A stretch of DNA of 60,965 nt, counting the filler, from Sphacelaria rigidula (taxonomy: Eukaryota): the NCBI GenBank assembly GCA_964200075.2. It is 6 parts of 6 records of this genome, joined end to end, with 100 filler letters (N's around TTAATTAATTAA, not from the genome) between each part and the next. Parts side by side here need not be neighbours in the genome. Positions count along the whole stretch, not along the records: positions 10,179 to 20,256 come from CAXNAA020007194.1; 5 more parts are not named here. One strand, 5' to 3'. The notes beneath the pieces are model-generated. The model saw only the letters and a list, made by a program, of their open reading frames with translations, did not search any database and was not told the origin of the DNA. The translations under genes and the position numbers were made by a program. Below, one piece after another: positions 1 to 60,965 of this stretch (position 1 is the stretch's first letter; every line of letters begins with the position of its first letter).

Positions 1-780
1 GGGGAAGGCGGGGTGGTAGCCAAACCAATGACGCGCCCCCCCCCCCCCCCCCCCCCCCCGACTGTTGGCGAAAATAACATCGTTCACCTTGCGCGACCAA
101 AATACCATCTTCCACCATCCGTGTTGCTGCTGCCGTTGTACATGTGGCTGTTCAGGACTCGAGGAATGTGCCCTACAACCTGGGGCCCAGCAACATGTAT
201 GACTCGAACTCCACGTACCTGAGCCCGTACGATTGGCTTTATGGGGCCTATTCCCCGTCTTTCTGGGCGGAGAACTTCGAAGAACTGGCCCTAAGTGAGG
301 TAATTGCAGTCGATGGACCGTCCCGAAGTGATCAGCGATGTCCCTACTTTAACCGACGAAGCTCTATGCATGTACTTGGAAGTAGTTCGATATATTTTCG
401 CAGATCCTACGCAACGCTTGTAGGACTCTCGTGCCGGAAGAGACGTTGGGAGAACCCCTGCCTGCTTGGTGCCCACAGCGACATCGGTTTTCGAACAAAT
501 ACTGAAGGCAATTTGTTCATCGTTCGTAATGCGGTATTGCGTGCGAAGACCGCGTACTTTTCGGGCCGCGTCGGAGCTTTAACACCCCTATGGGGTCCGG
601 GCTAGGGTTAGTGTTGGTGTTGGGGACAGGGGTGCGGCCCCTGCACGGACTGGCCCGAGCGGTCTCGAAAAATGTCGATCTTGGGATGTTCAAATTCCGA
701 TGCGGTCCGAAAAGCACGCGATCCTCCCACGCATGACAATGCGTCCACCACTATTGAACGATGCAGCTTCGTCAGGAATA

Positions 781-922
781 CAGGGCGCGTTTAAACGAGA
801 CCAGAAAAGTGAGAATGTGATGTAAAAGTGATGGTGATTCTGGAGGTTTGGAATTTTGTTTTTATCTTTTCTGGTGTTGCCAATTGGTTGTGAAATGACG
901 CAAAATCACTCTCACGAAATTT
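781..922. repeat. Terminal fragment of a dispersed DNA-transposon-like family (CAGGG start)
   Basis: Aligns by eye with the reverse complement of ~30681-30826 (shared gtgatggtgatt, ccaattggt, caaaatcactctc). Confidence 0.5.
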
Positions 923-3900
923 AAACATTTGGGAATCAGTTGTGAAAGCGGTTGAACGTGGGGTGTTTGGCTCTCCATGAGCGCACAGCTAACTGTCCCA
1001 TCACCCGCAGTAGCCGCGCTTCATGGCTTGAACCCCATTACCAATAGTAGCCACGCGTGGGAGACACAGCCGACGTGCATAAGTCTCACAGAGAGATGCG
1101 CATAGCTATATCTCCCAGTACCTCGCCGAGTGAGCATGCATGAACCTATCGGCGAGTAGTACGGACCAGCGGTTCCCAGCACGGTTTGGATCATGCGTAA
1201 GGTGTGTGGGCGTTGTAGCCTGGTCGAAATGCGGACCGTCTCTTACACGAGGAAGAGCAGCAGTATCGGCACCGGCTGACTCAGCCCCACACCCGACCGT
1301 ACTCATCTCCTGATGATAAAGATGCTGTTGCTGCTATTGCTGTTGCTGCTTCTACTATTGATTTTTCTCTTTCTCGTGCGGGAGGCGATCCGTGTTTCAA
1401 CCTGCGACAATGCCATTAGATCTTGCGCATGATTGCCACCCTGCTCGAAATTGCTGCTTCGTTCGCGTGCTCTCACTTTCACTATATTTTCAGTACGTAC
1501 CACTCTCCCCCCCCCCCTATATTGGTACCGCGCCTGATACCTTGAAACAAAGAAGATGTGAACCATCATTTCATGATCACTCCCACGAATGATAAATGTC
1601 TCTCCCTGTCCTCGTTTCGTTAAAGCACGGCCCAACAAGTACCCACGCTGAGCTGTGCAAAGGTAGTTCAACTCCAGACTACTTCTATGCGACCATGTCA
1701 TCAATGAGCAGAGAGGGGGGCAGTTTTTTGTTCCGGTCGTGTCACGCGTTTCCCCTAAACAGTCGAAGACACGCGTAGCTATCGCGTTTCTCCGTGTTTC
1801 GCGATGCCCTCTATCTTCCTTGAGCCGTGCCACTGCGTCGTGTGACATGCTGTTTGAGAGGAATTTCGCTGAACCCACCGTGGACGTACGGCATTCTAAA
1901 CATGGCAGGACTCTGCCGTGAGATGGGCTGCCCGTGACCGCATCGTGGAGGGGTCTCGTACTTTCACCCTCGACGGTACGCCGTCAAACCTGTTTACACT
2001 TGAAGAGATGGCAACAATCGGCTATAACAGGTGTGGACTCAGTGCCAAAAACCACGAACAAAAGGTCGCTGACCTAGGGGGCTCGATAGACCTGAAATTC
2101 TGAATTCCCCCTCCCCGACCCCGGGGGGAAAAAAAAGTCGAATCCTTGGGAGTGGGTCTCGAAGCTCAGAAAATAGTACAATGCTTCGGTCTTTGAATTG
2201 TCCGTGTCCCGTTGGGTCCTGCACCTTTGTGCGTGGTACCGCGTGCCCGACAGATTGCGATTCCTTCATCTACATACGCTTTGAGGAGATGGGGGGGGCT
2301 TTGTCTGTGCTTTTCGATATGAGGAGGGTGGCCGACCGAGTGTGCGCTACAGGGTACTGAGAAATGACTCCGCGCGCTTCGGAGCGCACCATATTTACTG
2401 GATGTCCCCACTGGATGTCTTTTGTCATGAAATACACCAAAAGGCAACGTTTGAGGTTTTGCGGTCTTCGTGGTTTGTTGGGTCTGGCAACCCCCCTGGC
2501 TCACATCCAGTTCGTGACAAATGGTAATGTCCGAACTCGCGCCGTATTATCACGGGTGCGTAATAGCGAGGGGTAGATTATCCCGGGACCATGGTTGGAA
2601 AGTTTTCCACAATGGTTTCGCTGCTGTACATTGCAATACTGTTCTGCGGTTCCTCGCAGATAGCCGATTCGAATATTGTATCGCACCTTACCGTATCACG
2701 TAGTTGCAAGGTAAAACTCCCCACGATTGTAAGGTGTCGTATGCTGTTTGACACCGAATATTCTTTCCATAGAGTTTGGCTAAAAATTGACTCCGACGCC
2801 GCGCATCGTGTGAGGTGGCGTTCGGAACCCTTAACGACCTTTCATCTGCGTTTTCTCTGTTGTTGGGTGTTTACTCCTGCGGCGTATATACATGCGTCAG
2901 GAAAAGATGAAAGGGCATAACCTGCTCTCATGAATAAGAACAATTATCGGGCGCTTACACAACATGGCTCACTCCAGATGCGGGTAGATGAAAAATGCAG
3001 AAATTTGGAGTCTTGCCCTGTCCCCTGCAAACACACGCCAAAGACGCTGGCACCCCTGTGTGCACAAAGAGAAAAACCAGTGTTGGTTTCTGAGGTATTA
3101 ATATCCGGGTATAAATTTGACTTTAGTTGTGGACATGAATCGGCATCCACCCGTCAAAAAGTGCCGGACTGAAAAGAAGCACATGGATACACCAACGTGC
3201 ATTTTTCAATGTTTTTTTGGCGATCACCTATTCCGAACAGGAAGAGTTGAAGCACTAGCCCCGTGCGTGCACGGTTTGAGCGCACATTTGACCACCTATG
3301 GAGGAATTGCGAGGTTCTTGATACACACGTTGCTGTTTTCCCCATGTTCGTTCGTGCACTGTCCTATCATGTAAAACTACAAGATTCAGAAAACGTGAAC
3401 GCTGCGGCAAAGACAAATGCTTTGTAATCTCGGTCATATTCTCTGCGAGTACGTATCTGTACCTTTCCGGTAATGGCTACTGAGGTTGCCATTGGTGCAT
3501 GAATCTCCAATTAATCACGCACACTTTTTCATGATGAAGTGCGTACAAACCCCCGGGTGATGCGCACGTATGAGACGTAGCCTCGTATTGAAATTTGTCG
3601 CCGTGGCCGTATCCAATACCGACCAGGTTAATCGTGCACGCATATAGGTGCGCCACTGGATACCTGCACCGTGTTTTCGTTTGACCCGATATCATCAGTG
3701 CTGCAAAAGCTGAATGTTGGTCCTATAAAGGTCTATTCTGTTCATGATCGAGCATACTCATATGTCCCATAGGATGCAGCAACATAATTTCGTCGTTATT
3801 ATGATGATTGGTTCACGCATTCTCCCTCTTGACCTGTCACAGAAGCAAACGTGCTCATACGAATACACCCCCACATTCCCAATCGAATCCACTTGCTTCA

Positions 3901-6821
3901 TCTCGGGATAAGACGGGATAATGCGTACCGTATCACCGGCTCATCTAGCGGTCACCCATACTGGGCTTGTGACCCGAACCCATGAAACGTGAATACACGG
4001 CAGACCGGAGGGAGGCATGACCACTGAGGACTACGACTTCTACATCGATAACGACTGCAGCACAGGGGAGCATGTCATAACCCGTGTCAGCTACCACGAT
4101 ATGGTCGTAGAGTACGCCAACTACTTTGCTAATGGTGAGCTTCTGATGTGTATGTGCGCATGACTCAAGCACTTGACGTTAGTGTCTGCAACACAGTACG
4201 GGCCACCGTTACTCTACGGCCCGCTGCCGCCGCAATACAGACCATGCTGTATCTACTTCGCCACGGTAGTGTCATCTACCAAAGTGACATTGTGTGTGTG
4301 TTCCTGCATTGTATTCAGCTGTTGCACTCCGGGGACACGATGACGTAGGTACCTGCAAGAAGTTCTCCCTATTCGCAGTGGTAACTCATTGAATGGCGAA
4401 CGAGTCTATGTGTCGATGAATGCACCCGAATAAGAGCAAACCCTAGCTCAAGCAAAAGGAGAGGCGGGAATTATGCATTCTCGTCAGATATCACAGGGCA
4501 GGATTCCGCTGGCCTGACGCCTCTGGATTACCCTTCCAAGATATACCTCAGCCATGTTTTCGTCCACGTCAATACCGGCGGCCACGCTGCTCCCTGTCTC
4601 ACGGTGGCAAGACATAACGCCCACCACCCACCTTGCTCCACCTACCCCCGTGTTCCCGTGTTAATGCCACAATCTTTTGCTAAAATTGATCGCGCGGTGT
4701 GCTCTTGGAAGGCCTAGCGCTGGGGCTCGGAGGATCCCACCAGGTAAGCAATGATCCGCTGGCACATTGCTGTCCAGGCATCTCGTCTTTGCCATGTGTG
4801 CCCACACACGCCGTCTCGTTTCATTCCTGGAGGTGGTTTTATCGACGCTGAGCGCAATGCATCGATGCTTGCCTTCACTCACTGTTGGCGTACGAACCTT
4901 TAGCCGCCACTGCCGGATGTGTGCCATCCCATGGCAGGATTGCAATAGGCCAGCGAAACCGCAAACTGAAGCCCATGACGCGATGTTCAACGTTTTGCAC
5001 CAGAATGCACGTATTCCATGAATACCCTGCGCTTCGTGTCATCCGTGCTCATGTTTGACCATCGATGCGTGCTGCCTGTTTGGGTAGATTGGGGCGTGTG
5101 AAATCGCTTGAGTACAGTAGAGCCCTGTCGCTAGTTGTGCAGCGCCGTGTACAGTAGTGTTACGGATAGCCGTACGGTTCGACCAGTCGACTGTTTTAAA
5201 AGCGGAACCCCAACAACAGATGCCCCGGTGTAGCGGACGATCCCATGAGCATGTCATTCCAACTTTCATGCTGCTTCACTTCGCGCATGAGCCATTGTTG
5301 TCTGCACGTTCATTTCAGGTTCCTGTAAACGATGACGGAAAGCAAATCGGATTCGATGTCGTCGCGGGCCTTCTTCTGGAGAAGCTCGAGTCTATGGTAA
5401 GCGGACACACATTGCCCTGCTCGGGAAATATCATGGCATATCATGTACATATCACGTACGTCGTAACAATCTCTCGTGGATGTCTGTGGATGTCTACGTG
5501 ACACCACTGCTTGAAGATGCGGCAAAATTGTCCCAAGGGACGTTCTCGACGTGCTGGAAACTTCAGGAATCGGCAGCATGCTGGTAAAGTATTCGAGTAT
5601 GATTCCGTACACCTGATGCCTTCAACTGGCCAAGCTTTTGGTTTTGTTGTGTGTGTAGATGTCCAACGTCAACGATTGTGCATGAAATCGACGACTTTTG
5701 CTATGAAGGGATCATGCTGTGTAGAGCGTGCGCACCACGTTCCTTGCTGTTGGGTGTTGTCCTGCCATTCATTTGCATGCCTTTCGCTGACGACTCTCCT
5801 TTCTGCGACATTGTTTGCATATTTTTGATCCGGCCCGATTTCGGAAACATGTGCTGATACTGAAACCTGCAGGGAGCGAAGATCTATTTTCAGCACCAGG
5901 TTTACGCTACGCAGCCTCGTGTCAAGCACGGCAGCGGGGCCATTGTGAAAGTTACTGATCTGAACAGCGGCGACAAGCACAGGGTTACGACCGAACATGC
6001 TGTTCTCAACATCCCTTCCGAGGTGAATGAGTCGTCGTCCATAACATAGCGTAAGTAGGGCATTGTTCCACACTGTTCGTCGATTTCATTGTCCACACTG
6101 TATTCGGGAACACTTGACGCCATTTTGTCGCGAATCAGATTCTTCTCAGCGTCACATCTCTTATTGATGGTCAATCAAAAGTGACCCACCCACAACAGTG
6201 TTTCGTGAAATTGAGAGAAGAGGATACGATTGAGAGTGAAGAACGATCAAATAGTGAATGAATCGTTTCAGTTCCGAAATGCCCCTCCACGAGGCCCAAC
6301 ATGCTTTCTGTAGTGCCTTGCCACTGAGGCTCTTAATATCCCTGACTAGGATATCAACGTGTAGCTGTGAGCTCACGGAAGTGATGGAGACAAAAAAAGG
6401 TACACACGGAATGAAAAAATGGCTAAGTTGAAGCGAGTGATGAAAACCACTCTCAATCAGCGCGCCACTCTCACTCTCACGAAATTATTGTTCTACCTCG
6501 TGGGAGGGATTTGCGATGGATGCAAATATAGGGGGGATCGTTTCTAGTTGAGTTTTCCCGGGCTTATTGTGTTCCGTCTTGAACAATTCCTGTCAATGTT
6601 CGGTGCACTGACTATTCGTTCACCGAGGGAACGAGGAAGTGCCTAGTTATGTTTATCACTGCCTGTTTTTTTCGCAGTTTCAGTCGGACGTTCGACTACC
6701 GTGATGATGCCAATCATTACCCGTCGATATTGCTCACTTGAATCACAGTCCGCTGTGTGAGATATGGAGACATAAGTTGACAAGCGCAGATGCAAGTAAT
6801 TGGAATATAGCCGGTGAATAC

Positions 6822-7522
6822 CAGGGATTATCACCGGACTTTACGACGGGACAAGACGGTATCGCCCCCCTCCCGTACCTTCGTCCAGGAATACGTAACT
6901 CCTCTGAAACAAGTACTGGAAGGCCAAAATTTCGTCACGACACAGTTACCGGTGTTCAGGTACAGCGTCCGACCACAGCACTTGAATCGATTCACACTTG
7001 CGACGGAAAACAGGTCTCGTCCCGTCCGGTCGATTTACTGGGACAGGAATTCCCATCTTGTCCCGTCCCCAAGCCCCCTCGCTAACCCTGGCTACGAATA
7101 TTGTGGCCTCTCACCGTTAATGTAAATCATTCACGGATATGCTGTGGAAGAGACCAGAGTATCAAAATTTAAACCCAGGCTCCCACACACCACGCAAATA
7201 CAGACATACCCACGTTTCCCCCAGATTTGAGGGGAGTTTGTGAACTGTGTCGGGAAGTGTTTCGTGAGGACGGCACGGGACGGGAGCTTTTGCCGGGGTC
7301 GGGACGGGATGATGACGTTTCCCCCGCGAAAAAGAGCGGGACGGGACAGGAGTTGTCCTCCATCGCCAAACAAAAACAGGATGGAAAAAGACTGTTCTCC
7401 CGTCGCCAGAAGTACGATTAGACGGGAAAAGAACGCGTTTACATCGCCGAAAACGACCAGACGGGACGGGAACTCTCGTCTGTTGCGATTTTTCGTGAGG
7501 TTATTTTTAGCGGCAAGCCCTG
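6822..7522. mobile_element. Cluster of MITE-like elements rich in GACGGGAC subterminal motifs
   Basis: Many gacggga/tcccgtc motifs in both orientations, with CAGGG...CCCTG-type ends at 6822, ~7089 and ~7522. No TSD confirmed. Confidence 0.4.
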
Positions 7523-8287
7523 GTATACAGGAGACTGCAGTACCGCATACGTTTTTCGGGGTGAAGATTTATCCATCTTGTGGGTTGTTGGCTGAGTGTG
7601 CTAGCTGGCTCAAAGGATTGTCTGTCTCTCGTACTCATCCCTTGATTCACGTGTGACGGAAATGTGTCGGTGGTGTGAGGCCGGTTCATTGCTTTACTGA
7701 TTGTCGCACATTTGCTCTCCCTGGGGGAACCAGTCGTGGTCACAGGATGGACCTGTGTATCCTAGGTGTTTTAAATGGAAACGTTCGCTGAAGGCAAGCA
7801 GAGAAAGATAACGTAAGAAGAAGGGAAGACAGAACAAACGGGGTGAGCTGAACAAAAGCGAGGGATACTGAAGTGATGAGGGGGAATTCATACTACACAA
7901 TTTTGGTGTTGAAAGTCTCGAGTGATTCTGTATAGGTGATCGAAGTCTAATACCTGGGGTTCTTATGTGCCTTTTTGCTGCAGCACATGAAAATAAATCA
8001 GTATCAGAGTGACCCAGAAGCCAGTCACTAGTCGTGTTAAAGTCAGAGCTAAGCAGAATTGAGCTTCGACTTTCCAACATGTTTCACGCATGAGTTTCTT
8101 GAAGGCACCATGCATCTATCCGGCTATACAGGATGTGACCCACCCAGCTATGCAGCACTGCCAATGACACTATTGATCGTTGCCTGTATTCTTTCCATCC
8201 CCTTTTGGTACCAATGTGTCACCTAGAGCCTATGGATGAGCAGCACACCCCTCTCGAGAGGATGTCTGTATTTTTTAACGGTGCGAC

Positions 8288-8543
8288 GACTGCTGCCGAG
8301 ATAGCCCCCCCCCCCCCCACGAACCGGCCGAAAATGTGCGCGGAGGCGATGATCATAAATGCCGGTAGAGCTGGTTTCATGTTCCACGACGCTACTTATC
8401 TGGGCGTTATAGCTGATTTCGGACTTCTACAAGCCTTTCATGTGGGCGGAATTGCTGCAAACGAGCCCAATAGTGGGATCACAGCCGGTTTGTCGGACGG
8501 TCTCCCGTGCACGTTTTGTGGGGGGGCTATCTCGGCATTAGTC
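8288..8543. mobile_element. MITE with GATAGC-poly(C) TIRs
   Basis: TIR tgccgagatagcccccc / ggggggctatctcggca. Interior resembles the elements at 26469-26734 and 36677-36935. Confidence 0.7.
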
Positions 8544-9092
8544 AGTAACAGGCGGGACATTATGCGGGGCAATGGGAAACGGTTGGAGTTGTTGTGCAGC
8601 CTTCGAGCATCCTGTGATGTAAATGTGGCTCTGGAAAGATATTATTGACTAGTAGTCGCAGGTCAGTCAAGAACTCGCCAGATGAATAGATTTGGTGGTT
8701 GGATGCGTTCTCTAGATTTGGCGGAGCAGGCGATAGTGGGAGTTCTCGAGAAAGATTCCTAATATGGGAACACCGATTGACTGTTCGAGGAGGTAGCAAA
8801 GTAGCCTAGCGATCTTTGTTGTGACCTCCCAACATGGTCTCACTCTTCATCACTTCTCTTCACTTCTCTTCTTGAGGTTCTGCCCGTGTGGGACGCTTTG
8901 TATGTTTGTTTGGGATCTGCTACATGGGTAAGTAATAGTAAATGTACGTTCGTGTTCAGACACCTGCGGTGTTCACTCCTGAGACGAGGTCAGCATAAAG
9001 CTGCCTGCGCCAACCTCTGCAGTCACCTGCGCGTCGAGCATTGATAAGCCTCGAAGCGTACAGCGTTGCGCGGTTCATTTTCTCTCTGTACG

Positions 9093-9572
9093 ATGAGGTA
9101 CACCGCCACCACTTTCGACCGCATAGCGGCCGTATCCAAACGGGTACCAACATTTTCGAACGACAAGAACACCTTCATTGCATGGGAAGATCAGCTGCGA
9201 GTAGCTATCTCTATCGTTGACAAGCCGATGGTCGCCGTTCTCAACGGTCAACGAAGGCCTACTGACGAACCAGCAGGACGCGCATGGGACCGAAAGAACA
9301 GCGACCTGTTTTCGCTGTTGTTCCTTTCAACGACCGGGCCTGCAGCTGCGACCATCCGGCGGGTCTTGTACACAGAGGATGAAGATCTCGATGACCCGCG
9401 GGTCGGCGATGGGCAAGGTGCGTGAAAGGCCTCGGTTGAGAAGTTCGACGGCAACACCAAAGCGGCTAGGCGGGCAGTTCACGCTCAGCTGGTTAGCCGC
9501 ACGATGAAACGGGGCGAGGTCCCCGAAAATTTCTTCCAAGACATGGACGAAATTCGTCTGCGTCTGGAGACT
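9093..9572 (+). pseudogene. Ty1/Copia gag fragment, interrupted by an in-frame stop
   Basis: PTFSNDKNTFIAWEDQL...WDRKNSDLFSLLFLSTTGPAA...DGQGA*KASVEKFDG...MKRGEVPENFF; clearly homologous to the gag at 44411-45130. Confidence 0.75.
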
Positions 9573-10078
9573 TATATGCGAAGGAGACTCCCTTCAAGTT
9601 CTTGGTATTTTGTTATCCGTTGCGCGTCTTATTAAAGCGATGAAAAGAAGTGGGCCTATACCTCCATAGGGCGAGATGATTCATGATTCATCGATAGATT
9701 AGGTCATGTTGGCATGTACCGTAGCGACAATGCATATCCTACTCGGGGGTGGTCTCTGACTTGATCAGAGATTGCCGAGTTTGGGTTTCCTTTGTGTGGA
9801 TGAAGATCTCGATGACCCGCGGGTCGGCGATGGGCAAGGTGCGTGAAAGGCCTCGGTTAAGAAGTTCGACGGCAACACCAAAGCGGCTAGGCGGGCAGCT
9901 CACGCTCAGCTGGTTAGCCGCACGATGAAACGGGGCGAGGTCCCCGAAAACTTCTTCCAAGACATGGACGAAATTCGTCTGCGTCTGGAGACTTATATGC
10001 GAAGGAGACTCCCTTCAAGTTCTTGGTATTTTGTTATCCGTTGCGCGTCTTATTAAAGCAATGAAAAGAAGTGGGCCT
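9377..10078 (+). repeat. Direct duplication of 281 bp (9377-9657 and 9798-10078)
   Basis: Offset 421 bp, 4 substitutions seen. The second copy runs into the contig end. Confidence 0.95.
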
Positions 10079-10178
10079 NNNNNNNNNNNNNNNNNNNNNN
10101 NNNNNNNNNNNNNNNNNNNNNNTTAATTAATTAANNNNNNNNNNNNNNNNNNNNNNNNNNNNNNNNNNNNNNNNNNNN
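10079..10178. other. Artificial contig spacer
   Basis: N44-TTAATTAATTAA-N44; the linker has stops in all six frames. Confidence 0.98.
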
Positions 10179-13100
10179 GCTAAGATCGTTCGGCCCGAGG
10201 CCTACTGATTATCTTGCATTTGGATGGCAGCCTACAATGAGTTGCTTTATCGGTACCCCACCTCCAACGCTGCCACGGTTGTATAAGAGTTTCACCGCGT
10301 TTGGGGGCGGGCGAGAGGTAGTCTAGTACCCCCCTCCCCCCACGATGGGTCCCAAATAAGAAGTGGGTACGTTGGTGTGCGACGTTCGTTCTTCGTGCAC
10401 CCCTGGTCCATCTGTAACATGAACAGCAAATAACAACCAGTGCTGCACATGAAACGCGTGCTCGCGGTAGAAAATCGGTAGCCACCCAACCGCGAAATAT
10501 CACCTGGATCGGCACTAGCGTCGCTTGAAAGGGGTAGTACCTAGCAGCTCTTGATACCGTGGGAGCTATCCCTTCCACTGTGTATCGAGTGCTCTGGTTT
10601 AGAGCAAAGTATAGCGATTGAATGGGAAGGCGGTTGGATGCCGTCAATTGATGTGGATGTACTTCGGCTCCATGCGGACAGATCGCTCCCGAATTCGGCA
10701 GTTCGGCAGGAATTGACGCTCCAACTGGAAACATATATTCCTGAAGATATTTCCAAGTTTCTCCGCTCTTTACCGGCTTCCGGGGGTCCAGGCGTGGAGA
10801 CCCCCGGTAGCCGGCACAGACTGCCTCAAACGTTTTACAACCCGATGAACCGCTGCAACCGGGTCGTTCGCACGTGAAGCGTACCCGAAAAAGGAGTTTC
10901 TAATAAAAAAGCAAGGAGTCAAGAGGTTGTACGGGGCACGGTAAACTTTTGAGTGCTCACCCGCAAAACCGCACGCCCGAGTTTTAAGTTTTACTCTGAA
11001 AATTTACTAAAATGTGGTATGTGCCATCACGAAACTTTATACATCGACGGGGGTTGTACTTATCTCTTTACTTTGCCGGCAATCGACGGTCCCCGTAGGG
11101 CATGTGATCTCCCAAATCCTCTAAGGTATTTGGAGGGGCGGGCCTCGATGAGGTACAGTAACCTCTTGGGCATACATGACTCGGATTGAAAGCAACATTC
11201 GGATATGAATCTTGGATTGGGCTGTTGGGGGACGCGGGTGTCTTGGAAAGATCTAGATTGATGTTCCGAGATGTGAACAGCGGTTGATTAGGGATTCATT
11301 TTGCATGGTTGAATTGGCCTGTCGGCATTTCTTTGGTACGTTATGTGCACGTGCATGGGCCAGCAACATCTCGGTTCACGTTCCTGCCGTTAGCTTTTCG
11401 TTCTTGTGTCATGACCATGTGTGAATGTAATTCTTGGCGTAGATTTCGGGGTCACTCGTCTTCGTTACCTGGATACAATCAGCTTTGGTCTGCCCTTGCA
11501 CTGAGTTCCAAATGAGTCCTGCCGGTGAGCCGTAGTCGTGAGGACTATTGGCTTCTGGTTAGTAATTATACAATACAAGTAAATATCTCATTTCTGCGAA
11601 AGCCTTGAATTAAATTGCTCCACCCCAAACCCTGAGACAATCGATAACCGACGAAAGTGGGGAGAATAACCCCCCGTCCATGAAAGTGTTGTCGAGTTTA
11701 ACTCCGGAACCCGGCGTGAGTCTTTGCGGGTTAGTATATGTGGGGGTGATTAGCGTGAATCACCCTGCATAATGTACTGGGTAGGACCTGAAAATATCGA
11801 GTATGTGCGATTTCCAGATGGTTCGTGGTTGAGTTTGAAATGATCAAGGGCAGAAGATAGATTTCGCGAACACGCTGATGTGCCGCTCAGGCATGTACGC
11901 TTGTTTGCGCACTGGTTGCTGAAGCGGATTATCCTCAAGCTGCGAGCCTCGCCTCGCAATTGCTCCGCCGCCTGACAGCCCAGGGAATCCAGGTGTTTTC
12001 AGTGAGCGGGGGGCGGGGTTGGGTGGTGGTGGTGGGGGGGGTGGTTCCTGCCCCCAGATTAACCGAAAAGGTTACAAGTCAATCACGCGTGTGTTGAAGT
12101 TTCTAGGGGGATTCTATGAGTTGGGCATCAAATCCGAATGGAGCGGCGTGACCATTCGGCGAATTGCTCGTTTTTGATATTGTGCCTCCCCGTAGAATAC
12201 CAACATTACATCCATCTCGCGGCCTAGCCGTATTTTGTCATCATTTGAGTATGCACCTCACGGTCATTGAAAACACCACACACGGCGATACTTACTTCTG
12301 GCTCTGTGCGTACTCTCGCCCCTCTACCCCGGTCCCGCTTGTGCGGTCAAGATGGCCTCACTGTCGCATCATCATACCGCATTACAAAAAAATGTTGTTA
12401 CGGTGCAGCATTATCATCAGCAGCAGCAGTGCCGGCAGTCAAGAACTACAGTCGAGGCGACGTGACATGTCTGCACGATCGAGACACATTCGACGTGTGC
12501 GAGCACGTCCCCGAAAATAACCGTCACTACAACTTGATGAGCCCGAGTGCCGTGAAAACATTCTCTATTTTTCCAGCGCGTCTCGTTTTTTCAATGCACG
12601 ACATCTGTGTGTTTGATGCGAAAAGGCATCAACTTTTGCGATAAAATAACAACTATGGACCCGGGTGTGCCATAGGTGTTCAGAGGTGACCCGTGGGGGT
12701 CGCAGCCTGAGGGTGAAACTCTGACAACCCGTTTTTTGCTACGCTGACTTTCAGCTTCCAGGCTTCCGCGAGAATCGCCCCTAAGCAGCTGAGCCAAATT
12801 TACTTGTGTTCGGGCGTATCAGGATATCATCAAACCATATACATACTATGAAATCATATACATGTATATGTATTATATTATATATGCACACACATAAAGA
12901 GAAGGGTCGGGTTTTCGGTCCTCTCGGATTGCGTCTATTCTTTTTACCTTCTCAACTGTTGCTCACCTTAGACACGTCATCTCATGGATAATGACCACGA
13001 CTGCGTCCTTACGGGAGCAGTTAGTGAACGACAATCATTCAATGAACCGACCGAATCAACTTCGATTCCCCTTGTTTATTTCGACTATTGGTCCTCTCGC

Positions 13101-13181
13101 TTCATCTGACGGATTCCCTGGCCCATCCCTACCGCTCCTCGTTTCTCCGCCTTCCGGCACCTTCGACCCGGGGCACGACAG

Positions 13182-13202
13182 CTGCGACGCCTGCTCCGAC
13201 CA
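13182..13202 (+). CDS. 21-nt linker micro-exon (xATPAPT) of the modular Cys-rich protein gene
   Basis: gacag|CT GCG ACG CCT GCT CCG ACC A|gtgagt. Preceded by a long AG-free pyrimidine-rich stretch and a ctgac branch-like motif (~13106). Phase 1-1. Confidence 0.6.
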
Positions 13203-13354
13203 GTGAGTATGTAGTTCTTGGCGCGCTGTTGCACTATTGTGGCTCCAGCGCGAGTCCATGAGCAAGGTAGAGGTCTGCGCGTTGAATCTCGTTCTCTCAA
13301 TCGCCGTGTTGAAACGTAGCTGTGTGCGCGTCACTCCATGAGGGTGTCGAGAAT

Positions 13355-13693
13355 ATGTGTGTGTGTTGTCCCATTTATTCTGGACGCCGGTCTACACCTT
13401 TCGATATATGTGGGCTCACCCGCCGGGGTCACACAAGAGGAAGGTCAACACAGAGTTTTTTTTTTTTCTGATACCCCACCTTCCTTCTGCGGTGATTGCC
13501 TTTATTTTTTCATCGCGAGAGGGGTTCAGCATTTCCTTTCCCTCGTCGACGGTTGAGTCGCATTTTGTGTACCGACGACATGGTCGCTCTCCACTGTTGG
13601 GTATGGTGTAAAAGAAACCCCAGATCGCTCCGAGAATTGAACCCGACCCAACCGTCAGAGGGTCTCGAGGTTACCAACTGAGCCACCGGGGCG
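13355..13693 (-). mobile_element. tRNA-derived SINE, near full length
   Basis: Minus strand starts gccccggTGGCTCAGTTGG (A box)...GGTTCAATTC (B box), then a conserved body and a (CA)n tail. Several copies in the window. Confidence 0.85.
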
Positions 13694-14171
13694 GGTAGGG
13701 GATATGTTCAAAAACATATTCGATTACTTACACGGCCCTCCCCAATAATGATTTTTTCCGTCGCGCATAGTTCCAATATATATTTTCGCTTAGGTCTCCT
13801 GCAACCAGCGCGGTTTATTCCGCCTGCTCGTCGGGCTTGTTCGCATACAGCGTGGATTATGACCCCCACCCAAAACCCACGCCCCTAGAACTTGCAAAAC
13901 GCAGCCGTATCCCTTGTTCCAAAAGTTACCGTCGTAAAAGAAGTGAAGCATCTCCAAGAAGAATACCCAATACGATCAATTCAAAAACTTGAAGTGAACT
14001 ATTCTCCACACAGCTATGGTCCCAATGTGCGTTCATGATGGACATACAAGAGTACAGGTTAACCCCTCGGCCGCATTCCATAACTGGGCTGAATCTAATC
14101 GGATTAAAACCTTGACCCGGCATATTTGTCCATGAGGAAAGGCTCCGAAGTTTATCTAGAGAGTCTGGTTG

Positions 14172-14345
14172 GCATCCCATCTGTTCTGGACGCCAGTCTA
14201 CTGCACCTGGTGGGAGATACAAGCGCCTCAGCCGGGGTCACACAGGAGTAAGGTCAGCACTGCAGCGTTTTTTAGCACTCACCTTCCTTCTGAGGTCCCT
14301 TACCTCTTTTCTATCGCGAGAAGCGCGTCGGTTCAATACTCCATC
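14172..14345 (-). mobile_element. Partial, diverged copy of the same SINE
   Basis: ctggacgccagtctac...gccggggtcacacaggag...ccttccttctg...atcgcgaga. Confidence 0.7.
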
Positions 14346-14955
14346 GTTCAAGTCAAAAGTGCAGAGAACACCAGTGTGTATGTATGGCCAACGATATGCA
14401 AGAAAGTACACAGCCTGGTCCCACGAAAGTGTTGTTTTGCAATGAGTTCGGTTCCCAGCCGCCAAAGGGCACCGTCACCATGCCGTATTTGGTGTCCCGG
14501 GATGGTGTGAAGAGATCAAGGTGTGATCAGAGCGCACGGCGTCTAGGTTATCTACACGGCTGCAGGTAACCTACGTGTTGTGCTACTATTTGCTCCCGGT
14601 GCTCCTATTTGCTCCTGAGACACATAAGGAGGTCACGCACTAATCATCTTGCATGCCGTAGTCATACTGTACGACCATTTACCTCGCACCCCCACAAAGC
14701 CGGGATGAAGCACGCCGGGTCCCCGCCGGAGTAGGCTCGCAATCAATCACCGAGCGCGAAGCACCGTGACAAGAGCACTAGCTAGCAGGGTACATAGGCA
14801 CGCGCTCGTCGCGCTCGACGCGCGTGATGTCTAAAGCCGCGAGTTTCTTCCGTTCGAGTCTTGAACTTTTCTACCTCTTGACTCAAGCATATCCCTGAAC
14901 ACTTGTACGTCTCCTCCACCGGTGATTACTCCTTCTCATCTGTATCAAACATAAG

Positions 14956-15165
14956 TCGCTGGCACATGCAACGACGGTGCTATTGTTGGTGTGGAGTCGG
15001 AGTATGATGGCTTTTGCTGCGATATCGGATGCGGCACATGCGGAGGCGATAACTGTACCGTAAATGCCGCAGCGGCCGGCCTCGTTGATGGAGACTGTTG
15101 CACAGCACAGATCAACATCTCCGGGGACTACTGCGTCGACACCGATGAGGCACCGTGCATTCTGG
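14956..15165 (+). CDS. 10-Cys domain exon 1 of a modular, probably secreted protein
   Basis: aag|...|gtgagc, 210 nt, phase 1-1; AGTCNDGAIVGVESEYDGFCCDIGCGTCGGDNCTVNAAAAGLVDGDCCTAQINISGDYCVDTDEAPCIL. Confidence 0.85.
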
Positions 15166-15728
15166 GTGAGCTCCTACCAACTACGGTGTAGTATTACCAG
15201 TGAAGAAAGGGGGTCCTGCTGTGGTGAGTACATTGTGGTTGCGTGCTACAATAGTACACGAGGGCATGAGGAGGCCGTCCGGACACGGCGTGGCAGGATC
15301 ATGGTTCCCTTATAAACGTAACACGGCACTGGCAGGAGATTCCTAGAAAGTTAGTTGAGCATGATCAACGTCATGGAACTGCATATAAGGGTCAAGAGTG
15401 CTGCACCGAATTTGCCTTGTATTCAAACACTGCATGTTGGGATCCGATTTCTTCGGACTGATCGGATAGACCACGCTTGCAGCTTAATTTGCATATCTAA
15501 TTCTGCGACCTCAGACGGCAAGTGAATGTTGGTACAAAACTGGTTCGTCTCGCCCCGTTTCGTCGAGTGTTCCGTGCTACGAGTATATGTTGTACATGTT
15601 TCCACATTTCCGCCCCGTCTTGTGGTGTTGGGCAAGGAAAGAAGTGCTCGTCCCGTTTTATGTTTCAAAACACGCATACGTCCCGTCCACCAATGATTGT
15701 TCGTCGGTTGTGTGTGCTAAATCATGAG

Positions 15729-15932
15729 GGGAAAAACCTTTGTGCAGCGACGGCACTGTCGGAGAGGAGTCTGATGGCGCCTGTTGCTTGGCAGCATGCG
15801 AAAATTGTGGAGGATATGGTTGTGACACCAGGGCCGAACTGCTCGGCGTCAACGCGACCGACTGCTGCACAACACTGATATATGAGGCAGGCGTCTACTG
15901 CGATGGCACCAATGAGGCACCGTGCATCCTGC
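15729..15932 (+). CDS. 10-Cys domain exon 2
   Basis: gag|...|gtgagt, 204 nt, phase 1-1 (acceptor is a weak GAG); LCSDGTVGEESDGACCLAACENCGGYGCDTRAELLGVNATDCCTTLIYEAGVYCDGTNEAPCIL. Confidence 0.8.
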
Positions 15933-18900
15933 GTGAGTTCTCATAATCGACGGTGTAGTACTATAACTTGAAAAAGAAGTCGGTCTTACCGTGGCAGGCA
16001 GTACGTGATGGTCGCGTCTTGGTCCTGTGGTAGACAACAATTTATGGTGCGTTCATAAGGGTGTGAGGGCCGTATGTGGATACCAGTTGGGAGGATAAAC
16101 ACCGCGCTCTCATAAAGAAGCACGGCATTGACGACAGTCCTACTATGAGAGTGTCCGCATTCCTTCCGGTCGTCCCGACATATTTTTCAGTCGAGGGTGG
16201 GCGATGACGATGTGTGGACTAAGTCGCATCCCTTGACGGACCGAAGCCAGGGAAAGTACATCATGCGTGCTTGAGTGGAAAGCTCTCGTGAGGGTTACAG
16301 AGCACCGTTTTTGGTGAGTCACAGTGCATCTGTCTTGAAGAGCGTCCGAATCCCTCACATAGACTGCGGGCGCGGGTCCCATGAAAGAGGATTTCCGCTG
16401 CCGGTGCAAGCCCCATTTTCGATCTTGATGTCAGCGGCGATTACGTTTAGATGTTTCATCGTCGATACACACATGCCTTACTGCCATTCACTCGCCGACC
16501 GTTCCACGCCGAGTATGAAGCTACAGAGGCGCATTGGGGTAATGGACGGAACCGAGGATACAACGTAAGTTCAGACAGGGAATCATACAGAACACGAACT
16601 GGATGAATATGTGGTAGGCATCGTTTCTCTAGTAAATTTTGGTTTTCGCTCCGGTCTCTCCTGACGGTACGCACAGGTTTTCGATTTGTGGTGCTTGCAG
16701 AGTTTGTCCCCGATTCGACCTCAAAACCCCGTGGCTTAACAGGCACCCGGGTTCACCGCAGACCTATCTTCCTTTGATCTTCAGAGGGTCCGATTGGCCG
16801 ATGTCGTCGGTCGGGTCCAATTCCCCGTGAAAAACCGCTTTGGCATTTATTGCGAGGATATGAGCCAAACAGAATGATTGTCGTGGCATATCGATATATG
16901 GTACCACTTATGTCGTGTGATTACACGAAGATACACTCGTGACTACATGACCGCGAGACGTTCGGCCTGCTGCGTTCCGTTTTGTTAAGTGTACTTTCAA
17001 GCGTCCCCATAATTCGGTAAATTATAACAAACATCGCAGGTTCTAGGGCTGGACGCTGCGCGCTCGATCTCTACTTCGTCGGTGCGAGTTACAGAACGCG
17101 TCGAGTATAATGGATGAGAAAGAGTTTCAACGTATTTCATGTCAGATGGGCTCTATAATGTTGCCACTTTGATAGATAAAAAGGGCGTAAAACAAGATGG
17201 AGCGCACTTAGTCGCTACTTTGGTGTACCATGGCTCCCGCGCGGACCGACTCCGTGATGTTGCTAGAGGCTGCTGCTCCCAGTGATAAATCGCTCTCGAC
17301 TCCAGAAACCTGACGCTGATAATCGTGGGGTTTGGTGGGCTGACATGGCTCGCTCACTGAACGCGCTCGGTGAAAACATGCGAATATATTGGCTCAAACT
17401 TGCGGTAGATTGGAGCTTTGTACGAGTTGTGTGTTGGCATCCCCTTTTCGGTTCCTTCTGTGCTGATGGAAAGGACCGGAACCTCCTGCGCCACGTGGTA
17501 CATGAGATCTACAATATGCATGGAATCCATCAACGAGTAGCCATTTGGACAAGGGTTTTCGAAATTTCATCTATGCCACAAATGACACATCGCGACGAAA
17601 GTACATTGTTATGCCATCTTGAAATATCGGAACCCAAACTCCAGCCATCAACGTGTAGTTGACATTCCTGGTACACAACACGCGTCCAACAGTGATTGTA
17701 CAGTGTTGCACGGACCTCCAAGCAGGATGAAAATGTTGATCGATGTATGTTTCTTCATCCGCGGAAAAAGAAAAGTGGTGGTGCGTGTCTTCCGTGCTTC
17801 GTGAAGCAAAAGGTTTACGAGTATACAGTGGGTGTAGTACAAGGGCCGAACGGCTTGGACCCGCGAGCAACAGGCGTGAACGATGAAACCGCCGCCCTCA
17901 CTATGCTGCTAAAGGAGTATTTTGACCGCATCTCCTACATGGCACCTGTCGAGATGATTCTACGTGCTATGGTTCAAGATGCGTCGGAAATCTGTCGAAC
18001 CGATTCCCAACGTGATGAATTTTGCTGCAAATGAAGGAGACAGCGAAGATGACACCACAATGAGCAAAATTCACATAATCGCGCCAGGCTACGGGGACAA
18101 CCTTGGCCTTCGATGTTGGCTGGTAGTATGTCGTACTCATTGTGATGGCATGTTTTATCACGCCTTCCGAATCAACCGTGTCTCGTTTGTGGAGGGATGG
18201 ATGGTATAAATCATCAAACGAAAACAGGTGGAACGTTGCACACACGGCACATTTCCCCCCGGCATCAATCATGATTACTCCGGGTTGGGTGCGGCGATGC
18301 GGCACACAGAACATCGGTTTCCCGCGTAGGTACCTCAGCCGTGCTCCGTATTATTCACACAGCACGCTTGAAAAAACGCATACCAGGCAATACCAAGACA
18401 TCAATTCCAGATTGCTAACCTCTACCAGTTGTACCCCCACCGTTCAGGTACCGCACGCCGTGTACCGTCGTTATTCTGCCAAAATCAAGCTCGACACGGG
18501 TACTATGCAATCATTGTCCGAAGTAAAGCTTCCGACGGGAAGCCTGGGAGACATAACTGTTTAATACGCACACTGATACATTTCTTGTTCACATTCGACA
18601 TCATTTGTGGAACCAATCATCTTGTCGATGCGGCCACAAATGCTACTCGTATTTTGGATGGGCCCCAAAATAGTTTGTTGGGTGGCTCTCGGGGATATAG
18701 GGCGTGGTGTGAACATACCCCAATCGTCGTCCTTGACGTCGTTAGTCGTCTAATGGCAATGCAGGGATGTGCGTGATATAATTCCGCCGTCCGACAAACC
18801 GGCCACGTGAAGGGGGAATGATAGTTCATAACTTCTACAGGTAACTTTGAAACTACGCCAGAGCGCTGATGGTGAGATGTCTCGGTCATGACAACGGAGG

Positions 18901-19368
18901 CGCGGCTGGCCGTGCGAACGTAGTAGTACGTGAACTCGACGACGCTGATCGGCAGGAAGGAAGGGTGGATTACTCACGTAGGAAGGTTTTCAACCGCGCT
19001 TTGCCCCGGCTTCTGTTTCGCATTTAATATGCATGAATGATGACTTGAAAAGCACACATAGCGAAACGCACAGAGATGATCACGAAAGCATGGTCGCTCG
19101 CAGCGGAGTGAACGGAGCGCCTTGGACGTTCGCAGGATGCTCTCCGCGGTCGGTCACATGTGGTACATCGCGCGAATGGTTGCAAAGAGCGATCCCACAG
19201 TAGTGCGGGTGTCTGCCATGGATGACCACCCCTCCGCATTGGATGGCTCTGGTTGCTATATTGTTCGATCACATCATGTTTTGTGCCCAACTCGCTGCCC
19301 CATCCGCGCCGCTGCCCGTGTCTCGACATTCTGGCGGATTCGACCTACGCGCACCACGGACCCGACAG

Positions 19369-19404
19369 CTACGGCAGCCTCGATGCCAGCTATGACGCCA
19401 GCCC
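19369..19404 (+). CDS. 36-nt linker micro-exon (xTAASMPAMTPA)
   Basis: gacag|CT ACG GCA...CCA GCC C|gtgagt. Same gacag|ct acceptor context as the 13182 micro-exon, AG-free upstream, phase 1-1. Confidence 0.6.
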
Positions 19405-19653
19405 GTGAGTATCAGTATTGACGTATTGCTCCACCGTGATGGCTTTTGTACGAGTCAACAGGCAAGGGAAAGGTCTTACGATATGTTTGATTCACCCAAC
19501 CACATCCTTGATGTAGCTTTGAATGTGCGTCAAGCATAGTCAGCGAAAGCACGGGATTTACTTGAGAAAATCCATGATCGATTGATTCAAAAATACATCT
19601 ACTGCCCCCCTCTTACGCATTTGCGTCCGTGTCAACGTCTGTTCCCCATACAG

Positions 19654-19842
19654 CGACGGAGTACGACCGTTGCACGCAGTACGACGGTATCCGGTTCAAC
19701 CGAGCGTGCTGTCCGGAGGAATGCGGAGATTGCCAGGGCGAATTCTGCGAGTATGCCGGGGACTATTGCTGCTCTGACAGCGTGTTGGACACCGGACTCG
19801 TGTGTGGTTTGGACACCGAAGTTGCTCCCTGTTATTTCCCTA
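19654..19842 (+). CDS. 10-Cys domain exon 3 (divergent)
   Basis: ttccccatacag|...|gtaagt, 189 nt, phase 1-1; TEYDRCTQYDGIRFNRACCPEECGDCQGEFCEYAGDYCCSDSVLDTGLVCGLDTEVAPCYFP. Confidence 0.85.
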
Positions 19843-20139
19843 GTAAGTCTTACCGGCATCGGTACCAACGTACCAACTGGAGACTGAAATTTGCTGAACT
19901 ATGCCATTGCGTATTCACCACAAGCTACTGCCACATGGCCGTTGTGAGGTATCCATACTTCGTGTATCGTTTTCCGTTGTAGTATGAATAAAGGGCTACG
20001 AAAGGTGCCTGGATCGGTTGTCGCTGTGGTACATGGGCTGCGCAACCGCGGAAATATAGGAAACGCGAACATGAGTGGCCGCAATTTCGTATTGACGTGT
20101 TCCACATCACCAGTACGACCCTCGCTATCCTTGCCATGA

Positions 20140-20256
20140 TCTCGAGACGCCCCACGCTAACAGGGTTAGGGTTACGGTAACGCTGATAGGGGGGGGGGTG
20201 TACTCATGATCATGCATTTCATAGTCATAAGACCATTGACCTCGCATCCCTACAAT
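20140..20256. repeat. Dispersed repeat with degenerate (TTAGGG)-like core at the contig end
   Basis: Matches ~50655-50789 (gagacgcccc...gggttaggg...G-run...gtactcat...gaccattgacc.cgcatcc). Weaker relatives near 570-640 and 55030-55070. Confidence 0.65.
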
Positions 20257-20356
20257 NNNNNNNNNNNNNNNNNNNNNNNNNNNNNNNNNNNNNNNNNNNN
20301 TTAATTAATTAANNNNNNNNNNNNNNNNNNNNNNNNNNNNNNNNNNNNNNNNNNNN
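20257..20356. other. Artificial contig spacer
   Basis: N44-TTAATTAATTAA-N44. Confidence 0.98.
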
Positions 20357-21005
20357 CCCTTCGCACCCGCACGCTCCTGCCAGACGTTGTTAAAGGAGGA
20401 GGGGGGCGAGGGGGGGGGGGCGGGGGTAGTTTTCGTCGAGTACGGCGCTGCCAAAAACCGACTTAATGACGAAATTTGTTCCGAAAACCAGGGGATAGGC
20501 GATTTTCATCCCCGCAGTGAATTTTCCTCCTCTTTTTTCCCCTTAAAATGAACTGCACTAACCTCATTAACGTTTGTACTGAAGGAGAAGGTTTGAGACG
20601 TCTACGGTCGCGAGAAATCGAAATCAACTGCTGCGTAAAGTGTACCGTAAATGAAACGGGGGGTGTTTTCGCCGCATTTTTCACGTTAATAGAGCCATAC
20701 TCCACATCTACTCCTGCAACTTGGTTTGCTTATTTTTTCAATTTTGAAAGGCTTGGGTGATAAAGGATTAATTTTTCTCTCTCCGGATACTCCGGGCATC
20801 GTTCCACGTGTCGTTGTTCCCACGAACCGGAGTTTTTCCCTTGAGCGTACCTCAATTGGGATTATTATCTCTAACTTCCGAGCAATTCGAAATGATATCA
20901 GCTATTACCGGACTCGAATCCGAGAGCGACCACGAAGACGGAGTAGAGCGCACCACCTGAAGGTGCGCCCCGGATAGTACCTCACTCCCGGGGAATCTCA
21001 ACGAT

Positions 21006-23115
21006 GTGCCGTCACCGAAACCCTCCCGTAGTACGAATTTAACAGGGAGCGAGTCTATTCACGCACCAACGCTCGAAAGAAAGGAAGAAGTTGTTGCGGT
21101 CGCCGAACAAATTGCCGCAAACAAAGATCACAAAGCCCAGGTTTGGGTACAGGCAAAAATCTGGCACCCTCATAAGTTGAGCATGCGACTTCCTGTCTCC
21201 GTCCTGTTGGACACGGGAGCTGGTGGGGGAAACTACGTGCCCGGTACTTTCTGGCAATCGATTTGTAAGTGGGGAGGAATACCTGATCGCAAACTAGAAA
21301 AGGGAGATGCAGGCGCGTTGAGGGCAGCAAACGCAGAGGAAAACAAGGTACCACCAATGGAAATCCTAGGCTCCTCCACAATACCAGTCGTCTTCCCCCC
21401 AGAAGATAAAGTACGCAACGTCGTAGTACATGTAGTCAAGGGCTTTCCATACGCACTAGTAGTGGGCGCAGTATTGTTCCGCAAACACTCGAGCGTCCTG
21501 TCATTTGACCAACAGCAAGGCTTCCGCGCTACGCCTGACACACCATGGATACCGGTCGACACCTGTAGTTCGATATTCTCGCCAACTACTAGACCATCAA
21601 GTGCGACCCCGTTGGCAGCGAAAGATATCCAAGTGTCGGATGGTTTGGACAATAGGCCTGACGTGGCCGAGGGGGCCACGCCAGAAAATACAAAATCAGA
21701 GACGGCGCCGCTGTCAGCGAAAGAAATCCAAGTGTCGAATGGTTCGGAGGATATGTCTGACGTGGCCAAGGGGGCCACAACAGATACTACGCCATCAGAG
21801 ACGGCCCCGTTGTCAGCAGAAGGCATACAAGTGTCGAATGATTCGAAGATTACACCTGACGTAGCCGAGGAGCTATGTGACATGTTCTGTGCTGTCATAC
21901 CCAGAGAAGGGGCCGAAGAACCAGAGCTTTACCCCCCGTTTCCGCTAGACGCCTTCACCCCCTCTATTGCAACGATCACAGACAGGATAGTCAGTGGCAC
22001 ATTCATGGGTAAGGCAGTTTGGGAAGATGACGGTACGCCGCAGTGGGCATTTTCCCTATCCTCATCGCTACAACTACCAGGTTCTGTCAGCACAGCAGTA
22101 GAGGGACGTACCAAGGGTCCCCTCTCTCATGTATGGCGACTGATACTGATATCACCTACCGAGGATTATGATTCGGAGAAAGGCGCGGTGCTAGGCGTAG
22201 CGAGAGGTATCCAGTGGTGGGAGCCAGGTACACCCGTTGTATACAAGGTAGTGAACAGAAGCCCCAACCAGAGCCTCGTTGTGGCAAATCAGCAGATAGC
22301 CCAGACAGTGGCGGTCAATATCGATGATGAAAAACGCTTCCGCGCGTTATTTCTGCCATCTAACCCTAAAAACAGCAAGGATGACACATCACACTCTACA
22401 CAACCACGGAAGAGAGATGGACGATGACACGTCAATCATGTCCAATCTCAATGACGCCAACCTTGGACAGCTTAGCGCCCCTAAAAAGCAAGAGCTCTTG
22501 ACACTGCTCAACGAGTTCCGCCGTCAGGGAATTTTTCCAGCAGACCCCAAAAACGTCCGCCCTTGTGATCAAGGTAAGATTCACATACCGTTGAGAGATG
22601 AACGATGTAAACCTGTGGCAACAAAGCAGCGACGTTTTTCCGCGGACGAGACTGAAGCAATCCAAGCAGAAGTAAAGAAACTTCATCAACGTGGTATCGT
22701 TCGGCGGTCAGAGTCGGGATGGGCAGCGAGATCCCTCGCGGTACCAAAAAAAGGCGGCACGCTTCGCCTATGTCATGACTTGTGACGGTTTAAGACAGGG
22801 AACGAAATGATCTCACGGAAACAGACAGCGGAGGTCTGGAGGACATCGACAGCATGCACGACAAGCTATGTGGAAATAAACACTTTTTCACATTAGATCT
22901 CACCTCAGGGTACTTCTAACTCGAAATCGAGGAGAATGACAAACACAAGACAGCCTTCAGAGACGCCCTCGGCCAACTTTAGGAGTACAATGGGTGTAGT
23001 TTTGGGCTGAAGAATCTCTCATCTGGGTTCACCAGAGGTATCTCCAAAACCCTAGGTACTCTCATTGACAAAGGAGTTCAGGCATGGTAAGACGACATCC
23101 TCATCTTCAGCAAAG
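21006..23115 (+). pseudogene. Ty3/Gypsy pol fragment: aspartic protease plus disrupted reverse transcriptase
   Basis: VLLDTGAG protease motif. RT motifs PVATKQRRFS, VPKKGGTLRLCHD, LDLTSGYF*LEI, KHKTAF, FGLKN and W*DDILIFS, with several stops and frameshifts. Confidence 0.9.
21597..21870 (+). repeat. In-frame 99-bp (33-aa) tandem repeat, about 3 copies, inside pol
   Basis: PL(A/S)AxxIQVSxxxxxxxDVA three times; gtgtcg at 21633, 21732 and 21831. Confidence 0.9.
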
Positions 23116-23519
23116 CGCTATCAACAGCCTGGATTCGTTTTTGAGGTTCAACATTTGATTGAGGTTCAACAGACCATCGAAATTTCATTTACTTTGTTCA
23201 AAAGGCTTAGGATTCGCAAGCGGTTTCGACCATGTGCCCCTAACTCAGAAGTTTCTGCACGACAGCGAAAGCATGATGGTGAGCAGTCCAACCGAAAAGC
23301 CGCCCTCATTCATTGTGCGGCATATTTTGAGCATCCCCTGCGTCTAAGCGCTACGGAACACGTGAAAAAGCATGCTGAAAACATACTTCTTTGGACTAGC
23401 CATCGAGTTTTCGAGCGCCTCTTGTTGTGTATCTGAGAGAGACTTCACACTGTTGCGCCGGCGACGACCGTCGTCAGCGAAACGATCCAATGCGGCGGCA
23501 TACGCCAACGATCTTTGGA

Positions 23520-25976
23520 ACTATAGCCTCTGCCAGACGATCTGGACAAGAGGGCTATCCACGAGGGACTCCTCCAGTAGCACTGGCCTCGTGCTCAACA
23601 AGCACTCTCATAGGTACTTTCTCCTCGACAAAATTCAATCCGGAGCTCACCACTATATCACTCATCTCAGGAGATCCCCGCTTTGCAGGCTTCCAGTCCG
23701 CTCCTGCGAAGTAGCAGCACTGAAACCACTACCTTCTGCACACCATAGAGCAACAATTCCTCTCGTACGGTAGCTCCTAGCAGCCACATCTAGCACCCCC
23801 ATGATGAATCTCAACATGCCACCAAACAGCATATCCTTAGTGCCGAACCAATGCGACACATACTCTGGCTCCACAGAAGGCTGTGCGGGCTTCAACCACA
23901 CGAAGTTGCTCACATCGTCTTTGATCACCAAATTATCTTGGATAGAATCTCCGTCGTCCAACCCACCATTGTCCAGCTGACCTCTCGCTCCATCGCCGAG
24001 TAAATTGAATTTCATCACCTCCTCAGGGCGAGTACCATGCACCTTATCCCCACCTTGCACCATATCCTCGTGGCGAGGGGGAATGTGCGCCCCCATCTTG
24101 GATTCTCTCACCCGTCGCGAGCAGAAATTTCCGGCAAGTTCGTCGCCGCTCTCTCAAAGCTTGACTGCAAACTGCACTACAGTAACACAAACGCCACCAA
24201 AACTGCAACGCACGAAGCTAGCCACCCGACCTTCACCGGATCGTTGCAATTGGGCTGGGCCTTCGCAGCCGTCGCCTGTGACTGTGGCTGCACCCTCATA
24301 GACGGTACGGCTCCACTCTCAGGAGCTTCCTCTTCATTTCCACCTGTATCCTTCTTGCTCTCACTTTGGAACGACCACTCAGGGACGATCACCCGCCTAC
24401 CCGGAAGATAGTTGGGTTTGTTCACCCCAGTCTGCACCGGCACAGCACGCGGGCGTAACTTTTCCAAAGCCAGCGGATACAAATCTATATCCCGAGTTCC
24501 TTCATAGTCGCGATGCCAAACAACACCACGTTGTTGTTGCCAGGCATGATCGCGAAAGTGATTGGCGATATCTCCACAGCACCCCACGGCGTTCACACGC
24601 TTACAGCAATAGGCACCGTTTTTTTATAAATAGTCACGGGCGCACCCATGGCGCTCTGTGCCATTTGCGTTTCATTTTCAAATGGTAGCTGTAGCTGGGC
24701 GCATCCAAACTGTGAAGACATCTGTTGCAGCAACCCCACACTTATTGATGTGAGTGCTGATCCAGAGTCAAGAAAAAACGCGAGCCATAAATGAACCAAC
24801 AGAACCGAGTATAGATAGATCAGCGCGCAAGCATTCTGCGCTACGGTCGACAGGTACCACACCTGCCGAAGAAAAACTCTGGTTAGTACCTAGAGTCACT
24901 TGACGCCAAGGCAGCGCTCCAGTACTTGACATCGATGCTTTTGTATTCGTCGCAACAGTGGAAGATACACCAGACACGAACCCTGCCGGGCCTATGGGTT
25001 GCGAGCCTTCCGCTCCAGCACTCCCCACCAAAGTATTACCTCCTCCCACATATGTTAGCCGCCTCGACACAGATGAACCTAGAGATCTAGCGTCATCACT
25101 TGAAAACGCACTCAGGGATACACTTCTCCGTCGCTTGGTTTCGTTTTTGGCCCCTGCCTCTACACCCTTATCTCTGGTTGCTCCAACCTTGTCCGCCATA
25201 ACGACTGCCTCGAGATCTTGACCCATCTCACGTATTTCCTTGCGCAGCGCATTTAGCGCGAGGCTTGGGGCAAGTTCTTGAAATATGCCCATGGTTTCCA
25301 CAATTGTAACACGAGCGAGTGAAAAACGCTCGCGAAGTCGGCAGCTGTTCCTGTTGCTTGTGCTCGCCATACCTTGACGTTTCTAACGGTTTATCCCAAA
25401 CCAGCGGCATCGTTGCCGCTTGAGCCATGTTCCCTATGACTCAAAATCACAGATAGACTCTTGCCTTACTTGAGCGTCCCTCCCGCGGAGTGTGTTCCTC
25501 CAAACGCTGTGCGCTGTAAGCTGTCTTCCGTCTGCGGGCTGAACTAGCTCTATGCTGCAGCCCAATCCCTCCTCAGCCAAAACTCCTCTAACAGAGTGCT
25601 GGAAGAATATTATCTAGAGGGATGCTACGGTAGGGGTGCACAAATATTTTCTGAGATTGGAATTGTTAGGTGCCCTCTATCTCATGCAAAACACGACCTA
25701 TGAAAAAATATGAAAGTACGCCAGGATTACTACTCCAATATGCTGGGGATATCCCGAATGAATTTGCAAACGGGGTTCCCCTGACCCATATTTTTGTGCA
25801 TGTAAAATCATTAGGAGCCCCCGAACCAGACATAATTTCGTGAAAAAAGTGCACCCCTACCGTAGCATACCTCTCTAGATACTGTAGCCTCTGCCAGACG
25901 ATCTGGACAAGAGGACTATCCACGAGGGACTCCTCCAGTAGCACTGACCTCGTGCTCAACAAGTCATTTCTTCTCA
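23520..25976 (-). mobile_element. Internally deleted Ty3/Gypsy LTR element
   Basis: Gag zinc knuckle CYNCGNHGHISRTC (~25270-25310), protease FLDSGS (~24760), integrase remnant LVIKDDVSNFVWLKPA (~23900), no RT seen. Direct repeat 23520-23602 / 25881-25963 marks the LTRs: 5' LTR ~25471-25976 (TG...CA) and a truncated 3' LTR 23520-23610 preceded by a purine tract. Confidence 0.8.
25613..25879. mobile_element. Tc1/mariner-type MITE inserted in the 5' LTR
   Basis: ~30-bp TIR tctagag..atgctacggtaggggtgcac, flanked by TA on both sides. Related copy at ~60008-60303. Confidence 0.8.
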
Positions 25977-26129
25977 CTTGTTATTATCATGGACTAAACA
26001 GCTGCGGCCCGCCCCATCAGGCATGGGCCACACAGCAAGGGCCATCATCCACAGGATGCCCTTTTCCCCTGGTCATCATCCAGGATCCTACATGCTACAT
26101 TTACTACGCCTTGGTGTATTTTGGCTACA

Positions 26130-27273
26130 GAACGCAGCATCATTCAGCAGTCTGCTGAGATATACCATCACCAGAGCACAGCTTCACCACAGTACAGTGG
26201 TCACTTGGATCAAATGGGTGCCCCACAATAAAGCTGCAGACACCCACAACGGGGGTAAGGATTAGTCCCACACCTGGGGTTGTTTCACCAGTAGTGCCCA
26301 TGCGAGGCGCTTCATCTAGTGTGAACCAGCTATCCCGCCTTGTATGGCCACCTTCGCCGTGGCTGTGTTGAGAACCGGTTCCGCGGTGGAGCTGTTGAAC
26401 AATACTACTGTTGTAGTGCAACGCACTTGAAAACTCCGAGCCGTTTCTTTTGTATTTCAAAGCCGCGGCAGCTGACACTTTCTACGATAGCCCCCTCCCC
26501 CCCCAAAACCAGCTAAAAGTGCCGCGAAAAAAATGGTCATTCGGCGCCTGATCTTTGGGTTCAGGCTGCGTGAAGCGCGCCTCATACTGGCGACATTGAC
26601 CAGAACGAACCCAAGCGTGGGAATTCCCAGCTTCTCGTTGTGTTCGGTTTTTCCCATTTCGATTTACGTGACGATTTTGCCTCCCAAGACCATGCACTTT
26701 GGGGGGGGGGGGCTATCGTAGAAAGTGTCAGCTGTAGTCTGAATATTTCTCCTGACGGTCCCAAACGGGATCTGATGCAGCGACGGAAAGCGCTGGCACC
26801 ATCCTCCTCAGATGGGATTTGTGACAGCTGTGGGGGTATTTGGTGAACATCGCTCGGAATGAAACATGTACAACAGTATTCAGGGCTATCGTAAGTACAT
26901 CTTTTCCCTGTTCAAAATCGAAATTTCCTTGCTTGAACATTTTACACCTGTTACAATGAACGACTGCCTTCCAAGAAAACAACCCCTTATTTCCGGAGTT
27001 CCCCTGGGGTCTAATCCCAACGCTGAGGTTCTCAACACAGCCACGGCGAAGGTGGCCATACAAGGCGGGATAGCTGGTTCACACTAGATGAAGCGCCTCG
27101 CATGGGCACTACTGGCGAAACAACCCCAGGCGTAGGACTGATCCTTACCCCCGTTGTGGGTGTCTGCAGCTTTATTGTGGGGCACCCATTTGATCCAAGT
27201 GACCACTGTACTGTGGTGATGCTGTGCTCTGGTGATGGTATATCTCAGCAGACTGCTGAATGATGCTGCGTTC
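26130..27273. repeat. Inner inverted repeat with ~247-bp arms (26130-26376 / 27027-27273)
   Basis: gaacgcagcatcattcagc...gtgttgagaacc matched in reverse with a few substitutions. Confidence 0.92.
26469..26734. mobile_element. MITE
   Basis: TIR cagctgacactttctacgatagccccc / gggggctatcgtagaaagtgtcagctg. Confidence 0.85.
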
Positions 27274-30200
27274 CAAAGATCGTTGGCGTATGCCGCCGCA
27301 TTGGATCGTTTCGCTGACGACGGTCGTCGCCGGCGCAACAGTGTGAAGTCTCTCTCAGATACACAACAAGAGGCGCTCGAAAACTCGATGGCTAGTCCAA
27401 AGAAGTATGTTTTCAGCATGCTTTTTCACGTGTTCCGTAGCGCTTAGACGCAGGGGATGCTCAAAATATGCCGCACAATGAATGAGGGCGGCTTTTCGGT
27501 TGGACTGCTCACCATCATGCTTTCGCTGTCGTGCAGAAACTTCTGAGTTAGGAGCACATGGTCGAAACCGCTTGCGAATCCTAAGCCTTTTGAACAAAGT
27601 AAATGAAATTTCGATGGTCTGTTGAACCTCAATCAAATGTTGAACCTCAAAAACGAATCCAGGCTGTTGATAGCGCTTTGCTGAAGATGAGGATGTCGTC
27701 TTACCATGCCTGAACTCCTTTGTCAATGAGAGTACCTAGGGTTTTGGAGATACCTCTGGTGAACCCAGATGAGAGATTCTTCAGCCCAAAACTACACCCA
27801 TTGTACTCCTAAAGTTGGCCGAGGGCGTCTCTGAAGGCTGTCTTGTGTTTGTCATTCTCCTCGATTTCGAGTTAGAAGTACCCTGAGGTGAGATCTAATG
27901 TGAAAAAGTGTTTATTTCCACATAGCTTGTCGTGCATGCTGTCGATGTCCTCCAGACCTCCGCTGTCTGTTTCCGTGAGATCATTTCGTTCCCTGTCTTA
28001 AACCGTCACAAGTCATGACATAGGCGAAGCGTGCCGCCTTTTTTTGGTACCGCGAGGGATCTCGCTGCCCATCCCGACTCTGACCGCCGAACGATACCAC
28101 GTTGATGAAGTTTCTTTACTTCTGCTTGGATTGCTTCAGTCTCGTCCGCGGAAAAACGTCGCTGCTTTGTTGCCACAGGTTTACATCGTTCATCTCTCAA
28201 CGGTATGTGAATCTTACCTTGATCACAAGGGCGGACGTTTTTGGGGTCTGCTGGAAAAATTCCCTGACGGCGGAACTCGTTGAGCAGTGTCAAGAGCTCT
28301 TGCTTTTTAGGGGCGCTAAGCTGTCCAAGGTTGGCGTCATTGAGATTGGACATGATTGACGTGTCATCGTCCATCTCTCTTCCGTGGTTGTGTAGAGTGT
28401 GATGTGTCATCCTTGCTGTTTTTAGGGTTAGATGGCAGAAATAACGCGCGGAAGCGTTTTTCATCATCGATATTGACCGCCACTGTCTGGGCTATCTGCT
28501 GATTTGCCACAACGAGGCTCTGGTTGGGGCTTCTGTTCACTACCTTGTATACAACGGGTGTACCTGGCTCCCACCACTGGATACCTCTCGCTACGCCTAG
28601 CACCGCGCCTTTCTCCGAATCATAATCCTCGGTAGGTGATATCAGTATCAGTCGCCATACATGAGAGAGGGGACCCTTGGTACGTCCCTCTACTGCTGTG
28701 CTGACAGAACCTGGTAGTTGTAGCGATGAGGATAGGGAAAATGCCCACTGCGGCGTACCGTCATCTTCCCAAACTGCCTTACCCATGAATGTGCCACTGA
28801 CTATCCTGTCTGTGATCGTTGCAATAGAGGGGGTGAAGGCGTCTAGCGGAAACGGGGGGTAAAGCTCTGGTTCTTCGGCCCCTTCTCTGGGTATGACAGC
28901 ACAGAACATGTCACATAGCTCCTCGGCTACGTCAGGTGTAATCTTCGAATCATTCGACACTTGTATGCCTTCTGCTGACAACGGGGCCGTCTCTGATGGC
29001 GTAGTATCTGTTGTGGCCCCCTTGGCCACGTCAGACATATCCTCCGAACCATTCGACACTTGGATTTCTTTCGCTGACAGCGGCGCCGTCTCTGATTTTG
29101 TATTTTCTGGCGTGGCCCCCTCGGCCACGTCAGGCCTATTGTCCAAACCATCCGACACTTGGATATCTTTCGCTGCCAACGGGGTCGCACTTGATGGTCT
29201 AGTAGTTGGCGAGAATATCGAACTACAGGTGTCGACCGGTATCCATGGTGTGTCAGGCGTAGCGCGGAAGCCTTGCTGTTGGTCAAATGACAGGACGCTC
29301 GAGTGTTTGCGGAACAATACTGCGCCCACTACTAGTGCGTATGGAAAGCCCTTGACTACATGTACTACGACGTTGCGTACTTTATCTTCTGGGGGGAAGA
29401 CGACTGGTATTGTGGAGGAGCCTAGGATTTCCATTGGTGGTACCTTGTTTTCCTCTGCGTTTGCTGCCCTCAACGCGCCTGCATCTCCCTTTTCTAGTTT
29501 GCGATCAGGTATTCCTCCCCACTTACAAATCGATTGCCAGAAAGTACCGGGCACGTAGTTTCCCCCACCAGCTCCCGTGTCCAACAGGACGGAGACAGGA
29601 AGTCGCATGCTCAACTTATGAGGGTGCCAGATTTTTGCCTGTACCCAAACCTGGGCTTTGTGATCTTTGTTTGCGGCAATTTGTTCGGCGACCGCAACAA
29701 CTTCTTCCTTTCTTTCGAGCGTTGGTGCGTGAATAGACTCGCTCCCTGTTAAATTCGTACTACGGGAGGGTTTCGGTGACGGCACATCGTTGAGATTCCC
29801 CGGGAGTGAGGTACTATCCGGGGCGCACCTTCAGGTGGTGCGCTCTACTCCGTCTTCGTGGTCGCTCTCGGATTCGAGTCCGGTAATAGCTGATATCATT
29901 TCGAATTGCTCGGAAGTTAGAGATAATAATCCCAATTGAGGTACGCTCAAGGGAAAAACTCCGGTTCGTGGGAACAACGACACGTGGAACGATGCCCGGA
30001 GTATCCGGAGAGAGAAAAATTAATCCTTTATCACCCAAGCCTTTCAAAATTGAAAAAATAAGCAAACCAAGTTGCAGGAGTAGATGTGGAGTATGGCTCT
30101 ATTAACGTGAAAAATGCGGCGAAAACACCCCCCGTTTCATTTACGGTACACTTTACGCAGCAGTTGATTTCGATTTCTCGCGACCGTAGACGTCTCAAAC

Positions 30201-30434
30201 CTTCTCCTTCAGTACAAACGTTAATGAGGTTAGTGCAGTTCATTTTAAGGGGAAAAAAGAGGAGGAAAATTCACTGCGGGGATGAAAATCGCCTATCCCC
30301 TGGTTTTCGGAACAAATTTCGTCATTAAGTCGGTTTTTGGCAGCGCCGTACTCGACGAAAACTACCCCCGCCCCCCCCCCCTCGCCCCCCTCCTCCTTTA
30401 ACAACGTCTGGCAGGAGCGTGCGGGTGCGAAGGG
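27270..30434 (-). repeat. Right arm of the 3165-bp inverted repeat, holding a second copy of the Gypsy pol fragment (27676-29785)
   Basis: Reverse complement of 20357-23521. Confidence 0.97.
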
Positions 30435-30534
30435 NNNNNNNNNNNNNNNNNNNNNNNNNNNNNNNNNNNNNNNNNNNNTTAATTAATTAANNNNNNNNNN
30501 NNNNNNNNNNNNNNNNNNNNNNNNNNNNNNNNNN
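30435..30534. other. Artificial contig spacer
   Basis: N44-TTAATTAATTAA-N44. Confidence 0.98.
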
Positions 30535-31254
30535 TACCGTTTCGCGAATTTCGCTGTCTTTTTTTTATTGAAGGCTTGAAAATCCATCCGGACCCAACTG
30601 CATCAAAACGAGAATTTTTCACTTGACTCTATTCCACCGCTCGTTTTTTCGATCGAAAAAAACGTGCTAAGACACGCCCTGAGAGTGATTTTGGGGGAGA
30701 TGAGACTGTGGCATCAACTCACGACCAATTGGAATCATGGGGAAAAAACAAAAATCCCCAACCGTCATAATCACCATCACTATCACGTCGCGTTCCCACA
30801 TTTTTGGACTCGATAAGACGGGCCCTTACAGACAGCACCATCTCCATGTTCACGACAGGTAGGTATTTTGGCAAATTGCAAGCGCCGAAGCGAAGCTATT
30901 CCTACACCCAACTTGTATGCGTTTCACGCGTGTTTATACGGGCCTCCGTCTTGGTTCGGATTTGGGCACATATTTTCGTAGATGTTAGACGCAAAGAATG
31001 AACTTGAATAGAGGCCCGGCTATGCCGAGATCGTCGGATTTGATATTCGGAACAATTTCTTCGTTGTCTCCGATGGCAAAGGTGCAGTGGTACGCAATTT
31101 ACGACAAGGTCGCACACCAGTAGTTACAAGTCCAGGAAAGTATTCTCGGACGAGGTAAACGGTAGGCTAGGGTGGAGATGGCCAAATGCAAGAGAGGTGA
31201 CCTCGCCCGGGTGTATACGAACGTCCCATGCATGTGGTGTACAAGATGCAGCAA

Positions 31255-31500
31255 AGTACACCCAAAAAATTCGACTTGACGGTCGTCGAGGGAAAGGGAT
31301 TGTCGAGCCCTCCTCAAGATAAAAAATAAAGGAAAGCACCGCAGAAGGAAGGTGAAGTACAAAAAACAAATAGAAAAGAAAAAGCTCCTGCGTTGACCTT
31401 CCTCCTGAGTGACCCCGGCTGGTGCGTCCACATATACCGAAAGGTGTAGACCGGCACCCAGAATAGATGGAACGACAACACACAACACACCATGACACAC
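31255..31500 (+). mobile_element. 5'-truncated copy of the tRNA-derived SINE
   Basis: gacgagggaaaggga-like...gcagaaggaaggtg...gaccccggc...gtgtagaccggc...ccagaatagatgg followed by a CA-rich tail. Confidence 0.8.
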
Positions 31501-33530
31501 CCTATTCAATGTAGGCAGGTGAGGACTGCAAATATGTTTCATAATATAATACTTGTAGTTCTTTCGCAGCTGACAACATAGACCCGGATTTCCATGAACT
31601 TTATCTCACCTGGAGTTTCGATCCTGAAGATGGGAGGGAAGTACCCAGGAGAAGCGACAGCGGAAGTCTACCAAGTTGTCGGCTTTGCCGACCGACATGA
31701 AGAGGCTTCTTTATATAATAATTAAATCTACATAACCAAATTTTGTTGTTTTCCATTATTCTTGTCATCACGCACCAGCAACGGGTACGAGAAATCGTAT
31801 CAATAGGACAACAACAGCCGCTGTCTTGTTCGACTACGCAGTCAGGCACAGTAAGCTGTAAGGCAATAACTCGTGGCTAAGCCCGCACGTAGGATAGAAT
31901 GTCGTGGGAACAATATGCACCGACGTCGGAAACGCAGCTGGAGCGGCTTTCGCGCTTGAAGGTCGCCTGTGGGGGGGCAGACGCGGAGGGTATACGGAAA
32001 GTTGTTCCGAGTCAACAGGTGAGGAGCCCGCAGCCAGAACACGAGTCGCCCCCTGTATGCATCAACCCAGCCTTGCCTGCATTTTGAGAGAAGGCACGAC
32101 CTTGCAGAGCGCCCGCATCCCCAATGATGCACAAGTTTCTGATCTTTAGCACAGTTGTTCCTCGAAAAAGTTGAGGTTGTAGATTCTGTCACCGTCCATT
32201 CTGTAAAGTGCAAGGTAGCGTGCATGACGGGGTATAACACCCTCTCCGGGATTCCCGAGAAGACAGCGAGAACTGTCGCCGACTAGGCATCCAGTACAAA
32301 CCAAAAGCTTTATTCACTCAAGAAACCGTTGGTGGCATAGCTTCTGAAAATTACTCAAAACTCGAGATGGCGAACTTTGCTTTATCGGGGTTGTGGGACG
32401 CTCACTCGGAACAAGCGGATTGGTGTTATAGTATAACACCCCCCCCCCCCTCCCGCGCGCGTGCGTAACACATGTTTTGAGCCTTGGTTTTTCGAAGGCT
32501 GTGCAATCTCGTCGAGATAGGTTGGTTGAGAGGATTATTCCCAAACTACAGTCGATCACGAAAACCGAGTTGTGGAGAAAATTTCATGCCGCGATATGGT
32601 GAGTATGTGACGTGTACATGGAAATCCCAAGGCAGTGCAGTACTGCACTTATCTACAGCACAGTACATACAGTACGGTGCGGCCAATAGTCAACGTTAAA
32701 GTCACGCAGCTGTGATAGCGAGGGTGTACCTGGTCACCACGAACACTGCTATTCAGTTGCCATGGTTTTCTCCTGGTGAGGATGGGTCTGTCCTCTTCCC
32801 GTGTCATTCTGGGAACAGGGATCACGCACAGTCTTCAGCGAACGGCACAACGCTACGGACTGTGGATTGTCGCACAGTCCAGCGCCCTTCCACGCTGTAC
32901 TATGTGATGTATCGTGTCGTACTTGATATACGTTCAGCCTTGAAGAGTATGCTTGGAAGCATGTACTGTGGCTGAATCCAGAGCCACCCGATGGGAAAAT
33001 ACTGCCTGCACGATGTCTTGTGGAGGTCAGTACTGCCATGCGTGTTTGTATGGGGTGTGCAGTATGTCGGCGGATGAGATTTCCAAGGCTGCGCAGCATG
33101 TGTGCAAAGACCAGGCAGAAGGTAGATATCCGTTGCCTCCATGAAGTTGTTCCTGCTGTGCCGTAAACTGCAGCGGCAGTTTCTCAGTAGACGCGAACAC
33201 CTGGAACGTAGGTGCTATGCAACTCGGTGTTGGTACCATACCTCTAGCTTCACCTGAAGACACAGTTGTGGAGCTGACCTAGCATAATCCTCACACTTTA
33301 AATCGCGAAAACTCGAGTCATTAATTTTTTTCACAACAAGCAATGATTCGTGTGCTCGAGTCATTCATTTTTCCACAGCGAGCAATGACCCGAGTGATGG
33401 CCCTGAAAATGTACTACTCGAGAGATACCCTCTGCCGCTTCAGTAGAACTCTGATCTGCGGGGGGGGAGAGGGGTTGCTTGGATAAAATGAAGACGAGCT
33501 TTAGAGCTTGACTCTTGTACATGTGCAGAT

Positions 33531-34361
33531 CAGGTGTTAGCTCCGTAACGCCATTTTTTTTTCAAATTAAGCTCCTTTTTTCTTTGGGGAGGAGCTTTCC
33601 CCCCATTGGTTTAGGCCTCATTTTAAGCTTTTTCAGCTTAGATATGCGTACTTTATGCGCCTCCTTCGCGTCCTTGTTGTGGCGTTGTGGCAGTATCCCC
33701 TCACGAGGCGCACCTTCTAGCATGAGGAGAAGACGACAATTGGGGTATTCAAAGCTTAAATAAAATGTTCTCTATTGAAAAATAGAGCTTTTCTTCCATC
33801 ATTGAGTTTGAGTGCCACTATGCACTCGTACACTCATGACGCGCGATGCAGCAGTGGGGCATTGCAGCCTCTGGACACAGGACATTGCAGCCTTTGGCCT
33901 CTCGCCCGGCAAGCTACAAGCTACAAACTTCGCTGCTACTTTCACTGAGTATCCCTCCAAAGCGCGGTAGGTTGTACAGTGTACAAGTGTACATTGGGCC
34001 CCATAGCACAATTTTTGTACAAATCTTGATTACATTTTTCGATTCAACACAACAGTATCACATATACGAAATCTACACAGAAACGTTTTCGGCAGTTTGG
34101 AGTATTGAGTATTGAAGCCTGTCTGGTGAGGAGCGACGAGTCACGCCATACAGTAGGCCATAGGGGACACTTTCGGGCAGCTCATACAATGACTGCAGGA
34201 GGCGCACGAAGAAATATCGCAATTTTTTGCGCGTTTCGAGCACAGTTTAAGCTTTTCAGAAAATTTAAGCTCGTTTTAAGTTTAAAAAAAAAAGGCTTAT
34301 TTAGTCCCAAAATTCCCTAAATTGAGCTAAACCTCAAGCGCGCTAACGGAGCTAGCGCCTA
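33531..34361. mobile_element. Non-autonomous hAT-like element
   Basis: TIR caggtgttagctccgt / acggagctagcgccta; 8-bp TSD gtgcagat / gtggagat (1 mismatch); many aagct subterminal motifs. Confidence 0.7.
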
Positions 34362-34464
34362 GTGGAGATATGCATATGAACTTGAAGCTCCTAGGTTCAA
34401 GATCGTCGAAGAGCTCATGATAATTGTTTGCTCGTCGGATCGCTGGCTCCTCCATTCAAGTTCT

Positions 34465-34533
34465 TCATCACGAGCAATGACTCGTGTTCTCGAGTCGTTT
34501 ACTTCTCCACCACGAGCAACGACTCGAGTACTC

Positions 34534-34564
<31 letters not shown>

Positions 34565-34830
34565 TGCCACAACGAGCAATGACTCGAGTGCTCACCCTAC
34601 TAATTTTTTCCACAACGAGGAACGACTCGAGTGCTCACCCTACTATTTTTTTTCACAACGAGCAATGACTCGAGTGCTCCCCCTATTATTTTTTTTCACA
34701 ACGAGCAATGACTCGAGTATTCGCTCTATTATTTTTCCCCACAACGAGCAATGACTCGAGTGCTCGCCCTATTAACTTTTCCCACAACGAGCAGCCCAAC
34801 GAGTGCGAGTGCCACGAGTCATACTCGTGC
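34465..34830 (+). repeat. ~43-bp minisatellite (cacaacgagcaatgactcgagtgctc core) with an internal (AT)n
   Basis: About 8 units. Two further units lie at ~33310-33400, on the other side of the hAT-like insertion. Confidence 0.9.
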
Positions 34831-35176
34831 TCGTCCGGCGTGTTGAAAGCTTCTTGTTGTTGCTGTTTCGCCTTGTCTCAAACAGACAAGGTGGTTGGAC
34901 GCCCGCCATGAGATAAATGCACATGATGTAGGCGTGGGTGGTACAGTTGGAAAGCTGAGGATTGCAACTGTCCGACGATGTTCGTATCCTGTTACATGGC
35001 GCGCTATAATAGTCTTGTAAGCAAACGAGTGAATATCGCCCTGAATCAGATCGTCCACCCCCTCGATATGTTTTAGAGTCGACCGTTCAGGATTAGCAAG
35101 CACCCCGAGCCAGTCCTGCTGGAGTCTAGAGCCTGGCGCATATGCTGTTGGTTCCGGTATCTGTATCCAGCAGTTA

Positions 35177-35599
35177 ACAGTGGGTTCTCGAAAATGGGGT
35201 TGAAAAAACAAATTAGGCTCAACTCAAAAGCCGTTCTTTCCCTGACCTAAATTCATGATAAATGGCTTTCATATGGACCACCCCATCCCTTCCGACCTCC
35301 CTGAAACTATTTCGGGGGATTGCTAGCCTTCCGTTCCCCTCAAAGGATACGTGCGAAAGCACGATTTTTGGACCAAAACAACGCCCTTTTTTCACCCCGA
35401 AATCGAGGCACAAGTGTGCTTTCGCACATACCCTTTGGGGGAAGGGAAGGCTAGGAATCCCCCGAAATAGTTCTAGGGAGGTCGGGAGGGATGGGGTGGT
35501 CCATATGAAAGTCATTTGTCATGAAGTTAGGTCAGGGAAAGCACGTATTTTGAGTGAATCTTGTTTTGTTTTTCAACCCCGTTTTCGAGAATGCACTGT
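35177..35599. mobile_element. Foldback MITE with ~185-bp TIRs (Tc1/mariner-like)
   Basis: acagtg...cactgt flanked by TA; arms ~35177-35362 and ~35414-35599. Confidence 0.85.
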
Positions 35600-35814
35600 T
35601 AGTCGGTGGTGAGGTATGGTCACTCACAGCTTGAAAACAGGGCCATGCGGTTGCAGCAATGTCAGATATAATAGTTGCCATAACGTCGATTCCACGACTG
35701 CTTTTATTCGAGTTGTACATTTGGGGTTGTGGCGTTTTTGTCCGTGCAGTTTATGTGCGCCACGGCTTGCTGGAACGCTCCTCGTACTAGAAGCGTTACG
35801 GCGAGTTTTCCACT

Positions 35815-36050
35815 GTGGTTTTCGGTTGGTTGATTGTCGCACTTCAACCGACCCCCCCGGGGTCCAGGCGTGGTCTCATGATAGACGTACCCAAGAAAAA
35901 AGAAACTGAAACACGCTCTGAGAAAAAGAAGGAACATGAAAAGAAAAAAAAAAAACGGGGTCGAACAGAACGACACAGCAGACCAAGTCGGAACAAACAA
36001 AAAATAGTTATGAAAAAGTCAACACAAGCAAAGCAAAGCACAGAAAGAAA
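35815..36050 (-). mobile_element. 3' end of a non-LTR retroelement family with an (AATC)n-like tail
   Basis: ttggttgattgtcgcacttcaa...gggtccag.cgtggtc.catgatagacgtacccaag; also at ~38365-38540, ~45330-45500 and ~59305-59365. Confidence 0.65.
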
Positions 36051-36676
36051 TGGCCGACCTGAAACAAGAAGAAAGGAAAAGACGAGGAAAGTACAGAGCA
36101 GATGAAACAACGGAGATATCAATATTCAGGGTAAATATTCAGAAATGATTCAAATCCTCTGGTTAAAGGCTGAACTTGATGCCCGAACAATATAATGCGT
36201 CGCGGACTGCTTGTTCGACCCACCCCGTGGTTGATTTGCGTCATGACTTGTTGTATGGGCCGCAATTTTGGGGCAGATCCCAGCGGGCACCGTTGGTGTA
36301 TGCGGGGAAATTCAATTTTATTGTTCGAAACCTCAAACGTTTCCCCTGTCGCTCCCTCTCACTCCTTCAAGATCAATTTTAGCTTCCATCCGGTCGGTCT
36401 CTTTCCACCACGGTACGTTGAGGTGTATGCTTTTCAATTCTCAGGGAGGAACGTGAAGTATCCCTAATTTTGTATTTGACTGCCGCAGATTTTTTACTCC
36501 TTTCTACGAGCTGGACCAACCTAGAAGCGGACTTGTAGTTTGTAGGCCCATCCTCCCATGAACTTTTAGAGTTGGTCCCTGAAATTTGGTATGGACAATG
36601 AATAGCGCATGATTGATATATATATATATGTATATATCGACCGAAGTTTTTTTTACTGAGACCTGAAAATTGATTA

Positions 36677-36935
36677 TGGCCGACACTTTACCAGCCCAAA
36701 ACTGCCACGAAGGAAATGGTCATACAGCGCTTCATGTTTGTATTCAGGCTGCATGAGACCCCCTCATACGGGAAACATTAGCGAAAACGAACCCAAGCGT
36801 GGGAAGTCACAGCTGCTCATTGTGCTCGGTTCCTTCATTTCGATTTACGTGTAAATTTCGCTTCCCCAAACGAGCCACTTTTTTTTTGTTTTGCTTTTTT
36901 GGGGGGGGGGGGGTTATCGTAGAAAGTGTCGGCTG
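36677..36935. mobile_element. MITE, same family as 26469-26734
   Basis: Shares cgaacccaagcgtgggaa...catttcgatttacgtg and the G-run + tatcgtagaaagtgtc end. Confidence 0.75.
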
Positions 36936-36998
36936 CTAACTCACGAAAACAGAAATCTTCGGGTCGGTAAATAATGTTTTCAATAATGCCCTGTTCCT

Positions 36999-37374
36999 TG
37001 TGTGTGTGTGTGTGTGTTTGTGTGTTTGTGTGTTGTCGTCCCATCTATTGTGGACGCCAGTCTACACCTTTCGGTATATGTGGGCGCATCAGCCGAGGTC
37101 ACACAGGACGAAGGTCAACACAGGAGCTCTTTATTTTGATTTTATTTGTTTTTTGTATTTCACCTTCCTTCTGCGGTGCTTGCCTCTTATTTTTATCGCG
37201 AGAGGAGTCCAGCAACCCCTTTCCCTCGTTGACCGTTCAGTCGAGTTTTGTGCACCCACGACATAGTCGCTCTCCACTGTTGGGCATGGTGTAAGANNNN
37301 NNNNNNCGGGAATCGAACCCCACTACTCAACCGTCAGAAGGTTACGAAGTTACCAACTGAGCCACCGGGGCGAC
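36999..37374 (-). mobile_element. tRNA-derived SINE, near full length
   Basis: A box tggctcagttgg, B box ggttcgattccc, conserved body, (CA)n tail; contains a 10-N gap. Confidence 0.85.
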
Positions 37375-38364
37375 TGGTGTTCGTTGTCCGTACCAAATAT
37401 CAGGGGTCACCTCTAAAAATTAACGAAAGATTGGGCCTTGAGTAGCCGGGTCGGTAGAAATTCGCAACATTATTTTGCAGGCCACTTACCGGCCGACGTT
37501 TGGTGTTTGTGTATTGAAATTTCTTGTGGAACCTCGCTGGGGCATAGTGTCCCAAGAAGGTGGGTCAGATTGTTAGTTTGGTTCTTCTCTGGTTTCGGGC
37601 GTTACAGTGTGGTAACCACAATTTTCCCACGAGTACGCCCTAACCTCTTCTCCCCCGCCCCCCCAAATAAAATGAAGGCTCTTTTCTTTCATTCAGCATG
37701 CCTTCGCGATTCTCCGCGCTAAGTTTCAAACCAGAATTCTCAAAATTGAGCTAAAAAACTGAGGTAAGGTACAACAGCCATGTTCATTTCCCCCTCAAAA
37801 CTCCCCTTAAATAAAGAAGAAATGAGGCACAAATGAAGAGAATGGAAATTGTTGTTGTTTTCTCATCATCATGCACTAGCGATTCTTCACACAAAATTTC
37901 GGAGCACAACTCTCTAAGACTGAGACGCGATATTCAGATTTCGTGCATTTCGTGCCTATGCTCATAATATACTGATTTCAATATGGAAAAACTGTGCGTC
38001 ATATCTCGGTGAAGGAAAGAGTATCTATCGTTCCCCCGTGCTCCAGGGAATGTTATCACCAAAAATCGCCATCATCCACTATATATATGTATATATACAT
38101 CGTTCGGGGTTTCATCCAGACTTTTGAGTATGGACGCTATCTCCGTACGGTATAGGAATTACTAGACATGTGTTTAAATCAACGAGAAAAAAATCGGGAC
38201 GGATTTTTTTCATCAGATGGGCATCTTCCCCTTAATTAGACGATTACTACGATATGCAGATCACGGCCCAACTCGTCTGTGTCCACGAGATATTTCTTGT
38301 AGAGCTTTTAAACAACCCGTTTCTAGGCTGGACCAGCCTGAATATTTCTCCATTTTTTTTCTGC

Positions 38365-38540
38365 AGTTGTGATTGGTTGATTGTTTGGTGATGATTGACT
38401 GATTGGTTGATTGTCGCACTTCAATTGACCTCCCCAGGGGTCCAGCCGTGGTCGCATGATAGACGTACCCAAGAAAAGCAAAATGAAACACTCGCTGAAG
38501 AAAAGAAGAAACATAAAAAAATAAAAATAAAAGTCGAACA
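38365..38540 (-). mobile_element. (AATC)n-tailed retroelement 3' end
   Basis: Close match to 35815-35940. Confidence 0.65.
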
Positions 38541-38579
38541 GTACAGTGTTACCAGTTATGGTGTGGTACATGTTATTAT

Positions 38580-39186
38580 CAGGGATGCAAGAAAACGGTG
38601 ACCGGCTTTAACCGGTACTCAGGGTTCGCGGTACGTTACAAGGAAATTCCAGGTTATTTTTACGCACGGGGGCCCGCTCATTTCGGGGGGGGGGGGGGGG
38701 GGATTTCCATGGTGGGGGCCCCCTTTGGCAGCACGCAGCCCCCCCCTGGACANNNNNNNNNNGGGCGGGTGGTGTGCGGGTCTGTTGCGGGGGTCTGGGG
38801 GGTTTTGTGGCGGCCGGGGGGGCCGGGGGTGGGGGGGGGGGGGGGGGTATTTCCATGGTGCGGGCCCCCTTTGGCAGCACGCAGCACACACCTGTACACA
38901 CACGCGGAAAGACGGCCGGGCGCACAACCAAACGACACACAGCAGACACCAGACCCCACCAGACCACCATGGCATCTGCCTCTTGGGGTACTACTCTAGC
39001 CTTGGAACGCACAGCAGTACCTTAGTACACTACCGCATACAGCATGCCTCGAGAGCTGCGTCCAAACGAAAAATTTATCAGACATATACGTTGTATACCA
39101 CCCCGGGGATGGTACGTTTTCGTCCCCGGCCTGCGCGGTTATAACCGGTACGTTACATGGTTCACGCGCGGTTTCTTACATCCCTG
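38580..39186. mobile_element. Non-autonomous hAT-like element
   Basis: TIR cagggatgcaagaaa / tttcttacatccctg; 8-bp TSD gttattat / gttatcat; aaccggt subterminal motifs. Confidence 0.75.
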
Positions 39187-39269
39187 GTTATCATGTGGTA
39201 CAGTACCCACATGCTGCACCGCGTGTATCCGTGTGCGTTGCCCCGCATGACATGTGCCATGCTACTTTA

Positions 39270-39387
39270 CCCTTTGGGAACCGATTGGCGATTTTTGTTT
39301 GTGTGAATCGGCATCATTTTGACTTGAAAATGACTGAAAATGATGCCGATTCACAGAAATGAAAATCGTCAGTGGGTTCCAAAAGGG
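39270..39387. mobile_element. ~118-bp palindromic MITE with CCCT...AGGG ends
   Basis: Hairpin along its whole length (tgtgaatcggcatcatttt / aaaatgatgccgattcaca). Confidence 0.7.
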
Positions 39388-39563
39388 TTAGATATAGCCC
39401 GTGACGCGTGCCTCGTCAGCTGTGTACGTCAGCGTGAGAGCTGACGCGGGTCAGTCAGCAACACCGGGGCGACACCTCTTGACTCACCCTAGCTCAGTGG
39501 CGTCAGGATACAAACCCCATAGTACGGGGTAGATCTCGACACTTTGTCTCTCACTGAAGGTAT

Positions 39564-40340
39564 CATCACACGTTGGACAGATCATGATCTGTCTAGGAAT
39601 TACTTCTACTCAGTATGCTGATCCGGATCGTGATCCGGATCATTTTGACCCTACTCTTCCATGTTTGTTCCTTACCGCGCCGAACTCCGAGCACACCGAG
39701 TAACCCAAAAAGGCTGCTGTGCTTTGGTTTTTTCTGACCCCGCGGTCACATATTTCTTGTTATTGGACCGACGGGTTCACGGTTAGGACGGATCAAGATT
39801 TACACAAGTCGACTCCTCACGACATGACAGTAGTCAACCTGTCTTCAAGTGCTGGTCCCGCGTGCACCCCGACGGTTAACAACATATGCAGTACAGTCAT
39901 CTCAACCGCATACAGATTGGGAGAAAAGTACGACCGATTCAAGGCCCGCCATGTCATGAGAGGATTCAACCATGTGCCGACTCTTCGTCCCGCACGGAGA
40001 CATACGCATGGCATAGATGTAGATGACATTCACACCTCATGGTGAGTGTGGGTGGCATGTACAATCGATCCATTCCGCATTTTTCTACAGGGGGTCAACA
40101 TGTGTCCATGATCTACCCCCCATGACCTGGAGGTGGGAAACGGGTACCGTTGACGGTGTACTGCACGACACGAGATCTCGAAGCCTGTATGAAGTACAAA
40201 TGATGTACGACTCGTATGATTGGTTCGTTGAAATGATGAACATGAGCTGAATCACGATTTTATTTGTCCTACCCGTGAACGGGTTCGAGATTCCTCTGTT
40301 ATTAGTTGTTTCAGACAGATCATGATATGTCCGACGTGTG
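39564..40340. mobile_element. TIR element containing a Copia RT relic
   Basis: 28-bp TIR cacacgttggacagatcatgatctgtct; perfect 8-bp TSD gaaggtat. Internal + strand DRFKARHVMRGFNHVP (~39930-39980), then SAFF and RSLY remnants. Confidence 0.75.
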
Positions 40341-40612
40341 GAAGGTATAGGCTTAGAGCTCGATAAAATGGTGATGGTTACATGAAATTTTTGGATAATG
40401 GTTTCAAACTATTATCTATTGTTACCGGCCTTATAAACCACTACCCTGCTACGTATGTTACATGCAGCCCTTGAAAATTGGCTCAAATGTACCGTATTTT
40501 TTAGCTCTCGTGAAGCCAAATAGTTAAAAACGTGCCTCCGGCACGGCGCCTCCAGCCGGGCCCTCCGGGGGCTCTGCTAGGGAGGGGGGGGGGGGTGCGC
40601 ATTTGCTGCTGG

Positions 40613-40712
40613 NNNNNNNNNNNNNNNNNNNNNNNNNNNNNNNNNNNNNNNNNNNNTTAATTAATTAANNNNNNNNNNNNNNNNNNNNNNNNNNNNNNNN
40701 NNNNNNNNNNNN
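40613..40712. other. Artificial contig spacer
   Basis: N44-TTAATTAATTAA-N44. Confidence 0.98.
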
Positions 40713-41299
40713 TCTGGTGATATCGTCATCAACACGCGTGTACACCGCATTCGTTAGGTGCACCTAGCCACAGCTGCTTAACTGCTGCGGACATGTGAGG
40801 GGGAAGATGCGCAAGTGTTTCGCGTCTTCCCTGCAAAAGAGAAATGCCACTTCAACCTCATTTTTTGTATGAACCCCATTTTCTAGGATCCACTGTTATT
40901 CGCTGTAACTGTACCAATGTTTCATTTGGCGTGTGCTTCGTTGCTTGTAGCACTGGGGTGTGCTTCCAGCTATATGTCGATATCCTACTCAGAGGTACCA
41001 AGGGCTTCAGTGCTAAGCTACTACAGAAAGTGTATCGGGCCTCGTGTAAGGACATTCCGGAATTGAAACGAATCATTCGCCAGTTGACCGCTTCTCACCA
41101 TCAATCGTAGTCTCCACCCTCAATCTCACAAGAACAAATGGCATTGATATGTCCCTCCTGTTGTGTCAGGGGGCCAAACAATCGCGCAGAGGATCTAATA
41201 TCATGCCATTGGCCTCTGTGGGGCGCCCTGAACTCCTGTGGAGGGTTTGCTCATGCCCTCCGCCTCCTACGGGATGTAGGGGGTCGACATCCCGCTAGA

Positions 41300-42510
41300 G
41301 TCTTGGCGCCCCTTTCGCCTCCAGAGTATTGTCCACCCCTCTCCCTCCTAGAGGGACATTTGTTCTGATCTCCGGAGGGAACTGGAGGTAATTCCTTCCC
41401 TCCAGAGGACAGCGCAACCTAACCGACTGGCGCTCCGTCCCTCTAGAGTGACTCCGTGGATACCCTTTGGAGGAAATAGGGGTGATGTGTCTTTGTTGGA
41501 ATTTGAGAAATAACACTTCCGAATATACCTACTCGAGATTAGCGGTAAAACCAGTAACGGTTAATCGTTAAAACAAAGATCGTAGTAATTCACGAAGAAG
41601 TAGTATATTCGTCGTAGAATAATGAATAGCTCATGTACTGCACAGCTCGTATAGAGAGAGTCAGCACATTGTTAGAATTTTGAAGGGTTGAGTACGAAGA
41701 GTCTAAGGTATCAGCAGTTTGGATAAACCGTTTATAGTGTCCAAGAGATTTGTCGATAAAATGAAATAGCTCCACGCTATTTACTCTCCAAAGCGACCCA
41801 CCTCAAGCAAGCCTACTAGTTTGCTATCAGTACTATATGAAGTAGATACTAGTAGAGACTGGTTGTGTTTGATTTGAGTGACGCCCGGATGAAGCGGCAA
41901 GTTCAAGCATTCTTTTCTCATCGCACAAGCAGGTGTTTAACCAACACTGTGTAGCCTCCGAGCTCTCTTGTCAGAGCTGGGCTCACCAGTTGAATCACTT
42001 GTGCCTGTCAGGTTGACATTTGGACACCGTGTTTTATACACGAGCCACGATAGCCACATATATATCCCAACAATCCTCCCCCTAGAGGAGAGCAAAACTG
42101 ACGATTCTGAAGGCTCGCCGTCCCTCCAGAGTGACTCCGTAGATACCCTCTGGAGGAAACAGGGGTGATTTCTTCCCTCCAGAGGACAACAAAATCTACC
42201 ATTCTGGAGGCTCGCCGTCTCTCCAGAGGGCATGCACGGAGTCCCTCTGGAGGGAAAAGGGGCATGTCTTCACTCCAGAAGGCAGCAAAACCTACCATTG
42301 TGGAGGCTCGCCGTCCCTCCAGAAGGACGCCGCGGATGCCCTCTGGATGGTACAGGGGGAAAGTTGTCCCTCCAGAGGGCAGCGAAATTTACCATTCTGG
42401 AGGCTCGACGTCCCTCCAGAGGGCATCCACGGAATCCCTCTGGAGGGAACAGGTGGGTTGTCCTCCTTCCAGAGGGCAAACAAAACTACCATTATAGAGG
42501 GGTGGAGAGG
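41300..42510 (+). repeat. ~97-bp tandem satellite with internal ccctccagag / ctctggaggg palindromes, split by a solo LTR
   Basis: aggctcg.cg recurs at 42111, 42208, 42304 and 42401; further units at ~41300-41493. Confidence 0.85.
41494..42072 (+). mobile_element. Solo LTR (Copia-related)
   Basis: TGTTG...CAACA ends; degenerate 5-bp TSD gtctt / atcct; the satellite resumes in register; the 3' end cacgagccacga...ccaaca is shared with the LTR ending at 43405. Confidence 0.7.
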
Positions 42511-42702
42511 TGAGCCGAATGGTCGCGCGTGTGAATAACTGCTGCTGTCTTTTGCCTTAACTGTACCAAACGCTCAATGCGTGTCTCTTTCAAGTTGGCT
42601 CAAGCGCTATAACTGCTGCTGTACTCGCCTCCAGTTGACTCAAGCACTATGATTTCTGTTGTATTTGCTCAAACTTGCTTACTTTCCTATTACCCGGCTG
42701 CA

Positions 42703-45135
42703 TGTTGCAAAAATCCAGACGATGCAGTCAATTTCATCGTGTTCGAATGAAGTCGTTGCAACAAAACATAGCGGTACTATCTGTTACGTTTCAACGAAAC
42801 AATGAACCACGTGAGACCGTTTCATTAGTATCCTATTCACGGAGAGTACCTCTTTCGTGTTGATTTCAAGATTACCTGTGTGAATGACGTTTCAGGTAGG
42901 ATATTGCTAGAGTAGGCGTGTTGACATGATTTGTCAATGAAAGACTCTAGCAGAGTATTTAGGCCACGTAAGTTACGGGATATCTTGTGTGTAACTTTGC
43001 AGTTAATCTAAGCTGGCTAGGCTACCGCGTCAGCAATAGCGGGGTTAAATTGAATGAAACGGTTAGACCTTACGTACGTGTAGAGTATTTGGTGCTTCTT
43101 CCAAGATTGTGCATGGCTTTAATCGGTGGTCTATCGCCCTTGCAATCACTCTCCCAAGCGTACCAAGCTTACCTAGCTCTTCTTCATTTCCTCAGCATTC
43201 TGCTTGCAAAAGAGGCTGCCTTCATTTTGTTCGGCCGAAGTGAAGAGCCCCAAACACCATTTTTGGCTTTGGACTTTCTGTCTGCTGCAGAAGCAAGTGG
43301 TTTGATTACCACTGTGCAACCTCTGCTAAACTACTGTCTTTGGGACAGTAGTCGGTCTGTTTCGAGAACAGTACCAAACGCCACGAGCCACGAATATTTC
43401 CAACAGGTTTCGAGCCTTCGATTCGCGACTACGTAGTCCTTCAGGTCATCGGCCTTCGATTCGAGACTATGACGGTCAGCACGAGCGAGTGGACGTCACT
43501 TCAAGGTCGTATCAGCAGCATCAATCAGAAGACCGATAAATCAGATCATTTCACAGGATCTGCAAGTGTGAATAGAATGGTTTACGAATATAACTTGAGG
43601 CAGATGAATACACCGGGAAAACCATCTGTAACTCAACTCATCAGGAGTATCAACAAGTTCGACGGTACGAAATTCGTCGAGTGGACGCGCTCTACGCGCG
43701 CGATAATATCCTTGACTCATCCGGGGATATCTGATATCCACAACGGGGTTGAAGGCCCCCTGGAAATTTACAGGGAGGGTTACGTGACACGTGACGTTTT
43801 AACGTGACACATTCGAAATCACGTAACTTTGGGTCATTTAACGCTGCGTAAGGTTTGAGTTTTTGGCTGGGACATATGTAAGGTGACCTGATGTAACGTG
43901 TGGCCCTTTGCATGAACCCTAACATTGCGTTTTACCTTCCATATGTGACGAAACCTCTGCTTGTTTTCGTCAATATGTCGCGTGTGACGTTTGACGTTAA
44001 AAATTCACAAAAACAGCCTTTTTTTACATCTGGAAACACCAAGAGACACTGCTTCAAGGTCCACATGTTACATCACGTTACGTTGTATTTGCCCCGTCCA
44101 AAACATCAAACCTTACGTAGCGTTAAATGGCCCAAAGTTACGTCTTTTCCGGCTTTTTCAAATGTGTCACGTGTGTCACGTATCCCTCCTTGGAAATTTA
44201 TGATGAAGATTGTTCTGAGGTAGATCACCCACAACCAGCTGCCAGAACGACATCAAGAACAAGCCTCATTGCGACCCGTTTCAGAAGCCATCAGCAGCCG
44301 CCCGCTCGTTCGCCGTCACCACCGGTGGGGGCAACTGCGAGGAGCGAGACGAAGCAGCTGCGGGTGATAATGAAACTCCTAGTGATCAAGCCCAACCTCC
44401 TGTTCGAGAAGTGTCTGATCATCCCAGCGTGGACTTACATTTAAGACAGATTTTGAACAAGCGTGAGATACAAAACTGGGATCGGTATAACGAACAGTTG
44501 TTCAAAGTTTTGTACTTATCGACAACTGGTTCAGCGGCAAGTCACCCCTTGCGTTTTCATACGAAGGGTTCAGAGAAACCAAATGGCAAAAGTGCGCGGG
44601 AAGGTCTGGTAGCCAAGTACCAGAATCCATCTAAGCAAAGACGCCGCTTGCTGATGCGACAGCTGGACACCATGACTATGTCACCAGGACAAGACCCTGA
44701 CGTTTTTCTAGCACAAGTATTCCAGCTCCGAGACGAGCTCGTGCATATTGGCGAGCCCATCTCCGACGAACGACTTACAAATATCATAGTCAAGGACCTA
44801 ACCAGCGAGTATGGACAAATAAAATATAACGCAGAGCGAGATCCAGACTTTGGCATCGGGGAAATCGAAAGTACCCTACGCAACATGTATGCCAAAAGAC
44901 TGGCGAGGAAAAATAACTGCGAGCAGATCGCATGGTCAAGATTCGTCAATGCCGGCAGCAGCAATATCTCGAATCAGCCCGCGAAGTTCCGCGGAAAATG
45001 CTACTGCTGCGGAAACGTAGGCCATCGTATGAGGGACTCTTGCTCCAGACGACAGTCCAATAATGGAAACATGCCTGTACAATGGTGCGCCCTTCATCGC
45101 ACTGATCAACGTGACGATTCAGAATGTTATAGCGA
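42703..45135 (+). mobile_element. 3'-truncated Ty1/Copia element: 5' LTR (start tentative, end 43405), PBS-like ggtttcgagcc, disrupted gag
   Basis: KFDGTKFVEW...LYLSTTGSAA...MSPGQDPDVF...degenerate zinc knuckle CYCCGNVGHRMRDS. No pol follows. Confidence 0.8.
43771..44192. mobile_element. 422-bp hAT/P-like MITE inserted in gag
   Basis: TIR cagggagggttacgtgacac / gtgtcacgtatccctccttg; perfect 8-bp TSD gaaattta. Removing it restores GPLEIYDED. Confidence 0.9.
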
Positions 45136-45137
45136 AC

Positions 45138-45244
45138 GCAACAACGACAACCGCGATAGCAACAACCGCGACGACGACAACGACGACGACGACGACAACA
45201 ACAACATTCGCGACGACAACAACGGCAGCAACAACGGCAGCAGC

Positions 45245-45296
<52 letters not shown>
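45138..45296 (+). repeat. (AAC/GAC)n microsatellite
   Basis: Directly visible. Confidence 0.95.
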
Positions 45297-45329
45297 GTGA
45301 CCTTAGGCGATGGGAGAAATAAAGTATTT

Positions 45330-46500
45330 CATTGATTGCCGTGATCATTACACTCTTCTCACTGATCCCCCAGGGATCCAGCCGTGGTCACATTAACCAG
45401 GTACCCTATTATTATTGATTCCGCGCATGAGTCCTAGATGAAAAAATATGGAAAAACTCGCTGAAGAAAAGTGAAGAAAAGCAGAAGAAGGTAGAACAGA
45501 CAAACAGAGTATGTCAAGGGGAGAGAAAAGAAGAAGAAGGAAAGAACAAATAAGAACAAGACAAAGGAGAAAACAATGGAAAGGGCCGGCCACTACCACA
45601 TGGCTTCGGTGAAAAAGGCCTTGCGCAGAAACCTCACTCATACCGGATCGAAAAGCCAAAAAAGCCGCGGGAACAGGTTGCGGTTCATCTATTTCCACCT
45701 CACTAGTTCAGGAACCAAACTGCTCCGTACATTCACCGGGAAAAAAGAACACACCTATAGAAAGAACGAAAAGAAAGGAGACTGGATAAGTGTGATGACA
45801 CCCAAAGGACGCGGTACAGAAGAGCTGGTATAGGCACGCACCACGGAGCACCGCAGTACCATTGACACGGACGGAATCAACAAGCGATAGGGAAAGGCAG
45901 TGGTACATCAGTCGACACATTACAAACGAGCAAGCCTTCACCCAGAGTAGGCTCACCCGTAGGAACTCGGCTAGCTCTGGGGAACAAAAAATAGCTAGTG
46001 ATGTCCCACAGCAGTTGTGACTAGCGACGGTGCCATGACAAACCATCGGCAAAGGTGTTTACTACCCTTTTGACCCGAAGACTAGGACCCTACATGGTGT
46101 GTATTACCATCGGTCGGCATACCAACTGGAACCGAACACCGGAACCAATACCAGAAACATGCGCGAAAGGAGCCATGTGATGCAGCCCCCGACCACCAGT
46201 AATCTTGGCTCCCCACACCGGCCCGAGACGGAACCGCACTCTGCGGAACATTCCCGGAGTCACCCATGATCCATATCCCAGCCTCTACAACAAGCACATC
46301 GACCTGCACAAGGATCGGGTTTCCTGTATCTTTTTTTTTTCCGAATAATCAAGTCTGTACAGTGCACAAAACTGGATATATCCCCACGATACGAACTTGA
46401 TTGGCCGGCAATGAACACATGGCGGCAAATTGCACAGATGCGGAGGAGCAGCCGACGAATCAGACTCTCCCAGGGCAGCCGCGAACGGTGCAATGGGATT
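45330..46500 (-). mobile_element. Decayed LINE 3' region
   Basis: The family 3' end at ~45330-45410 is preceded by a Y-rich UTR and by RKKKRYRK...RCACCRGWDMDHG*LREC, which resembles a LINE C-terminal Cys/His motif. Confidence 0.4.
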
Positions 46501-46673
46501 TTACATTTTATGTTCAGGCTGCAAGAGTCCAGCACAACTATCATGCGTTCGGCACGACGATCGTCATCACCAGAAGATAATGGTGGTGTTGGTGATAGTG
46601 ATGGTAGTGGAGATGACAACCAGGTAGTCGCAACGTTGATCGGCTGTGCGGTAGGCGACGAATCTTGACTGAG

Positions 46674-46977
46674 CTACTGTGTTTGTGTGGGTGCAGTCGA
46701 AGGCGCCGCTGTGGTGAATGGGGTGCCGAAAATTGAGGGGATAGGAGGAAAGACTATGTTCAATGAAGGAGCGGGAGTTCCGGAAGCCATAAAGAAGGGA
46801 AAGGAAATGATCAGCGCGAAGTCTTGCTGGTCGTCCTCCACGAGGCCGTTTTCGGCCGATACCCTGGCGGTCCAGGCGCCGGCGCGAACATACTCGGAGC
46901 CGACAACGATCCGCTCCACGTTGTTGGCGCTGTCAAGGGTGCATGATGAGGCCTGGTCGGTCTGGCACAATCCCGAC
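46674..46977 (-). CDS. KP-43-like S8 subtilase, probable last exon (C-terminal beta domain plus P/T tail)
   Basis: Phase-2 cag acceptor matches the upstream exon (AT|G); DSANNVERI, GAWTARVSA, QDFALII motifs. Confidence 0.85.
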
Positions 46978-47065
46978 CTGCTTGGGAAGGTTTGGGTGAA
47001 GATCAATCGTAGAAATGTAGTTCTCGTAGGGTTAGTCAACGGATCAAGTGCTTATAAATGTTCCG

Positions 47066-47504
47066 AGGGCAGATCGGGTGGAGGATACCCTATACCCGGG
47101 TATTAAGGACAGTCGTACCCTTACTGCTTGAAATGTTGGGTAAAGTACTGAGATCGTACACAAATGACTCGAAACAAAATACTTGGTGAGTATTGAGATC
47201 GTACTCGACCCTCCCCAATATTTGGGTAGAGCATCGAGGCCATACTCAAGTGATAGTATATACCCGGGTATTGCAGTGTTGATGTAATACCTAAGTACCC
47301 TAACTCTGGGTAAAGTATTGAGGTCGTACTCAACTCTGCTCACTTTTTGGGCGGGATATTGAGATTGTGCCCAACGCTACCCAATGTTTGTGTAGTAGAG
47401 TATTGAGGTCGTACCCGATCTGCGCAAAACTTGGGTAGAGAGTAAATACCCGGATATTATACCCGGATGCTCAAAGTTAATACATACCCTACCCGACCTG
47501 CCCT
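47066..47504. mobile_element. Intronic MITE with internal gtattgag.tcgtac repeats
   Basis: TIR agggcagatcgggt / acccgacctgccct. Confidence 0.65.
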
Positions 47505-47610
47505 TGTCATGATGTTATAAAGGAAGAAGAGCGCGTAATTTTAAATCGACTGGAATATGCTCAGTGCGCATATCATGGGGAAAACATGAAGTGTAAGTTC
47601 AAAAACTCAC

Positions 47611-47981
47611 ATGGTCCAAATCGTGCCGTCGGGTCCCTCAAGGAACAGATCCAAGTCGTGCAGCAGCTGCTTCCCGGACAGATCCGTCGCGGGCGGATCC
47701 ATCCACACAAGCGTTGCCCTGATCTCCTCCCCATACTCGACCGCCATTTCTGCGTCCGCCTCGGACACATGAAAAACGCGACTTTCGGAGGTGTGGGCGG
47801 CAACTGTCGCGTTGAGCGCTGTCTCCACGCCCAGCGCTGGATACTTGTCTTCAACGTAGAGCGCCGACAGGCCATCGCCGTCGAAGGGCATCTTGGATTC
47901 CACGTGCACGCGCCCGAAGCCTTTCGAGCCGTCGGGATCGGTGCTCCCGCCCATGCTGTTCGCGCCGTGTATTAGCATCGC
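47611..47981 (-). CDS. KP-43-like S8 subtilase, penultimate exon
   Basis: ttgcag|AMLIHGA...KGFGRVHV...IRATLVWMDPP...LLHDLDL...|gtgagt. Confidence 0.9.
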
Positions 47982-48282
47982 CTGCAACGTCATATATTTG
48001 TTCGTTCAAAACACGTCGCTTTTTGGTGTTGTTGTCGATTGTTGTTGCTGTTGCTGTTGCCGTTATTGGTTGTTTATATGTTCATTATATTTATCGTGCT
48101 GCAGTGGTGTCGATGTTGTCGGTGTACTGTCCGCCATATAAATGTCTTCGAATCGCTCCATGATTATTGTCCTGAAACACAGCGATATGGTCACCGTGGG
48201 TCCTTGTCGAATGTCATGCGTGCCAATGAGGGTAAATAGGGCTGGTCTGTTGTTGGCAAAAGCGCTGTCGCTTAGCGCGGAT

Positions 48283-48293
48283 GCGTGTGTGTG

Positions 48294-48338
<45 letters not shown>
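48283..48338 (+). repeat. (GT)n microsatellite
   Basis: Directly visible. Confidence 0.95.
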
Positions 48339-48340
<2 letters not shown>

Positions 48341-48780
48341 GAAAACATGTTTTTTCTTTCTTGTGACACCGATTATAAGAGACACACATCCACAATATGT
48401 GTGTTCAGCCGTCTTCGAAACTTCTGACAGTGCATATGATGCACTTTTTTGTGTTGTCCTCCCAGGGAGTGTAAGTCTCAGAATTTACTTCCACTTCAAG
48501 CTTTTCGATGTTTTCCGCCGGAGAAATTATCAGCAATAAATGAATATATCTTATTGGCAGGCGTTTGACCAAAGGATTGCTCAATTTCCTTTTTTATTTT
48601 TCCATTTTCATGATGACCTACAATTCCGAGGGAAGGCCTCAGTCGTTTGCACATCTAATGCGCTGGTGTGGTCCACACACATGATTCCTGCGGCCACGGT
48701 CATTCGAGAACGTGCCGGCTCCATTTCCCCGTTTTTTCTTTGTCACTTCAGCATCCCTGTTCGGGGTTGGTAACGTTTAC

Positions 48781-48932
48781 ATCGGTGTCCAGCCATCTTT
48801 GCAATGAACGGAATTGTTCGGGATGGTAACTGATCACCCCGGTACTCATCGGTACAGGAACCAGCTATCTTTGCAATGCACGATAATGTTTGAGTGGTAA
48901 TTGGCCGCCCCGGCACTCATTGGTGGAGGAAC
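48781..48932 (+). repeat. ~72-bp tandem duplication
   Basis: ccagc.atctttgcaatg...tggtaa...ccccgg.actcat occurs twice. Confidence 0.7.
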
Positions 48933-50789
48933 TGGCCACCTTGCTATTGTACATCATTTTTGGAAGGCAACGGGCCACGCTGGTTTCCATTAGTACGGGA
49001 AGATCTACAGAAAAAACTTGAAAACAAACATTGTTCAAGAAGTGAACACGTCACTCAAGGAGAAGGCACGTTACTCAAAAAGATAAAGAACGGGAAATAA
49101 AGAAACAAGAGGAGGAGAAAGATTAAAACCGCCCGGTGGGTTTTGGAGATACGGCCTATCCATCACCCTGTTACCACTGTCCTTTTGAGGTAACGTGGTG
49201 TTGACCTATACTAGGACTCACGTTGCGTTGCTCTACACTAATTGGGACCAACATTTTTTATTATGGTATTCCTATGGAGGGGTAATGAGAATACGCAGGA
49301 ATGCCAGTATTTGCCTGGCGGTTGTTTGAACGGGAGTGAGAAAATATTATTTGTTCGGCAACGATCTGGACGGGAATGGGGGTACGTCACACGCTTGGTA
49401 ACGGTTTGAATGGGAATGAATATTTGTGATTCGAGTCATCCTATGATAGGGGAGAGGTATTTGATTGCAAGAGAAAAAAGGCTCGAAAGTGTGTCAGACG
49501 ACCTGCCACACTCGCGGTGCGCTTGTATTTGGTTCAAAACGATGTCAATCGGTATGAACGAGCGTTATATATCTATCACAAGCTCGTTCGAGCAACCGCT
49601 ACTCCTTTTAAGGACGATTTGACTTGGAATTTCGTGCAAGAAGTGGCCCAAAATAAACGCCCACGCGCCCCTCCCCATGACAGTGCTGTCATCAACGGTG
49701 CCATANNNNNNNNNNTTTGACTTGGAATCTCGTCCACGAAGTGCCCCAAAATACCCCCCCCCCCCTATCGAAGGATTACTCATTCATCTTGGCAGGGTCC
49801 CATTTCCTAAGTACCGTCGTTATACCGCGGTAAATCAATGCCACATGGGAAATTCCCGAAGTAAGCCCTACTTTTCCCCCCCATATTGCATCATGTTTAC
49901 CTACGGAGGGACGGTATATCCCAATTGCGGCTACGTATCATGGGTTCACGCCGCGCATCGTTTAAGACCCATTATTATCGACACTGCTTTTTCAGTGGTC
50001 TCAGAATTGTGGTGAGGTTTCGGACTCTACGCTGAGATTTCTCCGAGAACGAAGCGGCCTGATGTCTTCTCCGACGCTTTATTTTTGGAGACGTCTGAAA
50101 CGTTCGGACGGCAGCGCAGCACTTCGGAGAGATGCCGAATGAATATACCGTGGCGCTCGCAAGCATTCGATAATCGAAATGTACGTCACCAGTCCCGACA
50201 ATATCGGGGATATCGGGAGAAACAGTGCTGATAACAATGGGCCTAACCCGCTGGTGTAGCCCGCACCCATGACTCCTGCGACCGCACGCAGCCAAACGCT
50301 CCTGTGCCGTGCTTTCATACAAATAATGTCGTGGGAACGGGAATGTTCCAGCACAGTCATGTGGCCCAGAGAAAAACAAAACCTACCCCGTGAACATGGA
50401 TGAAGCCTTCAGCATCAGACATCGTCGGCATCATATTGTGTATCTTGATAATTCAGGCCTGTGGGCGGAGGGGGCGTGTAGGTTGTAGATTCTCACTGGG
50501 TAGAGGCGATGCGGCGTGAATGGGAGCGTGACGTGCACTCGGACTGGATTAGCCTTCCGGAGCAGAGCTTGGGACAAGGTGATGGATGAGCTCGATGGGC
50601 GCTTGACGGGACGCCTAGGATGAAGAGTATTCCGATGCGTGGGAGGAATGTGTGTTGAGGCGACCGCATCGGAGTTGAGACGCCCCTACGGTCAGGATCA
50701 GGGTCAGTCTTTATGTTGGGGTTAGGGTCAGGGGGGGGGCGTACTCATTTGTTGCTTGCCTTAGTCGTGTGACCATTGACCACGCATCC

Positions 50790-50889
50790 NNNNNNNNNNN
50801 NNNNNNNNNNNNNNNNNNNNNNNNNNNNNNNNNTTAATTAATTAANNNNNNNNNNNNNNNNNNNNNNNNNNNNNNNNNNNNNNNNNNNN
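50790..50889. other. Artificial contig spacer
   Basis: N44-TTAATTAATTAA-N44. Confidence 0.98.
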
Positions 50890-53800
50890 AGTCCCTATTC
50901 TTTCTGGCCCCCCCGATTTTTTTTTTTATGGTTTTTTCAAGTTCCCCCCCCCAAATGGGTCAATGAATCCCCCCCCCCCCCCCTTCCCTCCCCCGTCATC
51001 ACCAAAGTAGGAAACAAACAGAAACCGGGTGTCGATCGTGGCTCGAATGTATACTTGAAACATTAATGCAATCCGAGGCCAACTAATAAATAAAAAGTAA
51101 AAATGTTCGACGACGGGGCAAACTCGCACTACTGTAGCTTGAGACCTCCACCAGTTCGCAAGCTTGTCTGTCGTCGACGGATCTCACCGCAGGGGTTTTG
51201 CTCCTGAAGTGAAAGCCGGAATTCCCGTTGTTTTGTCGACCGGAAAGGGACGGCGAGGTGGGAACGTTGGTGCTCCTCGGACTCGTCCCCCCTCCTCTCC
51301 TGACGCAGAAACGTGCAATCAAACGGCAAAAACGCAACAGAGCTCCACCAGGTTTCCCAGCTGCATTGATACCGGCAGCAAACGCTTTGTTTTGGGGTTG
51401 GCATACACTTCCAACCCCTGCCTTTCCCCGGAATGAGTCTGTGGTCTCGAAGAAACCAACCCATCCGTACCTCGGTACACGCCTTGCAATTTGCTATGGC
51501 GGGTTGGATCATGACCAACACTCCCGCACCGGGTCGACTACTGTCGAATGGATCATGATTTCACTGCTGCTACGCCCCCCCGATATCAACAAAGAACATG
51601 ATTGCTTTTTCAGGAAAAAGCGCAAACGCATGTGCGGGGCAGGGAACCCGCAATTCCCCGATCCAATAATGGTGTGGGTTGAATCATTACAGGCGACCAC
51701 CGGGCCCCGGAGGCAACATGGTGTGATGGGATTTTGTACCGTACGCTCGCCTTCCATCATCGACGAAATGAGACATAGCTTTTACGCCTCTGCTCATACG
51801 CGGTTGGTAGGAGCAACGAGAAAACTCGCATGGAATTGGCGGTCCAACGCGCGGTCATACGAACCGAACGGACGACACGTCCGAAACCTTCATTTCAGTT
51901 TTCTGGACGCGCGTTGAGGAAACAACCCATAGAGTCGAAAGCCATTACCCCAGGCTCGACGAGCGACAAAAAGGGGGGGGTAAGAACTGGGCTAGTCGTG
52001 AAATGTACAACTCCTGGGCACACCATAACTCCTTCAGGTTCGCCGAATAAGCCCGATTCAAGCATATCGCTGTGATCTGCGGATCAATCTGGTGATGCAC
52101 GGCTCCGCCGCTGCTCGGTAGGCGCAGTTTTGGCTGACGTTATCAGAGAGTTACGCAAAATGGCTTTTCGCCTTAAAGTTAAATGGCTTTTCGCCTTAAA
52201 GTTAGAGTGGAAGAACTATCAAGGGTGAAATTGCGTTGTCATCCCATCTATCCTGGATGCCAGCCTAAACTTGAAGGTTCAGAGTGTGTCCCCGTTCGAT
52301 CTATCCTGGACGTCAGTCTACACCTAGTGTAGACTGGGATCCCAGATAGATGGAATGACGGCACACACTCTGAACCTTGATTTTTTTCCACTCTAAACTT
52401 CTTCCACTCTAACTCTGAGGAAGAAGCCATTTTCCGAAACTCTCCATTGCACAGTATCGAGTACCGGGTACGTCTCACATCATGGCGTGATCGCGTGTTC
52501 TGAGTTTTTTTTTCTTCTATAAAACGCTGCGAAGTATGTATGACACCTTTGGCATACACGGTCAGGAGTGAACCAGAAATGCTGCGAGATTGCATCAAGT
52601 TCGTCCGCAGTTCCACCATGGGAGAGGACATTCAAGGCGATCGTCAAAAACAAGGAGCACAGGCACAAACATCCAACTCAGACCGAGTTGCAACGCTTAC
52701 CCCGGAGTTAATCCCCGATGGTAACCGGCGTTTCTCGCAGTTTAGGGGGGAAATCTGCCGGATTATGGGGGAAATGTGGTTGTTTCGGGATTCTAACTTA
52801 TGAGCTGTATAAATGGGAGATCCTCCAATCGTTGGACCACCGGGGCGCAGCGGTATCACACAAAAAGTTCCACGTGCGGCACAATTTAGGATGTCATGGC
52901 CGAAATTGTACCAGGATCTTCTGCGCGCAAGTACAAAAGTTGTGCTTCGGGACGCGGTCGTTTTTCTTCTGATTTTTTATGGTGTCACGACATTCTTTAG
53001 TTTTTTGCAAAGATATCAAATCGCTCGAATTTTGTTTTTGCTTCGTTTTTCGTATCCCCCCAAATGTTTCGCCCTATGAAAAATAAAAATGTCATGCCAA
53101 AGTTTTAGCGCGTAACTCTCCAAACTTATGCCGCGCGTCATCCATCACCCGAAAAAAACAAATTTTGGCTGACCCAGCGCGTGTATTCAACCATGAATGC
53201 CGGTGAAAGAGACATTATTTCGGAGCACTTTTCCCAACCAACCATTGACGGCCCAGTTGAGCGACCCCAAGATTTTCGAAAGCGAATGCCGTTAATGGAT
53301 GGTCTTCAAAATTTGAGAAAAATAACGTCATTTCCAGCGCTTCAAGCGACATTTAGATTGAATATCTGTGCGCACTACGAATCTCCTCGTGAACCGGATG
53401 CTCATTATACTAATCCTATCGCGCTTTAGTAGACAGGTAGCTTCAAGAAACGGTGTTTTCCTACCAGCGAACTTCTTTTGGTAGTGTAGAATATCTAGCC
53501 AACTAGAACAACGTTCCGGAAACCCGTCATCACTCTCTCGGCGTAATGGAGTTTTCCTGTAATTGCGTGAAGAGACGGGATCCGAGATTGTTGAATTGAA
53601 AAGATGTTGACGCTCACAAAAACTTACGCTGACAAATATATATATATATATATTGGGGGGGGGGTCCAAAACTGCCATATATATATATTTAGTATAATAT
53701 CAGGGTGATTCTGCCGCTAGATCGGGTGTGCGACGTAAAAACACCCTCAAAACGATGCAACAGTGATTGAGAGATGGTCGGCACACAGTTGAAACACAGT

Positions 53801-56689
53801 TTCCACACGACCGAAGCTTGCTTGCTCAAGCAACCGAACTGCTGAGTGCGACTTGCTTGATGTCCCCATGGGCCAACTTGCCGCTGTTTACTGGCATCGA
53901 GGAGCTCGTGGATCAAGACGCGTTCCTCACTTTCCTTCAGAATATTTCTGTTTACCTTCTCAGCAGTGCCTCCAGCAACGGACATCGTGAACAGACCATA
54001 CGAAGACAGGTTACCGCATATTCAACTTTTCGAACTCTGAGTGCCTCTGCTTCGGATACTGCTCTGGGGACACGTTGGGTGTCATATTGTTGAAAAAAAC
54101 GATTTTGACAGTCTCGCTGAATGACTTCAAAAACGATGAAAAAAATCGTAAAAAAAACAGAAGCGGGAGTTATTGAGCAGCACATCCAAATATCTCTTAT
54201 ATTTCGGAACAGAGTGTCACATATATATATATATATATATATATTAAGTCGTGAGTGTTGAGCCTCTGCAAAAGATCATGACACGAACTCGTCGAACGTT
54301 TTTCGGTCCGTATTTTGCTCTGCTGGACCCACCCAGCCTGTACAGCACTGACCTTGCTTCGCTGAGGATAGCAGTGGACTCGTTTTCCCAGGCCTCCGCG
54401 AACACTCTGATGAAACTTTCCAGCTGTTTCCATCGTCCCAACGACGAGCTGGCTTGTAGAATCGGCACCTGCTGCACCAGCAGAGTGTCGTACCCTGCCC
54501 ACAGCATGTACCTGGACAACAGAACAACAGACATGCGAACACGGGATCAGAAAAAACCACACCCAAGGACATGGCGCTATCCTCAGGATTTTCCCCCGTC
54601 GATATTGTCAGCAACAATGGTGCCTGACCGATTTCTAGACAGCCATCGTCAACTAGGACGTGGTGTGATTCTCAGCGTTTTCTTCTCCTCGATTGCAGCC
54701 ATGTCAGCAACAGTGGTACTTGAACATTTTTTCAACAGTCATCGTCACCGACATACTATAACAACAGCAAAGCAAAACCCAACCGGAGTAAAGCAAATCA
54801 CTGTTCAAGAGAAGGAATCGTCTTTGATTGCTCGGCATTTTGCGAATGCTCAACCCTGCCGAGATTCTCTCTCAAAAGCATGCACAAAACTCCGTTTTGA
54901 AAATCAGTATAAACATCCTTCAGTACAACCTTTGGTACGTCTATTACGCGATCGCAGCTGAATCCCTCGCAGAGGAGGCGACCTTAAGCTTCGGGCGAAA
55001 ATCTAAGGTTGGCTTCTTCGAATTAACTAACCGTGACACTAATGCTAACCCCAACCCCGACCCAATACGTGCGAGAACCGTTGGGCAAGGATAGTGCAAA
55101 GGTCTTCCTAGGCAGAATGTGCCTTGGCAGACCTAAAATCGACGCCGCCGGCACCGATTTGGACGAAAATACGCTCTGGGCGAGCTGGGTGAACTGCTCA
55201 CATGCCCCACACCATATTTTTTCCCCAGAACTTTCTTCGCTCTAAAATCAAGTACTTGTAGTCATCGTTTCAACCAAAGATTTTCGCCCAAAGCTGAAGC
55301 TTTACTGACACGGAGAGCTCTTACATGTGCGATAATCGATCGATCGACCAGTCAGTGATAATGATGTGCAACACTTCATCATGACAGTACCATCATCATA
55401 CCACAAAACAACCATGACTGACACACGACGAAGACTTTGACGACAAAGACATTTGCGTTGATCGCTCAGCACGTGCAATCGCTAAAATCGTTCCGGAAAA
55501 AGGATCAAAAGAAAAGAAAAAAGAAAGACTTCACGAAGGCCATTACGAAGTCGGCCCATAGTATTTTCAGTAGGCTTCACTGTTATGCTCACCTCGCCAG
55601 CTCTGCGGGTCTGATTCCCACCCAGCCTTCCAGGAGCGGATCGTATGTGGCCCATTGGTTCAGCCCCCGAACTAAAGCGTTCACCGGAAGCATCAGCACA
55701 TGTCTCTTGCCTCCGGTGCTGTTTCAGAAGAGGAGCAAAAAATCAAAAGACACCCCCACAAAAAACATGCACACAAAAGTGTTGAGAAGACATGGAGAGC
55801 ACGCTCCCGAAGTTCCAGGGGTTCCGAAAATTCCGATCCCCCGGAAAACACCCACTAGACGTCATCCTCCATCGCCATAAGGTCGCTAGCTGTCTGGTCC
55901 CACACGACAGGCTCGTTGTCTCTACACTCTACACTGAGTAGCATGTGCGTCTACTCCAAACTACATTCGCGAGCTCAGACTCGACGGGCAAAACACGGAC
56001 AAACCCTTCCCCCCTGTAGTCATTGCTCCGTGGGAGTGCGTGTTGTGGAAATGTCTACATGTCTTCTGTTTGTCCACGATCAATGTTCAGTGGCACTGCT
56101 ATACGTGGTGGGACCATGTGTAATCGGTGTGGTTGGTGTCGGTTGGCATGTAACGTATGCGGAGGAATATTTGTTGATAAAACTCGTTATCGACGAGTAA
56201 TTAGGTATCTCTCTTTGTGACCTCTCCGGGTATTATATGTACCGTAGCTATCCTTACTATATCCTGGATATTATCATCGTTCTGCCTAGACTACCGCCAG
56301 TCTATATGTTTGTGTATGTTCGTGTTGGCCGCAAGCGTCGTGTTTACAATATCGAAGCAACTTATTTTGCACTGAGATACTGCCGTATTTCTGGAGCTCC
56401 AAGCTCCCCGAGCTATAACTTCGACCAACGTCGGTGAGCGTCAGCCTCTGCCACTATCTGCGTGAGAACACATCACGATTTCCATGATGGGTTATGACCC
56501 TCTAGGTTTCTCGCGTGGCGCTGGTATACTTCGGGGAGCGACGTCTTCAGCAACCCCGGATCGCGATTTACGACGGTATCTGCTTTCGAACTGCTGTTCA
56601 TGGGAGATTGGATTATTTCGGAGATTGGATTATTTCGGAGATTCTGGCAGGAGGTCTACATCGAGTCAACCTGCTTGTTTTTTGTTTTC

Positions 56690-56922
56690 TCATCTATTCT
56701 GGACACCGGTTTACACGTTTCGGCATATGTGGGCACACCAACCGGGGTCACACAGGAGGAAGACCAACACAGGAGTTTCGTTTTGTTTTCATTATCCACC
56801 TTCCTTCTGCGGTGTTTGTCTCTTATTTTTTGTCGCGAGAGGGGTTCAGCATTCCCTCTCCCTCGTCGACCATTCAGTCGAATTTCGTGTACCCACGACA
56901 TAGTCGCTCCCCACTGTTGGGC
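56690..56922 (-). mobile_element. 5'-truncated copy of the tRNA-derived SINE
   Basis: Body matches 13370-13602; the tRNA head is missing. Confidence 0.85.
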
Positions 56923-59658
56923 ACTGATAGAGAAAGAATATCAGGTCGCCTTCGAAATAGCATACTATAGCCTTTCGAGTCTATGCTCATATGATTCAAT
57001 AGAAACGCTGCTCGAGGCACCCATTTAGCGCCCTCTCTTGATCCGGGTCGAGGACGAGGGGCAAACAAAATGAACGACCAGTACAAGAGCCGCCCACACC
57101 GCACAGAGAATATCTGCACTTGCAAATAAACCGAAACACACACATGGTAGCACATGTGAGCGTAGGCATACGTAAAGACGATACATACCTGGCTTCCTGA
57201 AAGGCGCGTATACCATGCCGAGGCCCGCTGGCGTCCTGAGCTGAAAGCAACGCATCCGCGTGCTGCTCCCGGTAACAGTAGATCAGTTGACCACCCGCAG
57301 GCGGGAGAGGGCAAAGGACAGAGGGAGGGGGGGGGAGGGTGGTAAGCTGTCATTTGAAAAACGCAAGGGGGGCTTCATCGCCGTGGGAGAAGCTATAGAG
57401 TCTCGCAGCATTCAAGCGATTCGGGCGCCGAGCGACCTTTTTAGGAACTATATCACCGGCTGACCTTCACTGCTGGAAATCTCACGCAGATCCTGTAGCA
57501 GAGCAGCTCCATTCATCTCTGTTCATGAGCACCATCCCCGATGAACACCATGCTGTATTTTTCATGCCCCCTGCTCAACCTTTGGCCCATGTGAATAATT
57601 GTCTCACCTTAGCTTATGTATTTTCAACATGGATTTCTCATGTTTCATCTAGGGTTAGCCTGCGGGGATCGGCGCCTGAGGGTTCGAGGGTGCTACAGTC
57701 CCCGATCCGCCACGAGTATTTTTCGCACCAGTATGAACCATAGCTTCGGTAACCCCTTTTTCACATGACACATCGATTTGAACTCAGCTCGTTTCACTAT
57801 ACATACATTCTTTTTTTGCACCTAATTCCAATGTTGTTAGAATAAGAATATATATGTTGTTGCGGAACTTACGCCTGTATGTACCGTTGTTGTCGTCTTC
57901 TTAACCATTAGACGGCGACCCCCCCCCGCTGGTAGACTGAGGTAGAGACTCTCCACTTTTTGGGTTCAGAATCATTCTTTTGTCACAACTCAAAACGCCG
58001 ACTCTACGGCGGAAGGGACCGGGAGTGCATAAGAGGCACATAGTTGTGAGAGTCATAACACAGGCGGTGGTGGGGCTGTTCACCACCTGATTATTACGCC
58101 TCATATTTTTACTGTGCAGTCTGTAGTGTATCGTGCCACGGCTGCATGTGCGGTCTGCAGCGTACTGGATCTTGCAGTGTTGAACGTGCCGAGTGTACGC
58201 AGCATNNNNNNNNNGATATCGCACCATGACTACCGCCGCGAACTCCCCTGACTACCGTAGAGCAATTTCTCGGCGATGGTGGTCGCCTCACCGTCGAAGT
58301 ACTTGTCTACATCTACGTGCGTAGAATACTCGTGGCCGCCGCTCGCGTGTTGTGCCATGACGTTCTATGCCAGATGGAGATGTGGAGCTAGTAGGACGCT
58401 CAGGCGGTACTGAAACGACAGGCACAGTGTACCGAAGATGCCCAAACACCTGCTTTTTGGTTATATACTCGATGGTTGATTTGGCATGATCAGAATGAGA
58501 TTTGAGGGTAAATGGCGAATGTGTCTACCAGCTGTTATCCTCTACCGGAACAAAAGTGCTCATTTTGACGACCGTGATTGGTCAGAATGGTCATCCCGCG
58601 CCACTCGGGCATCCGCGAGAAACTTCCAAAAACACATGGTTGACTCCGTGAGCTTCTCCGATGCCTCGCGGAGAGACACCCCCCCCCTTCAAAAACCACC
58701 CCCCTCGAGCCCTGGAAACCCCCGGATGTCTCGGGACTGTCAGCCTGTACAACTGTTCCGATGCGATGCTCGTCATCTGAGGGTTGAAATGTGCAGTACC
58801 TGAAAACCAGTCACGGAAAGAGATATAGCTAAAGCTGACACTTCTGTTGCTACTGCCGCCGCTACTGCTGGCTGCTACAAGACAGCGTGAAATGCGATTG
58901 CCTTGACCCGAGGAAGACGCTCCAAAACTCGCTGATTTAGATAAACGACAAAAAGAGCGATGAAATCGATCGCTAGGCCGCACAAAAACATCAACTCTGC
59001 CTACAAGTAGCTTGGACAGTCGGCAGCAGCACACCTCATATAAACCGTCTCTGAGTGGAACCGGACCCACCTCAACTGGATGAAAGTTCAGATCCGCAGA
59101 CCCCGAAATTGTTCCACCATGCGCCAGCACCTCGATGCTCGAGCACCTGCCCAGCTCTTTAGGGGGGACCATCATTGCATCGAGCTATATATACAGCGTC
59201 AATCGTGCGCCCCAAATTAGACACGTGCACAAACAAACACACAGTCAAGGAAATGGGGACGGTGGCACAACAGTGGGTCCAGGTGAAGTACCCACACAAT
59301 GATTTTGGTTGAATGATAATCGCACTTTAACTGACCACCCATGGGTCCAGCCGTGGTCGCAATGTTCCCATTACACGCAGAAAAGTAGTTGCACACATTA
59401 TACGGTTTAAACGTCATCAACGGACCCACAGGTGTTTGTCGGGGATTTTTTTTCAGCACCCATTTTAACTCGCCGAAAACTTCAAACTTTGCCATTGCCG
59501 CAAAAAAAACGATGTAATATTCTGTCCGTTCCGTACGTGGACGTCCATTTTCATCGAAATTTCGCAATGGTTTCCATCTGGATCATACATACTTTACTCA
59601 CGTGTAATTGATCCCGATTGAACCTGTGACCTACTCTCGTCCGTCGCCCAAGGGTTAA

Positions 59659-60408
59659 CCCTCTGACCGCGAGGGTAGGTCACCTGCTGAATCGGCACAA
59701 AGAACCACTTGAAGAAAGTATGCATGATCCAGATGGACCACCCGCATCGCGGTGTAAGAATTAACTGATCAGCAGAATGTACCACTTGGTCGACATTTGA
59801 TTTTACTGTGGTGTAAAATCCACATCTTTCAGGGGGGGCGGGGTGCTGTGCCAGTAAACTAACCTCTACACCAATACATATACCGTTGGATGCCATTCTT
59901 TTTTGTTTGCCCGGTTCACAATGGCGGAACCGAGTAACGGAAAAATGGATCCATGATTGGCCGCACACGGATTCCCAGTTCCAATAATACCCAGAAAAGG
60001 AGTAATTCTACGGTAGGGGTGCACAAATACTTTATGAGGTTAGAAGTGTTAGGAGCACGCCATCTCATCCAAAATAGGATTACTATTCCAATGTGCTACT
60101 GTAGGGATGTCCCGACCCATATTATTGTGCATCTAGAATCGTTAACCCTTCGACCGCGAGGGTTGGTCACCTGCTGAATCGACATCAATTTTCCCCTGAG
60201 AAAAGTATGCATGGTCCAGATGGATTGCCCTCGCGGTCTAGGGGTCAAGAGCCCCTGAACCGGACAAGATTTTGCGCAAAACTTTACACACCTACCGTAG
60301 CATTGCTCAACCCTCAGACCGCGAGATTAGTCTTTCTGGATCATGCACACTTTTCTTCACTTAAAATTGATGCCGATTCAACAGAAGACTAACCTCGCGG
60401 TCTAAGGG
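59659..60408. mobile_element. Three ~100-bp piggyBac-like MITEs (59659-59760, 60146-60244, 60311-60408)
   Basis: ccct..gaccgcgag / ctcgcggtcta.ggg TIRs; TTAA or near-TTAA flanks; third copy inverted. Confidence 0.7.
60008..60303. mobile_element. Copy of the 25613-25879 MITE family hosting a nested piggyBac-like MITE
   Basis: ctacggtaggggtgcacaaata...acacctaccgtagcat. Confidence 0.65.
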
Positions 60409-60965
60409 TTGAAGGGTAAACATATGTACCGTGCATTCTGATAGGTGATGAAGTAAAACGTTTCTTTTGCGGCACTAAACCCCGACAAAAGCCAATGTCC
60501 AGTGTGACGCCGATTTTTACCAGCTGTGCAGTCACGTGAATCCCCTCTTTCTTCCAGTAGTGGCAACCATGTTCCCCCATTTGATTCGAGTGTACGTACC
60601 CTCCAAACATACATGCCGATTAACTCACTTCCATATGTTACCCCGCCTCCCTTGGTTCATGGTCAAATGACCAAGGGTTGCATCGAAGAAGTACGCGACA
60701 TGGCCCACGCCCCTCTCAACATTATTTTCAGATCCACTAGTGCGCTAGCACCGCACATTCAAATATCTCCTCCCCTTCCCTCGTGAAAAGTACATGAGCA
60801 TACTCCATGATGAACCAAATAAAAAAAACTACTGTATACCCATGTACCCACTTTCTTGGGATCTCTCTGGGAGAGAGGAAGGGTCCTAGGTATCCCCCCC
60901 CCCATGGTCCGGCGAGAACCCGGCGTGCTCCGTCCCGGCTTTGTAGGGGCGGACCCCCGATGGGG

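What the first reader, a model, noticed from the sequence alone, without database searches (positions are those of the whole stretch)
13182..19842. Cassette-type gene built only of phase-1 symmetric exons: 10-Cys domains plus Pro/Thr micro-exon linkers
Seen in sequence: five + strand exons (21, 210, 204, 36 and 189 nt), each a multiple of 3, each phase 1-1, each with a strong GTRAG donor. Three encode exactly one acidic domain, C-x11-15-CC-x3-C-x2-C-x4-C-x6-13-CC-x10-C-x7-8-C, with fixed cysteines, variable loops and N-glycosylation sequons (NCT, NIS, NAT) in two of them. Two encode only ATPAPT-type linkers. Established: symmetric phase-1 exons are the hallmark of exon-shuffled extracellular modules. 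Inference: any subset can be skipped, duplicated or reordered without a frameshift, so this could be a combinatorial system producing variable cell-wall, adhesion or recognition proteins. I cannot assign the domain to a named family, and the gene's start and end are not visible in this contig.
Basis: partly seen in the sequence, partly recalled or inferred. Interest (0 to 1): 0.75.

Follow-up and report, generated by a model that had tools for sequence, protein, structure and literature searches.

The report
Shuffled ten-cysteine seaweed surface module
This is part of a brown seaweed gene built from a small, apparently unnamed ten-cysteine protein module that sits on its own exon and has been attached to many cell-wall enzymes and surface proteins, with relatives on sugar-cutting enzymes of myxobacteria and giant viruses.

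Summary
The five exons are real: 21, 210, 204, 36 and 189 nt, all phase 1-1. They sit in one 10-kb contig of a brown alga; proteins labelled Sphacelaria rigidula match sister contigs exactly. A duplicate locus keeps all 30 cysteines and has no exon indels. One low-depth, probably RNA, contig fits a spliced linker-domain-3 product of that duplicate.

The domain matches no Pfam, NCBIfam, PHROG or PDB entry, yet it is common: at least 39 whole copies in this genome and 1,207 clusters elsewhere. In brown algae it is fused to alginate epimerases, PL41-type lyases, WSC, LRR, CAP and M12 domains. In Myxococcota and giant viruses it is intronless, mostly on polysaccharide enzymes.

Best reading: a mobile disulfide-bonded extracellular accessory module, spread in brown algae by slow class 1-1 exon duplication and shuffling, probably tethering proteins to the wall. 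Binding is inferred; no aromatic residue is conserved.

A combinatorial diversity system is not shown. There are no inverted spare exons, no sign of positive selection, and copy number is stable in orthologues. The scan noted an analogous 6-Cys system in another genome, not this module.

The parts
13182..13202 (+). 21-nt phase 1-1 linker micro-exon (ATPAPT)
   Evidence: CAG/GTGAGT sites; linker scan and control; lies outside the stretch shared with the duplicate, so least supported
14956..15165 (+). Domain exon D1, 10 Cys, sequons NCT and NIS
   Evidence: AAG/GTGAGC; 87% identical copy in C5700; AlphaFold2 pLDDT 91.9
15729..15932 (+). Domain exon D2, 10 Cys, sequon NAT; older tandem duplicate of D1; unusual GAG acceptor
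   Evidence: 74% DNA identity to D1 across the exon end into the intron; AAG at the same place in C5700
19369..19404 (+). 36-nt phase 1-1 Pro/Thr/Ala linker micro-exon
   Evidence: CAG/GTGAGT; kept in C5700 with 2 changes; depth arithmetic fits 30 nt of it in contig 32 of run X9
19654..19842 (+). Domain exon D3, divergent 10-Cys copy
   Evidence: CAG/GTAAGT; X9 contig 32 aligns 19656-19842 with the 14 differences of the C5700 copy and stops at the donor
10179..20256 (+). Host contig G000:C7194; 13622-20165 is duplicated at 87-92% identity in G000:C5700

Best explanation
The exons are the middle or C-terminal part of an ordinary secreted or surface protein of a brown alga. SHOWN: each domain exon encodes one copy of a ~60-residue module (C-x-CC-x3-C-x2-C-x4-C-x-CC-x10-C-x-C, ending in APC). 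It occurs in tens of copies in this genome, mostly on phase 1-1 exons with Pro/Thr linker exons between, and in many unrelated protein contexts elsewhere. INFERRED: the ten cysteines form five disulfides outside the cell; the module is non-catalytic; phase symmetry let it be duplicated in tandem and moved between genes over evolutionary time; the linkers are glycosylated spacers; the tandem modules tether the protein, or an unseen N-terminal enzyme domain, to the wall matrix. For these acidic copies (12-13 Asp/Glu, 0-3 Lys/Arg) the most likely route is calcium bridging to alginate or fucan, or contact with another wall protein. Odds: modular exon-shuffled family 0.9; wall-tethering role about 0.55; N-terminal partner is an M12 protease about 0.25.
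For: Family size: 1,207 clusters at E<=0.001; 665 of 769 domains in 258 proteins fit the 10-Cys pattern; 39 whole and 15 partial matches on 25 own contigs. Phase bias. Complete paralogue P0197 on C5444: hydrophobic leader exon, four domain exons, Pro/Thr/Ser tail, hydrophobic C-end, 4 of 4 introns phase 1. Partners: 32 of 150 top proteins carry a Pfam family, 18 of those carbohydrate-related; AlgG-like epimerase P0023; MEP10, CBM1 and integrin-beta fusions. In 44 bacterial and viral ORFs, 29 carry a carbohydrate-active or lectin partner. Constraint: exons differ at 39 of 639 sites versus 590 of 5,716 in introns (p=0.0005); 0 versus 32 indels; all 30 Cys kept. One spliced-type contig. Confident model, pLDDT 91.9.
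Against: No aromatic position is conserved among 651 domains (highest 21%), unlike classic carbohydrate-binding modules. 14 of the 32 Pfam-bearing proteins have non-carbohydrate partners, and 118 of 150 have no Pfam family. 19 of the 29 prokaryotic partners are one lyase-like family with matches far below the curated cut-off, so they are not independent. Only 23 of 38 whole copies show both phase-1 sites by the simple scan, and some copies are split by phase-0 or phase-1 introns. Only two of five AlphaFold models were confident (91.9, 81.7). dN/dS of 0.69 is weak constraint outside the cysteines. A likely next exon in C5700 is 61 nt with a stop, so that copy may end there or be damaged. Leader and partner of this gene are unseen.
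Confidence: 0.7

Rival explanations
1. Combinatorial recognition system: regulated skipping or rapid rearrangement of the symmetric exons yields many variants for self/non-self, gamete or pathogen recognition, as proposed for brown algal ROCO LRR exons.
For: Symmetry permits it. Five Nemacystus g13520 models differ by 66, 69, 92 and 161 residues, and two Cladosiphon g14807 models by 80, each whole domains with or without linker. Weak acceptors on D1 and D2. A 15-copy subfamily is expanded in this genome. Surface residues vary freely.
Against: 0 of 16 multi-copy contigs hold inverted copies, the ROCO hallmark (PMC3341825). Same exon order in both copies of this locus despite 10% intron divergence. 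dN/dS below 1. Four-domain relative stable from Discosporangium to Laminaria; only Ascophyllum has 9. The isoform models are predictions over near-identical repeats.
Confidence: 0.15
2. The module is a purely structural spacer or cross-linking unit (rigid rod, protease-resistant stalk, intermolecular disulfides) with no ligand of its own.
For: Conservation is almost confined to Cys, Gly, one Ile/Val and the Ala-Pro before the last Cys. Many proteins are only modules plus linkers. Partners are of unrelated kinds.
Against: Single C-terminal copies on many bacterial enzymes fit a targeting tag better than a spacer. An Arg is kept in 48% of copies.
Confidence: 0.25
3. The locus is a decaying duplicate (pseudogene fragment) of a family member.
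For: GAG acceptor at D2; repeat insertions in introns; dN/dS not different from 1; no leader exon found in 3 kb upstream; the RNA-like contig carries the C5700 alleles, not the window's.
Against: No stop or indel in 639 aligned exon bases; 30 of 30 Cys kept (p about 0.001 at the intron rate); exons significantly more conserved than introns.
Confidence: 0.12
4. The cysteines bind metal ions (Zn/Cu cluster, metallothionein-like) rather than forming disulfides.
For: CC pairs and a CxxC; many Gly; no solved relative.
Against: Hydrophobic leader in 95 of 163 full-length-looking relatives by a crude test; sequons; secreted partners; ten strictly spaced Cys.
Confidence: 0.07

Closest known systems
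Class 1-1 exon-shuffled extracellular modules of animals (EGF-like, LDL-receptor class A, TSP1, sushi); own knowledge
   Same: Small Cys-rich module on a symmetric phase 1-1 exon, repeated in tandem and fused to unrelated extracellular domains.
   Different: Unrelated sequence; brown algal lineage; also present without introns in bacteria and giant viruses.
Brown algal ROCO LRR and NB-ARC-TPR exon shuffling (PMC3341825, PMC11378527; passages read)
   Same: One repeat per symmetric exon in a brown alga; tandem duplication; possible skipping.
   Different: Those are fixed-length exons (72 nt, phase 2 for LRR) with inverted or dead spare exons and positive selection, in signalling proteins. Here exons vary (189-216 nt), are phase 1, alternate with linker exons, and no inverted copy was found. 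PMC3341825 screened for equal-length exon pairs and concluded that shuffling is overwhelmingly restricted to LRR/TPR loci; that filter would tend to miss this family.
WSC domain (PF01822) and small disulfide-rich carbohydrate-binding modules CBM1 and CBM18/hevein
   Same: Small Cys-rich accessory modules on secreted wall enzymes; WSC and CBM1 co-occur with this module in brown algal proteins, and a hevein-type domain in one unlabelled protein.
   Different: No Pfam match; different Cys spacing; no conserved aromatic platform; binding untested.
Ectocarpus 'FirrV-1-B30 precursor' proteins / PL41 alginate lyases (SjAly; PMC6426991)
   Same: P0193 bears this name and ends in four of these modules. 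The paper notes a 171-281-residue C-terminal extension in four Ectocarpus homologues.
   Different: The name belongs to the beta-helix lyase part. In the passages found the paper neither describes nor names the extension. No lyase exon was seen in the window's contig.
EsV-1-7 cysteine-rich domain (bioRxiv 10.1101/2024.02.19.579948, passage)
   Same: Brown algal Cys-rich repeat, expanded, shared with viruses.
   Different: Described as a possible zinc finger; no Pfam match to it here; this module is found in secreted proteins.

Membership tests
Class 1-1 shuffled extracellular module | Module flanked on both sides by phase-1 introns | tested here: met
   27 of 28 donors and 32 of 37 acceptors phase 1; both in 23 of 38; 4 of 4 introns of P0197
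Class 1-1 shuffled extracellular module | Occurs in unrelated multidomain proteins | tested here: met
   WSC, beta-helix, LRR, CAP, M12, VWA, S53, deacetylase, GH26, lyase partners
Class 1-1 shuffled extracellular module | Same flanking introns in the differently fused genes of other species | not tested
   Only this genome's introns were examined; no other brown algal genome was held
Class 1-1 shuffled extracellular module | Secreted, disulfide-bonded | tested here: inconclusive
   Leader in P0197 and in 95 of 163 relatives by a hydrophobicity rule; this gene's N-terminus is missing; bonds not measured
ROCO/NB-ARC-TPR dynamic exon shuffling | Repeat exons of identical length | tested here: not met
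   189-216 nt over 23 exons
ROCO/NB-ARC-TPR dynamic exon shuffling | Inverted or inactivated spare exons in introns | tested here: not met
   0 of 16 multi-match contigs with mixed strands; a few partial matches (C15020, C24894) may be dead copies
ROCO/NB-ARC-TPR dynamic exon shuffling | Positive selection on repeat residues | tested here: inconclusive
   One pairwise dN/dS of 0.69, Fisher p 0.32; no site model run
ROCO/NB-ARC-TPR dynamic exon shuffling | Alternative splicing of repeat exons | not testable with these tools
   Only contigs of runs guessed to be RNA were available
Carbohydrate-binding module (CAZy sense) | Non-catalytic domain contiguous with carbohydrate-active enzymes | tested here: met
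   In relatives: 18 of 32 and 29 of 44; not seen for this gene
Carbohydrate-binding module (CAZy sense) | Demonstrated carbohydrate binding | not testable with these tools
   Needs an assay
CBM1 / CBM18 / WSC | Family profile match and conserved aromatic binding residues | tested here: not met
   No such Pfam family matched any of 31 copies at E<=1; aromatic share at most 21% per column
PL41 / FirrV-1-B30 lyase | Right-handed beta-helix catalytic domain | tested here: inconclusive
   No such exon in the contig, but the gene is cut at both ends
M12B protease with module tail (as Ascophyllum P0034) | M12 exons linked to the module exons | tested here: inconclusive
   D1 and D2 group with the P0034 tail (SH-aLRT 95); none of 26 contigs or part-contigs screened (22 picked for M12 matches) held the module

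The most novel reading that the evidence does not exclude
The module is a new fold that binds anionic wall polysaccharide without aromatic residues. It was exchanged among myxobacteria, giant viruses and algae. Brown algae boxed it in phase 1-1 introns and now vary the number and type of modules on wall enzymes and surface proteins by regulated exon skipping: a third, extracellular exon-shuffling system beside ROCO and NB-ARC-TPR. The parts differ in odds: new binding module about 0.45, regulated combinatorial splicing about 0.15, both about 0.1.
Probability: 0.1. Interest if true: 0.85.

Novelty: new member of a known kind. Interest (0 to 1): 0.52.

Why it matters
Brown algal wall proteins are largely unannotated. 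This module is on alginate epimerases and PL41-type lyases, enzymes that set the mechanics of the wall and have industrial use, yet it has no profile, structure or, in the papers I could search, name. A profile would annotate more than a thousand clusters, and single 60-residue domains are easy to express and assay. It also qualifies a published statement that exon shuffling in Ectocarpus is overwhelmingly restricted to LRR and TPR loci. Its presence on polysaccharide enzymes of Myxococcota and giant viruses suggests one targeting device shared by algae and organisms that degrade glycans. The particular gene fragment in the window is an ordinary member of the family.

Tried and rejected
Named family: Pfam 0 of 3 and one E=0.18 chance row for 31 copies; NCBIfam 0 of 3 domains; PHROGs 0 of 5; PDB sequence 0; Foldseek PDB 0; VIA-align 0 of 48,161 at Z>=2. 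A missing match does not prove a new fold, least of all for so small a domain. ESM Atlas gave only hits of 0.80 or less to unnamed clusters and none for a four-copy protein.

Full-length protein for this locus: none.

Expression: no RNA holder listed. Runs X9 and X10, RNA by guess, gave no cover over D1, D2 or the first linker; a part without cover is no evidence either way. DNA runs X4 and X5 showed no exon-sized joint among the rows printed (288 rows hidden), so strain variation in exon number is untested.

Gene ends: no leader exon upstream; no second copy of the first linker region; no continuation of C7194 found; a candidate exon at C5700:7913 lies in a repeat and was dropped. M12 link unproven.

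Origin: the tree (199 rows, 63 columns, 20 starred branches) cannot resolve direction of transfer. It held 38 own, 84 brown algal (at most 2 per protein), 40 bacterial (capped), 7 viral, 14 metagenomic and 16 other rows. A single-protein search of viral contigs found nothing.

Literature: nine searches found no name for the module. A recalled label, DICOTA, gave 0 papers with 'brown alga'. The 2016 Glycobiology paper on Ectocarpus epimerases was not held, and a recalled 2017 brown algal secretome paper was not looked up by id. Either may describe the module. No supplements were read. No complex prediction was run.
Full report
Setting. The window is six contigs of 10,076-10,078 nt joined by N-spacers. 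The finding lies in the second, 10179-20256, which is G000:C7194 of a 244-Mb, 27,214-contig genome. Two database proteins labelled Sphacelaria rigidula map onto sister contigs C5444 and C1101 with 453 of 454 and 495 of 495 residues identical, so the organism is that brown alga or very near it.

Observation. The five exons are at the stated places, with lengths 21, 210, 204, 36 and 189 nt, all phase 1-1, all with GTRAG donors, and open when joined. Three encode one 10-Cys domain each. Weak points: D1 uses an AAG acceptor and D2 a GAG acceptor, with a frame-shifting CAG 19 nt further on.

The exons are under constraint. Contig C5700 duplicates 13622-20165 at 87-92% identity. Exons differ at 39 of 639 sites, introns at 590 of 5,716 (p=0.0005); indels are 0 versus 32; all 30 cysteines are kept. 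Outside the cysteines constraint is mild: dN/dS 0.69, not different from 1. Whether C5700 is a paralogue or a divergent haplotype is not settled; 10% intron divergence favours a paralogue (inference).

Splicing evidence is small but specific. Contig 32 of run X9 (238 nt, depth 3.3, RNA only by guess) aligns to 19656-19842 with 14 differences. These equal in number the differences of the C5700 copy over that span. The contig stops at the donor although the next 18 intron bases are identical in both copies. Its length splits as 31 + 189 + 18, and the depth in the neighbouring bin (0.29) equals 30 bases of the 36-nt linker laid at that depth. I infer a spliced linker-D3-next exon product of the C5700 copy.

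Family in this genome. Four protein searches named 25 contigs, all fetched (C4276 only to base 10,000). A profile found 39 whole and 15 partial matches, a lower bound. In 38 whole copies with at least 9 Cys, a donor was found in 28 (27 phase 1) and an acceptor in 37 (32 phase 1); both were phase 1 in 23, with exon lengths 189-216 nt. Random positions gave equal thirds. Pro/Thr micro-exons gave 21 candidate rows on the sense strand, 12 of them phase 1-1, and none antisense. One complete relative, P0197, has a leader exon, four domain exons, a Pro/Thr/Ser tail and a hydrophobic end, with 4 of 4 introns in phase 1. P0225 shows the exception: two domains split by phase-0 introns.

Family elsewhere. 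The profile hits 1,207 clusters. Named hits span Discosporangium, Choristocarpus, Sphacelaria, Ascophyllum, Laminaria, Undaria and Ectocarpales, plus Vitrella and Rhynchopus. Of the top 150, 32 carry a Pfam family: 18 carbohydrate-related (WSC 7, deacetylase 5, beta-helix 4, GH26 1, alginate lyase 1), the rest LRR, CAP, M12, VWA, S53, copper oxidase and TSP1/PAN. P0023 resembles the alginate epimerase AlgG, below the curated cut-off, and MEP10 of Ectocarpus carries several copies. The bacterial ones are mostly Myxococcota or 'deltaproteobacterial' bins, including two complete Sorangium chromosomes, plus Microbulbifer okhotskensis. Two viral loci are giant-virus bins and two lie on 255- and 548-kb viral contigs. 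Of 44 such ORFs, 29 carry a carbohydrate-active or lectin partner, but 19 of these are one lyase-like family with weak scores (the second call took 30 of the 44). The best viral fold match is a Satyrvirus protein (probability 0.97, E 0.053).

No name. Pfam, NCBIfam, PHROGs, PDB sequence and two fold searches found nothing, although the best model is confident (pLDDT 91.9; two short strands pairs and four short helices or strands listed). The label 'FirrV-1-B30 precursor' on P0193 refers to the beta-helix lyase part; PMC6426991 (passages) mentions only a C-terminal extension. Passages of PMC8307928, PMC11468063, PMC13235733 and bioRxiv 10.1101/2024.02.19.579948 did not describe the module. Two subscription papers that I recall but could not read may do so.

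Mechanism. By established knowledge, symmetric phase 1-1 exons can be duplicated or moved without frameshift, which is how animal extracellular modules spread. The data fit the same slow process here: D1 and D2 share 74% identity into the following intron; a 15-copy subfamily arose in this lineage; and the module joined many unrelated domains. The function is inferred from company: a non-catalytic tether for secreted glycan enzymes and surface proteins. Against a classic binding module, no aromatic column is conserved in 651 domains; conservation is in Cys, Gly, one Ile/Val, Ala-Pro and a half-kept Arg. The window's copies are strongly acidic, so binding to alginate would need calcium. A spacer role stays open. 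D1 and D2 group with the tail of an Ascophyllum M12 protease (SH-aLRT 95), and this genome has many M12 genes, but no screened contig links the two.

The combinatorial reading. ROCO LRR exons are fixed-length, often inverted in introns, positively selected and alternatively spliced (PMC3341825 passages and section 17; PMC11378527 passages). Here exon lengths vary, 0 of 16 multi-match contigs mix strands, exon order is the same in both copies of the locus, and the P0197-type protein keeps four domains in 10 of 11 orthologue-like sequences, with nine in Ascophyllum. In favour, gene models of Nemacystus g13520 and Cladosiphon g14807 differ by whole domains; their support is unknown. I put it at 0.15.

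Verdict. Interest 0.52. An earlier scan note (e1-7216659) reports an analogous 6-Cys exon system in a protist; I did not test it and it is not support.

Noticed in passing
window 10079-10178, 20257-20356, 30435-30534, 40613-40712, 50790-50889: Identical 100-nt spacers (N44, a 12-nt all-frame stop linker, N44) join six size-sorted contigs; nothing across them is real neighbourhood.
   Followed up: yes
window 20357-23521 and 27270-30434: The contig's two ends are a 3,165-nt inverted repeat with one mismatch, each carrying the same 488-aa frame with an aspartic-protease-like motif and a reverse-transcriptase-like start (likeness recalled, not searched). Assembly artefact or inverted retroelement pair.
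   Followed up: partly
window 44219-45322 (+) and 46674-48005 (-): A gag-like frame and pieces resembling a subtilisin-type protease gene (likeness recalled, not searched).
   Followed up: no
G000 contigs C11258, C1566, C15762, C18865, C2279, C555, C9274: Expanded M12B protease family; in these seven the zinc-binding HExxH motif is degenerate, suggesting pseudo-proteases; some are followed by Pro/Thr and WSC-like exons.
   Followed up: partly
L029 (C5700) 7335-7395; L101 (C21386) about 3810-4026: After the D3-type exon both contigs have a Pro/Thr-rich exon-like stretch with a stop shortly before a GTGAG donor: last coding exon with an intron after the stop, or damaged linker exon.
   Followed up: partly
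L101 2895-3086: Third D3-type exon, phase 1-1, with 8 rather than 10 cysteines; the upstream linker region is duplicated and looks decayed.
   Followed up: partly
L174 1420-3558: A deacetylase gene with four modules on a short contig of a Verrucomicrobiales bin closely resembles the giant-virus gene in L116; possibly a misbinned viral contig.
   Followed up: no
L205, L206, L179, L211, L222, L223: One deltaproteobacterial bin carries the module on at least seven genes, three of them adjacent.
   Followed up: no
window 13360-13700, 14200-14800, 20190-20256, 10179-10250: Very high-copy short repeats in the introns and at both contig ends.
   Followed up: no
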